Assembly: GCA_965218795.1 (NCBI GenBank)
Contig: OZ244653.1
Coordinates: 3,008,001-3,072,000 of the forward strand
Direction: 5' to 3'
Length of the DNA: 64,000 nucleotides
Source: a bacterium
GTDB lineage: Bacteria > UBA8248 > JACPRG01 > G963555815
The notes under the pieces were generated by a model. That model searched no databases. It was not told the origin of the DNA and saw only the letters and a program-made list of their open reading frames with translations. Position numbers and translations under genes: made by a program. Below are positions 1-64,000 of this stretch, piece after piece; the stretch's first letter is position 1, and each line of letters starts with the position of its first letter.

Positions 1-471
1 GCCCAGCCAGGAGAACCGGATGTCCCCGGGGAGAAGGACGCTCAGGACTTGGTTGATGGGGCCGCCCTGATAGAGGAGCATCTGAAAGGTAAAGCCGATG
101 ACCACGGGGACCATCAGCATAGGGATGATGAAGAGCATGTAGTAAACGCTCCGGCCGCGGAAGGGTTTTTGAAGGAGATAAGCCAAGCCGAAGCCCAAGA
201 CGACCGAGAAGAAGGTCGATGTTCCGGCGAAGATGAAAGACCTGGCCAGTGCCAGAAGGAACCGGCCTTCTGTGATGATCTCCCAAAAGTTCTCGAGACC
301 GACGAAACTCGCGGTCCACCAAGGCCCCAGGTAGGCCGTCCATTGATGGAGGGTGAGATACATCTGGAGGAGGAGGACCGGAATCAGGAAAATGAGGGCG
401 AGGACGAGGGGAGTGAGGGCGCCCCAGCGGAGGAGCCCGCCTTTTCGCCTGACCGGGATTGCCTGGGCCAT
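1..471 (-). CDS. Carbohydrate (CUT1) ABC transporter permease, partial (runs off the window start)
   Basis: Not in ORF track. Hand translation from ATG at 471: MAQAIPVRRK...SFVGLENFWEIITEGRFLLALARSFIFAG...IIPMLMVPVVIGFTFQMLL. Contains the FVGLENF motif and TM segments, and lies downstream of an SBP gene. Confidence 0.9.
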   Translation of the reverse strand, partial: MAQAIPVRRKGGLLRWGALTPLVLALIFLIPVLLLQMYLTLHQWTAYLGPWWTASFVGLENFWEIITEGRFLLALARSFIFAGTSTFFSVVLGFGLAYLLQKPFRGRSVYYMLFIIPMLMVPVVIGFTFQMLLYQGGPINQVLSVLLPGDIRFSWLG

Positions 472-494
472 CTTTCTACGACTCAAATGGGGTT

Positions 495-532
495 AAAAAA
501 GGCCCGGGGGCCTCAGAGCCCCCGGGCCTTTT
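495..532 (-). terminator. Stem-loop with U-tract between SBP and permease (terminator or mRNA stabiliser)
   Basis: Inverted repeat aaaaggcccgggggc-ctcaga-gcccccgggcctttt; T6 follows the stem on the minus strand. Confidence 0.7.
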
Positions 533-546
533 GTTTCCGCCTCGCC

Positions 547-2013
547 TCAGCTCACCTTCGGCACATCGACCTTGGGCATGGCGTCGCGGTACGATTTCAC
601 GTCCTTCTGCATCCGCGATTTTCCAACCCGGCGGATGATCTTGTGCCAGTCCTTCTCGATGCGCTTCAGGGCATCGCGCGGTTTGACGACCCCGAGCCAA
701 GCGTCCGAAACATTCTTGTCGAGGGTGTCGTTGAACTCCTGCGCCCCTGTCGTACGGACCATGGGGGAGTTGACCTGCATGTTGAGGTAAATGGCGTCCG
801 TGCCCTCAGGCGTATAGGCCTTGCGGACGTCGGGGTCTTTGAAGTGCTCCTCCCGCCAGGGATCGTGCACGGTGCTGACCGAGCCGCCGACGATGTAGGT
901 GGAGTTGCGCCGTGACGTCCACCACATGGCCAAGTGGGCCGCCGCGTCGACGTTCTTGGCAAAATTGTTCACCACAACGAGGGGCGGGCCGGCCGCACAC
1001 GTCCGGGCGATCCGCCTTCCATTGGGCAGGACGTTCGCCGGCACGGCGCCGTGGACCCATTTCCCCGCCACTTTCGACTTCTTGGGGTTTTCGAGAATGG
1101 GCAGAACTCCTCCCCAGTAGATGCTCTGGTAGCCCTTTCCGCCGCCGAGGTGCAGCCAGTTCTGGGCGGTCCCCCAGTTGTCGATATCCTTCAGGACGTA
1201 CTTCTTCTCCGCGAGATAGGCCTCGAGGGCCGCTTCGGCGGTATCGTTATCGAAGTTCAAGGAAAGGTCGTCATTGAAGGGGAAGAGCCCGTGGTTGTAG
1301 TAGTTGATGAAGAACCACCAAAACCCCCAGCGCCTCGCCCGAAGGCTCCCGAAACCGGTCAGCTTGTTGGGGTCGGAGCCGAAGAACGCCCCCTGACGAA
1401 GATACTCCTTCCAGGTGGTGGCGAACTTCAGCGGGACGCCGTACTTGTCCGCGTAGCGTTTCTGGTTGTCCGGATTTTCCAGGACGTCTTTGCGGACGAA
1501 ATACGTGTGGCAGTTCCCGTCGGTCACCAGCCCGATGGTCTTCCCGTCGATCTGTGACATCTCGGCGAACGTGCCCACGCTCGAATAATCGAAATCGGCT
1601 GACTTCATGTATTCGTCGAGCGGCGCCGCGAGACCCGCCGTAGCCAAGGTCGGGACGGTGTCGCTGTGGACGTGCAACAGGTCGATCTTTCCGGAGCGCG
1701 ACAGGGCCTCCGCCATGGCCCGCTGAGACAACTGGGAGAACCCGATGTCAATGGGTTTCCCGAGACCGATCCCCGTGTGCTTCTTGAAGGCGGTCGCCAA
1801 CTCCACCATTTCACCCTTGGAGTGGCCGCCCCAGGCGACGAAGCTCAGGTCTACGTTCTTCTTCAGCTTTTTCGCCGACTCGATGATCCGCAATTCATCG
1901 GGCCCGGGCTCAGGCATCTTCGAGTAGGCCCTGGCCTTGATATGAACAAATGGGCCCGCCGCGGCTATGGCCCCTGCGGCCGCTGTTCCCTTGAGAAACG
2001 TTCTGCGCTTCAT
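547..2013 (-). CDS. Extracellular solute-binding protein (family 1), Tat-exported
   Basis: N-terminal KRRTFLK twin-arginine signal; SBP_bac_1-like motifs (RKDVLE...YGVPLKFATTWKEY); strong RBS GGAGGAGG. Confidence 0.88.
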   Translation of the reverse strand: MKRRTFLKGTAAAGAIAAAGPFVHIKARAYSKMPEPGPDELRIIESAKKLKKNVDLSFVAWGGHSKGEMVELATAFKKHTGIGLGKPIDIGFSQLSQRAMAEALSRSGKIDLLHVHSDTVPTLATAGLAAPLDEYMKSADFDYSSVGTFAEMSQIDGKTIGLVTDGNCHTYFVRKDVLENPDNQKRYADKYGVPLKFATTWKEYLRQGAFFGSDPNKLTGFGSLRARRWGFWWFFINYYNHGLFPFNDDLSLNFDNDTAEAALEAYLAEKKYVLKDIDNWGTAQNWLHLGGGKGYQSIYWGGVLPILENPKKSKVAGKWVHGAVPANVLPNGRRIARTCAAGPPLVVVNNFAKNVDAAAHLAMWWTSRRNSTYIVGGSVSTVHDPWREEHFKDPDVRKAYTPEGTDAIYLNMQVNSPMVRTTGAQEFNDTLDKNVSDAWLGVVKPRDALKRIEKDWHKIIRRVGKSRMQKDVKSYRDAMPKVDVPKVS

Positions 2014-2233
2014 CTCATTCCCTCCTCCGGCTGGCCGCCCCCCTCCAGAAGGATCCCCTCCTGGCGAATAAGAGCGGAAGGCTCAAGACTTCCCAGGTCA
2101 GACAGACGTCCACACCACCTCACCGATATCCGGAGTATACCTCAGTCGGCAACTCCACCACAACCCCGTTTTCCGTGGCCTGGCCTTCCTGCGTCAACCC
2201 CCCCCAGGCGGAACGAAGACCGGAGCCCCATCC

Positions 2234-2974
2234 TCAATCAGGCCGCTTGGCCTCCGCGCCCTCGGCCACCTTCTCCTTGAACTCGTCGTTGCTCAGAATC
2301 CAGCCGAGACACCGGGAGACGTTTTGCAGACCCAATACGTGCAGATCCTCGCCGTACATACTGGCTACGCAATCGGACATGACCACCACGTGATAGTCGT
2401 GGTTGAACGCGGTGAAAGCCGTGTTGAGCACGCACGTGTTTGTATTGATCCCCATCAGACAGATGTTCTCAATGTTCAGACTCTTGAGCAGTCCATCCAG
2501 ATCCGTCCCCATGAAGCAGTCCAGGCGCTTCTTGTTGTCGATGACGTAATCGCCTTCTTCCAAGAGGCTGGGGATGATTTCCGTCTGGACAGAGCCCAGG
2601 ATGTTATGGTCATCGACCGTACTCTTGCGCCCGGGGCTCAGCCGGTTTTTTTCGTCCTGGATGTCGTGGAGGGCCTTCCAGAAGGGGACGCGCATCCCTT
2701 CGCTGCCCAGGTCGGGGATCTTGCGGAAAACAAGCTTCACGTGAATAATGGGGACGCCATGGACGCGGGCGAAGTCGATGACGTCCTCGGCTGCTTTGAT
2801 GACCCTTTCGGCGTCCTCCGCCGTGGCAGGCATCGTAGCCACTTCCGGGTCCAGGTGCCCGCGGTGCATGTCGATCGTCACGATGGCAGTCTTCCCAGGA
2901 TCCAGCGTCAACATTTCCGATAGTGTATTGGTCATCTCAGACCGGTCGACGATTTCGACAGATGACATATTCAT
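2234..2974 (-). CDS. Isochorismatase-family cysteine hydrolase (amidase)
   Basis: TAIVTIDMH (Asp), NKKRLDCF (Lys) and GINTNTCV (Cys) form the triad. Start moved to ATG 2974 after a GAGGAGG RBS. Confidence 0.88.
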   Translation of the reverse strand: MNMSSVEIVDRSEMTNTLSEMLTLDPGKTAIVTIDMHRGHLDPEVATMPATAEDAERVIKAAEDVIDFARVHGVPIIHVKLVFRKIPDLGSEGMRVPFWKALHDIQDEKNRLSPGRKSTVDDHNILGSVQTEIIPSLLEEGDYVIDNKKRLDCFMGTDLDGLLKSLNIENICLMGINTNTCVLNTAFTAFNHDYHVVVMSDCVASMYGEDLHVLGLQNVSRCLGWILSNDEFKEKVAEGAEAKRPD

Positions 2975-3106
2975 ACCCTCCTCTCCACAATGTGGACGGA
3001 AGCAACGGGAGCGCTCCCGCCGTTTGAGCCGCTGAAAGTTGATGGAACCGCTGACAGGATACTCCGAAATTCGGGTTTTTCCCACCTCAATTGCGGCGGA
3101 CACCGA

Positions 3107-3449
3107 TTATTTCTTTCTCTTGGTTCCCTTCTTCGCGGTGGCTGATCCCTCCCACCATGGCGGCCTGCCGTCTCCTTCCTTGATGGTCCCGTCCTTTTCA
3201 AAGTAGAACCGACGGTCCATGCCGCGTTCGTATTTTCTGTTCAGCATCGCGACGAGCCAGTCGGCGCCCATGCACATGAAATCGGCTCCCACCCCGCCCA
3301 TCTCGCCAACGGTCCCCACTGTCTCGATACAGAATACGCCTCCTTTTTTGACTGCCTCTGGCACTGTTACCCTCGCATTCGGTGTAATTGCTCCGCCTGG
3401 GCGGTAGTCGGGGTTGAATATTAGGTTCCTACTTACCCATAAATGAAAT
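3107..3449 (-). pseudogene. 3' remnant of an unknown gene truncated by IS1595
   Basis: The open frame runs into the IS terminal repeat, and the ATG given by the ORF track lies inside the TIR. GC content is lower than in the flanks. Confidence 0.5.
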
Positions 3450-4184
3450 AGGGTCATGCCTAGCTGAGAGTCGAGCTTTACTCCAGAATGCTATGTATGA
3501 CAATGAAAAACAAGTATGCGAGGCGTTCAAGGATTTCCGAGGCCAAAGTCCGTGAAGCCGTTCGGTATTTCGCCGCAGCTCTCACCGCTGTCCAGGCGGC
3601 CGAGTTGAGCGGATTGAACCGGAACACGGTGAACCGTCTATACCGCGCTCTGCGGGAACGCATCCTGCTAGCTTGTGAGGCGCAACGCCCTGTGTTCGGT
3701 GTGGTCGAGGTAGACGAAAGTCTCTTCGGCACTCGCCGCGTGAAGGGCAGGCGCGGGCGTGGAGCCTATGGCAAAACGACCGTCTTTGGTATCTTCGAAC
3801 GTGAGGGACAGGTCTATACGGAGATCGTCTCGGATTGCTCAAAGCCCACACTGCAAGGGATCATCCGCGGCAAGGTGGACCTGAACACCGTCGTCAACTC
3901 GGACAACTGGCGTGGCTACAACGGCTTGGTCGAGCTCGGATACGGCCACTTCCGGGTCGACCATTGCTTTGATGAGTTCACTTGCGGTGCCGTCCACATC
4001 AACGGCATCGAAGGCTTCTGGGGACTGGCCAAGGTTCGGCTGGCAAAATTCAAGGGCCTGCCCAAACACACCTTCCACCTCCATCTCAAAGAAACCGAGT
4101 GGCGCTACAATTATCGCCATTCCAACAAATACAAAACCCTGTTAACCTACCTGCGAGAAAATCCCATCAGCTAGGCATGACCCT
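3450..4184 (+). mobile_element. IS1595-family insertion sequence (IS1016-like, ~735 bp)
   Basis: Perfect 18-bp TIRs agggtcatgcctagctga (3450-3467) / tcagctaggcatgaccct (4167-4184) enclose the transposase; no target-site duplication visible. Confidence 0.9.
3503..4174 (+). CDS. IS1595-family DDE transposase
   Basis: HTH (AAELSGLNRNTV), VEVDES, SDNWRGY, HINGIEGFW and LKETEWRYN motifs; stop codon lies inside the right TIR. Confidence 0.92.
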   Translation: MKNKYARRSRISEAKVREAVRYFAAALTAVQAAELSGLNRNTVNRLYRALRERILLACEAQRPVFGVVEVDESLFGTRRVKGRRGRGAYGKTTVFGIFEREGQVYTEIVSDCSKPTLQGIIRGKVDLNTVVNSDNWRGYNGLVELGYGHFRVDHCFDEFTCGAVHINGIEGFWGLAKVRLAKFKGLPKHTFHLHLKETEWRYNYRHSNKYKTLLTYLRENPIS

Positions 4185-4303
4185 TGATTTATTCTTGGTT
4201 TCCGGGCATCGTCGATTCGTCGAGTTCACCAATGTCATCAACGGCAAGCTCTCCGGCTGAGTGCCTCCCGCTGCACGGGCAAAGGGGTGTGACGGGCTGA
4301 AGC

Positions 4304-5653
4304 TCAGGTTGACCGATCTTCGCCCACCGGGACCGGCTGGGGCTGGAGAGACCCTGCTTCTTCCCGGCGCATCAGCCAAAGGAGGAGGAGCAGGCCCGGC
4401 ACAGCCGCTACCGTCGTCAGCAGAAAGAAAGTGACCCAGTCCAGGTGGTCGGCCAGCCAGCCGGCCGATGCAGAAAGCATCGTCCGGGGCAGTGACATCA
4501 AGGCGCTCAACAGGGCGTACTGGGTCGCGGTATAGGTTGCCGAGCAAAGACTGGACAGGTAGGCGACGAAGGCCGCCGTCCCCATCCCCCCCGAGAGATT
4601 TTCGATTCCGATAGTCAGCGTCAGCATCGGCACCGAGTGCCCAGCCATTGCCTGTATGGCGAACATCAGATTGGAAAGCATCTGGAGCACGCCGCAGACC
4701 AGCAGACTCCGCATGATCCCCGCCCGGGTCACTAGGATCCCGCCGAGGAACCCTCCCAGGAGCGTGGCTCCCAGACCGAACAACTTGCTGACGTTGGCGA
4801 TTTCGATTTTCGTGAACTGAAGTTCGATGTAAAAAGGGTTTGCCATCGTCCCCGCCAGGGTGTCGCCCAGCTTGTAGAAGATCACGAAGAGCAGAATGAT
4901 CACCCAGCCCCGTCTCCTCATGAAGTCGAGGAACGGGTTGATGGCGGCTGCCTGGAGCCAGGCGGCGGTATTGTAGATCCATGATCCGCGTTCTTGAGTG
5001 CCGGATTTGACTTCATGGACCGCCCGTACGGGCTCGGGGTTGAGGAGGACGGTCATGATCCCGACTGTCACCAGCCCGCCCATGACGGCGTACACCGCGG
5101 ACCAGCTTATGGATGAAGCCAGATAGAGCGCGCCCGCTCCGGAAGCCAGCATCCCGATGCGGTATCCGAAGACGATCGTCGCGGCCCCGGCGCCGTACTG
5201 CCGCTCTTCGAGGATTTCTACACGGTAGGCGTCGATGACGATGTCCTGGCTGGCCGAACAGAACGTGACCGCCAGCGAGAGGATGGCCGTCCATCCCAGG
5301 TTTTCGGCCGGATGGGTCGTGCCCAGTCCGACGATGGCGGCCATGAGCGCGAGCTGGGTGAGAATCATCCAGCTCCGGCGGGGACCGAGCCGCGCTGTGA
5401 GGAACGGAATGCGGAGATGGTCCACGAGCGGCGCCCAAAGGAACTTGAGCGTGTACGGCATTCCCACCAGGGCGAAGAGGCCGATGGCCGTCTTGCTGAC
5501 GCCGACTTCCTTCAGCCAGATGGACAGGGTGGAAAACGTCAAGAGGAGAGGAAGCCCGCTCGAGAATCCCAGGAACATGATTGCGATGACCCGGGGGTCG
5601 CGGTAGACGGCTGCGGCTTCAAGCCAGCGTCGAACGGGACTTTGTTTGTTCAT
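4304..5653 (-). CDS. ampG: AmpG family muropeptide MFS transporter
   Basis: FLGFSSGLP, PYTLKFLWAP, SASQDIVIDAYRVE and YTATQYALLS signature motifs. Confidence 0.93.
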   Translation of the reverse strand: MNKQSPVRRWLEAAAVYRDPRVIAIMFLGFSSGLPLLLTFSTLSIWLKEVGVSKTAIGLFALVGMPYTLKFLWAPLVDHLRIPFLTARLGPRRSWMILTQLALMAAIVGLGTTHPAENLGWTAILSLAVTFCSASQDIVIDAYRVEILEERQYGAGAATIVFGYRIGMLASGAGALYLASSISWSAVYAVMGGLVTVGIMTVLLNPEPVRAVHEVKSGTQERGSWIYNTAAWLQAAAINPFLDFMRRRGWVIILLFVIFYKLGDTLAGTMANPFYIELQFTKIEIANVSKLFGLGATLLGGFLGGILVTRAGIMRSLLVCGVLQMLSNLMFAIQAMAGHSVPMLTLTIGIENLSGGMGTAAFVAYLSSLCSATYTATQYALLSALMSLPRTMLSASAGWLADHLDWVTFFLLTTVAAVPGLLLLLWLMRREEAGSLQPQPVPVGEDRST

Positions 5654-5938
5654 TTCTTGACGGGGCCGCCCTGCGCGAAGGGCGGGTCGAATAGGACGAA
5701 TAGGAAAAGTGGAACGGGCCGGATGAATCGTTCATGGGGGCGGCCACATGGATATATCTCAACCGGAAGGAAAGTTCCCCACAGTCCCTCATTTGACTAT
5801 AATGCCCTATGAGAGAGTACACGGAAAGGTTCGACCCATCAGTCTTCGAAAAGTGAAGCCGGATGAACGGGTGCGGGTTTCGCGCAACTGTGGATTTTGT
5901 CCGAACCCGGATTCGAGTGATTGGGAGGGGGGGTAGGT

Positions 5939-8287
5939 TTGGTTGAGACCGCGGGTCTTTATTTCGGCAAGAGCCAGCCCCGGTTTGAGGACCCCCGGCT
6001 TCTCACCGGCCGGGGACGTTACGTCGATGATATCCAGCCGCCGCGGTGCCTGCACGCCGCCATCCTCCGCACGCCTCATGTCCACGCGAAGATATTGTCT
6101 ATCGATACTTCGGCCGCCCGGGCCCTGGAAGGCGTCGAGCTGGTCCTGACGTCGGATGACCTGGGCGGCCTGGCCGCTCCTCTTCCCCTGCTTGTCCCCC
6201 ATCCCACGCTGAAAGACCCGAGGACGCCCACGCCGCTGGCAGTCGGGAATGTCCGCTATGAGGGGGAGCCTGTGGCCGTGGTGGTGGCTGAAGACCGCTA
6301 CACCGCGGAGGACGCCGCCGAGCTCATCCACGTGGATTACGAGCCCCTGCCGCCGGTGACGGATGTCGAGGACGCGCTGGATGAGGGCGGGCCGCTGGTT
6401 CACGAGGACACAGGAAGCAACGTTGCGGCGGACTTTCTCCAGGTGGTCGGCGATCCCGACAAGGCGTTCTCTGATGCTGACGTGGTTGTGAGCAAGCGGT
6501 TTGTCGTCGACCGGGGGGCCTCCATCCCCATGGAAGGGCGGGGCGTGCTGGCCGAATGGAACGGGCGCGACCGGAAGCTCCAGATCCACGTTTCCACGCA
6601 GGCCCCTGTGCCGCTCCGTGCGGGACTCGCGCAGATGCTCGGCTTGCCCGAGCACGATGTGCGTCTCGTCGCACCGGACGTGGGCGGCGGGTTCGGGCCG
6701 AAGGCCATCATTTTTTATCCCGAAGAGATTCTGATCCCCTATTGCTCGATGCAGCTCGACCGGCCCGTCAAATGGATCGAGGACCGGCGGGAGCACTTCC
6801 TGGCAAGCACGCAGGAGCGGGTCCAGATTCACGATGCCGAAATCGCCTTCACGAAGGATGGAACCCTGCTGGGCGTGCGGGATGACTTCCTGATGGACGC
6901 GGGCGCTTATGTACCCTACGGACTGATCGTCGGGATTGTGACGAGCACCACCCTTCCCGGACCGTACCGGGTGCGGAACTACCGGTCGCGACTCCGCTCG
7001 ATTTATACGAACAGGATCACGGTGACCCCCTACCGCGGGGCCGGACGTCCCCACGCGGTCTTCGTCATCGAGAAACTGTTCGACGAGGCCGCCCGGGCCC
7101 TTGAGATGGATCCACTCGAGTTGCGGGAGAAAAACCTGATCCAGCCGGATGAATTCCCGTGGGATGTGCAGATGATCTATCAGGACACCTCCGATGTGAT
7201 CTATGACAGCGGAAATTATCCCGCCTGCCAGCGAACCGCCGCCGAAGCCATCGGGTACAGGGAATTCCAGGAAACCGGGAGGGCGGCCTACCGGAAGGAA
7301 GGGCGATACGTCGGCATCGGGGTGGCCAACTATGTCGAGGGAACCGGCATCGGCCCCTATGAGGGGGCGAAGGTCTATGTCGAGCCCACCGGGGACGTCT
7401 TCGTCGGGACCGGCAGCGGAGCGACGGGACAGGGGGCCGAGACCACGTTTGCCCAGATCGCCGCTGAAGCCCTCGGTGTGGGGCCGGAGCGAATTCGGGT
7501 TGCGACCAGCGATACCGACAAATTCCACTGGGGGGTCGGAAACTACGCCTCCAGGACCGCCGTTGTGACGGGCTCGGCCGTCCACAAGGCGGCGACCAAA
7601 GTGCGGGCCATGATGGCCAAAGTAGCCGCCGAGGAGCTGGAAGCCGATGCTGACAGTCTGGTATTCGAAGAGGGCTCCGTCTATGTCGAAGGGTCTCCCG
7701 CGAAGAAGCTGACGTTCCAGGATGTGGCCCGTCTGGCCAATCCGCTCCGGGGCAACCTGCCGTCGGATTTTGTCCCGGGTCTGGAAGCCACCGAATTCCA
7801 CGTCCCCAAAACGGCGTCGTATTCCAGCGGGACGCATGCGGTCATCGTGGAGGTTGATCCGAGCCGCTGCGACATCGAGGTTCTGAAATATGTCATCGTC
7901 CACGACTGTGGAAACATGATCAATCCGATGGTCGTCGACGGTCAGGTGAAGGGGGGCCTGGCGCAGGGGATGGGAGGCGCCTTCTTCGAAAAGCTGGTCT
8001 ACGACGAAGACAGCGGCGCCCTGCTGACGGCGAGCCTGATGGACTATTGCGTCCCGACCGCTTCGGAGGTCCCCGAGCCGGAAGTCCACCATTTGATCAC
8101 GCCCTCGCCCATGAATCCTCTTGGGGTGAAGGGCTGCGGCGAAGGCGGGACCATCCCCGCCCCGACCGTTATCGCGCAGGCCGTGCAGGACGCCCTTTCG
8201 GAATTTGGTATTCAGATTGACTCGATCCCGCTGAGCCCGAGGGTGCTGCATGACCTCCTGACGGCTGCGAGAGGGACGGAAGCATGA
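5939..8287 (+). CDS. Xanthine dehydrogenase family Mo-binding large subunit (CoxL/CutL-like, not form I CODH)
   Basis: RFEDPRLLTGRGRYVDD, DVGGGFGPK, PYRGAGRP, YDSGNY, GNYASR and KGCGEGG motifs. Probable TTG start at 5939. Confidence 0.92.
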   Translation: MVETAGLYFGKSQPRFEDPRLLTGRGRYVDDIQPPRCLHAAILRTPHVHAKILSIDTSAARALEGVELVLTSDDLGGLAAPLPLLVPHPTLKDPRTPTPLAVGNVRYEGEPVAVVVAEDRYTAEDAAELIHVDYEPLPPVTDVEDALDEGGPLVHEDTGSNVAADFLQVVGDPDKAFSDADVVVSKRFVVDRGASIPMEGRGVLAEWNGRDRKLQIHVSTQAPVPLRAGLAQMLGLPEHDVRLVAPDVGGGFGPKAIIFYPEEILIPYCSMQLDRPVKWIEDRREHFLASTQERVQIHDAEIAFTKDGTLLGVRDDFLMDAGAYVPYGLIVGIVTSTTLPGPYRVRNYRSRLRSIYTNRITVTPYRGAGRPHAVFVIEKLFDEAARALEMDPLELREKNLIQPDEFPWDVQMIYQDTSDVIYDSGNYPACQRTAAEAIGYREFQETGRAAYRKEGRYVGIGVANYVEGTGIGPYEGAKVYVEPTGDVFVGTGSGATGQGAETTFAQIAAEALGVGPERIRVATSDTDKFHWGVGNYASRTAVVTGSAVHKAATKVRAMMAKVAAEELEADADSLVFEEGSVYVEGSPAKKLTFQDVARLANPLRGNLPSDFVPGLEATEFHVPKTASYSSGTHAVIVEVDPSRCDIEVLKYVIVHDCGNMINPMVVDGQVKGGLAQGMGGAFFEKLVYDEDSGALLTASLMDYCVPTASEVPEPEVHHLITPSPMNPLGVKGCGEGGTIPAPTVIAQAVQDALSEFGIQIDSIPLSPRVLHDLLTAARGTEA

Positions 8288-9162
8288 AGCCGGTCGCGTT
8301 CGATTACTTCGATCCCAGGAGCGTCGAGGAAACAATGGAACTCCTTGGCCGGCACGGTGAGGACGGAAAGCTTCTCGCCGGGGGGCAGAGCCTCGTTCCC
8401 TTGATGAATTTTCGCCTGGCCCGTCCGACCGCGTTGATCGATTTGAACAATGTCGATGAACTGGAGTACATCCGCGAGAGCGACGGACAGATCGAGATCG
8501 GCGCCATGACCCGGGACCGGGACATCGAAATCTCGCCCATCGTCCGGGAAAAGTGCGGCCTGCTGGCCCTGGCCTCCTCCTGGATCGGTCACGCGCAGAT
8601 CCGGAACCGGAGCACGATCGGGGGAGGAACGGCGCATAACGATCCGGCGGGCGAGATCCCCGCAGCGCTTCTTGCCCTGGACGCCCGCATCCTGATCCGC
8701 GATCAGGCCGGAGGCATCCGGGAAGAAGCTGCAGGGGATTTCTTTATCACCTATCTCACGACGACATTGGAGCCGACCGATCTGATCGTCGGAGTCCGTT
8801 TGCCTGCTCACCCGGCAGGCTCGGGATTCGCGGTCGAAGAGTTTGCGCGGCGAAGCGGCGATTTTGCCATCGCGGGCGTCATGGCCCGCGTCACGATTCA
8901 GAATGGAGTCTGTCAGGGGGCGAGGGTTTCCATGATGGGCGTGGGTCCGACAGCCGTTTTGGCGGCCGATGCCTGTGAGGCGCTCACGGGGGCCGAGCCG
9001 AAGTCGGAATTGATTGAAGAAGCCGCGAGGCTGGCGAGGGACGAAGCAGAGCCCGATGACGATATCCATGCGTCGGTCGATTTCCGGCGGGAATTGGTCG
9101 GGAACCTGGCGCGGGATTGCCTCACGACGGCCTTTCGCAATGCGGGGGCGGACCTGGGATGA
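8284..9162 (+). CDS. Mo-hydroxylase FAD-binding medium subunit (CoxM-like)
   Basis: MKPVAFDY, LAGGQSL, IRNRSTIGG, RRSGDFA and DIHAS motifs; ATGA overlap with the large subunit. Confidence 0.93.
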   Translation: MKPVAFDYFDPRSVEETMELLGRHGEDGKLLAGGQSLVPLMNFRLARPTALIDLNNVDELEYIRESDGQIEIGAMTRDRDIEISPIVREKCGLLALASSWIGHAQIRNRSTIGGGTAHNDPAGEIPAALLALDARILIRDQAGGIREEAAGDFFITYLTTTLEPTDLIVGVRLPAHPAGSGFAVEEFARRSGDFAIAGVMARVTIQNGVCQGARVSMMGVGPTAVLAADACEALTGAEPKSELIEEAARLARDEAEPDDDIHASVDFRRELVGNLARDCLTTAFRNAGADLG

Positions 9163-9656
9163 GCCGCAAAAGGAACATCACGGTTGAAGTCAACGGCCGC
9201 GAAACGACCGCTGAGATACCGGTCCGGAAATTGCTCTGCGACTTCATCCGGGAGGACGCCGGATGGACCGGGACGCACATCGGCTGTGAGCATGGAGTCT
9301 GCGGCGCGTGCACCGTTCTGGTGGACGGAAGGGGCGTGCGATCCTGCCTGATGTTCGCGGTTCAGGCGGAGGGCCGCAAGGTCCAAACCGTCGAGAGTCT
9401 GGGCTCGCCCGAGAACCTGAGCCCGCTCCAGAAAGCCTTTCAGGACAAACACGGCCTCCAATGCGGCTTTTGCACGCCGGGATTCCTCATGACCCTGACG
9501 GAATTTCTGAATGATCATCCGAAACCCACGCGGGATGAGATCCGGGAGGCCATCTCAGGGAACCTCTGTCGGTGTACGGGGTATATGGGAATCATCGACG
9601 CCGTTTCGGCGTACGTAGAGTCATCGGCTGGTACCATCTCGGAAAGAGGCAAATGA
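9159..9656 (+). CDS. Mo-hydroxylase [2Fe-2S] small subunit (CoxS-like)
   Basis: GCEHGVCGACTV, QCGFCTPG and NLCRCTGY motifs; ATGA overlap at 9159. Confidence 0.93.
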   Translation: MSRKRNITVEVNGRETTAEIPVRKLLCDFIREDAGWTGTHIGCEHGVCGACTVLVDGRGVRSCLMFAVQAEGRKVQTVESLGSPENLSPLQKAFQDKHGLQCGFCTPGFLMTLTEFLNDHPKPTRDEIREAISGNLCRCTGYMGIIDAVSAYVESSAGTISERGK

Positions 9657-10014
9657 GACGGATGGAGAACAGGTCAGCGATGACCTTCTCCCATCCGCGT
9701 GGATCGAAGGAAAGTCAAGCCAAGGGAATTCCTGAGCGATCAGGCCGAGAGCATCGCTCGGTCGCAGAAAGCTTCTTGGGGGCAGGGAGACACGCTGTGT
9801 CAGGTTTCTGAACTGGTGATCCTGCCGCCAAGAAGGCTATCGAAGGCCGTGCACCACAGACGAATTGAATGAGGCCGAGAGCCTCAACCGCCGAATGGCC
9901 GGCACGCAAGCGCCCCAGAAAGCCCCCTGAAGAATTCTCGATGGTTTGGCGCTTTCATTCAGAGCAAACACGATTGCCCAAGGATTCGAACGGCCCGGGG
10001 GAGGGAGAGACGAC

Positions 10015-11364
10015 ATGAATCTCGATACGGTTATCCACAACGCTGTCGTAATCAACGCCCACGGCCGGTTCGAGGGATGGATCGGAATTGCGGGCGAGAA
10101 GGTGGCGGCCTGTTCAGCCGACGCCGATCCGCCCTCCGCCGGAGAAGTCATCGATGCGGGTGGAAGGTGGCTGGTGCCGGGGGTCGTAGACTCACATTGC
10201 CATTGGGACTGGCCCGACTGGCCGATCGAGGAAGGCATCCGGTGCACGTCGAACGCCGTCACCGGCGGAGTGACGACGAACATGCACATGATGATCGAGC
10301 CCGGCAGCCTCGTGGAAGGGATTCAGCGCCGGAAGGCGAAGTGGGAGGAGCTGGCCTTCGCCGACGCAACCGTTCACGCCGTCGTCTTCTCTCTCAAGCA
10401 CGTGGAAGAGATCCCCAAGGTCGCCCAGATGGGGATCCCCTCGTTCAAATTCTTCATGCCATACCGGGGTTCCGAGGCCGTCCCGCCGCTGGAACCGACC
10501 GATGACGGAACCGTCTGGAAGGGCCTGGAGGCGATCGCCGCTCTTGGCGAAAAGGCCATCGCGCTGGTTCATTGCGAGAATATCGAGCCCATCTTCGTCA
10601 TCAAGGACGAACTGATGGCCTCGGGGCGGGATGATTTCCAATGGCGTGACGTCCGGCCGAACTTCACCGAGGAAGAGGCGATGTGGCGGATCTGCTACTT
10701 CGCCCAGCTCACGGGAGCCACGCTCTACATCGTGCACATCACCATCAAGGAAGGACCCGACGTTCTGCTTGATGCCAGAAAGCGGGGCATACGACTCATC
10801 GGCGAGACCTGTCCCCACTACCTTACTCTCGCGGCTGAGGATACGGACCGGGTGCTCGGAAAATGCAATCCACCGCTTCGCACGCACGAAGACAACGAGG
10901 CGCTCTGGGCGGCCATTCAGGCGGGACACATTACGGTCGTGGGCTCGGACCACGCGCCGGACGCCGTCAAGCATAAGCCGAATTTCTGGGACGCCATCGT
11001 GGGGTCGGCGGGGCTGGAGACCATGCTTCCGGTGATGACGCACTACGGTGTGCACGCCGGCCGGATTTCGGCCGAAAAGATGGTGGACCTGATTTCGACG
11101 GCGCCCGCGAAGACCTTTGGCCTTTATCCAGACAAAGGAGTGATCGCGCCGGGCTCGGACGCCGATCTGGTCATCGTCAACCCTGACCGCGAGGTCACCA
11201 TCCGGGCGGCGGACCTGAATCACATTTCCGACTGTTCCCCATGGGAAGGGAAGACGGTCAAAGGTTGGCCAGAGTTCACGATGGTTCGGGGGCGGGTCTG
11301 TGCGCGGGACGGGGAGATCACCGGGAAGCCGGGGACCGGGAAGTTCCTGGAACGGGCGTATTAA
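10015..11364 (+). CDS. Cyclic amidohydrolase (dihydroorotase/allantoinase/dihydropyrimidinase family)
   Basis: Metal ligands DSHCH, SFKFF (carbamylated Lys), HCEN, IVHI and SDHAP; also ETCPHYL and NPPLR. Confidence 0.9.
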   Translation: MNLDTVIHNAVVINAHGRFEGWIGIAGEKVAACSADADPPSAGEVIDAGGRWLVPGVVDSHCHWDWPDWPIEEGIRCTSNAVTGGVTTNMHMMIEPGSLVEGIQRRKAKWEELAFADATVHAVVFSLKHVEEIPKVAQMGIPSFKFFMPYRGSEAVPPLEPTDDGTVWKGLEAIAALGEKAIALVHCENIEPIFVIKDELMASGRDDFQWRDVRPNFTEEEAMWRICYFAQLTGATLYIVHITIKEGPDVLLDARKRGIRLIGETCPHYLTLAAEDTDRVLGKCNPPLRTHEDNEALWAAIQAGHITVVGSDHAPDAVKHKPNFWDAIVGSAGLETMLPVMTHYGVHAGRISAEKMVDLISTAPAKTFGLYPDKGVIAPGSDADLVIVNPDREVTIRAADLNHISDCSPWEGKTVKGWPEFTMVRGRVCARDGEITGKPGTGKFLERAY

Positions 11365-11589
11365 GCCCGGGACATATCAAGAATCACCGTTTTTCCCCGA
11401 GGTTTTTTTTTGGGGCTCTCGCGTGCCGGCCATTTCCCGGATGAGATGATGCGGAGGGCGGTTTTTGAAAAGCGTTTCCCCACATTCCGGACAAGGAGTC
11501 CTCGTTCCGCGCCGAACCGTCACATGGTCGGTCAGATTCCTTCTCGCCGCGAGTAGGCCAAGCCTACAGCTTGGCCGTCAGGAGTTTTC

Positions 11590-13060
11590 GATGGGGTCCG
11601 GGAGGACGGTTTTTAAAATGCCCCCAGGAAATAGGTCGTCGAGTGTTGCCTGGCTGGTTGGGGTGGTCGCCGCTCAATATATGTTAGGATTGGAAATGAT
11701 ATGGCATCGAAGAGACGTAGGTGCGATGGCGCATAAGGGGAGGTTACGGATTTGGTGATGAGGCCATTTGAGTACACGTCCCCTGGGAGTTTGGAAGAGG
11801 CGCTTTCGGTGTTGTCGGTGGCGGATTCGGATTGGCACGTTTTGTCTGGTGGAACGAACCTGGTGGTGGAGTTGCGGGACCGTAAGAAGAGTCCTTCGGT
11901 GGTGGTGGACATCAGTTTTTTGGAGGACCTTCGGTACATTCGGGAGGAAGGAGAGAGGATACTCATTGGTGCCCGTGCGAGCGTGGAGGACCTGCTTCGC
12001 TCAGAGTTGATCCGGGAGCGGGCGGGTATTCTTCGGGAGTGCGCGCTGAACTTTGCGGGTCCTCCGATTCGGAACCGGGCGACGGTGGCGGGCAACGTCG
12101 TGGACGCCTCTCCGGCAGCGGACTGCGTGCCTCCTCTTCAGGCGCTGGACGCGGTGGCGGTTTTGCGGAGCGCGGGCGGGGAGCGTCGCGTGGGGCTTCA
12201 GGAGTTTGTGACGGGTGTTCGCGAGACGGTTCGTCGTCCGGACGAGTTGTTGGTGGAGCTTTCGTTTTCGGGTCTGGACGGTGAATCGGGCTACGGGTAT
12301 TACAAGCTGGGCCGTCGCAAGGCGATGGCGATTTCCGTGGTGAGCGCGGCGGTGGTACTTCGGATGTCCGGGGGTCGTTGCCGTAGTGCGGGGATATCGC
12401 TGGGCGCGGCGTCTCCGGTCCCGATACGAGTGGGTGCGGCGGAGTCTTTGCTGAGTCAGGGTGGTTTTGTGTCAGATGCGTTGATCGAGGAGTGCGGTCG
12501 GTTGGCGGGTTCGGCCTCTTGTCCGATCGATGACATACGGGCCTCGGGGGAGTATCGCCGTTTGATGTGCGAGGTGCTGACGAAGCGTTTGCTTCGTCGA
12601 GCGCTGGGCCGGGAGGGTTGAGGGTATGGATCGAGAGCGGACGGTCCGGTTTGAGTTGAACGGTGAGTTGGTGGAGCGGCGTTTTCGGGTGAACGAGTCG
12701 CTGTTGAACGCGCTTCGTTACGAGTTGGGCGCAACGGAGGTGAAGAACGGTTGCGAGAAGGGTGACTGCGGGGCCTGCGTGGTTCTGGTGGACGGTCGCG
12801 CGGAGAACACGTGCTGCATGCTGGCGGTGCAGGCGGCGGGCAAGGTGGTGGAGACGGTGAAGGGGATGGGGAGCGTGGAGTCGCTTCATCCTCTTCAGGA
12901 GTCGTTCATCGAGTTGGGTGCGATCCAGTGCGGTTTTTGTACGCCGGGGATGCTGTGCGCGGCGAAGGGACTGTTGTCGGAGTACCCGGCGGCGAGTCGG
13001 GACGAGATCAAGGTGGGGATATCGGGCAATCTGTGCCGCTGCACGGGGTATGTGAAGATC
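11590..13060 (+). other. Tract of intense G>C and T>A nucleotide skew (GRINS-like)
   Basis: Hand count of 12241-12300 gives G24 C9 T19 A8, versus G20 C23 T6 A11 at 14521-14580 in the adjacent same-strand gene. Boundaries are approximate. Confidence 0.75.
11758..12621 (+). CDS. Mo-hydroxylase FAD-binding medium subunit
   Basis: MRPFEY, LSGGTNL, IRNRATVAGN, KLGRRKAMAIS and PIDDIRASGEYR motifs. Confidence 0.92.
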   Translation: MRPFEYTSPGSLEEALSVLSVADSDWHVLSGGTNLVVELRDRKKSPSVVVDISFLEDLRYIREEGERILIGARASVEDLLRSELIRERAGILRECALNFAGPPIRNRATVAGNVVDASPAADCVPPLQALDAVAVLRSAGGERRVGLQEFVTGVRETVRRPDELLVELSFSGLDGESGYGYYKLGRRKAMAISVVSAAVVLRMSGGRCRSAGISLGAASPVPIRVGAAESLLSQGGFVSDALIEECGRLAGSASCPIDDIRASGEYRRLMCEVLTKRLLRRALGREG

Positions 13061-13099
13061 ATCGACGCCATCGAGGCCGTCGTCCAGGGAAAGTATTGA
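12626..13099 (+). CDS. Mo-hydroxylase [2Fe-2S] small subunit
   Basis: GCEKGDCGAC, QCGFCTPG and NLCRCTGY motifs. Confidence 0.93.
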   Translation: MDRERTVRFELNGELVERRFRVNESLLNALRYELGATEVKNGCEKGDCGACVVLVDGRAENTCCMLAVQAAGKVVETVKGMGSVESLHPLQESFIELGAIQCGFCTPGMLCAAKGLLSEYPAASRDEIKVGISGNLCRCTGYVKIIDAIEAVVQGKY

Positions 13100-13197
13100 C
13101 GATGCCACAACGGAGGGACGCTCGATTCATCGCCATCAGGAAGATTGAGGGATGGGGTTGGCGGAGCGTCCGCCTTCCGGCCTCGTTCTCTCTCCTA

Positions 13198-14308
13198 GTG
13201 GACTGTAACATTGAGATAGCCAGTAATGTTTGGTACAGTATCATGCATGCCAAACACCCCCATTCAGCTGACTTCCGATGAAAGAGAAGAACTGCAACGG
13301 CGATCCCGTTCGCGCGTGCTGCGGTCCGAAGACGTCCGACGAGCCCAAGTCATTCTGATGCTCGATGCCGGGGAGTCCTATTTGAGGATCCAGCGCGCCG
13401 TGGGCTGCGATGCCCGGTATGTGAGCCGATGGAAGACCCGGTTCCAACAAGAGGGACTGGCCGGCTTGTATTCCAGACATTGCGGTCGAGCGGTTCACAA
13501 GCGCACCCCCCGGCTGGAGGCTCGGATTCTGGACTGGACCAGGCGCCGACCACCGGACGGAGCGACGCACTGGAGTAGTCGCAAGCTGGCGCGGCAGTTG
13601 GGCACCAACCACATGATGGTGGCCCGGGTTTGGAAACGTGCGGGTCTGCAACCCCACCGCATTCAACGTTACATGGCATCGAATGATCCGGACTTTGAGA
13701 AGAAGGCGGCCGATATCATTGGCCTCTATGTCAACCCGCCGCAACACGCCGCCGTTTTCTGTGTGGATGAAAAAACCGCCATTCAGGCCTTGGACCGATT
13801 CGATCCCGTGTTGCCGCTTTCTCCGGGTCGCGCCGAGCGTCACGGTTTCGAGTATTACCGGCACGGAACGCTCTCGCTGTATGCGGCCCTGAATACAAAG
13901 ACCGGCGAGGTCATCGGCAAGACCGCAGCGAGGCACACCAGCGAGGCCTTTGTGGCTTTCCTTTCTGGCATCGTGGCCAGACAACCCAAGCGGCGTGAAA
14001 TTCACATCATCGCAGACAATCTGTCGGCTCATAAGAGCCGCCGCGTGCGACAGTTTCTTGACGCTCACCCGCGCGTGCATTTGCATTTCACCCCAACTTA
14101 TTCCTCTTGGTTGAATCAGGTCGAAATCTGGTTCGCAAAAATCCAACGCGACGTCATTGCCCGCGGCGTCTTCACTTCGGTTCCTGATTTGGCTCGAAAA
14201 CTGATGCGCTATATTCGACAGTGCAACAAGAAACCCAAACCCATCAAGTGGAGCTATACTGATGGCTCACGGCGAATCACCACTAGCAAAGTCTCTGTTA
14301 CAAGGTAC
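13198..14308 (+). mobile_element. IS630-family insertion sequence
   Basis: Flanked by duplicated TA within CTAG (13196-13197, 14309-14310). Imperfect TIRs gtggactgtaacattgagatagccagtaat versus reverse complement gtaccttgtaacagagactttgctagtgat. Confidence 0.85.
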
Positions 14309-14311
14309 TAG
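13247..14311 (+). CDS. IS630-family transposase
   Basis: THWSSRKLA, SNDPDF, CVDEKTAIQAL, YYRHGT, IADNLSAHK and TPTYSSWLNQVE motifs; the stop TAG uses the target TA. Confidence 0.95.
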   Translation: MPNTPIQLTSDEREELQRRSRSRVLRSEDVRRAQVILMLDAGESYLRIQRAVGCDARYVSRWKTRFQQEGLAGLYSRHCGRAVHKRTPRLEARILDWTRRRPPDGATHWSSRKLARQLGTNHMMVARVWKRAGLQPHRIQRYMASNDPDFEKKAADIIGLYVNPPQHAAVFCVDEKTAIQALDRFDPVLPLSPGRAERHGFEYYRHGTLSLYAALNTKTGEVIGKTAARHTSEAFVAFLSGIVARQPKRREIHIIADNLSAHKSRRVRQFLDAHPRVHLHFTPTYSSWLNQVEIWFAKIQRDVIARGVFTSVPDLARKLMRYIRQCNKKPKPIKWSYTDGSRRITTSKVSVTRY

Positions 14312-14335
14312 ACAGCTAGACAGGAGGTCGAGCTC

Positions 14336-16609
14336 ATGGAGGCTCTGAAGGTTGTTGGACAAAGCTTGCCGTTGAAGGACGCCACCGACAAGGCGGCCGG
14401 GACCGGCATGTACACGGTGGATATGTCCTTCCCGGGCATGCTGTACGGCAAGGTCCTTCGGAGCCCCCACGCCCATGCCCGAATCGTCAACATCGACGCG
14501 TCCAAGGCGCGCGCGCTGCCCGGCGTCAAGGCCGTCATCACGCCGGACGACGTGCCCCGGAACCCGTTCACAACGGCGGGACATCCGCCGCCTGATCCGA
14601 CGCCCGACGACCAGTTCATTCTCGATCACAAGGTCCGGTACGTGGGGGACAAGGTGGCCGCCCTGGCCGCCGTTTCCAACGAGGTCGCCCTGGAGGCCCT
14701 GGACCTCATCCAGGTCGAGTACGAAACGCTTCCGGCGTACTTCGATCCCCGAGACAGCTTGGCGGACGATGCGATCGACATTCACGATAACCTGGAGCAC
14801 GGCAGGAACACGGCGGGCTACATCCGCATGGAGGAAGGGGACGTTGAGAAAGGCTTCGCCGAGGCCGATCACGTGGTGGAGACGGTATGCGAGGTCCCCG
14901 GCCAGGCCCATTCGATGCTGGAACCCGTTGTCGCCCTGGCTCATTGGGAGACCGGCGGAAAGATCAACGTCTGGTCTTCTACGCAAATCCCCTTCACCCT
15001 TCGGCGGCTGATGCACGACGCCCTGGGCGTCCCGATCCGGAAGATCAGAGTGTATATGCCCATCGTCGGCGGAGGGTTCGGCTGCAAGCAGGACATGCAG
15101 GAGGAGCCTCTGTGCGCGCTTCTGTCCAAGGCGGCCGGGTATCGCCCCGTCAAGCTGGAATACACCCGCGAGGAGACCTTCTGCTCCTCCCGGATTCGCC
15201 ATCCCTACATTATGAAATCCAAGACGGGCCTGAAAAAGGATGGGACCATCACCGCCCGCTACCTGCACGCCCTCGCCAATACGGGCGCATTCAGCAGCCA
15301 CGGCCCCATCGTCACGGCGTATATGGGGGCGATGTGGCTCGCGCTGTACCGTTCGCCGCACCTCCTCTTTGAAGGCCAAACGGTCTATACGAACCTGACG
15401 ATTGCGGGGGCCTTCCGCGGCTACGGCGTCCCGCAGGGGACCTACGCCTGCGAGCTGCACATGGATCAAGTGGCGGCCGAAATGGGCATCGACCCGCTCG
15501 ACCTTCGTCGGGCGAACCACGTCCAATCCGGAGACATCCACCCAGCCACCAAGTGGAAGATTGAATCGTGCGAGCTTCGAAAGTGTATTGACTTGGGGGC
15601 GGAGGCCATCGGCTGGAATGAGAAACGCAACCGGAACGGCGGCGGCAGGCTGCACGGGGTCGGCGCAGCCATCTTCACCATCGCCAGCGGGGCGGCGCCG
15701 TTTGCGCTGGAAGCCTCCTCCGCCACAGTGCGCGTGCTCGAGGACGGGGGGCTCCATCTGAACATGGGGATTTCCGACACGGGCCAAGGTGTCGAGACCA
15801 CCATGGCGCAGATTGCGGCCGAGTCGTTCGGCGTCTCTTTGGACAAGGTGGAAACCAACCGGATAGTGGATACGGACACCTCACCCTACGACAACGGGGC
15901 CTATGCCACCCGGCAGGCCTACGTCTCAGGGATGGCGGCCAAGCTGGCGGCCGCGGAGGCCCGCAAGATGGTTCTGAAGCACGCTTCGAAGATGCTGGAA
16001 GCGGCCGTCGACGATTTGGACATCTCAGAGGACCAAGTCGTGGTCCAGGGCGCGCCGGACAAGGCCGTCGGCATCGGGGAGGTAGCCTTCGACGCCCAGT
16101 ACGGGGGGACGCCGCATGAGCTCGTCGGCCGCAGTGACTACACCCCGCCGACGAACGCGCCGCCGTTCGGCGCGCAGTTCGCCGAGGTGGAGGTGGATCC
16201 GGAAACCGGAGAAGTCCGCCTGCTGAATTTTGTCGCAGCCCACGACGTCGGCCGGGCCCTGAACCCCGTGGTCGTCCAGGGACAGGTCGAGGGCGGCGTG
16301 GCCCAGGGGATCGGGTACGGGATGATGGAGGAGATGGTGTTCGACGCCGAGACGGGAAGAACGCTGACCTCTGACTTCGCCCAGTATGAGATTCCGACGT
16401 CGATGGACACGCCCGAGATCGAACCGCTGCTGATCGAGGAGGGCGAGCCGACCGGCCCGTACGGCGCCAAGGGTGTGGGCGAGCCCGGAATCGTGCCGAC
16501 CGCTCCGGCCATCGCCAACGCCGTCTTCAACGCCATCGGCGTTCCCGTGAACGAGTTGCCGGTGACGGCGGAGCGGGTACTCGAAGCGCTTCGGGCAAAG
16601 AACGGTTGA
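14336..16609 (+). CDS. Xanthine dehydrogenase family Mo-binding large subunit (XdhA/nicotinate-dehydrogenase-like)
   Basis: LRSPHAHARI, GGGFGCKQ, GAFRGYGVPQ, GAYATRQ and AKGVGEP motifs; RBS AGGAGG. Confidence 0.93.
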   Translation: MEALKVVGQSLPLKDATDKAAGTGMYTVDMSFPGMLYGKVLRSPHAHARIVNIDASKARALPGVKAVITPDDVPRNPFTTAGHPPPDPTPDDQFILDHKVRYVGDKVAALAAVSNEVALEALDLIQVEYETLPAYFDPRDSLADDAIDIHDNLEHGRNTAGYIRMEEGDVEKGFAEADHVVETVCEVPGQAHSMLEPVVALAHWETGGKINVWSSTQIPFTLRRLMHDALGVPIRKIRVYMPIVGGGFGCKQDMQEEPLCALLSKAAGYRPVKLEYTREETFCSSRIRHPYIMKSKTGLKKDGTITARYLHALANTGAFSSHGPIVTAYMGAMWLALYRSPHLLFEGQTVYTNLTIAGAFRGYGVPQGTYACELHMDQVAAEMGIDPLDLRRANHVQSGDIHPATKWKIESCELRKCIDLGAEAIGWNEKRNRNGGGRLHGVGAAIFTIASGAAPFALEASSATVRVLEDGGLHLNMGISDTGQGVETTMAQIAAESFGVSLDKVETNRIVDTDTSPYDNGAYATRQAYVSGMAAKLAAAEARKMVLKHASKMLEAAVDDLDISEDQVVVQGAPDKAVGIGEVAFDAQYGGTPHELVGRSDYTPPTNAPPFGAQFAEVEVDPETGEVRLLNFVAAHDVGRALNPVVVQGQVEGGVAQGIGYGMMEEMVFDAETGRTLTSDFAQYEIPTSMDTPEIEPLLIEEGEPTGPYGAKGVGEPGIVPTAPAIANAVFNAIGVPVNELPVTAERVLEALRAKNG

Positions 16610-16632
16610 AATCAGTTGGATTGAGGAACCGG

Positions 16633-16659
16633 GGGCCGCTTAGGCGGCCCTTGTTTTTT
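16633..16659 (+). terminator. Rho-independent terminator
   Basis: gggccgc-ttag-gcggccc followed by ttgtttttt. Confidence 0.7.
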
Positions 16660-16693
16660 GGAATGATCACGTCGAGACAGGAGGAAAAGGTTC

Positions 16694-17518
16694 ATGGCGG
16701 AGGCAGCGATCAACGGCGCCAAGATTTGGTACGAGGTCCTGGGGGAAGGCGACCCCATGCTCACCATTCACGGATCCGGGTTCGGGCACGACAACTTCGC
16801 GCCCATTGTTCCCTACTGGGAAGAAGACTTTCAGGTGATTTGGTACGACATGCGGGGGTACGGGCTTTCCGAGCGTCCGATTCAGAAGTACGACATGGAG
16901 GTTTGGGCGGACGACGCGGTGGGGCTCCTCGATCATCTCGGGATCGAGAAGGCGCACATCAACGGAACTTCCATGGGTGGCATGATCGCACTCAAGCTGG
17001 CCGCCAAGTATCCGGACCGGGTGTGGGGTCTGGTCGTCAATTGCGCCATGGCCAAAATGGATTATGCCTCGAAGATCAATTTTCGCACCCACGCGTCGAT
17101 TGCCGAGCGGGAGGGGATGGGTTCCCTCGCCCTGGCTTCGCTATGCGCCGTCCAGGCCTGTTCGTACAACCATCTCGACGGATCGGAGGGGGAAAACACC
17201 GTCGAGTTTATCCGGACGATCCTTGAGAAAAATAATGAAGTGGAGATTTTCAAGAGCGCCTGCCAAGCCATGATTGAAATGGATCTGACGGAAGACCTTG
17301 CGAAAATCACGGCTCCGGCCCTCGTTTACACGGGGGACAAGGACATCATGACGCCCGTGGACCCGGGTCCGAGCGGGATCGGAACCCGCGGCATCGCGGA
17401 GCGGATCCGGAACGCCGAATTGGTTCTCATGCCCGGCTTGTCCCACACGACGATGGTCGAGGCCCCGCAGGAGTGCGCCAAGCTCGTGACGGATTTCCTG
17501 AAGGGTGTCCCGAAATAG
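16694..17518 (+). CDS. Alpha/beta fold hydrolase (enol-lactonase-like)
   Basis: IHGSG, YDMRGYGLS, GTSMGG nucleophile elbow, GDKDIMTP and catalytic His in LSHTT. Confidence 0.88.
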   Translation: MAEAAINGAKIWYEVLGEGDPMLTIHGSGFGHDNFAPIVPYWEEDFQVIWYDMRGYGLSERPIQKYDMEVWADDAVGLLDHLGIEKAHINGTSMGGMIALKLAAKYPDRVWGLVVNCAMAKMDYASKINFRTHASIAEREGMGSLALASLCAVQACSYNHLDGSEGENTVEFIRTILEKNNEVEIFKSACQAMIEMDLTEDLAKITAPALVYTGDKDIMTPVDPGPSGIGTRGIAERIRNAELVLMPGLSHTTMVEAPQECAKLVTDFLKGVPK

Positions 17519-17542
17519 CCGGGGTTCCGCGGGAGGACTCGC

Positions 17543-18280
17543 CTAGCCCCCCATCCGGATGATCTCCTCCGCACAGATCTCGGGCTCTGAAAACATGACC
17601 TCGTGACAGGTGTCGATCTCTGCGTAGGTGTGCTCGATCCGGCTGGACATCTTCGGGTGCCACCAGCCGTCCGGGAGCGCCTTGTCCTGCGTGCAGAAGA
17701 TGTAGGACATGGACAGATCCATCGAATAGAACTTCTTCAGGTCAACCTTCTGAATATAAGGATGGTACAGGGTCGGCGTAAGCTTCCGGTAAGCCGCCTT
17801 GGCCTTGTCCACGTCCATCCCGTTGGCGAAGAATTCGAGGAACAGGTCTTCGGGGAACATGACGGTGTTGTCCGGACTCTCGGCCGCCAACTGGCCGAAG
17901 GCCTGCTGTTGCTCTTCGGGACAGTTGTCCACGAGCGATTCGCCGTCCTGCAGGATGAAGGCGGACAGGAAGACCAAGTGCGCGAGGCGTTCGGGGATTC
18001 GCTCGGCCGCTTTGGGGATGACGATGCCCGCCATGCTGTGTCCGACCAGAACGACGTTGCTCAGGTCGTTTCCCTCGATGAGCTCCACGACGGCGGTGGG
18101 GTAATCGTCATAACGCACGTTGGGACGTTCGGGGATCCTCGCTCCGTGGCCCGGGAGGTCGAGTGCGTACGCCTTTTTCCCCCGCTTCTCCAGGTGGGCG
18201 ATGACTTCTTCCCAGCAGAAGGCCCCGTGGCAGGACCCGTGAACCAACACGTAATTTTTTTCGCCGTTGTTCTCAGTCAT
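17543..18280 (-). CDS. Alpha/beta hydrolase, methylesterase/SABP2-like
   Basis: VLVHGSCHGAFCW, DLPGHG, VGHSMAG, CTQDKAL and DTCHEVM motifs; start ATG 18280 after AGGAGG. Confidence 0.85.
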   Translation of the reverse strand: MTENNGEKNYVLVHGSCHGAFCWEEVIAHLEKRGKKAYALDLPGHGARIPERPNVRYDDYPTAVVELIEGNDLSNVVLVGHSMAGIVIPKAAERIPERLAHLVFLSAFILQDGESLVDNCPEEQQQAFGQLAAESPDNTVMFPEDLFLEFFANGMDVDKAKAAYRKLTPTLYHPYIQKVDLKKFYSMDLSMSYIFCTQDKALPDGWWHPKMSSRIEHTYAEIDTCHEVMFSEPEICAEEIIRMGG

Positions 18281-18396
18281 GGATGACCTCCTTGAATGCA
18301 AGTCTGAAGCGCATCGACCCCGCCCTCATTATGATCGACCTGACGGCAAGGATCGAACCTTCCCCGCTTGGACCCTTCCGAGATACCCGTGAGACA

Positions 18397-19254
18397 CTAC
18401 CCCCATTCCACGTGGCGTAATGCCTTGAATACGGAGACATTCGCCTCGATCGGATGAGAAACGAGGACATCATCCGTTGCGGTGAGAAAAACCGGATGGG
18501 ACCGGGAGCCGACTTCCGATACGTACTGCTTCAGGAGCTCCGGTGATTCAAAGCATTCCGCGGGTATGAATGCACCCGCGCGGGATTCGCCGGATATCCC
18601 CTGCAATCCGATCTGTGGTTGGAAAAGAAGGGCATCGGCCTGGAGAAGCGAAAAGGCATTGTAGTACTTGACGGTGTTGAACACGGGCTCCGCAACGCCG
18701 GCCGCTTCCTCCACTCCCGCGGTCTCCTCCAGAAGGACGACCTCCGCCCCTGCCTTACAGACCGCTTCCGCGAGCATGCGCGTCAGATCCACCGTCTCCG
18801 GAAGCAGATCGGGCCGATCCAGGCAGTCCCCGCCGCACAGCCCCATTGGCCCGGGAATGACGGCCAGGATTGGGATCTGCCTTCGCAATTCAATTTTCAA
18901 TCTTCGGATCACTTCCAACAGGACGGTGACAGGACCGTTCGAGAGCGCGTCCGGCGGCCACGGGTTTGCCCGCGGGGAAGCCCATTGAATGGCCGGACCC
19001 GCCGGGGACCAGTCGACTTGCGCCCCGGCGCTCTCAGCGAGAAATGCCGCATCGAACCGGACGCAGACACAATCCACGTCCAGGAGGCTTTGCTGGTCCC
19101 TGAGTGAACGGGTCAGGCGGGTGGGGTCTTGCGCCAGGAGGTTGGGGGCTGTCCCATCCAAACGGGATGCATGATAGAAGGCCAGGGGTAGAAGGGGCGG
19201 ACGAGGGCAGGGCGCACCCCGGAAGAATGCCCTCACCAACTGCCTGGACGACAT
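18397..19254 (-). CDS. Uroporphyrinogen decarboxylase/MtaA-like TIM-barrel protein, degenerate (candidate Apc epsilon-like partner)
   Basis: N-terminus MSSRQLVRAFFRG...RPPLLPLAFYHASRLDG, AESAGAQVDW, IPGPMGL, KAGAEVVLLEE and C-terminal PIEAN resemble the URO-D family. Confidence 0.6.
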   Translation of the reverse strand: MSSRQLVRAFFRGAPCPRPPLLPLAFYHASRLDGTAPNLLAQDPTRLTRSLRDQQSLLDVDCVCVRFDAAFLAESAGAQVDWSPAGPAIQWASPRANPWPPDALSNGPVTVLLEVIRRLKIELRRQIPILAVIPGPMGLCGGDCLDRPDLLPETVDLTRMLAEAVCKAGAEVVLLEETAGVEEAAGVAEPVFNTVKYYNAFSLLQADALLFQPQIGLQGISGESRAGAFIPAECFESPELLKQYVSEVGSRSHPVFLTATDDVLVSHPIEANVSVFKALRHVEWG

Positions 19255-19483
19255 TGTGCAACCTCGGTGAATGATTCGATTTGAGCTTCCGGGACGGTTT
19301 CCGGTCCAAAGAAAAGAATCCCCGCGGCGTGTCGTCCGCAGGGATTCTCCTGATTTCTCTCGAACCCTTCGGCACCCTGCGAATCACGCCCGTGGATGAA
19401 GATGGAGACCGCGTTCCCGGGCCGAACGGAGAGCACTTCACCCCCGGTTGCGGCTTCTCCGCCGGCCTTGCGTCCGGTCCCGT

Positions 19484-21541
19484 CTAAATCCGGATGACCT
19501 CGCGGTTCTTTTCGGCGTCGGGCCAAGTCCCATAGTACTTCAGGGCTTGGGGATGCGGGCGTTTCTCTGACCACTCCTTGATGAACTCGCCGTAGGGTTT
19601 GCCCTGGCTGAGGCGGGCTTCCCGTTCCGCTTTGCGCAGACGCTCGGTCTCCTCGACGTTCGCCTTCAGGGTTTCCCGATCGTAGGCGACCTGATAGACC
19701 TTCTCCGCCGTCCAATGCGTGATGGCTTTGTTCCGCAAATCTTCCATGACCCTCTCGGGCGGCCGCTCCAAGACGTCGCCGTAGCCCCCTCCCCCCTGGG
19801 TGCTGGAGGTAATGACCTCCCCGCGTCGGACGATGCGCGCCGGGCGGGTCTGGTGCTCCCGAATGATTTCACCCCCGAAAGGGTTGTCCTCGATAAGGTC
19901 ATGGTCATTATCCGGCAGGAGGACCTCTCCCTTCATGAGCTGGGCCTGGACATCGGTATTGACCACTCGGATGGCCGGAACGACGGTCTCCGAATACCCG
20001 CCGAACAGGCCGCAAGTGGTGGGCAGCTTGGATTCTTTGGCCGTGGCCGTAAATACCGCATGCGGGGCCTGATGGACCGTATACGCCACCGCCAAGCCGA
20101 CCCCCCCCCGGTACTTCCCGTATCCGCCGCTGTCGGGCATGGACTTTTGATAGAGGTGCAGCACCGGGAAGGCCCGCTCGATGTCCTCCACGTCGGGCCC
20201 CTTGCCCCATGGCGCGTGGGGGAACCCGAAGACGTCCACCCCGTCCTCGCCGTATCGGGCGGCCAGCCCCCAGGCGTTCAAGGGGAAGGCCATGAAGTCG
20301 ACGATCTTGGCCCCGTGCTGGTTGACGCACGTGATCATCGGAGCGGCCGAGTTGGAGGAAGCAAACCCGCAGACCAGACTTCGCTGCGGGCTGTCAAACA
20401 TCATCTTGGAAAAAACGACCGCCAGGAGAGGAAAAACGGCCGACGCCGTAATGGGCGAGCAGGAAATAGCGGCCTCCGGATCCGGGTCCATGATGGTGCC
20501 CTTCGGAATGATGTAATCGATGGGATCCATCGAACCCGCGGAAATGGGGAAATCATGGAAGGGGAACGCATAGAGATAATGAGCGCAGTGAGCGCGAACG
20601 CTGGGGGACAGAGACTGAAAGCTCCCCTCGTGCTCCGGTGAAGTGCCCGTCATATCGATGACGATCCGATCGCCCTTCTTGTGGATGGCGAGGGGAACCC
20701 GCAGCAGCGCGGCCTCGGAACCGGTCGTATCGATGAACACGACGTGGCGGTACGTCCCGTCGTTCCATTCACTGATTCGCTTGCGGGCGCCGTCCGCGGA
20801 CTCCTTGATCTGCTTCAGAAACAACATCCGGAGGAACTCATTGCCCTTCTTCTGGGCCAAGTTCTGCATGCGGACGCGGATGCGGTCGCAGGCCGCCACC
20901 CGGGCCTTCACGTCGGTGACCTGCATCCGCGGCGCGCGCGACATGAAGTTCTCCATCATCTTCAGTAGATCGGCCTTGAGCTGGTACCCCTCGCCGATCT
21001 TGATGGGGGTGAGCTTCATCCCCTCGTCGTGCCGGGTAATGGCCGTGGTGATCTCCCCGCCGGGCTCCTTGCCCCCCGTCTCCGACTGATGGGCGCCCAC
21101 GACGGTCCACGCGACGAGGGCATCCCCGTTGAAGATGGGCATAATGGCGAACTGATCGGGGTTGTGGATGCCGCCGTAAATCGCTTCGTTGCAGTAATAG
21201 ACGTCCCCCTCGTTCACCTGGACCGTTGGCTCATCCTTGAAATATTTCAGGATGAACTTGACCGGAATCTGCCCGGTGACGGTGTGAAGGTAGGTGCCGC
21301 AAACGGAAGTGACCAGGTCGCCCTCGGCCGTATAGATCCCCGCCATGGAATCGCCCGAGTGGAGCATGCTGGAGATGCCCATCTTGGTCATCACGGCCTT
21401 GCCTTCTTCGACAATGAGGACGAGGTTTTCCGAGTAAATCTCGTAATCGCCCGGGGACAGCTCTTCGATGGACTTCATCGCCTCTCGCGTGACATCCGAA
21501 GGTTTCAGCCCCTGCTCGACGAGATCCATATCAAAGGACAT
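19484..21541 (-). CDS. apcD: Hydantoinase B/oxoprolinase family; acetophenone carboxylase delta-like subunit
   Basis: GGIHNPDQ, AHQSETGG, DSGGYGKYRGG and QGGGGYGDVLER motifs; fourth gene of an alpha-beta-gamma-delta block. Confidence 0.8.
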   Translation of the reverse strand: MSFDMDLVEQGLKPSDVTREAMKSIEELSPGDYEIYSENLVLIVEEGKAVMTKMGISSMLHSGDSMAGIYTAEGDLVTSVCGTYLHTVTGQIPVKFILKYFKDEPTVQVNEGDVYYCNEAIYGGIHNPDQFAIMPIFNGDALVAWTVVGAHQSETGGKEPGGEITTAITRHDEGMKLTPIKIGEGYQLKADLLKMMENFMSRAPRMQVTDVKARVAACDRIRVRMQNLAQKKGNEFLRMLFLKQIKESADGARKRISEWNDGTYRHVVFIDTTGSEAALLRVPLAIHKKGDRIVIDMTGTSPEHEGSFQSLSPSVRAHCAHYLYAFPFHDFPISAGSMDPIDYIIPKGTIMDPDPEAAISCSPITASAVFPLLAVVFSKMMFDSPQRSLVCGFASSNSAAPMITCVNQHGAKIVDFMAFPLNAWGLAARYGEDGVDVFGFPHAPWGKGPDVEDIERAFPVLHLYQKSMPDSGGYGKYRGGVGLAVAYTVHQAPHAVFTATAKESKLPTTCGLFGGYSETVVPAIRVVNTDVQAQLMKGEVLLPDNDHDLIEDNPFGGEIIREHQTRPARIVRRGEVITSSTQGGGGYGDVLERPPERVMEDLRNKAITHWTAEKVYQVAYDRETLKANVEETERLRKAEREARLSQGKPYGEFIKEWSEKRPHPQALKYYGTWPDAEKNREVIRI

Positions 21542-21564
21542 TTCACTTTCTCCCTTCGACTTCC

Positions 21565-23694
21565 TTAGATCATTTTGAGAAGGCCGTTCTTGAACTCGTC
21601 CATGACGAACCGCCAGCCGGGCTCCACGACGATGGTGGTGTCCTCGGCCTCCACGATGGCCGGCCCGTCGAATGTGTGGCCGACATCGAGCTGTTGACGT
21701 CCGTAGATGGGCGTTTCCTGCAAACCGATGTCCGGCCAGTGGGCCGGACGGGTGCCGATCTGAGCGGCGGATGCATCCGTCTTCGCGGGTTGCAGTTTCT
21801 GGACCTCCGGCTTGGTGCCGGGTACGGTGGCCCGGAGCACGAAATTCTCGATTTCAACGCCGGCCTCCGGCGTCAGCCCCATCGGGCTGTAGGCCTCGCT
21901 GTATTCCTTCTCGAAGGCCGCATAAATCGTACGGATATCGTCCGGCCCCTTGACCTTCATGACCGGGGAAATCGCGCGTTTCACGTTGAGCTGGCCTCCG
22001 AACTTCATGTCCAGCTCGAGCATCCATTGAACCTGGTTGATATCGAGCCCCTCGCCACGAAAGTCCTGCTGTGCCCGATCCATCAATTCATCGACCACGG
22101 CATTGAAGGTGTCGTAATCGTCAAACAGGTTGCTTTTGAAATCCATCAGATGAAGGTGCAGAGACTTTTCGTACAGGTGGACCATGTCCATGGTAGCGGA
22201 GCCGAAGGCGCAAAAGGTCGAGGCGAAGGAGAACACCACAATCGTTTCCAGTTGAGCGAACGAGGCGAAACCGGTGGCGTGGACCGGCCCTGCGCCCCCG
22301 ACGGCAAATAGGATGAACTCCCGCGGATCAAACCCCTTGAGGACGGTTTCCTTGTATATCTCCCCACCCATATTGGCATCGACCACCCGCTTGGCCAGCT
22401 GGGCGGCGTCTTCCACGCTGACGCCAAGGGGGGCGGCCACATGGTCCTGGATCGCCTTGACCGACAGTTCCTTGTTCAGCTTGAGACGGCCTCCATGGAA
22501 GGTGTCCGGGTTGATATAGCCCAGCACCACATCGGCGTCTGTGACGGTGGGCTGGGTCCCGCCCTGGTTGTAGCAGGCGGGGCCGGGGTGAGACCCTGCG
22601 CTTTCCGGGCCCACCTCCACTTGATTCCCCAGAAGGGGGTTCACGCGGATGATGGAGCCGCCGCCTGCGCCGATGGACCGGACGTCGAGCATCGTGGCGT
22701 CCACGACCCATCGGTCGATGATGGGCTGAAACTGGTAAAACCGGGTGCTGCCCTCCGCGACCATCCCGATGTCGAAGCTGGTTCCCCCCATATCGGCGCT
22801 GATCACGTTCTTGTACCCGTATTGGGGCGCCAGGTAGAAACTGCCCATGACGCCGGCGACCGGGCCGCCGTTGTACGTGTTGACGGCCGACGTCTTGAAC
22901 ACCGACGCCATCCCCCCCGTGTTGTGGATCATCATGAGGGGCCGCTTGTACCGGCGCTCGCGCAGCTCCTCGGTGATTCCGATCAGTCCCGCGTACATGG
23001 ACTGATGGAGATAAGCGCTGAGGATGGTCATCATCGTGCGGGGGTATTCGTATATGCGCGGAGCGATCTCGACGGACAGGAACACGGGCATGTTGCCCAG
23101 ATAGGAGTCATTGTATTCCTGGCTGATCAATTCCTTGATGCGCTGCTCGTGCGCCGGGTTGACGAAGGACCACAGAAGAGAGACCACGAACGCCCGGGCC
23201 CCCCGATCCACGAGGCCGCGCAGTTGTTCCAGAAACACTTCCTCGTTCAAGGGGTAGATGACGTCACCGTTGGAGTCGATACGCTCCTTGACCCCCACGA
23301 CCATCGTTTTTTCGATGAGCGGTTCGGGCCGCTGGATTCGGGCGATGTTGCGCGCGAACTTGAACGGGATCCCGTCCGCCCATTGGCTGCACCGGCCGAT
23401 GAACACGGTATCCTCGAATCCGTGGGTCATGATGAGCGCCAACTTGGGCCCCACGCGCTCGATGAGCTTGTTCATGGCCAGCGTGGTCGAGTAGCGGATG
23501 ATCTCCGTCTCGGACAGCAGTTCCTCCACCGGCATGTCCAGGCGGTCGGCGCTTTCCTCGATGGCCTCCATCATGCACACGGACAAGTCGTAGGCCGTCG
23601 TGCGGGCCTTGCACCACACCTCCTCCCCGTTGCGCGTGACGTAACAGTCCGTGAAGGTTCCGCCGATGTCGATATCAATGGCTGTCTGCGCCAT
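21565..23694 (-). CDS. apcC: Hydantoinase A family; acetophenone carboxylase gamma-like subunit
   Basis: IDIDIGGTFTD, IRYSTT, DMGGTSFD, SIGAGGGS, GPACY and PTVTDAD motifs. Confidence 0.8.
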   Translation of the reverse strand: MAQTAIDIDIGGTFTDCYVTRNGEEVWCKARTTAYDLSVCMMEAIEESADRLDMPVEELLSETEIIRYSTTLAMNKLIERVGPKLALIMTHGFEDTVFIGRCSQWADGIPFKFARNIARIQRPEPLIEKTMVVGVKERIDSNGDVIYPLNEEVFLEQLRGLVDRGARAFVVSLLWSFVNPAHEQRIKELISQEYNDSYLGNMPVFLSVEIAPRIYEYPRTMMTILSAYLHQSMYAGLIGITEELRERRYKRPLMMIHNTGGMASVFKTSAVNTYNGGPVAGVMGSFYLAPQYGYKNVISADMGGTSFDIGMVAEGSTRFYQFQPIIDRWVVDATMLDVRSIGAGGGSIIRVNPLLGNQVEVGPESAGSHPGPACYNQGGTQPTVTDADVVLGYINPDTFHGGRLKLNKELSVKAIQDHVAAPLGVSVEDAAQLAKRVVDANMGGEIYKETVLKGFDPREFILFAVGGAGPVHATGFASFAQLETIVVFSFASTFCAFGSATMDMVHLYEKSLHLHLMDFKSNLFDDYDTFNAVVDELMDRAQQDFRGEGLDINQVQWMLELDMKFGGQLNVKRAISPVMKVKGPDDIRTIYAAFEKEYSEAYSPMGLTPEAGVEIENFVLRATVPGTKPEVQKLQPAKTDASAAQIGTRPAHWPDIGLQETPIYGRQQLDVGHTFDGPAIVEAEDTTIVVEPGWRFVMDEFKNGLLKMI

Positions 23695-23712
23695 GCTGCT
23701 CCCCTTGTCCGC

Positions 23713-24045
23713 TCAAAGTCCGTGCTTCGCCTTCAGGGCGTCGATGTCCAACTCGATGTCGAACGTGATCGGATGGCCCGGAGGAAGATACTCCACCTCG
23801 AGCATCGTCGCGCAACCCGGACAATAGAACTCGACGATTCGGCACCATTCCGGATCCGGGGCGAACCCGTACTCCCCTTCCACCACCGGGCGGTGAACCT
23901 CTCTCGGGTCCCGGTCGGCCACCAGGCACCCTTCCTTGTAATTCCCTCTGGCCGGACCCAAGCCGTGCCTGCACACCTTGCAATGCCAGAATTCCTTCTC
24001 CAAATCGATTTCCAGGTACTCGGTGATTTGAGGCCGGGCACTCAT
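23713..24045 (-). CDS. apcB: Acetone carboxylase gamma family; acetophenone carboxylase beta-like subunit
   Basis: ITEYLEIDL, CKVC, NYKEGCLV, FAPDPEW, EFYCPGC and EYLPPGHP: the 4-Cys small subunit typical of Apc. Confidence 0.85.
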   Translation of the reverse strand: MSARPQITEYLEIDLEKEFWHCKVCRHGLGPARGNYKEGCLVADRDPREVHRPVVEGEYGFAPDPEWCRIVEFYCPGCATMLEVEYLPPGHPITFDIELDIDALKAKHGL

Positions 24046-26036
24046 GATGACACCTCCAACAACCCGTTTCCGGATGGATCCGTCTTGAACGTGGTCTTAT
24101 CGGGGACGAGCACAGAGGTGTACTCGCTTTCGACGATCGCCGGCCCGGACACCTCGGAGCCGAGCGGGAGGCGATCCAGCCCGTACACCGCCGCCTCGGA
24201 CTCTCCGGAGGGCAGTCGGAGCTTGCGCGTTCCTTGTTGGGCTTGGGCAACGTCGTCGGCCCGTTCTCCTCTCGCCGCGGTGTCCGGATGCGGCGCCGAG
24301 CAGGCCGCGGTGAGGCGCACGATGACGTACTGGCCATTGCCCGGGAGATTGGAAACGAACTGTTCCAGCTCAGGCGGAATCCGGGCGTTTCGAAACGGAG
24401 CCGTCTGTTGAGCCAGAGACTCCATGCCAGCCAGGCAGTCCACATCGAGCGTGCAGCGCATCATCTCCTCGGCGAAGCCTTCCCCCCGCATGTCGCGGGC
24501 AGCCATTGACCTCAGACCTTGGGCGGCCCCGCTCAGCAGGACCGGATCGACAGAGCCGTTTACCACGGGACAGATTTCTTCGTAAACGTGGGTTACGTCC
24601 AGTGTGCTCGCGCCGAAGGCTGAAAATACGGCGCCGAATGCCGGGACGTACACCTCCGCCATGTTCAGCTTTCGAGCCAGGCCCGCCGCCAGCAGCCCGG
24701 CCCCGCCACCAAAGGCGTAGAGGGTGGCGCCTTGCAGCGAAACGCCGGAGGGCAGGGCGACTTGCTCGGCGATCTGTTTTCCGAGCGCGCTTTCAATGGC
24801 GTCCTTCGCCGTGAGTGCAGCTTCGGCCGGATCGACGCCCATGGGCTCGGCCAGCTTGTCCCGGATTACGTCGCGGGCCTTGTCGGCGTCCAACGTCTTC
24901 CGTCCGCCCAGGTATTCATCCGGCGAGAGATAGCCGAGCGTCAGCCAGACATCCGTGGGCGTCACTTCCGACCCGCCCAGTCCAAAGGCGGCCGGTCCGG
25001 GAACCGCTCCCTGGCTGTCCGGACCGACGGAGATCCCGTGGGGGGAGTTGAGCCGGATGATCGAGCCGCCTCCCACGCCGAAAGACACGATCCTCGGTAT
25101 CCTCTGAGCGACCTGGACACCGTTGATGGGCAGATAATCGGCCCTGACGGAGGCGCCTCTGGCAATCAGCGAGACATCGGACGTGGTGCCCCCGACGTCG
25201 ATGCTGAGCACCCGATCGTGACCCACAGCACCCGCGAGTACGTGCGCGCCGCGCACTCCGGCCGCCGGCCCGGATTGATACGTATTGATAACACGGGTCT
25301 TGGCCACCCGGGTGACACCGTAATCCGCAGTGACGATCAACAGGGGGTAGCGGTAGCCGTTCCTCCTGACCTGGTCCTCGGCCTTGTAGAGAGAGTTGAC
25401 CATGCTGCGGTGAAAATAGGCGTTCACGATCGCCGTGTTGGTCCGGATCTCGTCGCTGGGGACTCTCGAAACATGATGGGAAACCAGCATGGGCACCGCG
25501 CCGAGGTAATGGCGGGGGTAGGCCGAGTCGATGGCCCCCCTGACCGCCATTTCATTGGCCGGATTCAGGTGGGCGTTCCGCAGGCTGATCACCAGGGTAC
25601 GGGCCCCGTTCTCCAGCAGAAACCGCACGCGCGCGTCCAGCTGTTCGGGGTCGGGCGGGCGAACCACCTCGCCCTTCCCGCTGGTTTCCTCTGAAATGCC
25701 GACCACCATCTGTGGAGGGACAAACGTTGTGATCGGACTGTCGGAGGCGTTGGAATAGAGGTTCTTCTCGGCGCCTTCGGTTACGATGACGCCCAATTTG
25801 GGGCCGGAGAGCTGGACGGCCGTATTGGTGGCTATGGTGGAAGAAAAACGGATGACGCCGGTCTGCTCGAGCAGCTCCGGTGTTGCGAATCCAAGACGGC
25901 GGGCGCCCTCTTCAATGCAGGAAAAAAAGCAGACTGTGAGATCGTGGGGCGTGGTCTCGACCTTAACGCTGATGCCGCTCCCGGAGATGTATCCGTCCGT
26001 AAAGGTGCCCCCGGTGTCGATATCAATGGTGTACAA
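24042..26036 (-). CDS. apcA: Hydantoinase A family; acetophenone carboxylase alpha-like subunit
   Basis: (M)YTIDIDTGGTFTD, KVETTPHDLTV, YPRHYLGAVP and DVGGTTSD motifs. Probable TTG start at 26036 after GGAGG. Confidence 0.8.
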   Translation of the reverse strand: MYTIDIDTGGTFTDGYISGSGISVKVETTPHDLTVCFFSCIEEGARRLGFATPELLEQTGVIRFSSTIATNTAVQLSGPKLGVIVTEGAEKNLYSNASDSPITTFVPPQMVVGISEETSGKGEVVRPPDPEQLDARVRFLLENGARTLVISLRNAHLNPANEMAVRGAIDSAYPRHYLGAVPMLVSHHVSRVPSDEIRTNTAIVNAYFHRSMVNSLYKAEDQVRRNGYRYPLLIVTADYGVTRVAKTRVINTYQSGPAAGVRGAHVLAGAVGHDRVLSIDVGGTTSDVSLIARGASVRADYLPINGVQVAQRIPRIVSFGVGGGSIIRLNSPHGISVGPDSQGAVPGPAAFGLGGSEVTPTDVWLTLGYLSPDEYLGGRKTLDADKARDVIRDKLAEPMGVDPAEAALTAKDAIESALGKQIAEQVALPSGVSLQGATLYAFGGGAGLLAAGLARKLNMAEVYVPAFGAVFSAFGASTLDVTHVYEEICPVVNGSVDPVLLSGAAQGLRSMAARDMRGEGFAEEMMRCTLDVDCLAGMESLAQQTAPFRNARIPPELEQFVSNLPGNGQYVIVRLTAACSAPHPDTAARGERADDVAQAQQGTRKLRLPSGESEAAVYGLDRLPLGSEVSGPAIVESEYTSVLVPDKTTFKTDPSGNGLLEVSS

Positions 26037-26255
26037 ACGCTCGCCTCCCCGCCCCAGGCCCATGGAACCACGTCCAAGACCCGCTTCCACCTTTGGCCAC
26101 GATCGCAATCATCGACCCTTGTCGAGGACTTGAGGGCCGACAATCAATCATCTGAATTGTTTACGGAGAACCACCTGAATTCTCTGAATTCTACCTCATT
26201 GAAAAAAAATTATCTCACAAAAATTCGCTGGAGGGGAATTCCTCATTTCCTCCGC

Positions 26256-27104
26256 TCAAAGCTTCAGAAGCTTCCTGGCGTTCTCGTAAAGGATCTTCCG
26301 ATGCAGTTCTTCCTTGAACCCGGCCTGCCCGAAATCCTTCAGCCATCGTTCCGCCGTGAGAACGGGATAATCGGAACCGAACAGGACCTTGTCCCCCAAT
26401 GCGTAGTTGGCGTAGCGGACCAGGGAAGGCGGAAAGTATTTGGGAGACCATCCGGAAAGGTCCATGTAGACGTTGGACTTGTGCATGGCGACGGCCAGCA
26501 TTTCCTCCTGCCAAGGCCAGGCCGGATGGACGCCGATAATGGTCAGTTCGGGAAAGTCCGCGGCCACATCGTCCAGATACGGAATGGGCTGGCTGTATTT
26601 GAGCTTCATGCCCAGGCCGCCGGGAGCCCCCGCCCCGACCCCGCACATCCCCATGTGGAAGATGCAGGGAAGTTCCAGTTCCGCGCATTTCTCCCAGAGA
26701 GGATAGAATCGGTGGTCGTTCATGTAGAAAGCCTGCTCGCTGGCATGAAACTTCATGCCGATCAGTCCGAGGTCGCGCACGCGCTCGACCGCTTGTTTCC
26801 CTTTCCAGGGATCCACGCTCCCGAATCCGAGAAAAATATCCGGGTGCTTCTTGACGGCCGCGGCCACATGATCGTTCGAGACGGCGGGGGTGCCGAAGTG
26901 GCTCTCGCAATCCAGCGCCAACAAAACGGCAATCGTATTCAGCGAGCGGTAGTTGTCGGCTGTTTCGTCCAAACTGACGGGGGGCATCTTCCGCCGGAAA
27001 TACTTTTCGGCGTACTCCTGGAACTTGCCCATCAAGGCAATGTTCGCCTCATCGGCGGGGTGGACATGAATATCGATTGCAGTCGGCTCCCGGATCAGGG
27101 GCAT
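26256..27104 (-). CDS. Amidohydrolase-2 family, CouO-like (hydroxyphenyl-beta-ketoacyl-CoA hydrolase)
   Basis: AIDIHVH, GVGAGAPGGLGMKLKYSQP, DDVAADFP, HPAWPWQEE, HKSNVYMDLSGWSPKYFP and KVLFGSDYP are motifs characteristic of the CouO clade as recalled. Confidence 0.75.
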   Translation of the reverse strand: MPLIREPTAIDIHVHPADEANIALMGKFQEYAEKYFRRKMPPVSLDETADNYRSLNTIAVLLALDCESHFGTPAVSNDHVAAAVKKHPDIFLGFGSVDPWKGKQAVERVRDLGLIGMKFHASEQAFYMNDHRFYPLWEKCAELELPCIFHMGMCGVGAGAPGGLGMKLKYSQPIPYLDDVAADFPELTIIGVHPAWPWQEEMLAVAMHKSNVYMDLSGWSPKYFPPSLVRYANYALGDKVLFGSDYPVLTAERWLKDFGQAGFKEELHRKILYENARKLLKL

Positions 27105-27165
27105 GGCTCCTCATCTCTCGTTCTGTGTGAAGAAGGAGTTCCGGTCCGGTGATTCGCCGCCTGCT

Positions 27166-27852
27166 TCAGCCGACGGCCTTGGAGGTCCGGACCTCCAGAG
27201 GTTTCAGATCGTCCGCCACCCTCAGCCGCGGTTCCGTCAATGCCTGCAATTCACCAACGCTTACGCCCGGCAGGAGCTCTCGAAGCCATAGACCGTCTTC
27301 CTCGATGTCGATAACAGCCAAGTCCGTTATGATACGGTTGACAGCGCCCTTGGCCGTCAGGGGGTAGGAGCATTCCCTGACGATCTTCGGCGAGCCGTCT
27401 TTGGCGGCGTGGGTCATGATGACGATCAGGTGTTTTGCGCCCGCCGCGATATCCATGGCCCCGCCCATGCCGCCGAACGTCCTCCCCGGCGCCTGCCAAT
27501 TGGCGATGTCGCCTCTTTCGGAGACCTGATAAGCGCCCAGAATGCATACGTCCAGATGGCCGCCGCGAAGCATCGTGAAGGAAAGGTCCGATGGGAAGAA
27601 AGAGGCTCCGGGGAAAAGGGTGACGGGCTCCTTTCCGGCATTGATGAGGTCGATGTCCCGATGACTTCCTTCTGCGTGAGGGCCGATGCCGAGGATCCCG
27701 TTTTCCCCGTGAAGCATGATCTCAATGCTGGGGTCGACGTAACTCCCCACCAAAGTCGGGATCCCCTGGCCGAGGTTCACGTAGTCCCCATCCTTCAGTT
27801 CCTGAGCCGCCCTTCGGGCCAACTCCTCCCTAGTCAACCCAGGTGGGGTCAT
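27166..27852 (-). CDS. 3-oxoacid CoA-transferase subunit B
   Basis: YVNLGQGIPT, HGENG (catalytic Glu), LINAGK, RGGHLD and GMGGAMD motifs. Confidence 0.93.
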   Translation of the reverse strand: MTPPGLTREELARRAAQELKDGDYVNLGQGIPTLVGSYVDPSIEIMLHGENGILGIGPHAEGSHRDIDLINAGKEPVTLFPGASFFPSDLSFTMLRGGHLDVCILGAYQVSERGDIANWQAPGRTFGGMGGAMDIAAGAKHLIVIMTHAAKDGSPKIVRECSYPLTAKGAVNRIITDLAVIDIEEDGLWLRELLPGVSVGELQALTEPRLRVADDLKPLEVRTSKAVG

Positions 27853-28516
27853 AGCGCTCTCCCTTCACAACGCGTTGAACGAATATGCCGGGCGTCACGA
27901 CGGCCTCGGGCGTGATGTTTCCAACTTCCACGACCTCTTCCACTTCCGCAATGGTGACCCGGGCGGCGGCGGCCATCACGGGATTGAAGTTGCGGCCCGC
28001 CAGTCGATAGACGAGATTGCCCAATCGGTCGGCCTTTTGGGCTTCAATCAATGCGAAATCAGCCGCAAGGGGCAGTTCCAGAACGTACTCCCTCCCGTTG
28101 ATGCGCCGGACTTCCTTGCCTTCCGCTACGGGGGTGCCTACTCCCGTGGGGGTGAAAATGGCTCCCAAGCCCGCTGCAGCGGCTCTCATCCGCTCCACTA
28201 TCGTCCCCTGGGGGACGAGCTCGAGCTCTGTCTCTCCCGCCTTCAACCGCTCTTCGAAGGCGTCACTCGCGCCCGGAACCGGGAAACTCGCGTACAGCTT
28301 CTTGATCTGGTTGTTGCGGAACAGCATGGCGATGCCGCGTTCTTGCGAGCCGGCCGAGTTGGAAATCACGGTCAGGTTTTTGACGCCTTGCCCGGCCAGG
28401 GCGCGGATAAGGTTTTCGGGAACGCCGGAGTCCCCGAAGCCCCCCACCATGATCACGGCTTCGTCCGGTATGTCCGCCACGGCCGCGGCGGTGTTTTGAT
28501 AGGTCTTGTCGATCAT
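27830..28516 (-). CDS. 3-oxoacid CoA-transferase subunit A
   Basis: MVGGFG, PQGTIVERMRA, FTPTGVGT, GNLVYR, NFNPVMA and VVTPGIFV motifs. Confidence 0.93.
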   Translation of the reverse strand: MIDKTYQNTAAAVADIPDEAVIMVGGFGDSGVPENLIRALAGQGVKNLTVISNSAGSQERGIAMLFRNNQIKKLYASFPVPGASDAFEERLKAGETELELVPQGTIVERMRAAAAGLGAIFTPTGVGTPVAEGKEVRRINGREYVLELPLAADFALIEAQKADRLGNLVYRLAGRNFNPVMAAAARVTIAEVEEVVEVGNITPEAVVTPGIFVQRVVKGERYDPTWVD

Positions 28517-28568
28517 GGGTCGATTCTTCTCGATGGGTCACCCAGTATGGAGGACTCAGCAATGGATG

Positions 28569-28659
28569 TTGACATAGGATCCCGCCCTCTGTAAAGTATC
28601 GCCACCTTTGCCCAGGCTTTGGGTCGAAAATGGGAAATATCCGGTATCCCAACCGGATA
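28569..28659 (+). promoter_or_regulatory. Sigma70-like promoter plus downstream inverted-repeat operator candidate
   Basis: TTGACA (28569)-17 nt-TAAAGT (28592), then tatccggt-N6-accggata (28638-28659), in the divergent intergenic region. Confidence 0.5.
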
Positions 28660-28698
28660 ATGGTTTTCGTCACGCGCCGGGCGCTCGCGGGACTCCCA

Positions 28699-29799
28699 AT
28701 GGCCGAAATTCGATTTGAACATGTCTGGAAGCGTTACGGGAACGTCGAGGCGGTCAAGGATCTGAACCTGAAGTGCGAGGACGGCGAGTTCCTCGCGCTG
28801 CTGGGCCCTTCCGGCTGCGGCAAGACCTCCAGCCTGCGGATGCTGGCCGGACTGGAAGTCATTTCCGAGGGTGACCTGTACATCGGCGACAATCGGGTCA
28901 ACGATATCTCGCCGAAGGGCCGGGACATCTCGATGGTCTTCGAGGATTACGCCCTCTATCCCCACATGTCCGTTTACAATAATATTGCGTTTCCCCTCAA
29001 GATCAGGGACTTCGAACGGTCCGAGATCGAGCAGCGCGTCCAGCGCGCGCTGACGATGCTTGGACTGAAGGATATTCGGGATGAGAACGTTCAGCGCCTG
29101 AGCGGGGGCGCGCAGCAGCGTATTTCCATCGGCCGCGCCATTGTACGGGAGCCTCAAGTCCTTCTGATGGATGAGCCCATCTCGCATCTGGACAGCGCGC
29201 ATAAGGTCGAGCTCCGGGGTGAGTTGAAACGGCTTCAGCGCAATCTCGGCGTAACGACAGTGTATGTCACCCACGATCAGATCGAGGCCATCGCCCTGGC
29301 GGACCGGGTGGCCGTGATGAATCTGGGCGTGCTTCAGCAGTTGGGTCCTCCGGAGGAATTGTACGATCAGCCGGCCAACCTGTTCGTTGCCGGTTTCATC
29401 GGGGAGCCGCCGATGAATTTCATTCCATGCGAGGTGGATTCCGTTGGGCGATGCCTGAAGGGTGTTGATTTCGAGGTTCCTGCCTCGAAGGTCCTCCTGG
29501 AAGGTCTGTCCGGTCATGGAGGGAATCGTCTGGTGCTGGGCATCCGGCCCGCGAACCTGAAGATTGAAATGGCGCCTTCAAACGGGCTCCCGCGCGGGAA
29601 GGTGTTTTCTATCGAGCCTCGGGGGGACTCAGCCGTTGTCATGGTGGAGATGGGGTCGCATCGTCTTCTGTCCGAATCGCCTGTCAATCTGGATCTGCAG
29701 GAAGACGCGGTGGTGGGGCTCTCGTTCGACGAAGAGCAAATCCATGTGTTCGAGGCCGAAGGAGGGACTCGCATAACGACTGGTTTGGGAAGGACTTGA
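28699..29799 (+). CDS. CUT1 ABC transporter ATP-binding protein (MalK-like)
   Basis: GPSGCGKT, LSGGAQQR, LLMDEP, YVTHDQ, FIGEPPMN and a TOBE domain. Confidence 0.93.
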   Translation: MAEIRFEHVWKRYGNVEAVKDLNLKCEDGEFLALLGPSGCGKTSSLRMLAGLEVISEGDLYIGDNRVNDISPKGRDISMVFEDYALYPHMSVYNNIAFPLKIRDFERSEIEQRVQRALTMLGLKDIRDENVQRLSGGAQQRISIGRAIVREPQVLLMDEPISHLDSAHKVELRGELKRLQRNLGVTTVYVTHDQIEAIALADRVAVMNLGVLQQLGPPEELYDQPANLFVAGFIGEPPMNFIPCEVDSVGRCLKGVDFEVPASKVLLEGLSGHGGNRLVLGIRPANLKIEMAPSNGLPRGKVFSIEPRGDSAVVMVEMGSHRLLSESPVNLDLQEDAVVGLSFDEEQIHVFEAEGGTRITTGLGRT

Positions 29800-30917
29800 G
29801 CCGGACCATGGGCGCCGTCAGATTGGAAAATATTTGGAAGTCCTTCGGGCATGTGGAGGCCCTGAAAGGGATCGACCTCCCATTCGAATCGGGAGATCTG
29901 ACCGTTCTGCTCGGCCATTCGGGCGCGGGCAAGACCACTATCCTGCGGATGATTGCGGGACTCGAAACCGTCGACCGCGGGGATATCCGAATCAACGGCC
30001 GAGTGGTCAACGACGAACCGCCCCGATCCCGAGGCACCTCGATGGCCTTCGAGAGCTACGCCCTCTACCCGCAGTTGTCCGTCTTCGAGAACATGGCCTT
30101 TTCGTTTCTGGTGGCTGCTGGAGCCAAATGGACGCTGACGGAGGAGGTCCGCGGCAGGGTTCGCGCAATGGCCGAGCTTCTGGAGATCGCTCAACTGCTG
30201 GATCGTCTTCCGCGCCAGCTTTCCGGAGGACAGCGGCAGCGCGTGGCGCTGGGCCGAACCCTCGTCCGCGACGCCGCCGTCCACTTGCTGGACGAGCCGA
30301 TTGCGCATTTGGACGCCAAGCTGCGGCATCAGCTCCGGGGTGGATTGAAGCACTTGCAGCGGGACCGGGGCGCAACGACTGTGTGGACGACGCCGGATCA
30401 ATTGGAAGCGATGTCCATCGCCGATCAGGTGGTCGTTATGAACCACGGGGTTCTTGAGCAATCGGGTCCGCCTTCCGAGCTCTATCAGCATCCGAAAAAT
30501 GAATACGTCGCCCGCAGTCTGGGGGAGCCCCCGATGAACATTCTGTCCTCATCGGTCAGGCGGGCAGACGACGAAATGCAACTCGATATCAATGGGACCT
30601 CTCTGCCGGTTCGGGGGGAGGGCGCGCGCGTGCTGGAGCAATCCAACGGAGACGGACGGATTTCCATGGGAATTCGGCCGACCGATATTTCCGTTCAGGC
30701 CGAGCGGCCTCGGGAACCATCCCTGGAGTCCGAAGTCGTCGTCTTCGAACCGCTCGGACAGTATGGCGTCGTGACTGCCCAGTGCGCTGGGGAGGAGCTC
30801 AAGGTCAAGGTGGGCAAGGGGATCCGCCCTGAGCCCGGGGCCCGGATTTGGCTGGTTCCTCATGCGGAGCGGTATCACTTTTTCAACCCGAGGACTGGAG
30901 AAGCTCTGAGGGCCTAA
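29796..30917 (+). CDS. CUT1 ABC transporter ATP-binding protein (second, H-loop degenerate)
   Basis: GHSGAGKT, LSGGQRQR, LLDEP and WTTPDQ motifs. Confidence 0.92.
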   Translation: MSRTMGAVRLENIWKSFGHVEALKGIDLPFESGDLTVLLGHSGAGKTTILRMIAGLETVDRGDIRINGRVVNDEPPRSRGTSMAFESYALYPQLSVFENMAFSFLVAAGAKWTLTEEVRGRVRAMAELLEIAQLLDRLPRQLSGGQRQRVALGRTLVRDAAVHLLDEPIAHLDAKLRHQLRGGLKHLQRDRGATTVWTTPDQLEAMSIADQVVVMNHGVLEQSGPPSELYQHPKNEYVARSLGEPPMNILSSSVRRADDEMQLDINGTSLPVRGEGARVLEQSNGDGRISMGIRPTDISVQAERPREPSLESEVVVFEPLGQYGVVTAQCAGEELKVKVGKGIRPEPGARIWLVPHAERYHFFNPRTGEALRA

Positions 30918-30968
30918 GACGTTCGTCAGGGATGGCCGCGGACAATCACTCGAGGAGGGAGCGCGTAA

Positions 30969-32405
30969 ATGAGAAGGGGAATGAGATCAGCCCGAAGATG
31001 GAGAAGCGCCTGGGTGTTCGGGCTCGTGGCCCTGTCGGCACTGGCCCTGAGCGGCTCGGCCTGGAGTTGGACGCTGGAAGAGGCGGCCAAGCCCTACAAA
31101 GGGTCCACCCTGAGGGCGGGCATCGCCATGGTTCCCGTCATCGAGGGATATCTTCCGCTCATCAAGGAGTTCTCGAAGCGGACGGGGATCAACGTCAAGG
31201 TCGAAAAATACACCCACGCGGAGTGGGACGCGAAAGGGGATGCGGATCTCTACTCTCGGACCGGACACTTCGATTTGCTTCAGATGCACCACACCCGGGC
31301 GGAAGACTGGGCCGTGAACGGGCACGTCCGGTGGATCAACAAGTATATGAAGAACCCCAAGCTCCGAGATCCCGATCTGGATCCAGATGATTTTCTCCAG
31401 CCCCTGTGGAATGACAATTGCCTGTTCGAGGGCGGAAATTATTCCTGTTTCCCGACCTACAACTTCCAGATGGTGTACTGGTATCGCAAGGATTGGTTCA
31501 GCGATCCCGGCGAAAAGGCCGCGTTCAAGAAGAAATACGGGTATGAGCTGGGGCCGGCAAAGACTTACGAACAATTCCGGGATATCGCGGAGTTCTTCAC
31601 CCGGAAGAAAGGCGAAAAGATTGCCGGTAAAGTCCTTGCAGATAACCACTACGGCGTCGGCTTGGTGGGCAAGCGGGAGATGTCCCTCACTTGGGAATGG
31701 TACAACATTCTCAACGGCTGGGGTATCAAGCTCTATGAAAACGACGGCCGTCCGAACTTCAATCAAAAGGCCGTGATCGACGCCACGAAGTGGTGGCTGA
31801 GTCTCCGGCCGTTCGCGCCGCCCGGGGTGTCCGAGGCCGGGTTCATCGACCTGTTTGTCCTGATGACGAAGGGCAACATTGCCCAGTCGCTGAACTGGAT
31901 CGACTTCGCCTTTGCGATCGATATTCCCAAAATCTCGAAGGCCGTCGGGGTTTACACCTATGCCCCGGTTCCCGTTCGGGAAAAGGGTATCCCCCCCAGC
32001 GGGTGGGGCGAGGGCGAGCCGATGATCATCAGCAAGTACAGCAAGAACCCGGAGGCGGCGTACCTCTTCATCCAGTGGATGTCTTCCAAGGAAACCCAGA
32101 AAAAATGGATTGAGGGACCGGGCAGCGGTCTTCCCGTTCGGAAGTCTTCGCTTGAGCTTCCGTTCGTCAAGAAGCACCCTGTGTTCGAGCCGACGATTGT
32201 CTCCATGAGGAACGGTTGGTTTGATCCCGGATTTTCGAATTACGCCCAGGTTCGGGAAGAGATTGCGATTCAAATTACCGAGGCGGCGGGCGGGAAGAAA
32301 ACCGTCGATCAGGCGATGAACGATTTGCAGGCGAAAGCCCTCAAACTGCATCCCAAAGGGCCGATCAATCCGGGCCAGCCATCCGTGAATCAGTTCCACC
32401 GGTAG
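30969..32405 (+). CDS. ABC transporter extracellular solute-binding protein
   Basis: Signal peptide ending AWS; YWYRKD, FKKKYGYELGP, DIAEFF and AAYLFIQW motifs. Confidence 0.9.
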   Translation: MRRGMRSARRWRSAWVFGLVALSALALSGSAWSWTLEEAAKPYKGSTLRAGIAMVPVIEGYLPLIKEFSKRTGINVKVEKYTHAEWDAKGDADLYSRTGHFDLLQMHHTRAEDWAVNGHVRWINKYMKNPKLRDPDLDPDDFLQPLWNDNCLFEGGNYSCFPTYNFQMVYWYRKDWFSDPGEKAAFKKKYGYELGPAKTYEQFRDIAEFFTRKKGEKIAGKVLADNHYGVGLVGKREMSLTWEWYNILNGWGIKLYENDGRPNFNQKAVIDATKWWLSLRPFAPPGVSEAGFIDLFVLMTKGNIAQSLNWIDFAFAIDIPKISKAVGVYTYAPVPVREKGIPPSGWGEGEPMIISKYSKNPEAAYLFIQWMSSKETQKKWIEGPGSGLPVRKSSLELPFVKKHPVFEPTIVSMRNGWFDPGFSNYAQVREEIAIQITEAAGGKKTVDQAMNDLQAKALKLHPKGPINPGQPSVNQFHR

Positions 32406-32433
32406 GCTGCCTCTGACCGAAAAACGGGATTCG

Positions 32434-32468
32434 GCGGGAGAGGGGGAAGCGAAAGCCATCTCTCCCGC
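32434..32468 (+). other. Intercistronic stem-loop after SBP gene
   Basis: gcgggagag...gc-gaaa-gc...ctctcccgc. Confidence 0.45.
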
Positions 32469-32491
32469 TTCATCGTGAAAGGGCGGGTTGG

Positions 32492-33424
32492 ATGACGGTC
32501 GATTCGCAGAGGGTCAATCGGGCCACCAACAGAAGGATGGCGCGCTTCAAGCGCGGTGTGTATCCCTATGCCCTCTTGTCCCCCAGCCTTCTGGCGCTTC
32601 TTCTTGTGGGAATGTACCCGTTCATTTATATGATCATCCTGAGCTTCCGAAAGCTGAATTTTCGAAAGCTTGGGACTACGGGGGAATTCATCGGGCTGGA
32701 GAATTATCGGAATCTTTTCACGGAATCCGTTTTTTTGACATCGCTCAAAACCACCATCTTTATCGTCCTGACTTCCGTACCTATCGAACTGATTCTTGGA
32801 TTCGCCATCGCCTATTTGTTCAACCGGCACTTTCCGTTAAGGCGGCTGGCCGTCACCGTGACGATCATTCCGACGGTCCTCGCCCCCATCGCCATCGCCG
32901 TCATGTGGAAGATCATGCTGGCCTCGCCCTGGGGGTTTCTGATGTACAACGTCTTCTATAAGGTGGGCCTTTTCGAAGATATTTCGATCTTCGGCTCGCC
33001 GGGGTGGGCGCTGGCGGCCATCATCGGTATCGATGTCTGGGAGTGGACGCCCTTTATGTTTCTGGTCTTCCTGGCCGGGCTCGGCGGACTTCCCCAGAGG
33101 CCGTATGAGGCCGCGGCCGTGGACGGGGCGTCCGCATGGCAGACCTTCTGGCACCTGACCCTGCCGATGCTGAGCCCGTTCATCCTGGTGATGCTGCTTA
33201 TCCGCCTCATCGATGCCTTCAAGATTTTCGATACCATTTACATCCTGACCAAAGGCGGTCCGGGGGTATCGACGGAGTCCATCTCGATCTTCGCTTACCG
33301 GTTCAACTTCGAGTATTGGAAGCTGGGGGAGAGCTCCGCCTTGGCGGTGGTCGTCTTCTTGATTTTCTTTGTCGTCTTTGGGATTTTGTTCACGCTTCTT
33401 CAGAAGCGGTTCAGGGTGTTCTAA
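32492..33424 (+). CDS. CUT1 ABC transporter permease
   Basis: FIGLENY, WEWTPF, YEAAAVDGAS (EAA motif) and LTKGGPG. Confidence 0.93.
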   Translation: MTVDSQRVNRATNRRMARFKRGVYPYALLSPSLLALLLVGMYPFIYMIILSFRKLNFRKLGTTGEFIGLENYRNLFTESVFLTSLKTTIFIVLTSVPIELILGFAIAYLFNRHFPLRRLAVTVTIIPTVLAPIAIAVMWKIMLASPWGFLMYNVFYKVGLFEDISIFGSPGWALAAIIGIDVWEWTPFMFLVFLAGLGGLPQRPYEAAAVDGASAWQTFWHLTLPMLSPFILVMLLIRLIDAFKIFDTIYILTKGGPGVSTESISIFAYRFNFEYWKLGESSALAVVVFLIFFVVFGILFTLLQKRFRVF

Positions 33425-33441
33425 AAGGGAGTTCTTCGGTA

Positions 33442-34290
33442 GTGCAAGCCACGATCGGATCATCGAATGGGAGGAAGCGCTCCGGGTCCTGGATTCTCGG
33501 GGTCCTGATCTGCATGGTCGTCGCCAATTCGCTCTTCCCGTACATCTGGATGCTGGTCAGCAGCGTGAAACCGGACAACATTATGTATGCGACGCCGACC
33601 GTGTGGTTTTTCACCCCCATCACCGACCATTACGCAAAGGCCTTCGGCGCAGGCGGGTTCGGCGCAAACTTTCTGAATTCGATTATCGTGTCCGTCTCGA
33701 CGACGATCCTGGTCATTGTCATCGGGACGCCCGCGGCCTACAGCTTTGCGCGATTCCGGATCTGGCGGAGCAACGACATCTTCATGTATATCCTCTCGAC
33801 CCGGATGGCGCCCACCATCTCCCTGGCCATTCCGTTCTATTTGATGTTTGCCAGTCTCCGGCTTCTGAACACCTATACCGTGGTCATCCTGGCCCACCTG
33901 ACGTTCAACCTTTCTTTCTACATCTGGGTTCTGCGCGGGTTCTTCCGAGACATCCCTATCGAGCTGGAGGAAAGCTCGATGATTGACGGCTACACCCGCT
34001 GGCGGGCTTTCACCCGGGTGACCCTGCCTTTGGCGCGGTCCGGAATTATCTCCGCAGGTATCTTCTGCTTCATCTTCTCGTGGAACGAGTTCCTGTACGC
34101 CCTCATCCTCGGCGGCGGGGACGTGAAAACGCTTCCCGTCGTCATCCCGTCGCTGATCAATCAGCGGGGCGTGGAATGGGGAGTGATTGCAGCGATCGGA
34201 AGTGTCGTCATCCTGCCGATTCTGGTCCTGGTGTTTGTCGTTCAGAAACACATCGTTCGGGGCCTGACAATGGGGGCCGTCAAAGGATAG
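33442..34290 (+). CDS. CUT1 ABC transporter permease
   Basis: FLNSIIVS, IPIELEESSMIDG, WNEFLYAL and GLTMGAVKG; GTG start at 33442. Confidence 0.92.
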   Translation: MQATIGSSNGRKRSGSWILGVLICMVVANSLFPYIWMLVSSVKPDNIMYATPTVWFFTPITDHYAKAFGAGGFGANFLNSIIVSVSTTILVIVIGTPAAYSFARFRIWRSNDIFMYILSTRMAPTISLAIPFYLMFASLRLLNTYTVVILAHLTFNLSFYIWVLRGFFRDIPIELEESSMIDGYTRWRAFTRVTLPLARSGIISAGIFCFIFSWNEFLYALILGGGDVKTLPVVIPSLINQRGVEWGVIAAIGSVVILPILVLVFVVQKHIVRGLTMGAVKG

Positions 34291-34301
34291 GAGGGAGAAT
34301 C

Positions 34302-35243
34302 ATGGCCGCTCACCACGAGCTTCACGCATCTCCGGATACCGTACATTGGGGTTATTTCGAAGCCTCTTGGGAGCCTGCCCTGCGCGTGGAATCGGGTGAC
34401 CGGGTGTCCATTCACACCCTGACGGCCGAGCCCGAAGACCTGCCGCCCGAGGGATACGACGTTCTGCCCGAGCTTTTGGAGGTGCACGCGAAGTGCGAGC
34501 GAGGGCCGGGCCCTCACTTCATCACCGGGCCCGTGTGGGTCAACGGGGCCGAACCCGGCGATGTTCTGGAGGTCCGAATACTCGACTGCGAGCTGCGGCA
34601 GGATTGGGGCTGGATGATCATTGCGCCGCTTCTGGGCACACTCCCGGAGGATTTCCCCAACTTTCGCCGCATCTATGTCCGCATGAACCGGGAAACCATG
34701 ACTGCAGACCTCCCCTGGGGGGGGACCCTCCCGCTCGATCCATTTTTCGGGATTCTTGCGGTGGCCCCACCGGCGAGCTATGGACGCGTCCCATCCCCCG
34801 CGCCCCGGGAACACGGGGGCAACATGGACAACAAGGAGCTCAAGGCGGGAACAACCCTCTTTTTCCCCGTGTGGAACAAAGGCGCTCTATTCTCCGTAGG
34901 GGACGGCCACGGTGTTCAGGGCGACGGAGAGGTTTGTCTGACCGCCATCGAGACGTCCATGACGGGGACCTTCGAGTTCGTCGTGCGTAAAGACCTTTCC
35001 CTGACGGTCCCCCGGGCCGAATCCCCGACCCACTACATCACCATGGGCTTCAACGAAGACCTGGACGATGCGGCCAAGCAGGCCCTGCGGGAAATGATCT
35101 CCCTCATCGGAGAGGTCGCGGGTCTTTCTCCGGAGGAGGCGTATTTCCTCTGCAGTCTGGCGGCGGACCTTCGTGTCACACAGCTCGTGGACGGCAATAA
35201 AGGCATCCACGCCATGCTCCCGAAGGCCGTTTTGCCGTCATAA
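34302..35243 (+). CDS. Acetamidase/formamidase family protein
   Basis: TVHWGYF, GPHFITGPV, GAEPGD, PREHGGNMD, GDGHGVQGDGEVCLTAIE; RBS GGAGG. Confidence 0.92.
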   Translation: MAAHHELHASPDTVHWGYFEASWEPALRVESGDRVSIHTLTAEPEDLPPEGYDVLPELLEVHAKCERGPGPHFITGPVWVNGAEPGDVLEVRILDCELRQDWGWMIIAPLLGTLPEDFPNFRRIYVRMNRETMTADLPWGGTLPLDPFFGILAVAPPASYGRVPSPAPREHGGNMDNKELKAGTTLFFPVWNKGALFSVGDGHGVQGDGEVCLTAIETSMTGTFEFVVRKDLSLTVPRAESPTHYITMGFNEDLDDAAKQALREMISLIGEVAGLSPEEAYFLCSLAADLRVTQLVDGNKGIHAMLPKAVLPS

Positions 35244-35486
35244 CACTCCAGGGGCGGTATGGCGGATGGAGCTTCGGCCAGAGCATGGCTTTTTTGAATG
35301 AACGAGGCAACATCGAAATTCGATCTTGTCGAGAAGCCCGTTCGCCGGTGATCACCGGCACCCCAGATGCAGACGTATCTCTGAAAGCCGCAGGCGTCTG
35401 ATTCCTTCAATCCAGCGAAGGGGATATTCGTAATGGGGTTGTTCAATACCCGTCCTGAAACTTTCCGACAGATTATCCCCAATGAT

Positions 35487-35504
35487 TGTTAACATGATCA
35501 TGTT
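35487..35504. promoter_or_regulatory. Palindromic operator candidate upstream of second SBP
   Basis: Perfect 14-bp palindrome aacatgatcatgtt (35491-35504) overlapping tgttaaca. Confidence 0.4.
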
Positions 35505-35585
35505 TCCAAGTATTCGGTGAGCCGGGACCGCAAGCACCTGGAACGCTCAGGCTGAGCGTCGAGTGCCATCCATAGGGGGGGTGTG

Positions 35586-37034
35586 ATGAATCGAAGAAGG
35601 AGGATGTTGCAGAGTTGGCGTGCATTCGCAGTTTGGAGTCTTGCCCCATTCCTGGTTCTCATCCTGGCGGGTTCGTCCTGGGGATGGTCGCTGGAGGAGG
35701 CGGCCAAACCCTACCGGGGAGCGACCCTCAAAGTAGGTGTAGCCTTTGTGCCCGTCGTAGGGGGAATACTGCCGCTCATCAAGAACGAATGGGAGCCCCG
35801 AACGGGGATCAAGGTGAAGGTGGAGAAATTTACCCACGCCGAATGGGACGCCAAGGGAGACGCCGACCTCTATTCGCGGACCGGCTATTTCGATTTGGTC
35901 ATGATGCACCACAACCGCGCAGAGGATTGGGCGGGCAACGGGCACGTCGAGTGGATCAACAAGTACATGAACGCCCCGAAGCTCCGGGACCCCGAACTGG
36001 ACCCCGACGACTTCCTCCAGCCCCTCTGGGATGATTACTGCCTGTTCGACGGCGGAAAGCTGGCCTGCCTTCCAACGTTCAACTATCAGATGGTGTACTG
36101 GTACCGCAAGGACCTGCTCGAAAATCCCGAGGAGCGGGCCGCCTTCAAGAAGAAATACGGATATGACCTGGCTCCGGCCAAGACGTTCAGGCATTATCAG
36201 GACATCGCCGAGTTCTTCACCCGAAAAAAGGGCGAGAAGCTGGCAGGCAAGGTCCTCAAGAATAATTTTTACGGCGTCGGCGTCGTGGGAAAACGGGAGC
36301 CGTCGCTTTCTTGGGAGTGGTTCAACATCCTCAAAGGCTGGGGCGCGTCGGTCTTCGATAAGGAAGGGCGACCCACATTCAATACCAAGGAAGCCGCCAC
36401 CGCCACGAAGTGGTGGCTGGGCCTACGCAAATATGCGCCTCCCGGCGTCACAGAGGCCGGGTTCATTGACCTGTTCGTCATGATGACAAAGAAGAACATC
36501 GCCCAAGCCATTCAATGGAGCGTATCCTTCGCCTTCACCTTCGATAATCCCAAATATTCCACGGCCGAGGGGGTGTACAGTTTCGGCGCCCTTCCATCCC
36601 GGAAATCGGGAATGCCTCCTGGCGGATTCGGGGAGGCCGAGCCACTGGTCATCAGCAAGTACAGCAAGAACCCGGCCGCCGCCTATCTCCTCATGCAGTG
36701 GCTGGCTTCCAAGGACATTCAGAAAAAATGGATAGAGGGACCGGGACACGGCCTCGTCGTGCGAAAATCTTCCCTTGAGATCCCCTTTGTGAAGGACCAC
36801 CCGGTCTACGCGCCTGCCTTGACGTCGATGAAACACGGGTGGATCGACCCCGGGTTCTCAAACTACATCCAGCTTCGCGAAGAGATCACCATCCAGATCA
36901 CGGAAGCCGCGGCCGGCCGCCAGACCGTGGAGCAAGGTCTCGATAAGATTCAGGCGAGGGCCCTGAAGCTTCACCCCGAGGGAAACGTCAATCCGGGTCA
37001 GCCTCAACACACCAATCCATTCGTTGGGAGATAA
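35586..37034 (+). CDS. ABC transporter extracellular solute-binding protein (paralog of 30969-32405)
   Basis: Shares long identical peptides with the first copy (THAEWDAKGDADLYSRTG, DPDDFLQPLW, EAGFIDLFV, DPGFSNY). Confidence 0.9.
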   Translation: MNRRRRMLQSWRAFAVWSLAPFLVLILAGSSWGWSLEEAAKPYRGATLKVGVAFVPVVGGILPLIKNEWEPRTGIKVKVEKFTHAEWDAKGDADLYSRTGYFDLVMMHHNRAEDWAGNGHVEWINKYMNAPKLRDPELDPDDFLQPLWDDYCLFDGGKLACLPTFNYQMVYWYRKDLLENPEERAAFKKKYGYDLAPAKTFRHYQDIAEFFTRKKGEKLAGKVLKNNFYGVGVVGKREPSLSWEWFNILKGWGASVFDKEGRPTFNTKEAATATKWWLGLRKYAPPGVTEAGFIDLFVMMTKKNIAQAIQWSVSFAFTFDNPKYSTAEGVYSFGALPSRKSGMPPGGFGEAEPLVISKYSKNPAAAYLLMQWLASKDIQKKWIEGPGHGLVVRKSSLEIPFVKDHPVYAPALTSMKHGWIDPGFSNYIQLREEITIQITEAAAGRQTVEQGLDKIQARALKLHPEGNVNPGQPQHTNPFVGR

Positions 37035-37390
37035 GACGAAACGGGATGGAGTACGGCGTCATGCCCGGAGGCGTCGTCGTGAGTTCGCCGGGGACAGGTC
37101 TGGAGAGGGCCTGGAGATCCATGTCCGCATCAGAGATCCTCGCGAGGGCCACCGGGGACGCGGTCTTTGCCCCAGTTCTCTGTTCCTCGAAGAAGTTCAG
37201 CGCCGGCCGGTCCGCCGGATACGATCGAAGCAATGCGGCAGACCTCCGCTCGCTCGATGGGTGGACGGCAACATGGGAATCGAGGCCAGGATGCCCAAAT
37301 CGGCCCTGCCCGCATGAGGCTGGGTTCCCTGGAGCGCAAGGACAAGACATTCTGAATTGGTGATGGAAGGCTTCGACGGAGGGCGTGACG

Positions 37391-38336
37391 ATGCCAAAGC
37401 ACCACGAGGTTCCTTTCTCCCCCGACACGGTGCACATCGGGTTTTACGACCCGGCGCTTCCCCCGGTGCTTCGGATGGACTCGGGAGACCGCGTCACGAT
37501 TCACTGTCTGCCGGCCGGGGAGCCGGCGGACATGCATCCGGACCGGTCCAAGGTGTTTCCCGAGCAGTGGGAGGTGTACGAGCGGTGCGAGCAGGGTCCG
37601 GGTCCCCATCTGATGACCGGGCCCGTCTATGTTAACGGCGCCGAGCCCGGCGACACCCTTGAAGTCCGAATCCTGGAATACAAGCTCAATCAGGACTGGG
37701 GCTGGAACCTGATCCTGCCCCTGTTCGGGACGCTCGCCGGAAGATTTTCCGAACCTCCGCCGATTGCACATCCCCCTGGATCTGGAGGCGATGGTGGCCG
37801 AGTTGCCCTGGGGCATGAAGATTCCGCTCAGGCCCTTCATGGGGGAACTGGGCGTGGCCCCGCCGCCGTCCTACGGCCGGATTTCCAGCTTTGAGCCGCG
37901 GGAGCACGGAGGCAATTTCGATAATAAGGATTTGATCCCGGGGGCTACTGTGTACCTGCCCGTTTGGAACGAAGGCGCGCTGTTTTCCGCAGGGGACGGC
38001 CACGCCGTCCAGGGACACGGGGAGGTGTGCCTGACGGCGATTGAATGCGGCATGGTCGGGACGTTTGAGCTGATCGTCCGCAAGGATCTTCATCTCAAGT
38101 TTCCGAGGGCCGAGACGCCCACCCATCACATGACGATGGGTCTGAACGAAGACCTGGACGATGCGGCCAAGCAAGCTGTGCGGGAGATGATCGCTCTGCT
38201 GGGAGAGATTTCCGGATTGTCCGCCGAGGATGCCTATACTCTTTGCAGCCTCGCCGTGGATCTCCACGTTACTGAAACGGTCGGCGGAAACAAGGGAATC
38301 CACGCCATGCTCCCCAAATCCATCCTGAATTCCTGA
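37391..38336 (+). pseudogene. Acetamidase/formamidase paralog with +1 frameshift near 37736
   Basis: ORFs 37385-37894 and 37764-38336 are the two halves. Removing one base in ctcgccggaa restores GTLPEDFPN, as in the 34302 paralog. Confidence 0.85.
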
Positions 38337-38401
38337 CCCGATCCCCTCTCCCACCCGGTTTTTCTGCCGGGCACTTTAGCCCTTCGTGGTGTGAAGGAAG
38401 T

Positions 38402-39880
38402 CTACGACGGAGTGATGCCCGGCAGCGGGACGAGGGGTTCGTTCAGGACCGGCCGCGAGATGATCCAAAGACTGATGACGGTGTAGGCGATCATCAGCAG
38501 GGCCATGGGCAGCTCGACCCGAGCTGCCAGTCTCCGGTCCCCAAAGAGGTTCATCGCCCGCCGGTGGGCGGACACAATCGATGCGATGTGGCCGAGCACG
38601 ATGAGACCCGCCTGGACGACCCAGATGATGCCCGCCATCTCCGGCGTCCATTGAACGGTCCACTCGAAGTTGTGCCATCCGAACGGGTTCCAGCCGTATG
38701 CGAAGGGATCGGATGACGCCTGAACCAGCCGGGTGATCCGGCTGGGAAGGGCCGGGATGAAATGGGCGATGTGGTAAGCCGCCGCGATGGGGACCAGCGT
38801 CATGGCAAAGTCGCCGGCGAGCTCCCAAGGTTTTCGCCGCCCCCCCGCAAGCCGGGTCATCCATCGGCACACCAGCCAGTAAGCGGCCGAAAAGACCCCG
38901 ATACCCGCAAGAATGGCTGCAAGGAAAGAGGCGTGGAATGCCAGGCTTTTCGGGAGGATTTCAAAGCTTTGAAGCATCATTCTCCGGAGCAATACCCACC
39001 ATTCCGGCGTTGCGACGAATCCGTCAAAGGTCACCGCGAACAGGACAAGGATCACAAAGATTGATTCCGACGGGTGGGAAAGTCGCGATGCGTGCAGGGC
39101 CGTACTCGGCACCCGGAGCTCAATACCGTCCTTCCTTTGCCCGAGGGGAGCGAATCTCCCCAGCACCCTGAAGTATCGTGAGAATGGATTGGCGTTTTCC
39201 CACCAAGTCTTCGGGTCAAAAACGGCCATTCCGACCCAGAGCCAAACCGTGAAAAAAAGAAATACGTTGACGACGGCTTGAGGTTCCCTTGCCTGGAGCC
39301 ACCCCAGTTCGAACCAGACAAAAGCGATGAGAATCAGGACGGCCGGCCAGGCTCCAAGGGATGGCGGGTAACGAAGCCGGAGGGAGAGCGGCCGGACGGA
39401 CCATCGCCTGTAGATGCGCCGAAGGGTGTTCCATGGATCGAGCGCAGGCCAGGGGTTTCCCGCAATCAGCGTGAGCCAGGTCAGGCCCATCCACCAGCCG
39501 GTCCAAATCAGGACGGAAGCCAGGGCATCCTCGGACCAGGGGTCACCCAAAAATCTGCCGGCCAGGATGAGGCCCGCGAGGAGAAGGCCTGTCAGGGAGA
39601 GGATGTTTCCGACCAACCTGACACCGGGCCCGGTGAAAATTTTCACCCGGGCGTAACCGGACTTCTCTTTCCTCGAGGATGGACGGAGGTTGACGAGCAC
39701 GAAGGACAAGGCGACAGCCAGCCCTCCACCGACCAGAAAGAGCCAGCCCGGGATGGGTGGGGAATACCGGACTTCCTGAATTCCGTGGGCGTGGAGGTGA
39801 ACGCCAAAGAGGAGCTCCAGGACCAGCGACACCGCCAGTCCCCATCGGAAGTCCCTCCACCGACGGGGGCGCCGACTCAC
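38402..39880 (-). CDS. Polytopic membrane protein (fenitrothion hydrolase FedB-like family)
   Basis: AHG...PIPGWLF...AVALSF, GNPWPALDPW, AFVWFEL, VTFDGF, LVPIAAAYHIAHF, SDPF and GHIASIVSAH motifs. Start uncertain (GTG 39880). Confidence 0.65.
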   Translation of the reverse strand: MSRRPRRWRDFRWGLAVSLVLELLFGVHLHAHGIQEVRYSPPIPGWLFLVGGGLAVALSFVLVNLRPSSRKEKSGYARVKIFTGPGVRLVGNILSLTGLLLAGLILAGRFLGDPWSEDALASVLIWTGWWMGLTWLTLIAGNPWPALDPWNTLRRIYRRWSVRPLSLRLRYPPSLGAWPAVLILIAFVWFELGWLQAREPQAVVNVFLFFTVWLWVGMAVFDPKTWWENANPFSRYFRVLGRFAPLGQRKDGIELRVPSTALHASRLSHPSESIFVILVLFAVTFDGFVATPEWWVLLRRMMLQSFEILPKSLAFHASFLAAILAGIGVFSAAYWLVCRWMTRLAGGRRKPWELAGDFAMTLVPIAAAYHIAHFIPALPSRITRLVQASSDPFAYGWNPFGWHNFEWTVQWTPEMAGIIWVVQAGLIVLGHIASIVSAHRRAMNLFGDRRLAARVELPMALLMIAYTVISLWIISRPVLNEPLVPLPGITPS

Positions 39881-40004
39881 CTTTAAGGAAAACACACTGA
39901 CAGAATTCTCGCCGGCAAGTTTCATGAATGAAAGCAGGGCCGAATGCGTTTCCTCATGGAACCCCATCTGCGGAACGGTCCCGGATGGGTCACGGACGCG
40001 GGCA

Positions 40005-40574
40005 TTAATCGTCCAGGGAGACCTCGATGGGCTCGCCATTCAAATGAATGGAGCTCTTCATGGGCACGGCGGCCTGCACCATGTTCTCGGCAAAGCAGCC
40101 GCGCTTGGCATTTCGAATCAGAAGCCGGAGCCGTTCCTCGGGCCCATCCGATTCAACCTCGAAGAAGGACCTGACCTCCGAGCACCCGCTTACCACCGTG
40201 CCTTTGAGGACCGATCCTCCCTGGTAAAAGTCCATTTCCACCCGTACGCGGGCCGACCGAAGATTGAGGCGCATGGCTGAAGCATACAGCTTCAGGTTGC
40301 TCAGCAGTCACGTTCCGATGCCCCCCGCAATGTAGGAGAGGGGTTGTGGATATCGGCCTTCACCCATCAAATGCGGAGGCTCATCCGAGCAAAAAATCTT
40401 GGCGGTTTCAGGCCCGTCCTCGATCTCAACGCCCGAGGAAGGACTGGGCTTGCTTCCAACGAGCTGCTGATATACGCGGACCTCGTTCAGCAGTTTCCCC
40501 TTTCCCTCGCAATCCGCAACGGTGAGAACCTTTCTCATCCCCTCCGTCGATTGATCATCCGGGCTCACTGCCAT
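40005..40574 (-). CDS. OsmC/Ohr-family protein, probable selenoprotein (in-frame UGA at 40308-40310)
   Basis: ORFs 40308-40574 and 40005-40274 share a frame: SDEPPHLMGEGRYPQPLSYIAGGIGT-UGA-LLSNLKLYA...RGCFAE. The UGA sits at the first OsmC Cys position and the second Cys is retained. Confidence 0.8.
40277..40295 (-). promoter_or_regulatory. Candidate bacterial SECIS hairpin
   Basis: CUGAAGC-UGUAU-GCUUCAG begins 12 nt after the UGA; G at second position of the apical loop. Confidence 0.6.
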
Positions 40575-40677
40575 TTTGAATACCCTCCTATCATTTCACG
40601 GAAGTGCCGAACAGGCTCGGGTCGGCGTCGGGGCGGCCGGCTTCGCGCCCTGAAGCAACTCCAAAGCCGGTCCTGGG

Positions 40678-40762
40678 TGCCGAGGGGGGGACTCGAACCC
40701 CCACGAGGCAAGGCCCCAACGGATTTTAAGTCCGTTGCGTCTACCCATTCCGCCACCCCGGC
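40678..40762 (-). tRNA. tRNA-Leu (anticodon TAA)
   Basis: GCCGGGG TGGCGGAATGGGTAGACGC, anticodon arm ACGGA-CTTAAAA-TCCGT, long variable arm, GGTTCGAGTCC and CCTCGGC-A. Confidence 0.95.
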
Positions 40763-40768
40763 CTTTGC

Positions 40769-40797
40769 TTGTTTATAGCATACGTAGTGAATATTCT
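40769..40797 (+). promoter_or_regulatory. Sigma70-like promoter upstream of riboswitch
   Basis: TTGTTT-17 nt-TATTCT, divergent from tRNA-Leu. Confidence 0.4.
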
Positions 40798-40807
40798 GGA
40801 TACTTCA

Positions 40808-40895
40808 CATCCTTCAAGGGCAACCCGGTCGTGAGGTTGGACGCAGAGGCATGGGACTGGGACGAACCTTCTTCAGATCGCCAGCCCGCCGAAGA
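40808..40895 (+). ncRNA. c-di-GMP-I (GEMM)-like riboswitch aptamer
   Basis: AAGGGCAACCC-GGUC-GUGA-GGUU-GGACGCAGAGGC...GAUCGCCAGCCCGCCGAA follows the GGGCAAACC..GNRA..GACGCAAAG...GCCAG..GCCGAA consensus. A hairpin aagggga..tcccctt follows at 40900-40923. Confidence 0.7.
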
Positions 40896-41335
40896 AAAGA
40901 AGGGGAAGCGCGGTCATCCCCTTGTGTCGCCCCAAGGCAAGGAGGGCGAACCGTGCAACCATTTCGGCTGTCTTGGTATACTTGCGTAATATTCCCCCTT
41001 TTCAGATTCTCTTGTGATCGCTTGCACAACAGAGCTTCGGTCACACCCGCCATTCCGGGCGGTCAGAAGTATCCCATGTGAGGATTGCGTGTCCCATTCC
41101 GGCGGACGCGCTCCAACGTCTGGAAACAACCCGCTCGGGAGCATCCGTCGATCGGTTCACCCACTGGACCGCCCTGTGGGGCCGGATTCGGGAATGCAGG
41201 ATGAAAACAGCAGGTCGTTTCTGTTGATATAATAATTTGTCGTTTCGGGAACGTCTCCCGGAAGAGAGCAGAGACTTTTCAGCGGGGTCGTCCGGGATTC
41301 TGAACGAGACATTCTGAAAGGAGCCGGCGCGGATT

Positions 41336-42343
41336 GTGAAAGTACTGATCACCGGCGGCTGCGGCTTCATCGCGTCGAACCTGATTCGGTATCTGCTGAA
41401 TCTCAAGACAGGGTATGAAGTCATCAATCTGGATGCCCTTACGTATGCGGGCAATGAGAAAAATCTGGAGGAATTCCGGGAGAGCGCGGAGTATGCCTTT
41501 GTCAAAGGAGATATCTGTGACGAGCCGCTGGTTGAACAGATTGTCGGAGGGGGCGTGGACGCCATCATCCACATGGCGGCGGAAACGCATGTGGACCGGA
41601 GCATTCTCGGGCCCCGGGAGTTTGTGCGCACCAACGTCCTGGGCACCCAGAACCTGCTGGAGGTCGCCCGCCGATTCGAGGTGAAGCGGTTTGTCCACGT
41701 TTCGACGGACGAGGTCTACGGCTCCTTGGGCCCGGATGGGGTCTTCACGGAGGAGAGTCCGCTGGAGCCGAACAGCCCATATGCCGCCAGCAAGGCTTCA
41801 TCCGATCTCCTCGTCCGCGCTTATGCGCAGACCTATGGCTTCCCCGCGATCATCACCCGGGCGTCCAACAACTATGGCCCCTATCAATTTCCTGAAAAAT
41901 TCATCCCGCTGTTTCTGACGAATGCCATGGAAGGCAAGAAGCTTCCTCTTTACGGAGACGGGCTCAATGTCCGGGATTGGCTGTTCGTGGAAGACCATTG
42001 CAAGGCCCTTGAGATCATTCTCCACAAAGGAACACCCGGGGAGATTTACAACATCGGGGGGGATCAGGAGTATCCCAACGTCGAAATCGCCAAAACGATC
42101 GTCCGCTTGGCGGGCGCATCCGAAGAGAGCATCCGGTTCGTCAAGGACCGACCGGGACATGACCGGCGCTATGCATTGAGTATCGAAAAATTATCCGGCG
42201 AGCTTGGATGGAATCCGCGCGTCACCCTGGAAGACGGGTTGGCGAAGACCGTGGAGTGGTACAAGAAAAACGAGGACTGGTGGCGGCCTCTGAAGGACAG
42301 GCAATATGAGGAGTATTATTGGAAACAGTACGTGGAGCGTTGA
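41336..42343 (+). CDS. rfbB: dTDP-glucose 4,6-dehydratase
   Basis: ITGGCGFI, DALTYAGN, AAETHVDRSI, STDEVYG, PYAASK, SNNYGPYQFPEK and DRPGHDRRY motifs. Confidence 0.96.
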   Translation: MKVLITGGCGFIASNLIRYLLNLKTGYEVINLDALTYAGNEKNLEEFRESAEYAFVKGDICDEPLVEQIVGGGVDAIIHMAAETHVDRSILGPREFVRTNVLGTQNLLEVARRFEVKRFVHVSTDEVYGSLGPDGVFTEESPLEPNSPYAASKASSDLLVRAYAQTYGFPAIITRASNNYGPYQFPEKFIPLFLTNAMEGKKLPLYGDGLNVRDWLFVEDHCKALEIILHKGTPGEIYNIGGDQEYPNVEIAKTIVRLAGASEESIRFVKDRPGHDRRYALSIEKLSGELGWNPRVTLEDGLAKTVEWYKKNEDWWRPLKDRQYEEYYWKQYVER

Positions 42344-42623
42344 CGGTCCTGGTCCTTCGCAGGCGCCCGGCTTTCTTTCCTTCCGAAAATCGACAATCCG
42401 TCACATCCATTCCGGGGTTTTTCGCCCTGCCGGCGTTTGGAAGAACGTCTCATGCTGTGTGTCATCGAAGCTGACCGGGAGTTGCGGAATCCAGGCGCAT
42501 AGAAGGCAGGGAGTAAAAGGCTGGCGGAACCAGGACTGTCAAGCGGAATGGCTTTGAGTGAAGGGCCAGGCGCGGGGAGAAAACCTTATTTTAATATAAT
42601 GATACTTTAACAAGGAGATCACA

Positions 42624-43165
42624 ATGCCAGAAATTTTGAGCGACTTCAGCGGCATGCAACTCCACTCGTGGATAACACGGACACGATCATAAACCGAGCC
42701 CTGGATGCACTTGAACAGCGCAAGGGACACACTGCTCCAGAACGTGAGAGATTACCGAGCGTGAAGCGCACGAAGATACTCGACGCTTCTATAGGAGGAG
42801 AGCCCATAGATAATCCAAACTGGAATTTGTTGGTCAAGTGGATGCTAGTCCAAGCGATGGAGCGTCTCCGCGACTTCGACAGGCTGAACGAGCTCTATTC
42901 CGAGAACATGATCCAAGGGCAAAAGGATGGCGAGGGATATAGTTACATCCCCGAGAGCGACATTTCCGTTCAAGGTTTATCTGCGGACAAAGCATGCAGC
43001 GCGTTGCTGACGGTGGCACAGAGCTTGAACATAGAGCTTGAGATCGGCTTCATGTGGTGGCGCAAGGTAGGTGCCACATGTCCAGGCGAGAAGGCTCGCT
43101 TGAGGGTGCCGGGATCAAGAACCGAGAGTGCGAGCAACATAAACCGTATTCCATCACCTGTATGA
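42624..43165 (+). pseudogene. Hypothetical protein resembling the SepA-like family, N-terminus out of frame
   Basis: The RBS-led ATG at 42624 (MPEI) is out of frame with FERLQRHATPLVDNTDTIINRALDALE...NWNLLV...DISVQG...FMW...PGE. Lower GC; family call from memory. Confidence 0.45.
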
Positions 43166-43710
43166 CTAGGCTTCTTTCCTCACAGGTTGGGTAAACTTCT
43201 TGACCGTGTCGATCGGTCGCCTCCCCATGTTGCGATACCCAACTCATGCAGTTTTTGATTGCCGCGCGTGGCGGCAATTGATTGAGAAGAAACCGGAGTT
43301 ATACACTTGACGCACCAGCCCCCATATGTAGATCCCGCCCTCATATCGGCTGACCACAAGATGTAGATCAGCCACCAAACGCTTGACCACTTCCCGTCAT
43401 TGGGTGTAGGTTGAATCTCGTAGGGCTGGAACCCCAAGGGAACCTTGGGGGGTTGCTGTGAGGAACGGGTTGGCACCCTCCTTTTAGCAAATCCCACCAC
43501 CCATGTCAACAGGATAGGTGCGTCCTAGGAGCGCAAAATGAGCCTGATTGATCGGATATTTTGTGGACATTGCCGCTTCAAAGTGAATGTGGATAAACCG
43601 GAGGGTAAGATAATTCGTTTGTATTGTACTACGTGCAAAATATCGGTTTGAGGTGGTCCCACTATCTTGGACAGTTAGGCGGCTGAGTGAAGGTGTATTC
43701 GGTTCATTGA

Positions 43711-44643
43711 TCATGCCGCCAGCGTCCTGTTTGACCCGTCTTTCTGTTCTGGTTGAGCCGGCAGAGGGGCAGGCAAGCGGTGGGGCTTGGCCTGCATCTG
43801 CGGCGGCAGTCCTTTTTCGTAGGCCTCGGCCGGGGTAGAGCCAGCCAGGGCGGAATGAGGTCTTTCGGTGTTATAGAAGTCGAGCCACTTGGCAATGGCC
43901 CTTTGGGCTGCGAAGCCGTCGGTGAGCTCGTGCAGATACACCGCTTCGTATTTGAGCGAACGCCAGAGGCGCTCGATGAAGATGTTGTCCATGCATCGGC
44001 CCCGGCCGTCCATGGAGATGGCGACGCCGGCGTCTTGGAGGACAGCGGTAAACGCGAGGCTGGTGAACTGGCTGCCTTGGTCGGTATTGAAGATCCGAGG
44101 CCGGCCGTAGCGGTCCAGGGCTTCGGTCAGGGCCTCGACGCAGAAGCGGGCATCCAGGGTGTTGGACAGCCGCCAGGCGAGCACACGGCGGGTGGCCCAG
44201 TCCATGACGGCTACCAGGTACAGGAAGCCGCGCTGGACGGGGATATAGGTTATGTCCGCGGTCCAGACCTGATTGGGCCGCTCGATGGCGAGTCCCTTGA
44301 GAAGATAGGGATAAACCCGGTGTTCGGGATGTGGTCTGGTGGTTCTCGGCGCTTGGTAGATGGCCTGTAGGCCCATCAGCCGCATCAGACGCCGAACCCG
44401 GTGACGACCGACACGGACTCCCTCGCGCCACAAATGACGGACCATCTGGCGGCTGCCGTAGAACGGGTATTTCAAGAACAACTCATCGATCCGCCGCATC
44501 AACGCCAGGTTCTGCGCACTCTCGCCCTTGGGCGTGTGGTACAGCGAGGATCGGCTGATGGAAAGCAGGCGGCATTGACGGCTCAAGCTGAGTTTGGGAT
44601 GGTCGCGACGGATCATGGCCCTGCGTCCCTCCCGGCTCACCAC
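43711..44643 (-). CDS. IS3 transposase OrfB (integrase core, DDE)
   Basis: FYGSRQM, WTADITY, FNTDQGSQF, DNIFIERLWRSLKYE and YNTERPH motifs. Confidence 0.93.
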   Translation of the reverse strand: MVSREGRRAMIRRDHPKLSLSRQCRLLSISRSSLYHTPKGESAQNLALMRRIDELFLKYPFYGSRQMVRHLWREGVRVGRHRVRRLMRLMGLQAIYQAPRTTRPHPEHRVYPYLLKGLAIERPNQVWTADITYIPVQRGFLYLVAVMDWATRRVLAWRLSNTLDARFCVEALTEALDRYGRPRIFNTDQGSQFTSLAFTAVLQDAGVAISMDGRGRCMDNIFIERLWRSLKYEAVYLHELTDGFAAQRAIAKWLDFYNTERPHSALAGSTPAEAYEKGLPPQMQAKPHRLPAPLPAQPEQKDGSNRTLAA

Positions 44644-44918
44644 TTGAGCCCTTTGGACAAAAAATCCCGCTCCACCGTCAACTCCCCGATCTTCGCATGC
44701 AGGTCCCGGATCTCCACCTCATGGTCCCCACGTGCCCGCTCCGCCCCCTTGGAGAATACCTCCTTCAGCCCCTCCACCGCTCGCTGCTTCCAGGCGCTCA
44801 CCTGGTTCGGATGCACCTTGTGCCGCACCGCGATTTCTTGAACCGTCTTGTCCCCGCGCAGTGCTTCCAGCGCTACCTTCGCCTTGAACTCCCCCGTGAA
44901 TCGCCGTCGTGTCGTCAT
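44637..44918 (-). CDS. IS3 transposase OrfA (HTH); probably fused to OrfB by -1 frameshift
   Basis: RRRFTGEFKAKVALEAL, HPNQVSAWK and KIGELTVERDFL; a T6 run in GATTTTTTGTCC lies near the overlap. Confidence 0.92.
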   Translation of the reverse strand: MTTRRRFTGEFKAKVALEALRGDKTVQEIAVRHKVHPNQVSAWKQRAVEGLKEVFSKGAERARGDHEVEIRDLHAKIGELTVERDFLSKGLKW

Positions 44919-45190
44919 TGCGTATCCCTCCCTCAGTCGGTGGAATACACCTTAGCAACCTGTCCGATTTGCTGGGACCACCTCAGTTGCAGGGAAGGAT
45001 GAAGTCAAGCTAATGCTGAAAGAGATGCTTCGTGAATGGAAAAAGGCGGACCTAGACGCAGCCATTGAGAAGTCACCATGGATCTCTATCGAAATTGACG
45101 GGATTGAAAGTGAATTCGAACCTGTCAAAGGGAAACCGAGAATGGAGAAAATCACTTCTAAATGTAATTTTTACTTCGAAGTTACTTGAC

Positions 45191-45269
45191 GGAGCCCCCG
45201 TGGTCAAACGGCAAGACCGCGTCCCCTGCAAGGTACGAGGTCTCGGTTCGAATCCCCTCCGGGGCTCCA
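45191..45269 (+). tRNA. Degenerate tRNA-like sequence (Cys-like pseudo-tRNA)
   Basis: D arm GGTC-AAACGGCAA-GACC, CTGCAA loop, GGTTCGAATCC and 3' GGGGC-T-CCA are present, but the T stem is mostly unpaired and the anticodon loop is irregular. Confidence 0.5.
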
Positions 45270-45325
45270 TCAAAGAATGTGAAAAGGAGGCTTCAGTTTC
45301 AGGCAGGGGAGGCTGGCTTGTCAAT

Positions 45326-45377
45326 CGCTACATCTTGTGATCTGGCCTTCGTGGGCTGAAATCCTACATCTAGTGGC
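45326..45377. promoter_or_regulatory. Two NrdR-box-like motifs
   Basis: CTACATCTTGTG at 45328 and CTACATCTAGTG at 45364; TATAAT at 45394. Confidence 0.35.
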
Positions 45378-45424
45378 CGGGTGCGTCAAGGGTATAATCG
45401 CCGAAGAAACGGTGAGCAACACGG

Positions 45425-45697
45425 TCACGGAATCAACTTCACCAGCGCGACCGTGAGGCCGACGATCCCGGTGGCCATAAGCCATAAGTGTCTGTAGAAC
45501 GCCCTGAATTCGTTGGCAATATCGGCACGCAAACCAGCCATTTCGATGCGAACTGCGTCAATATCGGCCTTCGTTGCCACGTTTTCGCCCATGGCCTCGC
45601 CGACCGTGGCTACCACGGCTTCAGCCTGGGCTTCCTCGAAACCAGCGTCTCTGAGCGCCTTGGCCGCCTTGAGCGTATCAAATGCGAGGGTAATCAT
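45425..45697 (-). CDS. DUF1640/CCDC90-like coiled-coil membrane-anchored protein
   Basis: AFDTLKAAKALRDAGFEEAQAEAV, VATKADI and a C-terminal TM helix. Confidence 0.75.
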   Translation of the reverse strand: MITLAFDTLKAAKALRDAGFEEAQAEAVVATVGEAMGENVATKADIDAVRIEMAGLRADIANEFRAFYRHLWLMATGIVGLTVALVKLIP

Positions 45698-45755
45698 GCC
45701 ATGTATACTGTGTCACATGGTCCATTGATGTCAAAGTTGGGTGTAGTCCTTACTG

Positions 45756-45887
45756 ATGCTGGCACTCACCATTCCAGCCGTTGCCGACCTTCGCGTCCCG
45801 GCGGCAGTCCTGAGCGTCTACGATAGCGACGCGCTCACGATTGAGGCTGAGATATGGCCAGCCCGGGCCATGTCCCGCGCGACTTGA
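45756..45887 (+). pseudogene. Possible thermonuclease N-terminal remnant
   Basis: MLALTIPAVADLRVPAAVLSVYDSDALTIEAEIWPA* resembles a signal peptide plus the V-x-DGDT motif, degenerate. Confidence 0.3.
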
Positions 45888-46366
45888 CCGAGTCCCTCCG
45901 TCCAGCCCGGTGGAGCGGAGGGCATTGTTTTCGCCTGGGTGCCGAGACAATCCATCTTGAATTTCACCGATGACCGATTTGATCGGTCCCATATCGCATC
46001 CGGATCATCTTCGAAAACGCGCCGGAACGAATCAACTCCGTGGCGTACGGTTCCGCAGCATTCCGAAGAGCGCGCTCGCGTAGCTCGAAAGCAGATCGAT
46101 CAGAGCCTCCCTCGCCTTTTTGACGTCCCGCCGAATCAGTCGGCCCAAGAGCGGGACCGCGGGGATCAGGTTGTAGCCGTCGATCAGGAGCGTGGTCATA
46201 TTCGGTGGCCCGAGACCTATACGAAGGGTAGCGGGCAGGATTCTACACCTGTTATGATATTTGGACGTGAAGAGGAAGGCCTTGCATCCCGGAACGCTTC
46301 ATGGCGCAGGGCTCACGACTGGAAACCGTGAGGGGGGAGGGAAATCATCAGAGGGGGCATTGAATC

Positions 46367-46780
46367 ATGGCCAAGCTGAGACACATCGCCGTGGCGACGA
46401 AAGACCCTGAGAAAACCAGCGAGTTCTACAAGAAACACTTCGAGATGGAGGTGGCCGGCCGGATCGAAAACGACTTGGCTGAGGGCTATTACCTGTCGGA
46501 CGGGGTGGTTTGCCTCGCCATCCTGAAGTTCAAGACGCCCAACTCGAACCGCGCCTGGGACAGCGAGACGTTCACCGGGATCCATCACTTCGGGTTCATC
46601 GTGGACGACGTGGAGAAATCGGCCAGCGGCCTGGAAGCGGACGGATCGGAACTCGCGGCGGACCGTTACGAGGGGCGCGGCGAGGACACCGTATTCTACG
46701 AGCTCAAGTATACCGCTCCGGATGATGTTGTTCTTGACATCTCGGAACTCGGCTGGGTCGGGGCGAACGCCGAAGTATGA
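46367..46780 (+). CDS. VOC (glyoxalase/bleomycin resistance/dioxygenase) family protein
   Basis: LRHIAV, YYLSDG, GIHHFGFIVDDV and ELKYTAPDDVVLDIS motifs. Confidence 0.85.
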   Translation: MAKLRHIAVATKDPEKTSEFYKKHFEMEVAGRIENDLAEGYYLSDGVVCLAILKFKTPNSNRAWDSETFTGIHHFGFIVDDVEKSASGLEADGSELAADRYEGRGEDTVFYELKYTAPDDVVLDISELGWVGANAEV

Positions 46781-46839
46781 CCCGGCCATTCCGTCCATAG
46801 GCAGGATGGATCCCGGTCGCGCCCGAAAAATCCCCCATC

Positions 46840-47763
46840 TCAAAGCTGAAAGACAGTCCGGGCGTTGTCCCCGAGGATGAGAGCGAGCGCTTCGTCGCTC
46901 AAGGGAGGGACACCGATGCGCTCTGCGCCTTTTGGGAGCTCCTCTCGAAAGGTTTGGAGGCTCTGCGCCGGCGAGATCATCGGGTAATCGGTGCCCCAGA
47001 GGATGCGGTCGTAGCCGCACCCGAAGCGCGGAGCCCGGTGAAGCTGGCGCATCATCTCCTCCGGCGTTTCCAGAACCGACCAGAAGCTCAAATCCACGAA
47101 AACCCGATCGTGCTTCCCGACCAGGCACATGGCCTCGTCCACCCACGGCACGCCGAAGTGGGCGACGACGATGGCCAGGTCCCGGAACTCCCGGGCCGCC
47201 TCGTCGAGCTGAGCCGGACGTTGAAACTTCATCGGGGCATTGACCACCGTCGTCCAGCTCTGGTGGATGATGACCGGAATGTCCAGCTCCTGGGCCTTGG
47301 CGTAAATAGGCCAGAGGAGCTCCCGGTCGTCGGGCGCGTAGTGCTCGTAAGTGGGATACAGCTTGAGGGCTTTCATGCCGAGGCCGCGGACGGCCCGCTC
47401 CAGCTCCTCGACCGCCGATTCCCCTTGAAACGGGCTGACCGATGCGATCGGCACCAGTCGGTCGGGCGCCTCCTTGGCCACTTCGGCGACATACTCATTG
47501 GGGACGCCCACGCGAAGGGTTTCACGGGATTCCGGCTTACGGCCGTAGACCCTTGGCGGCCTGGGGGCCACACCGAAGAGGAGGACCTTGCCCACGCCGG
47601 CTTCGGTGTAATCCTGAATGAGCTTTTTCGGCCGAACCGGTTCATGGACGGCGCCGGGAATGGGCCGACGAGGCCAGCGAAAAAGAGGTTCCACCATTTC
47701 TTCGACGAAAGGGACCGGCCTGGATTCGGGCGGTCCGACGTGCGCATGGGCATCGACGATCAT
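46840..47763 (-). CDS. Amidohydrolase-2 family protein
   Basis: IVDAHAH, ALKLYP, VIIHQ, VAHFGVPW and LWGTDYP motifs. Confidence 0.88.
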   Translation of the reverse strand: MIVDAHAHVGPPESRPVPFVEEMVEPLFRWPRRPIPGAVHEPVRPKKLIQDYTEAGVGKVLLFGVAPRPPRVYGRKPESRETLRVGVPNEYVAEVAKEAPDRLVPIASVSPFQGESAVEELERAVRGLGMKALKLYPTYEHYAPDDRELLWPIYAKAQELDIPVIIHQSWTTVVNAPMKFQRPAQLDEAAREFRDLAIVVAHFGVPWVDEAMCLVGKHDRVFVDLSFWSVLETPEEMMRQLHRAPRFGCGYDRILWGTDYPMISPAQSLQTFREELPKGAERIGVPPLSDEALALILGDNARTVFQL

Positions 47764-47820
47764 CGGCCGGAGTCTCGCTTGGTTGAACCAGACGCGAATT
47801 GCGGGCATTCACGCCTTGAC

Positions 47821-47861
47821 TGAAAAGAAGGCCTCCGGACGGGGATTCTCCGTCCGGAGGC
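47821..47861 (-). terminator. Stem-loop terminator after THI5-like SBP
   Basis: gcctccggacgg...ccgtccggaggc followed by cttcttttc on the minus strand. Confidence 0.6.
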
Positions 47862-47867
47862 ATGGAA

Positions 47868-48896
47868 TCAGCTGCTCGGAAGCTTCGGCTTCGGCAGGCT
47901 CTTCGGGAGAAATTTGGTGGTGTACCATTCATTCATGGCCGGGGGGTTCTTCATTTCGTAGGCCTTGGCGATGGCGTCCCGGGTGTACTGCATGATCCCC
48001 GGGTCCATATACCCCAGGCCCTTGGTCTTGAGGTTGCCCCACACCTGGAAACGGCTGCTGAGATTCCACCAGAGTTTTGTCAGCTTCGGGTTCTGGTCGG
48101 GATGGAACTTCAGGAAAATCTTGACGGCTTCCTCCGGGTTCTCGATCGCCCAGGCGTTTCCTTCCAGGCTTGCCTTGACGAAACCTCTGACCTGATTCGG
48201 ATTTTCCCGGATCTTCGCGTCCGTTGTCATGAGCCCGTCGGTGGGCAGCTTCACGCCATAGTCGCTCCAGAGGAATTCGACCACTTCTTCATTGATTTTT
48301 TTTGCCTGAAGCCTCACCGGAATGGCCACGGTCGTGTACGTGATGATGGCGTCCACCTTTTTTGCGATGAGGCTGGGGTTCTTGGCCGCCGGGCGAATAT
48401 ACGTCCACTTCAGGTTTTTCAGACCGACTGCCTTCTGCAATAGCGGCCAGTTGCGGTGCAGCGCGTCGCCGAAGGTCGTCGCAATGTTTTTTCCTTCGAG
48501 GTCCTTCAGGGTCCGGATCCCCGAGCTTTTCAGAGCGAGGACGTTGTACATCAGGCGCTCGTGCCACATCGAGATCATCTTGACTTTCATGCCCTTGCTT
48601 CGGGCGACGACCACTGACCCCACGGCATCGAGGCCGTAATCCTGTTTTCCGGCCGCAACCGAGCTCGAGGGTCCGCCGTAACCCCGTTGAAAGGACATGT
48701 TGATGCCGGCGTTTTTGTACATCCCCTTTTCCCTGGCGGCGTAGTACCCGACATATTTCCCATAAGGGACCCAGTCGAATTTCAGAATGGCATCCTCGGC
48801 GGCGGGCGCGCTCGACGGAAGGAGAATCCCTCCGGTGAGAAGCGAGACCATCCCGAAGACAGCCAACTGCCTTCGCACAACCATTTTCCTTTTCAT
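47868..48896 (-). CDS. NMT1/THI5-like ABC substrate-binding protein
   Basis: Signal peptide; LKFDWVPYGKYVGYYAAREKGMY, DLEGKNIA and FVKASLEG...AIENPEEA motifs. Confidence 0.85.
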   Translation of the reverse strand: MKRKMVVRRQLAVFGMVSLLTGGILLPSSAPAAEDAILKFDWVPYGKYVGYYAAREKGMYKNAGINMSFQRGYGGPSSSVAAGKQDYGLDAVGSVVVARSKGMKVKMISMWHERLMYNVLALKSSGIRTLKDLEGKNIATTFGDALHRNWPLLQKAVGLKNLKWTYIRPAAKNPSLIAKKVDAIITYTTVAIPVRLQAKKINEEVVEFLWSDYGVKLPTDGLMTTDAKIRENPNQVRGFVKASLEGNAWAIENPEEAVKIFLKFHPDQNPKLTKLWWNLSSRFQVWGNLKTKGLGYMDPGIMQYTRDAIAKAYEMKNPPAMNEWYTTKFLPKSLPKPKLPSS

Positions 48897-48958
48897 GTGA
48901 ATGCTCCTCCAGACGGTGACGACCGAGGGGGGAATTGCGTATACTGGTCTCCTGACCG

Positions 48959-48979
48959 CATTCCATTTGCGGTGGAATG
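48959..48979. promoter_or_regulatory. Inverted repeat operator candidate (IclR-like) in divergent promoter region
   Basis: cattcca-tttgcgg-tggaatg. Confidence 0.4.
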
Positions 48980-49099
48980 AAGAAGATTTTTCAACTATAA
49001 CATCTCTTTTCGTTTTCGATCTTCTGTTTTCTGCACTGAATGTCAGCCCCGGAACGTCGGAATTTCACTTTCGATTTTGACGCCAAAAGGGAGAACCCC

Positions 49100-50251
49100 A
49101 TGCAGTTTTATTTCTTTCACCTGATGCCATACCCGTACATGCCGGAGGATTATCTGGACCGTTACGGGACCTCCTGGGCCACGATACCCAACGAACTGTA
49201 CGACCCGGAAGTCGGCCATCAGCTCTACAACGATTACCTGGATGTATTCGAAGAAGCGGATCGCCTGGGCTATGACGGTATCTGCGTCAACGAGCATCAC
49301 CAGACCTGTTACGGTTTGATGCCGTCTCCCAACATCATGGCCGGGGCGTTGGCGCGGCGGACGAGCAACGCAAAAATCGCCATTCTGGGCAACGCCATTT
49401 GCTTGCGGGACCATCCCCTCCGCGTGGCCGAGGAAGTGGCGATGCTGGATGTCATCACCAAAGGGCGGATCATCTCGGGCTTTGTTCGCGGCGTGGGCGA
49501 CGAGTACATCTCCTTCAGCATGGACCCGACCACATCGCGAGACCGTTTCCTGGAGGCCCACGACCTCATCATCCGCGCGTGGACGGAAACCGGCCCCTTC
49601 GCATTCGAGGGAAAGCACTACACCTTCCGGTACGTCAATCCCTGGCCGAGACCCTACCAAAAGCCCCACCCGCCTGTTTGGCTGCCCTCGCAGGGAAGCA
49701 TAGAGACCGTCATCTTCGCCGCGGAGCGGCGTTATCCGTATATGCAGGTGTTCAGCCCGTTCAGCACAGTGAAGCGGATTCTCGACGAATACAAAAAGCA
49801 GGCGGAGAATTTCGGGTATGAAGCGCCGCCGGAGCAGTTGGGATGGGCCGTCCCGATTTATGTGGCCGATACCGACGAAAAGGCATGGGCGGAGGCGGAG
49901 ACCCACGTGGATTTCCTGTTCAACAAGCTGCTGAGGCGGCCTTTCCAGCAGTTCTTTCCCCCCGGGTATCTGACCGAGAAATCGATGGCCCGGGTTGTCG
50001 GTGACAAGAAGATTGGCGGAACGTATTTCGATCCGAGAGGACTGAACGAAAAGGGGATGATCCTGGTCGGCAGCCCCTCGACCGTCCGGGAGCGCCTGGC
50101 CGATTTTCAAGAACAGACGGGCATGGGCCTTCTCGTCGCCCTTCTCCACTTCGGGAGCATGCCCAAGGAGATGACGCTGGAGAATATCGACCTCTTTGCC
50201 AAAGAGGTGATGCCCCATTTTCGCGCGGAGGTCACCGCACCGGTTGCTTGA
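49100..50251 (+). CDS. LLM-class (luciferase-like) flavin-dependent oxidoreductase
   Basis: VNEHHQ, MPSPN, PLRVAEEVAMLD, GFVRG, PRPYQKPHPPVW and LFAKEVMP motifs. Confidence 0.92.
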   Translation: MQFYFFHLMPYPYMPEDYLDRYGTSWATIPNELYDPEVGHQLYNDYLDVFEEADRLGYDGICVNEHHQTCYGLMPSPNIMAGALARRTSNAKIAILGNAICLRDHPLRVAEEVAMLDVITKGRIISGFVRGVGDEYISFSMDPTTSRDRFLEAHDLIIRAWTETGPFAFEGKHYTFRYVNPWPRPYQKPHPPVWLPSQGSIETVIFAAERRYPYMQVFSPFSTVKRILDEYKKQAENFGYEAPPEQLGWAVPIYVADTDEKAWAEAETHVDFLFNKLLRRPFQQFFPPGYLTEKSMARVVGDKKIGGTYFDPRGLNEKGMILVGSPSTVRERLADFQEQTGMGLLVALLHFGSMPKEMTLENIDLFAKEVMPHFRAEVTAPVA

Positions 50252-50384
50252 CCGGCGTTGACTCTTGGATGATGAGCCGGCGCGCCGCGTTGGATCCGAT
50301 GCGGTGCTTTTGCGCTCGGTTCCTTGCCACAATTACATCCGGACGTGGTAGGTTGTCTGCAATCTCTTTGAGAGAGTCTGAATC

Positions 50385-51254
50385 ATGTCCCGATTTGAAG
50401 TACTGGAGCCTGAAAACCTGGACGAGGCCCTTTCGCTGATGGGCCGTGAAGGGGAAGACGTTCCCGTCATGGCCGGCGGGGTGGCGCTCATGATCCTGCT
50501 GAAACAGCGGGTGATCCGGCCCGAGAGAGTCATCACGCTGCGCAAAATCCGGGAGATGCGGGAGATCCGGGACGATCCGGGTGTGGGAGTGAAAATCGGC
50601 TCCCTGGTGACCCATCGGGCCATTGAAGCTTCTCCTGTGGTTCGCAACCGATGTCCCGTTTTTGCCGAAGCGGAGCACTTGGTGGGCAATGTGCGGATAC
50701 GGAACATGGGGACCATTGGGGGCGAGCTCTGTCACGGTGACCCCCACAGCGATGCCGCGCCCGTTCTGGTGGGATTGGGCGCATCGGTCCGTCTGGTCGG
50801 CCCGGGCAGTTCCGGTCAGAGCCGAACCATCCCCATCAGCGAGTTTTTTCTCGATTACATGGAAACCGACGTCAAGCCGGGCGAGCTGCTGGCGGAGCTG
50901 ATGATCCCCGAGCCGCCGAAGGGCGTTCGCGCGACCTATCTCAAGCACGGGACATCGACTTCCACCGACTGGCCCGCCCTCGGAGTGGCCGCCTTCGTGC
51001 AGGGAAATGGCGGGGATGGTTCGGACGTGAGGGTGGTCATTGGCTCCGTGGAGGCGAAGCCCAAGGAGATCGCCGGCTTGAACGAATTGGCCCGCGGCCT
51101 GGCTCCGGGAGAAACGCTCTTCCGCGAGCTCGGAAAACATGCGGCATCCCAGGTGGATCCCCTCGACGACACCCGAGTGTCTCCGTGGTACAAAAAGCAG
51201 TTGACCGAGGTTTACACCGGACGCGCCTTGAAGAGTATTTGGACCGCACAGTAG
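50385..51254 (+). CDS. Mo-hydroxylase FAD-binding medium subunit
   Basis: MAGGVAL, VGNVRIRNMGTIGG, DPHSD and DPLDD motifs. Confidence 0.9.
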   Translation: MSRFEVLEPENLDEALSLMGREGEDVPVMAGGVALMILLKQRVIRPERVITLRKIREMREIRDDPGVGVKIGSLVTHRAIEASPVVRNRCPVFAEAEHLVGNVRIRNMGTIGGELCHGDPHSDAAPVLVGLGASVRLVGPGSSGQSRTIPISEFFLDYMETDVKPGELLAELMIPEPPKGVRATYLKHGTSTSTDWPALGVAAFVQGNGGDGSDVRVVIGSVEAKPKEIAGLNELARGLAPGETLFRELGKHAASQVDPLDDTRVSPWYKKQLTEVYTGRALKSIWTAQ

Positions 51255-51264
51255 GAGACCGGCG

Positions 51265-53613
51265 GTGGCAAAAACCGAAACGAACGGCCTCTCCATCGTC
51301 GGGAGGACTCCCGTACGGCTGGACGGGGTTGAAAAGGTCAGGGGCCTTTCCCCGTACTCGATCAACACCAAAGTTCAAGGGATGCTTCACGCCAAGGTAC
51401 TGAGGAGCCGGCTGCCTCACGCGAAGTTGCTCAGGGTGGATGCCTCCAGGGCGGAGAAGCTCCCCGGCGTGGCCGCCGTGGTGACTCGCGACGATGTCGT
51501 CGGACGCCAAGACCTCGACCCGTATTACGGCGTCGCGCTGCTTGACCAATCGATCGTGGCCATCGACAAGGTGCGGTTTGTGGGAGACATGGTGGCCGGT
51601 GTGGCTGCGGTCGATGCCGAGATCGCTGAAGAAGCGCTGGACCTGATCGACGTGGAGTACGAGGAGCTGCCCGTCGCCATGGACGCCCGCGAGGCCGCGG
51701 CGCCGGACGCCCCCTTGATTCACGAAGAGTTCCGGATGCCGAAGCGGTCGTACGGCGATCTGTCCACCATGAACAGCATTCCCGATTCGAACGTTCCCTA
51801 TCACTTCAAGCTGCGCCGCGGAGACGTGGAACAAGGCTTTCAGGAGTCGGACGAAATCTTCGAGGACGATTACTTCTGTCCGACGACCCAGCACATGGCC
51901 ATGGAGCCGCACGTCTGCATCGCGCAATGGGACCACAACGGCAAGCTCACCCTGTGGGACGGCACGCAGAACCCGTTCACGGTGCGCTCGGTGATGGCGA
52001 ACCTGTTTCAGGTCCCGGTGACGAAAATCCGGATTATCGTGCCGCATCTCGGATCGGGGTACGGAAGCAAGACCTATCCCAAGCTGGAACCTATTCTCGC
52101 CCTGCTGGCTCGGAAGACGGGCGGCCGCGCCGTGCGGCTGGAGCTGACCCGGGAAGAGGTGTTCTACACGGTCACGAAGAACGGCGCCTGGGTGAACATC
52201 CGGACCGGCATGAAGAAGGACGGCACCCTCCACGCGCGCAAGGTCAACATCCACTGGGACATCGGAGCGTATTGCGATATCTCGCCGCGCGTTGTGAAAA
52301 ACGGCGGTTATGTTTCCGCGGGCCCGTACCAGACCCCCCACATTTATGTAGATTCCTATTGCGTCTATACGAACAAACCTCCGGGCGGGGCGTTTCGAGG
52401 CTTCGGGGTTCCCAAGGTGGCGTGGGCCTTTGAGTCGCAGATGGATGACATCGCCCAGGCCCTCGGCATCGACCCGCTCGAGATCCGGATGAAGAACGTC
52501 GTTGGAGAGGGGACGATTTTCGCGACCGGCTCCAAGCTCCATAGCGTCGGGTTCAAGCCCGTCCTCGAGAAGACCGCCGAGGCCATCGGCTGGGGAAAGC
52601 CCAGCGAGCCCGCTCCTCCCGGGAAGGCCCGCGGAAAAGGAATGGCCTGCATCATCAAGAGCACGCTGACCCCATCGACGTCATCCGCGTTCGTCAAGGT
52701 CAATGAGGACGGCACGGTCTCGCTCCTGTCCAGCACGATTGAAATGGGGCAGGGGGCGGACACTCTGCTTTCCCAGATCCTGGCCGAAGAGATGGGGGTT
52801 CCGCTGTCGACGGTTTCCCGCGCCCAGCCCGATACGGACGTGACCCCCTATGACCTGACCACGAGTTCCAGCCGATCGACCTTCCACATGGGCCGTGCGG
52901 TCCGGCTGGCGGCCATCGACGCGCGCAACCAGATCCTGGACCTGGCGGCTGAAATGCTGGAGGTCAGCCCGGAGGACCTGACGCTCTCCGAGGGAAGAAT
53001 CTCGGTGCGCGGAAATCCGGACCGCGGTCTGGAGCTGGAAGAATTCGTGCAGGGTTACTTCAAGACGAAAGGCGGAAACATTCTCGGCCGGGGCGTGATC
53101 AAGACCGAGGGGGGCAAGCTGGACGCCGAGACGGGACAGGCCGAGATTACGACGGCGTTCTGGTTCGTCGGCGCCTGCGGCGCGGAGGTCGAGGTCGATA
53201 CCGAGACCGGAGATGTCCGCGTCCTGGACTTCGTCAGCGTGGTGGATTGCGGAAAGGCGATTCATCCGGAGCTCTGCCTGGGCCAGATCGGCGGCGCGGC
53301 CGCGCAGGGAATCGGTCAGACCTTTTACGAAGAGCTCCGCTTCGACAACGGGCAGCCGACCAATCCGAACTTGCTGGATTATTCGCTGCCGTCCTTCATG
53401 GAAACGCCCGATCGCTTCACGTCGCACTACATCGAGAACCCTCATCAGGAGGGGCCGTTCGGAGCGAAAGGAGTAGGGGAATCGTCCATCGGAGCGACGG
53501 CGCCCGCCATCGCCAACGCCATCTTTCACGCCGTCGGCGTTCGGCCCAAGGTACTCCCGATGACGTCGGAATCCATCCTGGCCTTGATCCACGAACAACA
53601 GGAGCAGGAATGA
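51265..53613 (+). CDS. Xanthine dehydrogenase family Mo-binding large subunit
   Basis: LGSGYGSK, GAFRGFG, EMGQG, TSSSRST and AKGVGES motifs. Confidence 0.93.
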   Translation: MAKTETNGLSIVGRTPVRLDGVEKVRGLSPYSINTKVQGMLHAKVLRSRLPHAKLLRVDASRAEKLPGVAAVVTRDDVVGRQDLDPYYGVALLDQSIVAIDKVRFVGDMVAGVAAVDAEIAEEALDLIDVEYEELPVAMDAREAAAPDAPLIHEEFRMPKRSYGDLSTMNSIPDSNVPYHFKLRRGDVEQGFQESDEIFEDDYFCPTTQHMAMEPHVCIAQWDHNGKLTLWDGTQNPFTVRSVMANLFQVPVTKIRIIVPHLGSGYGSKTYPKLEPILALLARKTGGRAVRLELTREEVFYTVTKNGAWVNIRTGMKKDGTLHARKVNIHWDIGAYCDISPRVVKNGGYVSAGPYQTPHIYVDSYCVYTNKPPGGAFRGFGVPKVAWAFESQMDDIAQALGIDPLEIRMKNVVGEGTIFATGSKLHSVGFKPVLEKTAEAIGWGKPSEPAPPGKARGKGMACIIKSTLTPSTSSAFVKVNEDGTVSLLSSTIEMGQGADTLLSQILAEEMGVPLSTVSRAQPDTDVTPYDLTTSSSRSTFHMGRAVRLAAIDARNQILDLAAEMLEVSPEDLTLSEGRISVRGNPDRGLELEEFVQGYFKTKGGNILGRGVIKTEGGKLDAETGQAEITTAFWFVGACGAEVEVDTETGDVRVLDFVSVVDCGKAIHPELCLGQIGGAAAQGIGQTFYEELRFDNGQPTNPNLLDYSLPSFMETPDRFTSHYIENPHQEGPFGAKGVGESSIGATAPAIANAIFHAVGVRPKVLPMTSESILALIHEQQEQE

Positions 53614-54083
53614 TCATGAGCGGCCGGCCCTTGACACTTTCCGTCAATGGGAAGACGCACGAAATCACGGTTCCCGCCCACAAGTTGCTGCTTGATGCTT
53701 TACGGGAAGACCTGGGATTGGTGGCCACGAAGGAAACCTGCAGCCTCGGCGCCTGCGGGGCCTGTACGGTCCTTCTCGACGGCGAGCCCATCGCCTCGTG
53801 TATCACACTGGCCCGGTATGCCGAAGGCCGCGAGGTCATCACGCTCGAGGGAATCGAGAAGAACGGGGAGCTGCATCCGCTCCAAAAATCGTTTCTCGCG
53901 CATAACGCCTTCCAATGCGCATTCTGCACGCCCGGGATGATCATGATGGCCTGCGGCTTGCTCAAGGACAACCCCAAGCCCAGCGAGGCGGAGATCCGGG
54001 AGTATATGGCGGGGAACATCTGCCGCTGCACGACGTATCACGAGATCATCCGTGCCATTCAGGACGCCCACAACTTCACCTGA
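53610..54083 (+). CDS. Mo-hydroxylase [2Fe-2S] small subunit
   Basis: TCSLGACGAC, QCAFCTPG and NICRCTTY motifs; ATGA overlap. Confidence 0.93.
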   Translation: MIMSGRPLTLSVNGKTHEITVPAHKLLLDALREDLGLVATKETCSLGACGACTVLLDGEPIASCITLARYAEGREVITLEGIEKNGELHPLQKSFLAHNAFQCAFCTPGMIMMACGLLKDNPKPSEAEIREYMAGNICRCTTYHEIIRAIQDAHNFT

Positions 54084-54094
54084 GAAAAAGGCGC

Positions 54095-55531
54095 ATGACG
54101 AATCAACGGGAAGTCGAAACGCTCATCAAGAACGCCCGCGTCGTCACCCCGACGGGCACCCTGCGAAACGCCGGCGTCGCCATCGAAAAGGGAAGGATCG
54201 TAGCGGTCGGTGAGGCGGAGCGTCTGCCCGAAGGGAAAAAGACGATCGACGGGGCGGGGCATTATCTCCTGCCGGGGGTCATCGACCCGCATACCCACCC
54301 GGGCCCCTATCGGCCCTTCGAGGATGACGTGGAGTCGGAGACCCGCAGCGCGGCCGCGGGCGGAGTGACGACGATGGTCGGCATCGTCAAAAGCACCCGA
54401 TTGGGCCAGCCCTACAAGGAGTTCGCCGAGCCGGAGGACGTGGTCTCCTACGCCGAGCTGTTCCCGCGCGCCCGGGACATCATCAACGACCGTGCGTTCG
54501 TGGACATGGCCTTGACGTTCGCTGTCGTCTCGGACCAGCACGCCAGGGAGATCCCGGTGTACGCCGAAGAGTGCGGGGTGACCTCCTTCAAATTCTATCT
54601 GGGTTATGCCATCGCGACGAAGTGGTCGTCGCGCATCGGTCTCCCCACCTCCTGGGACGACGGGACCCTGTTTTTGGGGATGGAGCAGGTGGCGCGGATC
54701 GGCGGCGTTGCCCCTTTCCACGCGGAGAACCGGCAGGTCGTTCGCGTGCTCCAAGAGCGGGTCAAGGCGGCGGGAAAGAAAAACCTTGCGGCCTGGGAGG
54801 AGGCGTCCCCCGATTTTCTGGAGGCCGTGGACGTCCTCAAGGTGGGATTCTTCTCCCAGCTCCTCGGCTGCCATACCTACGCGGTGCATTTGAATTCAGG
54901 CATGGGGCTCGACGCCGTCCGGAAGGTGAGGGCCGAGGGAGCCATGATGACCGCGGAGGTCTGCACCCAGTACCTGACCTTGACCAGGGACGATTGGCCG
55001 TTCCCCGGCTCCATGGCCGTCAACCACCCGCCCATTCGGGACAAGGCCAATCAGGACAGGCTCTGGGAAGGACTGGCGAACGGCGATATCCAGTGTGTGG
55101 GCACCGACCACGTTCCCGGTTTCCGGGACGAGATCGTCAATGAGGAAGACGTCTGGCAGTCGGCCTCGGGCATGACGGGAAGCGCGACGCTGTTGCCGCT
55201 GCTCCTGAGTGAAGGCGTGAACGGGGGACGCATCACCATCGAGCAGGTTGCTCGGGTGACCTCTGAGAACACCGCGAAGGCCATCCACCTCTACCCCCGC
55301 AAGGGGGTGATTCAGGTGGGCTCCGACGCCGATCTCGTCCTGGTGGATCTGAATGAAAAACGGACGGTCCGGGGAAAGGACCTCCACACCGCGTCTGACT
55401 TTTGCGTATTCGAGGGCCGGGAACTGACCGGCTGGCCGGTGATGACCATGGTGCGGGGGAATGTCGTTATGGAGAAAGGAAAGCTCGTCGGCGAGCCGAC
55501 GGGGCAATACCTCCACCGGAAATTGGCCTAA
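54095..55531 (+). CDS. Cyclic amidohydrolase (dihydropyrimidinase/dihydroorotase family)
   Basis: DPHTH, AAAGGVTT, TSFKFY, FHAEN, AVHL, HPPIR and GTDHVP motifs. Confidence 0.9.
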   Translation: MTNQREVETLIKNARVVTPTGTLRNAGVAIEKGRIVAVGEAERLPEGKKTIDGAGHYLLPGVIDPHTHPGPYRPFEDDVESETRSAAAGGVTTMVGIVKSTRLGQPYKEFAEPEDVVSYAELFPRARDIINDRAFVDMALTFAVVSDQHAREIPVYAEECGVTSFKFYLGYAIATKWSSRIGLPTSWDDGTLFLGMEQVARIGGVAPFHAENRQVVRVLQERVKAAGKKNLAAWEEASPDFLEAVDVLKVGFFSQLLGCHTYAVHLNSGMGLDAVRKVRAEGAMMTAEVCTQYLTLTRDDWPFPGSMAVNHPPIRDKANQDRLWEGLANGDIQCVGTDHVPGFRDEIVNEEDVWQSASGMTGSATLLPLLLSEGVNGGRITIEQVARVTSENTAKAIHLYPRKGVIQVGSDADLVLVDLNEKRTVRGKDLHTASDFCVFEGRELTGWPVMTMVRGNVVMEKGKLVGEPTGQYLHRKLA

Positions 55532-56403
55532 GGGCCGTATTGTTCCTCCCAACCCTCGATCCTATCCAAACCCGTCACCCGGTTTCTTTCCTGCATCGTG
55601 ATCAGCAAATCCAAGTGACCCGCCGTCGTCCCTTCCTGCCGCAGGGCATCGAGAATCGTCTGAATCCCCTTCACGCCCGCCCGTAAGACACAATTGGCGA
55701 ATAGCGCTATTTTGAAGCCCATGGCGACGAGTTCATCCCCGTCGAGGAGCGGGGACTTGCCGCCCTCGACCATGTTGGCAAGCTGAGGAACCGGAACCTC
55801 CTTCGGGATACGGGCCATCTCTTCTTTCGTCAGCGGGGCCTCGACAAACGTCATGTCCGCCCCCGCCTCGGCATATGCCCGCGCCCTCTCGATGGCCGCG
55901 TCGAGACCCTCCGTCTCCCGCGCGTCCGTGCGGGCGATGATGACGAGCGCCTCGTCGGCCCGCGCGTCCAGCGCCGCCCGGACCTTTCCCGCCATCTCCT
56001 CCAGCGGGATCACGGCTTTGCCGTCGAAATGTCCGCACTGCTTTGGAAAGACCTGATCCTCCAGTTGAATCCCCCCTACGCCGAGCCGGCCGATCTCCCG
56101 GACGGTCCGGATGACGCTGGCGGGCCCCCCGTAGCCGGTGTCCGCGTCCACAATGACCGGCACGTCCACGGCCTCGACGATTCGTCCGACCTGCTGGGCG
56201 ACTTCCGCAAAGCTGAGCAGCCCCTTGTCGGCCAGACCCAGCTGGGTGTTGGACATCCCCGCGCCCGTCGCGTAGACGACGGGAAACCCGGCGTCCTCGA
56301 TGAGCCGGGCCGTCAGGGCATCGTATGCGCCCGGGACGGTGATGATCCCCGTCCCGGCCAGCAACCTGCGGATTTGCGTTCCGGGATGCTCTTTCAATGC
56401 CAT
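55528..56403 (-). CDS. Isocitrate lyase/PEP mutase family C-C lyase (PrpB/dimethylmalate-lyase-like)
   Basis: PGAYDAL, DADTGYG, LEDQVFPKQCGH, ARTDA and ANMVEGG motifs. Confidence 0.9.
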   Translation of the reverse strand: MALKEHPGTQIRRLLAGTGIITVPGAYDALTARLIEDAGFPVVYATGAGMSNTQLGLADKGLLSFAEVAQQVGRIVEAVDVPVIVDADTGYGGPASVIRTVREIGRLGVGGIQLEDQVFPKQCGHFDGKAVIPLEEMAGKVRAALDARADEALVIIARTDARETEGLDAAIERARAYAEAGADMTFVEAPLTKEEMARIPKEVPVPQLANMVEGGKSPLLDGDELVAMGFKIALFANCVLRAGVKGIQTILDALRQEGTTAGHLDLLITMQERNRVTGLDRIEGWEEQYGP

Positions 56404-56532
56404 GATTCCTGGTTTCCGCCTGGTACGTTTTGCAAGTTCAATGTCCGCGCTCGATTTTTCTCTGTTCCGCGTTGAAGACTGACACCGCAAGCAGGTCGAG
56501 CACTGCTCGGCCGGAAAAAGTTTTTTGGAGGG

Positions 56533-57708
56533 CTAGGGAGGCGGCCTTTCAAAAAAATCCCCCTCATCATTTTCTGCAATTCCTGATTCTCCTGAGAGGA
56601 GTTTCGCAGGCACCAGAACAAACCCTTCCATCAGCCGTCTCGCGGTTCGGACGGTCTTGACCCACGAGATCTTCGGTCCGGCGTCGCCTTCTTCGACCAC
56701 CTCGACCTGCAGGGTCATTTGGCCGGACGGATGTTGAAACGTCACGTCCGGAGCGCTTGACTCTCGGGCGACGGAATGAACCACTGTGCCCTCGATCTTC
56801 GCCGCCGCGGTCGTGGCGATGGCCCCGGTCAGGGCAAAGGCCTTGTGGGTTTTCCCCATCGAGAGTATCGCGGCTTTAAACTGGATATCCTCGTCGCTTG
56901 CGAGAGGGAATACCATGCCCGCCTTTGGGATGGCCGGAGATCTGGACGCCGCCTCCGCCGCCCCGGTGACCAAGCCGCAGGCTTGGGCCGCCCATCCCCG
57001 GATCGCTTCGAGCCGTGTCAGGACATCCTCATTGGCATCCACCTCGGCGGGGGATTCGTCACCCGTCAGTCCCACGTCTTCGCCGCGCACGAATACGGTA
57101 GGATTTCCCGCATCCACGAGAGAGACTTCGACGTGCCGGCCGTCATCGAGCGTTACGCCATCGAGCCGATTCCCGGTTGGAAGGAGCGCCTTCGTTACGG
57201 AACCCCCGGGCTCATCGAAGCGCACGTAGATCGGGGCCCCTGATCCGCGGACTCCGGCAATCTCGCAGTCTCCTTCCACCATCGCGTTGCCGTCTTGCAC
57301 CGGGACCTCGGCAACAATCATCTTCCCGGTATTGAGATTCAGGATCCTCACGGCCGTGACGGGCTCAACCGCCTCGATCATCCTCTCGTCGATGGCGAAT
57401 GGCCCCACCGCAGCCGACAGGTTTCCGCAATTCCCCTGGTAATCGACCAACGGTGAAGTCACGCTCACCTGGCCGAAAAGGTATCGGACCGGCTCGCCGG
57501 GCCCTTCGGGCGGGGCGATGATGGCCGCCTTGCTGGCGCTGGAGAATCCCGACCCCAACCCGTCCACCTGCCGGGGGTCCGGGCTGCCCATAGCCCGCAG
57601 GAGGATGGCGTCCCGCAACTCCGGGTCCTCCGGGAGATCGGCATCCCGGAAGAATAGCCCCTTGCTCGTTCCGCCTCTCATGTAAACGCTTCGAATTCGA
57701 AGGGACAT
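56533..57708 (-). CDS. PrpF-family isomerase (aconitate/3-methylitaconate isomerase-like)
   Basis: YMRGGTSKGLFF, GSPDPRQVDGLG, GNCGNLSAAVG, DAGNP, SMGKTHKA, HPSG and RTARRLMEG motifs. Confidence 0.92.
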   Translation of the reverse strand: MSLRIRSVYMRGGTSKGLFFRDADLPEDPELRDAILLRAMGSPDPRQVDGLGSGFSSASKAAIIAPPEGPGEPVRYLFGQVSVTSPLVDYQGNCGNLSAAVGPFAIDERMIEAVEPVTAVRILNLNTGKMIVAEVPVQDGNAMVEGDCEIAGVRGSGAPIYVRFDEPGGSVTKALLPTGNRLDGVTLDDGRHVEVSLVDAGNPTVFVRGEDVGLTGDESPAEVDANEDVLTRLEAIRGWAAQACGLVTGAAEAASRSPAIPKAGMVFPLASDEDIQFKAAILSMGKTHKAFALTGAIATTAAAKIEGTVVHSVARESSAPDVTFQHPSGQMTLQVEVVEEGDAGPKISWVKTVRTARRLMEGFVLVPAKLLSGESGIAENDEGDFFERPPP

Positions 57709-57839
57709 CTCGTTTTACCCAAGCGGTCTATTCAATGAGACCGAAATCGTGACTCGCTTATAAGGATGAGAGCATCTGAAGTTTGGTTCAAACTTGGGAG
57801 AGGCAATGAGGACCCCTGCCACGTCTTCCCGTTCATGGT

Positions 57840-58301
57840 TCAGCCGCGGTTTGCGAGCTCGTTATCGAGGGCTTTGAAGAACTGGCCCATCAGAAGCCTG
57901 GACACGCCGCCCAGCATCCGCTGGCCGACGCCGGCGATCACTCCGCCCACCTGTACATCCCCTTCTACATTCAGCACCGTCTGGTCTCCGTCGGGCTCCA
58001 GCCGGATCGCGGCGGACCCTCTCATGAATCCGGGGGCGCCGCTCCCTTCCACGATCATCCGGTAACTTTCCGGAGGCTGGACGGCTTCCATCATCACCGA
58101 GCCGAAAAACTCACCCTTCACCGGCGCCACACCCACATTGAGCTTCGCCTCGAACGCTCCGGGGGCGGTCTCCTCGAGATGCTGACAGCCCGGTATGATC
58201 TTCGTGAGAGCATCCGCATCCATGATGAGATCCCAGACCTTTTGTTGGGGCGCCTTGAGCTTGTGCTTGCCTTGAACTTTCAAGATGTTTTCTCCGTTCA
58301 T
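57840..58301 (-). CDS. coxG: CoxG/SRPBCC family protein
   Basis: VWDLIMD, IPGC, VGVAPVKG, VGGVIAGVGQRM and QFF motifs. Confidence 0.85.
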   Translation of the reverse strand: MNGENILKVQGKHKLKAPQQKVWDLIMDADALTKIIPGCQHLEETAPGAFEAKLNVGVAPVKGEFFGSVMMEAVQPPESYRMIVEGSGAPGFMRGSAAIRLEPDGDQTVLNVEGDVQVGGVIAGVGQRMLGGVSRLLMGQFFKALDNELANRG

Positions 58302-58449
58302 ACGAAACCCGTCGGGGCTTCAAGGTCGTTCTCAGAGAGAACTCTAATCGAAATTCCATTCCCTCGACAACCGCCGTCTCTTGGGGTTCGATGGGATCCG
58401 GGGGAGGATGGCTTCGCTCGAATTGAATGGAGCGCGCGCCGGAGGAGTG

Positions 58450-60747
58450 TCAGCCGGCCCGCTTTTCCTGCAACGCGGACAAAATCTTTTCCGCAGTGAC
58501 GGGGAGGTCCTTGATGCGGACGCCCACGGCGTCGAAGACAGCGTTGGCGATGGCAGGGGCCGTCGGCACCAGGACGGATTCTCCCATTCCCTTCGCCCCG
58601 AAGGGTCCGGTCGGGTCGGGATTCTCGAGGGTCCGGTATTCAATGGGTGGAACGTCGAGGGTCGTCGGTATCTTGTAGTCCACCATGGTCCCGTTGGTCA
58701 GCGCGCCCTCCTCAAAGCGCAACTCTTCCGCCAGGGCGTATCCAATCCCCTGTGTGACGCCGCCCTCGATCTGTCCTTCGAGCCCTCCGCGGTTGATGAC
58801 TCGACCGACGTCGTGTGAGCAGACCAGTTGGAGGAGCTCGACTTCTCCCGTTTCCTCGTCCACTTCCACTTCCGCGATGTGCGCGACGTATCCATGGGCG
58901 GGGAACTCGTGCATCGGGGCTCCTTCCCAGTATTCGGGCACGGAGGGTGGCGTGGGGGGGGACCAGGACCCTTTCCCGATGATCGGCCCGTCTTGATGGA
59001 TGTTGGCGGCCCTGACAATCTCCGCAAAAGAGAGCCCCCTGTCCGGAGAGGATGAGATGAAGACCCGTTCGTCCTCAATTTGCAAATCTTCCTGCGGAGC
59101 CTCCAGCATGTCGGCCGCGCGGCGGAGGAGTTCATCCCGGGCATCCATGGCCGCCAGACGGACGGCGCCGCCCATCGTCAAGGTGGATCGGCTGGCGCCG
59201 GTGAACAGGTCGAATGGCGTAAGGTCCGTATCGCTCGCAACAATTCGCACTTTTTCATAGGGTACGCCCGTGACCTCCGCGGCAAGCTGGGCGGCGACCG
59301 TGTGCTGGCCCGCGCCGATTTCCACTGTCCCCGTCACGACCTGAAGGCTCCCGTCCGACATCCATTTGACGTTTGCGGAGGAGCTCCAGCCCCCCGTCGG
59401 ATGGGACGCCGCGGCGATCCCGATCCCTCGTTTTCGCCCGTTGGAACCGCTCTTCTTCCCCTTGCCCCATCCGAACGCCTCGACGGCCAGATCCAGCGTT
59501 TCGCGGAACCAAACATCGGGAAAACGGGCACCGTTGACCATCATGTCGTTGGGCCCGAGTCCGTTCAGGCGGCGAAGCTCAACCGGATCGATGTCGAGCG
59601 ATCGGGCAATGACGTCCATTTGGGATTCGGTGGCAAACGTCACCTGCGGGTTGCCGTAACCCCGGAACGCTCCGCTCATGTTCTTGTTCGTGTAGACGAC
59701 GCGCGCCTCGATATTGACATGGGGGGTCTTGTAAGGCCCGCGCGCCTTGAAGCCCCCGAAGGAAGCGACCGACGGGCCATGATCCGCGTAGGCCCCCGTA
59801 TCCATGACCATTTTGAAATCCCATGCGGTGAGCGTCCCGTCGCGTTTGACGCCCGACCTGATATCGATGATGGCCGGGTGGCGCTTGAACGTGACCGCGA
59901 AGTCCTCCTCGCGCCCGAGGATGACGCGAACGGGTTTGCGTGTCTTGAAGGCCAGAGCGGCCGCATAGAGGTCCGCCCGGGGTTTTTTCCCGCCGAAACC
60001 GCCTCCTACGGCCGAACTGATGACACGCACGCGCGTTCCCGGGATGTCCAGGAGATGGACGATCCATTCCTGAATCTTCGACACCCCCTGCGTGGTCGTC
60101 CAGACCGTCAGATCACCGGCCGCCCCGCAATCCGCCAGGGCGGCGTGGGTCTCCAGGTACGTCGGGTGGTGGGAATGCGTGGTGTATCGGTTCTCGATGA
60201 CCTCGTCGGCTTCGCGCAGGCCCGTCTCCACGTCTCCATAACGAAACCCCAGGCGGCAAACCTGGTTTCCTTGCCTCCCGACCACCTCGTAATACGATTT
60301 GTGCTCGGCAAAGTCCTCGTGGATGAGCGGGGCGTCGGGCTCGAGGGCTTCCAGGGGGTCGAAGATGGCCGGCAATTCCTCATACTCGACTTGGATGAGG
60401 TCCAGGGCCTCTTGGGCGGTGTCGTCGTCAACGGCGGCTACGGCCGCGATTTCGTCTCCGACGTACCGTACCTTTTCATCATGGAAGAGGGTCTGGTCCA
60501 GGATCCATTGGCCGTAGTGCGTCCGGGGAAGTCCGCCGGCCGTCAGGACGGTTTCGACTCCTTTGTGTTTGAGCGCCTTGGAGGTATCGATGTGGAGAAC
60601 CCGTGCGTGCGGGTAGGGGCTGCGAAGGATTCGCCCCTGAAGACATCCGGCCTTCCTCAGGTCGGCCGCGTATTGGGATGCCCCCGTGGCCTTGGGCACT
60701 CCGTCTATCCGCGGAACGCTTTTCCCGAGAACCCGGTGTGCGTTCAA
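58450..60747 (-). CDS. Xanthine dehydrogenase family Mo-binding large subunit (no co-transcribed M/S genes)
   Basis: LRSPYPHAR, VGGGFGGK, GAFRGYGNPQ, TGASRST and AKGMGES motifs; TTG start. Confidence 0.93.
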   Translation of the reverse strand: MNAHRVLGKSVPRIDGVPKATGASQYAADLRKAGCLQGRILRSPYPHARVLHIDTSKALKHKGVETVLTAGGLPRTHYGQWILDQTLFHDEKVRYVGDEIAAVAAVDDDTAQEALDLIQVEYEELPAIFDPLEALEPDAPLIHEDFAEHKSYYEVVGRQGNQVCRLGFRYGDVETGLREADEVIENRYTTHSHHPTYLETHAALADCGAAGDLTVWTTTQGVSKIQEWIVHLLDIPGTRVRVISSAVGGGFGGKKPRADLYAAALAFKTRKPVRVILGREEDFAVTFKRHPAIIDIRSGVKRDGTLTAWDFKMVMDTGAYADHGPSVASFGGFKARGPYKTPHVNIEARVVYTNKNMSGAFRGYGNPQVTFATESQMDVIARSLDIDPVELRRLNGLGPNDMMVNGARFPDVWFRETLDLAVEAFGWGKGKKSGSNGRKRGIGIAAASHPTGGWSSSANVKWMSDGSLQVVTGTVEIGAGQHTVAAQLAAEVTGVPYEKVRIVASDTDLTPFDLFTGASRSTLTMGGAVRLAAMDARDELLRRAADMLEAPQEDLQIEDERVFISSSPDRGLSFAEIVRAANIHQDGPIIGKGSWSPPTPPSVPEYWEGAPMHEFPAHGYVAHIAEVEVDEETGEVELLQLVCSHDVGRVINRGGLEGQIEGGVTQGIGYALAEELRFEEGALTNGTMVDYKIPTTLDVPPIEYRTLENPDPTGPFGAKGMGESVLVPTAPAIANAVFDAVGVRIKDLPVTAEKILSALQEKRAG

Positions 60748-60899
60748 GATTCCGCCTTTTCAAAAGGAGAAGACCCTTTTTGTCGTGACCGCCGTTCTAG
60801 CGACAAAGATACAATTTCATTATTATATTATAAGTGTTGCAACCGTGTTCTGGAGTGAGACCTTCCGGAGCGAGTCGTCGAACGGTTCCTTTGCGCGGT

Positions 60900-62330
60900 T
60901 TTCGATGAGTCCGAATCCAGAGGGGAGTTCGGTACAAATCGCCGCGATGGATTTTGAGAGAAAAGAGAGGGTAGAGCGGACATGAAGCCAGCCGCATTTT
61001 CGTACGTATCACCGGAGACGGTTTCAGAGGTCATGGAGTTGTTGGGCCGTTACGGTGAGGATTGCAAGCTGCTGGCAGGGGGTCAGAGCCTGCTTCCGAT
61101 GCTGGGGATGCGCCTTCACCGTCCCTCGGTGGTGGTGGATCTGAACCGGGTGGCGGAGTTGTCGGGGATTGAGGAGGCGAACGGCACGGTGCGCATTGGA
61201 GCGATGACGCGGCACTCGTCGGTGGAGCATTCGCCGTTGGTCGCCTCGCAGGTGCCGTTGCTGTCCCAGGCGGTTCCTCAGATCGGCCATGCGGCGATTC
61301 GGAACCGAGGGACGCTGGGGGGGAGCGTGGTCCACAATCACCCGGCCTCCGAGTTGCCTGCGGTGGCAGCGGCGCTGGATGCGGAGTTGGTCGTTCGGGG
61401 TCCTTCGGGAGAGCGGACGCTGGGTCCGGGAGCGTTTTTCACCTCATATCTGTCCACCGCCCTGGGCGAGGATGAGTTGTTGACGTCGGTGCGTTTTCCG
61501 GTATTGGGGTCGGATTGGCGGACGTCGTTTTTGGAGTTTTCGCGTCGTGTGGGAGACTTTGCGCTGGTGGGGGCGGCGGTGGCGGTTCGGATGGAGGGGG
61601 GCGGTTGCGCGGAGGGCCGGATCGCGCTGACGGGCGTGGGGGGGATACCGACGCGTGCGCGTGGGGCGGAGGGCCTGTTGTCGGGGGCGGTGCTGGATGC
61701 GGAGTTGTTGTCAGGGGTGTCCGAGGCGGTGAAGGGAGAGGTGGAGCCGCTGTCGGACTTTCACGGTTCATCGGATTACCGTCGTCACTTGTGCGGGGTG
61801 TTGGTGGGTCGGGCGCTGGCGTCGGTGTCGGAGGGGGTCGGGTAGATGAGCGTTTTGGAGCCACAGGGCCGTTTGCGCGTGGAGTTGGAGGTGAACGGGG
61901 AGTCCCGTAGCGGTGAGGTGGAGGCCCGCAAGAGCCTAGCGGACTTTTTGCGGGAGGACCTTCGTCTGACGGGTACGCACGTGGGTTGCGAGCAGGGGGT
62001 GTGCGGCGCTTGCACGGTTTTGCTGGAGGGGGAGGCGGTGCGTTCGTGCCTGATGCTGGCGGCGCAGGCTTCGGGCCGTTCGGTGGAGACGGTGGAGGGA
62101 CTGGCGCCTCCGGAGGGTCCGCTTCACCCGATCCAGGAGGCGTTTCGGACGCACCATGCGCTTCAGTGCGGGTTTTGCACGCCGGGTTTTTTGATGACGC
62201 TGAAGTCTGCGCTGTCCGCGCCGCGTACGTGGAGCCGAGAGGAGATTCGTCACCTGCTGTCGGGGAACGTCTGCCGTTGCACGGGCTATCAGCACATCGT
62301 AGACGCGGTGGAGACTGCGGCGCGGGAAAT
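60900..62330 (+). other. Second tract of intense G>C and T>A skew (GRINS-like)
   Basis: Hand counts: 61501-61560 G24 C8 T22 A6; 61681-61740 G32 C8 T12 A8. C-ending codons return in the next gene. Boundaries are approximate. Confidence 0.75.
60982..61845 (+). CDS. Mo-hydroxylase FAD-binding medium subunit (CoxM-like)
   Basis: MKPAAFSY, LAGGQSL, IRNRGTLGG, RRVGDFA and DFHGSSDYRR motifs. Confidence 0.93.
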   Translation: MKPAAFSYVSPETVSEVMELLGRYGEDCKLLAGGQSLLPMLGMRLHRPSVVVDLNRVAELSGIEEANGTVRIGAMTRHSSVEHSPLVASQVPLLSQAVPQIGHAAIRNRGTLGGSVVHNHPASELPAVAAALDAELVVRGPSGERTLGPGAFFTSYLSTALGEDELLTSVRFPVLGSDWRTSFLEFSRRVGDFALVGAAVAVRMEGGGCAEGRIALTGVGGIPTRARGAEGLLSGAVLDAELLSGVSEAVKGEVEPLSDFHGSSDYRRHLCGVLVGRALASVSEGVG

Positions 62331-62358
62331 GCATGACCCGGTGGGTCCCCCATCATGA
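61846..62358 (+). CDS. Mo-hydroxylase [2Fe-2S] small subunit (CoxS-like)
   Basis: GCEQGVCGAC, QCGFCTPG and NVCRCTGY motifs. Confidence 0.93.
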   Translation: MSVLEPQGRLRVELEVNGESRSGEVEARKSLADFLREDLRLTGTHVGCEQGVCGACTVLLEGEAVRSCLMLAAQASGRSVETVEGLAPPEGPLHPIQEAFRTHHALQCGFCTPGFLMTLKSALSAPRTWSREEIRHLLSGNVCRCTGYQHIVDAVETAAREMHDPVGPPS

Positions 62359-64000
62359 GTTCGGACCTGCACTGGAACCCCCGGTTCTTCGGGGCCCGCG
62401 TCACGAGAGTCGAGGATCAGAGACTCCTGACAGGAAACGGCCGGTACGTGGATGATCTCCCGGACCGGGACGCCCTCCACGCCGCATTCCTTCGCTCCCC
62501 CTATGCCCACGCGAAAATCACGTCGATTGACGTGACCGGAGCCCTGGAAGCAGGCGCGATTGCCGCCTTTACCGCTCACGACATGGGTGATTGCTGGAAG
62601 GAGTTGCCGGTCCCCATCCCCCATCCGGCGTTGCGGCCGCACAATACGGTCCCCCTGGCGAAAGACAAGGCCAAGTACATGGGCGAGCCGGTCGTCGTCG
62701 TGCTGGCGGAGAGTCGGGCCGCGGCCGAGGATGCGCTCGAGGGCGTCCGGGTCTCTTATGAGATTCTGCCGGCGGTCGCGCATCCGATTGACGCGCTGAA
62801 GGACGACGCCCCTTTGGTCCACGACGACCTGGGAGACAACGTGGCGGCGCACCTGGAGGTCCGAATCGGGGAACCGGACGAGGCGCTCGATGCTTCTCCG
62901 AACCGCGAGACCCTCCGTCTGAAAATGCAGCGTGGGGGCTGCGGGGCCATGGAGACCCGCGGCCATCTGGCGTCCTACGATCCCAAGTTCGATCATCTGA
63001 CCCTCTACGCCACCAGCCAGACGCCGCACCTGTTGCGAAGCGACCTGGCTTATATGCTGGGTCGGTCGGATGGCTCCATCGACGTGGTGGCACCGGACGT
63101 CGGGGGCGGATTCGGCCCCAAGGCCTATCCCTATCCGGAAGATACGGTGATCGCCTGGGCGGCCATCCGCATGAAGGGAAGCGTCAAGTGGATCGAAGAC
63201 CGGATTGAGCATATCCAGTCCACGGTTCAGGAGCGCGAGCAGCACCACGAGGTGGAGATCGGTTTCGATGAGGAGGGACGCCTTCTGGCGCTCAAGGATC
63301 GCAGCGTGTGCGACATCGGCGCGTACCTGCCCTGGAGCATTGTGGTTCCCCTCCTTTCGGTGACCTGCATTCCCGGCCCGTACAAGCTCCGGAACTTCTC
63401 CGCCGCCATGGACGTCGCCTATACGCACCGGGTGCCCGTTGCACCGGTCCGGGGGGCGGGACGTATTCAATCGGTCTTCATCATGGAGCGCGCGCTGGAC
63501 CATATCGCGGACCGGCTCGGGAAGGATCCGGCCGAGGTCCGCCACGAGAACTACGTCCAGCCGGACGAGTTCCCGTATGAGGTCGGTCTCCGCGCCCGCG
63601 ACGGCAGCATGATGACCTATGACAGCGGAGATTATCCGAGGCTCCTGGAAATGGCCAAAGAGGCCTCGGGGTACGAGGAGTTCCGAAAGGGAAATCGCCC
63701 GCCCGGCGAAGAGAACGATCCGGAGAGCGGGATCTACGTGGGGATGGGGATGAGCTGCAACATCGAAGGGACGGGGTTCGGTCCCTTCGAAGGAGCGGTG
63801 ATCCGCATCGAGCCATCCGGCCGGATCACTCTCGCCACAGGCGCCGCGTCCCAGGGACAGGGACACGAAACCGTTCTGGCCCAGGCCTTGGCGGACGTAT
63901 TGAACGTATCGCCGGAAGACGTCACGGTCGTGACGGGCGATACGCGGGCCATCCCGTACGGCTATGGCGCCTTTGCCAGCCGAATAGCCGTCATGGCGAC
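62355..64000 (+). CDS. Xanthine dehydrogenase family Mo-binding large subunit (CoxL/CutL-like), partial
   Basis: Not in ORF track because it runs off the window. Hand translation: MSSDLHWNPRFFGARVTRVEDQRLLTGNGRYVDD...DVGGGFGPK...APVRGAGR...YDSGDY...GAFASR. Confidence 0.92.
   Translation, partial: MSSDLHWNPRFFGARVTRVEDQRLLTGNGRYVDDLPDRDALHAAFLRSPYAHAKITSIDVTGALEAGAIAAFTAHDMGDCWKELPVPIPHPALRPHNTVPLAKDKAKYMGEPVVVVLAESRAAAEDALEGVRVSYEILPAVAHPIDALKDDAPLVHDDLGDNVAAHLEVRIGEPDEALDASPNRETLRLKMQRGGCGAMETRGHLASYDPKFDHLTLYATSQTPHLLRSDLAYMLGRSDGSIDVVAPDVGGGFGPKAYPYPEDTVIAWAAIRMKGSVKWIEDRIEHIQSTVQEREQHHEVEIGFDEEGRLLALKDRSVCDIGAYLPWSIVVPLLSVTCIPGPYKLRNFSAAMDVAYTHRVPVAPVRGAGRIQSVFIMERALDHIADRLGKDPAEVRHENYVQPDEFPYEVGLRARDGSMMTYDSGDYPRLLEMAKEASGYEEFRKGNRPPGEENDPESGIYVGMGMSCNIEGTGFGPFEGAVIRIEPSGRITLATGAASQGQGHETVLAQALADVLNVSPEDVTVVTGDTRAIPYGYGAFASRIAVMA

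Follow-up and report, generated by a model that had tools for sequence, protein, structure and literature searches.

A GRINS-type nucleotide skew in duplicated FAD and [2Fe-2S] gene pairs of molybdenum hydroxylases in uncultured bacteria

Skewed repeats and concerted evolution in described systems

GC-biased gene conversion is a fixation bias tied to the repair of recombination heteroduplexes, and it raises G+C symmetrically on both strands. Conversion between the tufA and tufB genes is known from Salmonella. Duplicated tuf genes evolve in concert, and Wang and Chen (Commun Biol 2018, PMC6053082) described a set of prokaryotic genes with long-lasting concerted evolution. The words "dehydrogenase", "molybd" and "skew" were absent from the main text of that paper in a word search, so molybdenum hydroxylase genes and nucleotide skew have no place in that main text. 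GRINS were described in 2021 with no mechanism (PMC8256042). They are defined operationally as duplicated regions of >500 bp with >80% DNA identity and mean |GC| and |TA| skews >0.15, and a correlation (r) of about 0.70 between GC and TA skew along the element was reported. According to the main text of the same paper, GRINS outside PKS genes mostly overlap transposases and other mobile-element genes; dehydrogenases, tuf and elongation factors are absent from that text.

We analyzed a window of 64 kb (the whole stretch of DNA under study) from the genome G000 of an uncultured bacterium. It carries one copy each of two cassettes, A and B, made of an M gene (medium subunit) and an S gene (small subunit). 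An earlier note had called the cassette B tract GRINS-like, and the published definition bears out this label. B is 1632 bp long with 100% identity to its partner and A is 1380 bp with 99.93%; mean |GC| and mean |TA| are 0.27/0.24 for B and 0.33/0.24 for A. Among 2000 random 1.3-kb windows, 0.1% were above 0.2 on both measures. The M gene of B has its strongest skew at the third codon position, and paralogs are closer than orthologs for A and C (a third cassette outside the window) in G000 and a genome of a different genus, G004, and for B by its flanks in G001, a genome of the same genus. Pair C and tuf are above the GC threshold (0.27 and 0.30, respectively) but below that for whole-sequence TA (0.12 and 0.11). 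The correlation of GC and TA skew is r = 0.54 in B and r = -0.08 in A. No shared gene cluster or PKS context was found, with the partner of B 2.38 Mb off and neither locus PKS. The tract falls under the operational GRINS definition and, since it is one of two identical FAD/FeS gene-pair copies probably kept identical by gene conversion, it is a new GRINS example beyond antibiotic genes.

The likeness to GRINS as published (PMC8256042) covers third-position skew, some effect on amino-acid composition, conversion between homologous modules and the lack of a mechanism. The differences are several. The tract is in no PKS or biosynthetic cluster, and its two copies are 2.4 Mb apart in different operons whereas GRINS copies share one gene cluster. 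The polarity is uniform, the coding strand always being G/T-rich, whereas GRINS polarity switches abruptly. There are just two copies, 100% identical, and pairing has been conserved from genus to genus. C>G and A>G make up most of the net change, whereas the tautomer model in that paper predicts C>T and A>G; the dominant C>G change thus lies outside the published prediction.

Cassette B and its borders

Repeat copy B1 (60881..62512, + strand) matches genome positions 686347-684716 at 100% over 1632 bp in BLASTN. The partner copy, B2, is inverted, and the flanks of B1 and B2 are dissimilar past both borders in an ungapped flank comparison. The repeat opens with a non-coding leader 5' of M (60881..60981, +; 101 bp; G35 C18 T22 A26). 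The M gene (60982..61845, +) encodes a 287-aa FAD-binding medium subunit (PF00941, 2.1e-48; PF03450, 6.2e-25). It is followed by the S gene (61846..62358, +) for a 170-aa small subunit with two [2Fe-2S] domains (PF01799, 6.2e-31; PF00111, 3.4e-08), whose translation has the cysteine motifs CEQGVCGAC, CGFCTPG and CRCTGY. The L gene for the molybdopterin-binding large subunit (62355..64000, +; PF01315, PF02738 and PF20256) overlaps S by four bases and exits the window; its protein shows 76% identity to that of a G003 gene over residues 1-548. All Pfam domains of M (FAD_binding_5, CO_deh_flav_C), S (Fer2, Fer2_2) and L (Ald_Xan_dh_C, MoCoBD_1, MoCoBD_2) score above the curated cut-offs, and the three genes are clearly predicted to encode subunits of a molybdenum hydroxylase of the xanthine dehydrogenase / CO dehydrogenase family. 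A divergent block on the minus strand (57840..60747) holds a second L gene (58450-60747) and a CoxG-like gene (57840-58301), both unskewed (GC3 skew -0.14 and +0.05, respectively) and both outside the repeat.

Measured in 200-nt windows over 60800-62199, GC skew runs from +0.22 to +0.49 and AT skew goes as low as -0.47; at 62100-62299 the GC skew falls to +0.05. The base counts given earlier for 61501-61560 (G24 C8 T22 A6) and 61681-61740 (G32 C8 T12 A8) were exact on recount. The M gene has a GC3/AT3 skew of +0.57/-0.44, with +0.33/-0.30 at codon position 1 and -0.12/-0.23 at position 2. In S, the GC3 skew is +0.45 and the AT3 skew -0.56. Codons 121-160 of S, the final 40-codon window computed, still have a skew of +0.29; the skew ends at the S stop. 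The 5' 158 nt of the L gene are inside the B repeat, yet they are unskewed, and the return of C-rich codons in L that the earlier note described is confirmed by the third positions of codons 1-52 (G14 C27).

The borders of B1 were also found in reads. Run X1 gave a short-read contig of exactly 1632 nt, spanning 60881-62512, and two flank contigs of which one ends at 60910 and the other starts at 62483. The 3' border is the same in runs X7 and X8, which come from other studies. Strain differences within the cassette number 13 in X7 and 18 in X8; they are few and unpolarised and give no spectrum. A near-identical contig of 557 nt was found in run X17, a sponge metatranscriptome (an RNA run that covers 10 of 30 bins). 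The 3' joint of the latest transfer at B is non-homologous, unlike textbook conversion, a point against the conversion reading.

Skew and paired copies within and across genomes

The 1-kb windows with a GC skew >0.2 occur in the 64 kb only at 11001-13500 (0.205-0.328) and 61001-62500 (0.264-0.321); the remaining windows range from -0.134 to +0.161. The first of these stretches is cassette A. Copy A1 (11739..13118, +) is matched at genome positions 987625-989004, and its M gene (11752-12621, +) and S gene (12626-13099, +) have GC3/AT3 skews of +0.49/-0.61 and +0.40/-0.59, respectively. In line with the earlier note, the B tract is no copy of this tract: the best alignment between the two shows 69% identity over 205 nt. 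An IS element (13195..14311, +; DDE_3 transposase at 13226-14311) lies between S of A and its L gene (14336-16609). It has five full copies and one partial copy (909 nt) elsewhere in the genome, and at the ortholog locus in G004 the S gene is followed directly by L. At copy A2, the CoxD gene 3' of S is unskewed. Cassette C is a pair of 1383 bp at 99.86% identity, with unrelated flanks as for the other cassettes.

Two further M/S sets in the window were said to lack skew, and they are indeed unskewed at codon position 3. One is the single-copy set at 8284..9656 (+; M 8284-9162, 0.00/-0.18; S 9117-9656, -0.08/+0.06). The other comprises single-copy M, L and S-containing genes at 50385..54083 (+; skew taken by codon position; M 50385-51254, +0.02/-0.14; S 53247-54083, -0.20/+0.05). 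Both serve as internal controls.

The genome was scanned in 51,735 windows of 600 nt (GC-skew sd 0.077). A |GC skew| >0.25 was found in 112 windows, which merged into 30 regions; in only four of the 30 does the coding strand have both G>C and T>A, and each of these is an M/S gene pair. An rRNA assignment was considered for the skewed regions at 3.27, 3.30, 3.32 and 4.89 Mb and rejected, as these are M/S pair C and the two tuf genes. In a set of 4094 heuristically called ORFs, the mean GC3 skew is -0.04 (sd 0.11) and the mean AT3 skew -0.12 (sd 0.16). The top 14 skewed ORFs all belong to near-identical gene pairs; besides M/S, the tuf pair and two gene pairs related to transposases are skewed. 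The proposed confinement of skew to FAD + 2Fe-2S gene pairs therefore holds within the operon, and genome-wide it does not. Neither of the two outcomes that the earlier note set against its own reading was found: the skew is not spread over unrelated single-copy genes, and each tract has a repeat partner.

The gene census of the window's genome gave about 71 L genes versus 25 M and 28 S genes, as if the electron-transfer modules stay interchangeable and the substrate-binding subunits diverge. Skew was found in 6 of 6 duplicated M genes (GC3 skew +0.42 to +0.57) and in none of the 19 single-copy M genes (-0.19 to +0.17). With three pairs and 19 singles, the chance of such a split is 1/1540. The three skewed pairs fall in three different clades of the M tree. 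The GC3 of skewed M genes is 0.70-0.82, compared with 0.72-0.87 in single-copy M genes.

G004 has two copies of cassette A, 100% identical over 1393 bp, and two copies of cassette C, 100% identical over 1387 bp. Between G004 and G000, cassette A is 76% and cassette C 81% identical, against 99.93% and 99.86% within G000. The loci are syntenic, as shown by the order amidohydrolase-M-S-L (89% and 80% aa identity), the order M-S-CoxD-CoxE and a locus adjoining a hydantoinase gene. In G001, four contig ends match all four flanks of B1 and B2, and cassette B appears to be paired in this second species of the genus. Three unskewed G000 pairs (enoyl-CoA hydratase, EamA and NMT1) were looked for in G004 and 0 of 3 are kept as pairs there. 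Identity of paralogs within a genome thus exceeds identity of orthologs between species in at least two lineages, the criterion for long-lasting concerted evolution, and on this sequence evidence the M/S cassettes are taken to be in long-term concerted evolution. Gene conversion is supported because the cassettes are 100% identical within each genus and only 76-81% between genera at syntenic loci. The earlier proposal of a targeted mutational or gene-conversion process survives in its second half, and targeted mutation is not borne out.

Among all 22 M genes of G004, skew is highest in the two copies of A (0.35-0.36), followed by the two of C (0.28-0.30) and the lone B ortholog (0.26). Values for the remaining 17 lie between -0.18 and +0.09; one identical pair specific to G004 is among them (-0.01). 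The B ortholog is single-copy and moderately skewed in both G004 and G006 (0.24-0.26; S 0.36-0.37). The M protein of B shares 68.6% identity with the G003 ortholog and 68.8-69.5% with the G004 and G006 orthologs. These values favour neither a B1-type nor a B2-type locus as the origin of the G000 cassette.

The cassettes resemble duplicated tuf and the genes of the Wang and Chen set in that two dispersed copies are identical within a genome and diverged between genomes over long times, and in that the proteins are parts of stable complexes. In the window's genome, duplicated tuf also shows the same codon recoding as the M/S cassettes (r = 0.70 between the codon-usage deviations of skewed M/S and tuf). 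The tuf gene is a pair in every well-assembled genome of the class, and its GC3 skew varies from 0.01 to 0.55 (24 genomes measured). Two converting copies are therefore neither strictly necessary nor sufficient for strong skew, as the single B ortholog is skewed and the skew of paired tuf is variable. The notion that every non-mobile identical duplicate is skewed was rejected. The survey took in 54 two-copy pairs, with 20 proteins annotated from 19 of them. Skew is absent from identical pairs coding for ABC-transporter, MMPL, EamA, NMT1, enoyl-CoA hydratase, autotransporter and transglutaminase-like proteins, as it is from recent, lineage-specific duplicates.

Origin of the skew

Uncultured bacteria of this family offer a natural experiment: three cassettes of a single module type, phylogenetically apart from one another, and tuf as well, are each kept in identical pairs by more than one species or genus. 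The experiment has built-in controls in the unskewed single-copy orthologs, the recent duplicates and the L gene that overlaps S. These controls exclude replication bias and oppose ordinary codon adaptation, and they count against plain transcription-linked deamination. Replication-strand bias, doubted from the start, is ruled out also by orientation: the copies of A and B are head-on to replication and their coding strands are still G-rich. The tract is likely to be one of two M/S cassette copies kept identical by recurrent ectopic gene conversion, with the coding strand recoded toward G (and T). The two B copies, 2.38 Mb apart in different operons, would evolve in concert by ectopic conversion, and the adjoining substrate-specific L genes would be free to diverge. 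The three unrelated M/S cassettes would have fared alike, synonymous sites on the coding strand of each having shifted to G (and T).

Net substitution flows were inferred from saturated sites, in pairwise comparisons to a single unskewed ortholog. In such one-ortholog comparisons, net C>G transversion exceeds every other flow in M/S (37 v 6 and 47 v 6). Cassette A has C>T 28 v 6 and A>G 22 v 3, tuf has C>T 40 v 4 and A>G 16 v 6, and in B C>T is even (17 v 17), each again relative to one ortholog. Two-fold NAY codons still end in C, and first codon positions and amino-acid composition are shifted as well. The inferred net C>G and A>G flows speak against simple deamination. An A>G gain at synonymous positions also fits GC-biased gene conversion; unlike in that process, GC3 is unchanged and the effect is a strand asymmetry, G over C.

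The causal order between skew and conversion may run either way. We give slightly less than an even chance to the skew resulting from long-term conversion as a side effect. Mismatches in the recombination heteroduplex would then be handled strand-asymmetrically, so that G wins over C and over A in the coding strand. Such a bias would build up only in repeatedly converted DNA. All cassettes have a single polarity, and this counts against a conversion bias, since a pure heteroduplex-repair bias with no link to transcription does not predict a shared polarity. A wider idea, tentative and on balance doubtful, is that GRINS-type skew in general records the accumulated effect of ectopic gene conversion over long times. 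A strand-asymmetric conversion or repair bias, for example unequal handling of G.G versus C.C and of T.T versus A.A mismatches, would yield C>G and A>G on the coding strand, and the skew would therefore mark old converting pairs (the three M/S cassettes and tuf) and be absent from recent duplicates. If true, G/T skew at third positions could be used to detect and date concerted evolution in any genome, and the idea would account for GRINS in PKS genes.

The reverse order, in which the skew causes the conversion, is unlikely but has several points in its favour. G/T-rich coding strands that carry G in the first and third codon positions would be better RecA substrates, and RecA is said to prefer GT-rich DNA (a finding attributed to Tracy and Kowalczykowski in 1996). 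Cassettes skewed by chance would therefore undergo more ectopic recombination and keep their identity. This is essentially the proposal of the GRINS authors, who suggest a readier conversion of skewed regions (PMC8256042), and RecA filaments are described as self-aligning to TGG with a 3-nt period, with high-affinity binding (PMC5587095). Per codon, in-phase TGG reaches 0.081 for skewed M/S genes and 0.088 for tuf, compared with 0.043 for unskewed M/S and the genome, and GTG codons are enriched 2.7-3.6 times. The TGG enrichment is not independent evidence because it follows arithmetically from the G3 enrichment. The moderate skew already present in the single-copy B ortholog of G004 and G006 fits this order, but the origin of the skew is left unexplained and identical pairs without skew exist.

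Under transcription-associated mutation or R-loops, C and A in the exposed non-template strand would be deaminated, leaving the coding strand rich in G and T, and R-loops would provoke recombination. Irrespective of replication direction, the cassettes and tuf have a G/T-rich coding strand, and C>T and A>G are in excess in cassette A and tuf, as such a process would have it. We consider it improbable: the skew stops at the S/L border despite the four-base overlap, CoxD at A2 has none, and the main flow is a C>G transversion, with C>T balanced in B and the C ending kept in NAY codons. Highly expressed ribosomal, rpoBC and fusA genes are without skew. The RNA-library contig that spans S into L points weakly the same way, since the library may contain DNA.

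Translational selection would require M/S and tuf to be very highly expressed with optimal codons, and the duplication to serve gene dosage. The tuf genes are typically among the most expressed genes, and about 71 L genes sharing 25 M and 28 S genes might create a bulk need for generic M/S. This explanation is quite improbable, as the codon usage of 29 ribosomal-protein, rpoBC and fusA genes is at the genome average. Their deviation correlates at r = 0.19 with that of M/S and 0.18 with that of tuf, so there is no detectable optimal-codon set. First positions and amino-acid composition are shifted too, and L, with its four-base overlap with S, is unskewed.

An assembly duplication could in principle yield 100% identity over 1.6 kb, and a recent acquisition could bring in the composition of a donor, but both are extremely improbable given that contigs break at 62512 in three runs from three studies with flank contigs entering on both sides, that the same cassettes lie at syntenic loci of other genera, and that no whole-genome composition is so skewed while the resident tuf genes match.

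Skewed codons of the M and S genes and of tuf

A recount of 61501-61560 (G24 C8 T22 A6) and 61681-61740 (G32 C8 T12 A8) reproduced exactly the base counts in the earlier note. In 200-nt windows, the tract at 60800-62199 shows GC skew of +0.22 to +0.49 and AT skew with a minimum of -0.47; GC skew is down to +0.05 at 62100-62299. When the whole window was scanned in 1-kb steps, GC skew above 0.2 was found only at 11001-13500 and 61001-62500. The genome (G000, a single contig of 5,174,045 bp with 60.5% G+C, of which the window is bases 3008001-3072000) has a GC-skew standard deviation of 0.077 in 600-nt windows. Beyond |0.25| lie 112 of 51,735 such windows, which collapse into 30 regions. A coding strand with both G>C and T>A is seen in just four of these: both window tracts, 684901-686200 and 987601-989100. 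Among 4094 ORFs, called by a simple heuristic without a gene finder, the 14 with the highest combined third-position skew (10 M/S genes, two tuf copies and two copies of a 105-aa IS3-type helix-turn-helix gene) are all members of near-identical pairs; the skew is not scattered over unrelated single-copy genes.

The M gene (60982-61845; PF00941, PF03450) encodes a 287-aa FAD-binding medium subunit, the S gene (61846-62358; PF00111, PF01799) a 170-aa small subunit with two [2Fe-2S] domains, and the L gene (from 62355; PF01315, PF02738, PF20256) the large molybdopterin subunit. Together they form a subunit set of the xanthine dehydrogenase/CO dehydrogenase family. The GC/AT skew of M is +0.57/-0.44 at third, +0.33/-0.30 at first and -0.12/-0.23 at second codon positions. 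Measured over 40 codons at a time, third-position skew runs from +0.35 to +0.86 beginning with the first M codons and is still +0.29 in the last S window (codons 121-160). The sign flips immediately in L, where codons 1-52 have G14 and C27 at third positions, so C-rich codons do resume from ~62355 as the note had claimed. Since the skew stops at the S/L border even though the L start codon and the S end share four bases, it tracks the M+S unit, not the gene cluster. At copy A2, the partner of cassette A near 0.99 Mb, the CoxD-like gene 3' of S is unskewed (GC3 skew 0.00). An IS element with a DDE_3 transposase (13195-14311) separates S of cassette A from its L. Elsewhere in G000 it occurs five times in full and once in part (909 nt), at 99.2-100% identity, and it is missing at the orthologous cassette A locus of the related genome G004.

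Domain matches in G000 number 28 S-type, 25 M-type and 73 L-domain (~71 L genes by MoCoBD_1), so most L genes are without M/S genes of their own. M/S modules are probably common to many L subunits. An adjacent L gene is absent at cassette pair C and at copy A2.

From unskewed to skewed M/S genes, third positions change from 0.37 to 0.56 for G, 0.39 to 0.22 for C, 0.11 to 0.05 for A and 0.13 to 0.17 for T. Four-fold families shift from C-ending to G-ending codons (GCG, ACG, GTG, TCG and CCG up; GCC, ACC, GTC, CTC, TCC and CCC down). A-ending codons are nearly gone, with GAG, AAG and CAG prevailing; TTG, CGT, GGT, CCT and TTT also increased, and two-fold NAY codons remain C-ending. Synonymous differences from the unskewed orthologs in G003, a genome of a third genus, are C>G 37 v 6, A>G 18 v 4 and C>T 17 v 17 for cassette B and 47 v 6, 22 v 3 and 28 v 6 for cassette A, net flows which come from pairwise comparison of partly saturated sites and give direction only, no rates. 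At the protein level the change is modest, with more Ser, Val and Leu and less Asn, Gln, Ile, Asp, Thr and Pro.

The tuf pair (G000:C1:3304957-3306169 and 3321442-3322654; 1213 bp, 100% identity, 16.5 kb apart) shows the same G/T recoding, with GC3 skew of +0.39 and AT3 skew of -0.54. Among the remaining ORFs listed in the ribosomal-protein, rpoBC and fusA region around the pair, values range from -0.27 to +0.20. Deviations of codon usage from the genome average correlate between skewed M/S and tuf genes (r=0.70). The 29 neighbouring highly expressed genes have genome-average usage (r of 0.19 with M/S and 0.18 with tuf), thus no optimal-codon set is detectable that might account for the pattern. 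Two tuf copies ~16 kb apart are found in every well-assembled genome of the class. Over 24 genomes tuf GC3 skew is 0.01-0.55, mostly above that of its neighbours.

Repeat borders and the last transfer at cassette B

Copy B1 (60881-62512, 1632 bp) is 100% identical to genome positions 686347-684716 (copy B2), inverted and 2.38 Mb distant, and similarity is gone one base past each border in flank comparison. Tract A (11739-13118, 1380 bp) shows 99.93% identity to 987625-989004. Both tracts that the earlier note had compared thus have repeat partners. A third M/S pair, cassette C, is found at 3274277-3275659 and 4894168-4895550 (1383 bp, 99.86%). In sequencing run X1 one short-read contig is exactly 1632 nt and spans 60881-62512, while one flank contig ends at 60910 and the other begins at 62483. 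Two runs of other studies, X7 and X8, have the identical 3' border, with 13 and 18 substitutions within the cassette. Because short-read contigs of independent runs reproduce the borders, an assembly artefact was ruled out. Two multi-copy repeats in the window, 3440-4187 (748 bp, ~99%, matches at about five other places) and 43649-44985 (1337 bp, 92-100%, about seven other places), are unskewed.

Codons 1-52 of the L gene in the window lie inside the B repeat. This L matches a G003 gene at 76% identity over residues 1-548, so the N-terminus of L is native here. At the partner locus (L055; G000:C1:684400-684716) 135 nt of unrelated DNA separate the 52-codon piece from the locus's own L start, and the frame of the fragment ends 10 nt beyond the ATG of that L. 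The fragment is a dead end, a scar left by a non-homologous 3' joint. An L gene in the related genomes G004 and G006 is orthologous to the partner's L (75.6% aa), and all three have a 6-phosphogluconolactonase gene upstream. With the L piece native in the window and a dead end at the partner, the latest transfer copied the window cassette into the partner locus through a non-homologous 3' joint. The L piece carried over with it has no skew, in keeping with a long-term process on M+S only.

Concerted evolution, duplication and GRINS

G004 is a 7-contig genome of a different genus in the same family. It carries two copies of cassette A (100% over 1393 bp, flanks unrelated) and two of cassette C (100% over 1387 bp), which are only 76% and 81% identical, respectively, to the G000 copies. 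One G004 A copy lies between an amidohydrolase gene (89% aa) and L (80% aa), as in the window; the second has CoxD- and CoxE-like genes (81% and 68% aa) after it, matching the arrangement at 0.99 Mb. A hydantoinase gene (80% aa) sits beside one of the C copies. Identity within genomes, divergence between genomes and orthologous places are together the signature of long-term gene conversion. The M+S cassettes evolve in concert, and these syntenic pairs support gene conversion, one of the two processes proposed in the note.

In G001, of the same genus as G000, each of the four flanks of the B copies has a matching contig end. Two of these contigs begin within M; one leads to the ortholog of the divergent L gene in the window (80.6% aa) and one to a different flank. 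The other two begin or end in the last 26 S codons and lead to orthologs of the window L and the partner L (83% aa each). This is the appearance of a collapsed two-copy repeat in a short-read assembly. The two G001 B-type loci (L139, L140) share 98.4% identity over 312 nt (S end plus ~230 nt of both L), and this shared tract extends into two functional L genes with no scar. A 1373-bp contig of a Candidatus Latescibacterota MAG carries an M gene with 87% protein identity, GC3 skew of +0.57 and AT3 skew of -0.54.

All six duplicated M genes of G000 are skewed (GC3 +0.42 to +0.57, AT3 -0.44 to -0.69) and none of the 19 single-copy M genes is (GC3 -0.19 to +0.17). The chance of skew falling exactly on the pairs is 1/1540 (3 pairs against 19 singles). 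In the M tree the three skewed pairs occupy three separate, well-supported clades among unskewed paralogs, thus the skewed state arose three times. All 22 G004 M genes were examined, and the top five by skew are orthologous to the skewed cassettes of G000 (GC3 skew 0.35-0.36 for the A pair, 0.28-0.30 for the C pair and 0.26 for the single B ortholog); the remaining 17 range from -0.18 to +0.09. One M pair identical (100%) only in G004 (L128, L129) is unskewed (-0.01/+0.08), its G000 ortholog at 2103030 being single-copy, and is useful as a negative control for recent duplicates. In G003 the A and B orthologs are unskewed (-0.10/+0.03 and +0.08/-0.21); one of each was found on contigs that run through, in a 600-contig assembly where further copies are possible.

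G000 has 54 two-copy pairs, and 20 proteins were annotated from 19 of them. Many 99-100% identical cellular duplicates among these 19 show no skew (ABC-transporter operons, MMPL, EamA transporters, NMT1, enoyl-CoA hydratase, autotransporters, transglutaminase-like); duplication by itself does not produce skew. Three pairs were tested in G004: for enoyl-CoA hydratase, EamA and NMT1 alike, that genome has no more than one close ortholog, along with a distant paralog, so they are recent duplications within G000's own lineage. Across three cassettes, tuf, two genomes and the recent-duplicate negative controls, concerted evolution is strongly associated with the skew. These controls make the skewed M/S cassettes unusually informative.

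On the GRINS metric (threshold 0.15 on both measures) cassette B scores 0.27/0.24 and cassette A 0.33/0.24. Among 2000 random 1.3-kb windows, 0.9% exceed 0.15 and 0.1% exceed 0.2 on both. Marginal passes come from five multi-copy segments and a two-copy segment of 541 bp (0.18-0.21 and 0.17-0.18). The tract shows every element of the genome-wide GRINS definition and lacks only the partner in the same PKS cluster of the original one. The correlation of GC and TA skew along the element is r=0.54 for B and r=-0.08 for A. According to the GRINS paper (PMC8256042), most GRINS outside PKS genes coincide with transposases, other genes of mobile elements or endonucleases; dehydrogenases, tuf and elongation factors are unmentioned in its main text, though its supplement could list them. 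Two transposase-related pairs in G000 show G/T third-position skew on the coding strand, HTH_Tnp_1 (G000:C1:2004095-2004412 and 1880392-1880709; 0.38/-0.50) and DDE_Tnp_1_4 (G000:C1:4663509-4664912 and 4668008-4669411; 0.20/-0.51), in agreement with transposases as the commonest non-PKS GRINS in that paper. Of five papers whose full text names GRINS together with nucleotide skews, none deals with a mechanism, judged by title and the opening part of the abstract. A 2018 survey of long-lasting concerted evolution covers 26 genes, and a word search of its main text gave no 'dehydrogenase', 'molybd' or 'skew' (PMC6053082).

Possible origins of the skew

The leading candidate, which we put forward tentatively, is a bias inherent to repeated conversion. 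Where copies differ by G/C or A/T, the mismatch formed would vary with the strands brought together: G.G or C.C in the first case, A.A or T.T in the second. Unequal handling of such mismatches is known for mismatch repair. Such unequal handling could yield strand asymmetry with G+C unchanged, as observed; an extra link to transcription direction would be required for the single polarity.

The main rival is the GRINS authors' proposal that skew comes first and then promotes conversion, which we consider less likely. It agrees with the RecA preference for 3-nt-periodic TGG (PMC5587095), and in-phase TGG is in two-fold excess here, but the source of the skew is left unexplained. Simple forms of both conversion bias and the skew-first proposal are weighed against by the moderate skew of the single-copy B ortholog in G004 and G006, by the wide variation of tuf skew among two-copy genomes, and by the existence of unskewed identical pairs.

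Transcription-linked deamination in its plain form is unlikely: the skew halts at the S/L border although the two genes share four bases there, C>G transversions dominate, C is kept in NAY codons, and highly expressed genes are without skew. An RNA-library contig (62063-62619) spans S into L, in a library that may carry DNA. A foreign origin of the cassettes is also unlikely, given their syntenic loci in several genera and a signature common to them and the resident tuf genes. Judged by cumulative GC skew, the origin is near 3.476 Mb and the terminus near 0.828 Mb. All four A and B copies and one C copy run head-on to replication. Replication bias, which the note had set aside, is excluded because head-on cassettes would have a C-rich coding strand, yet that of the A and B copies is G-rich. 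Copies A1, B1 and C1, like tuf, are no more than 0.46 Mb from the origin, and A2 and B2 no more than 0.16 Mb from the terminus.
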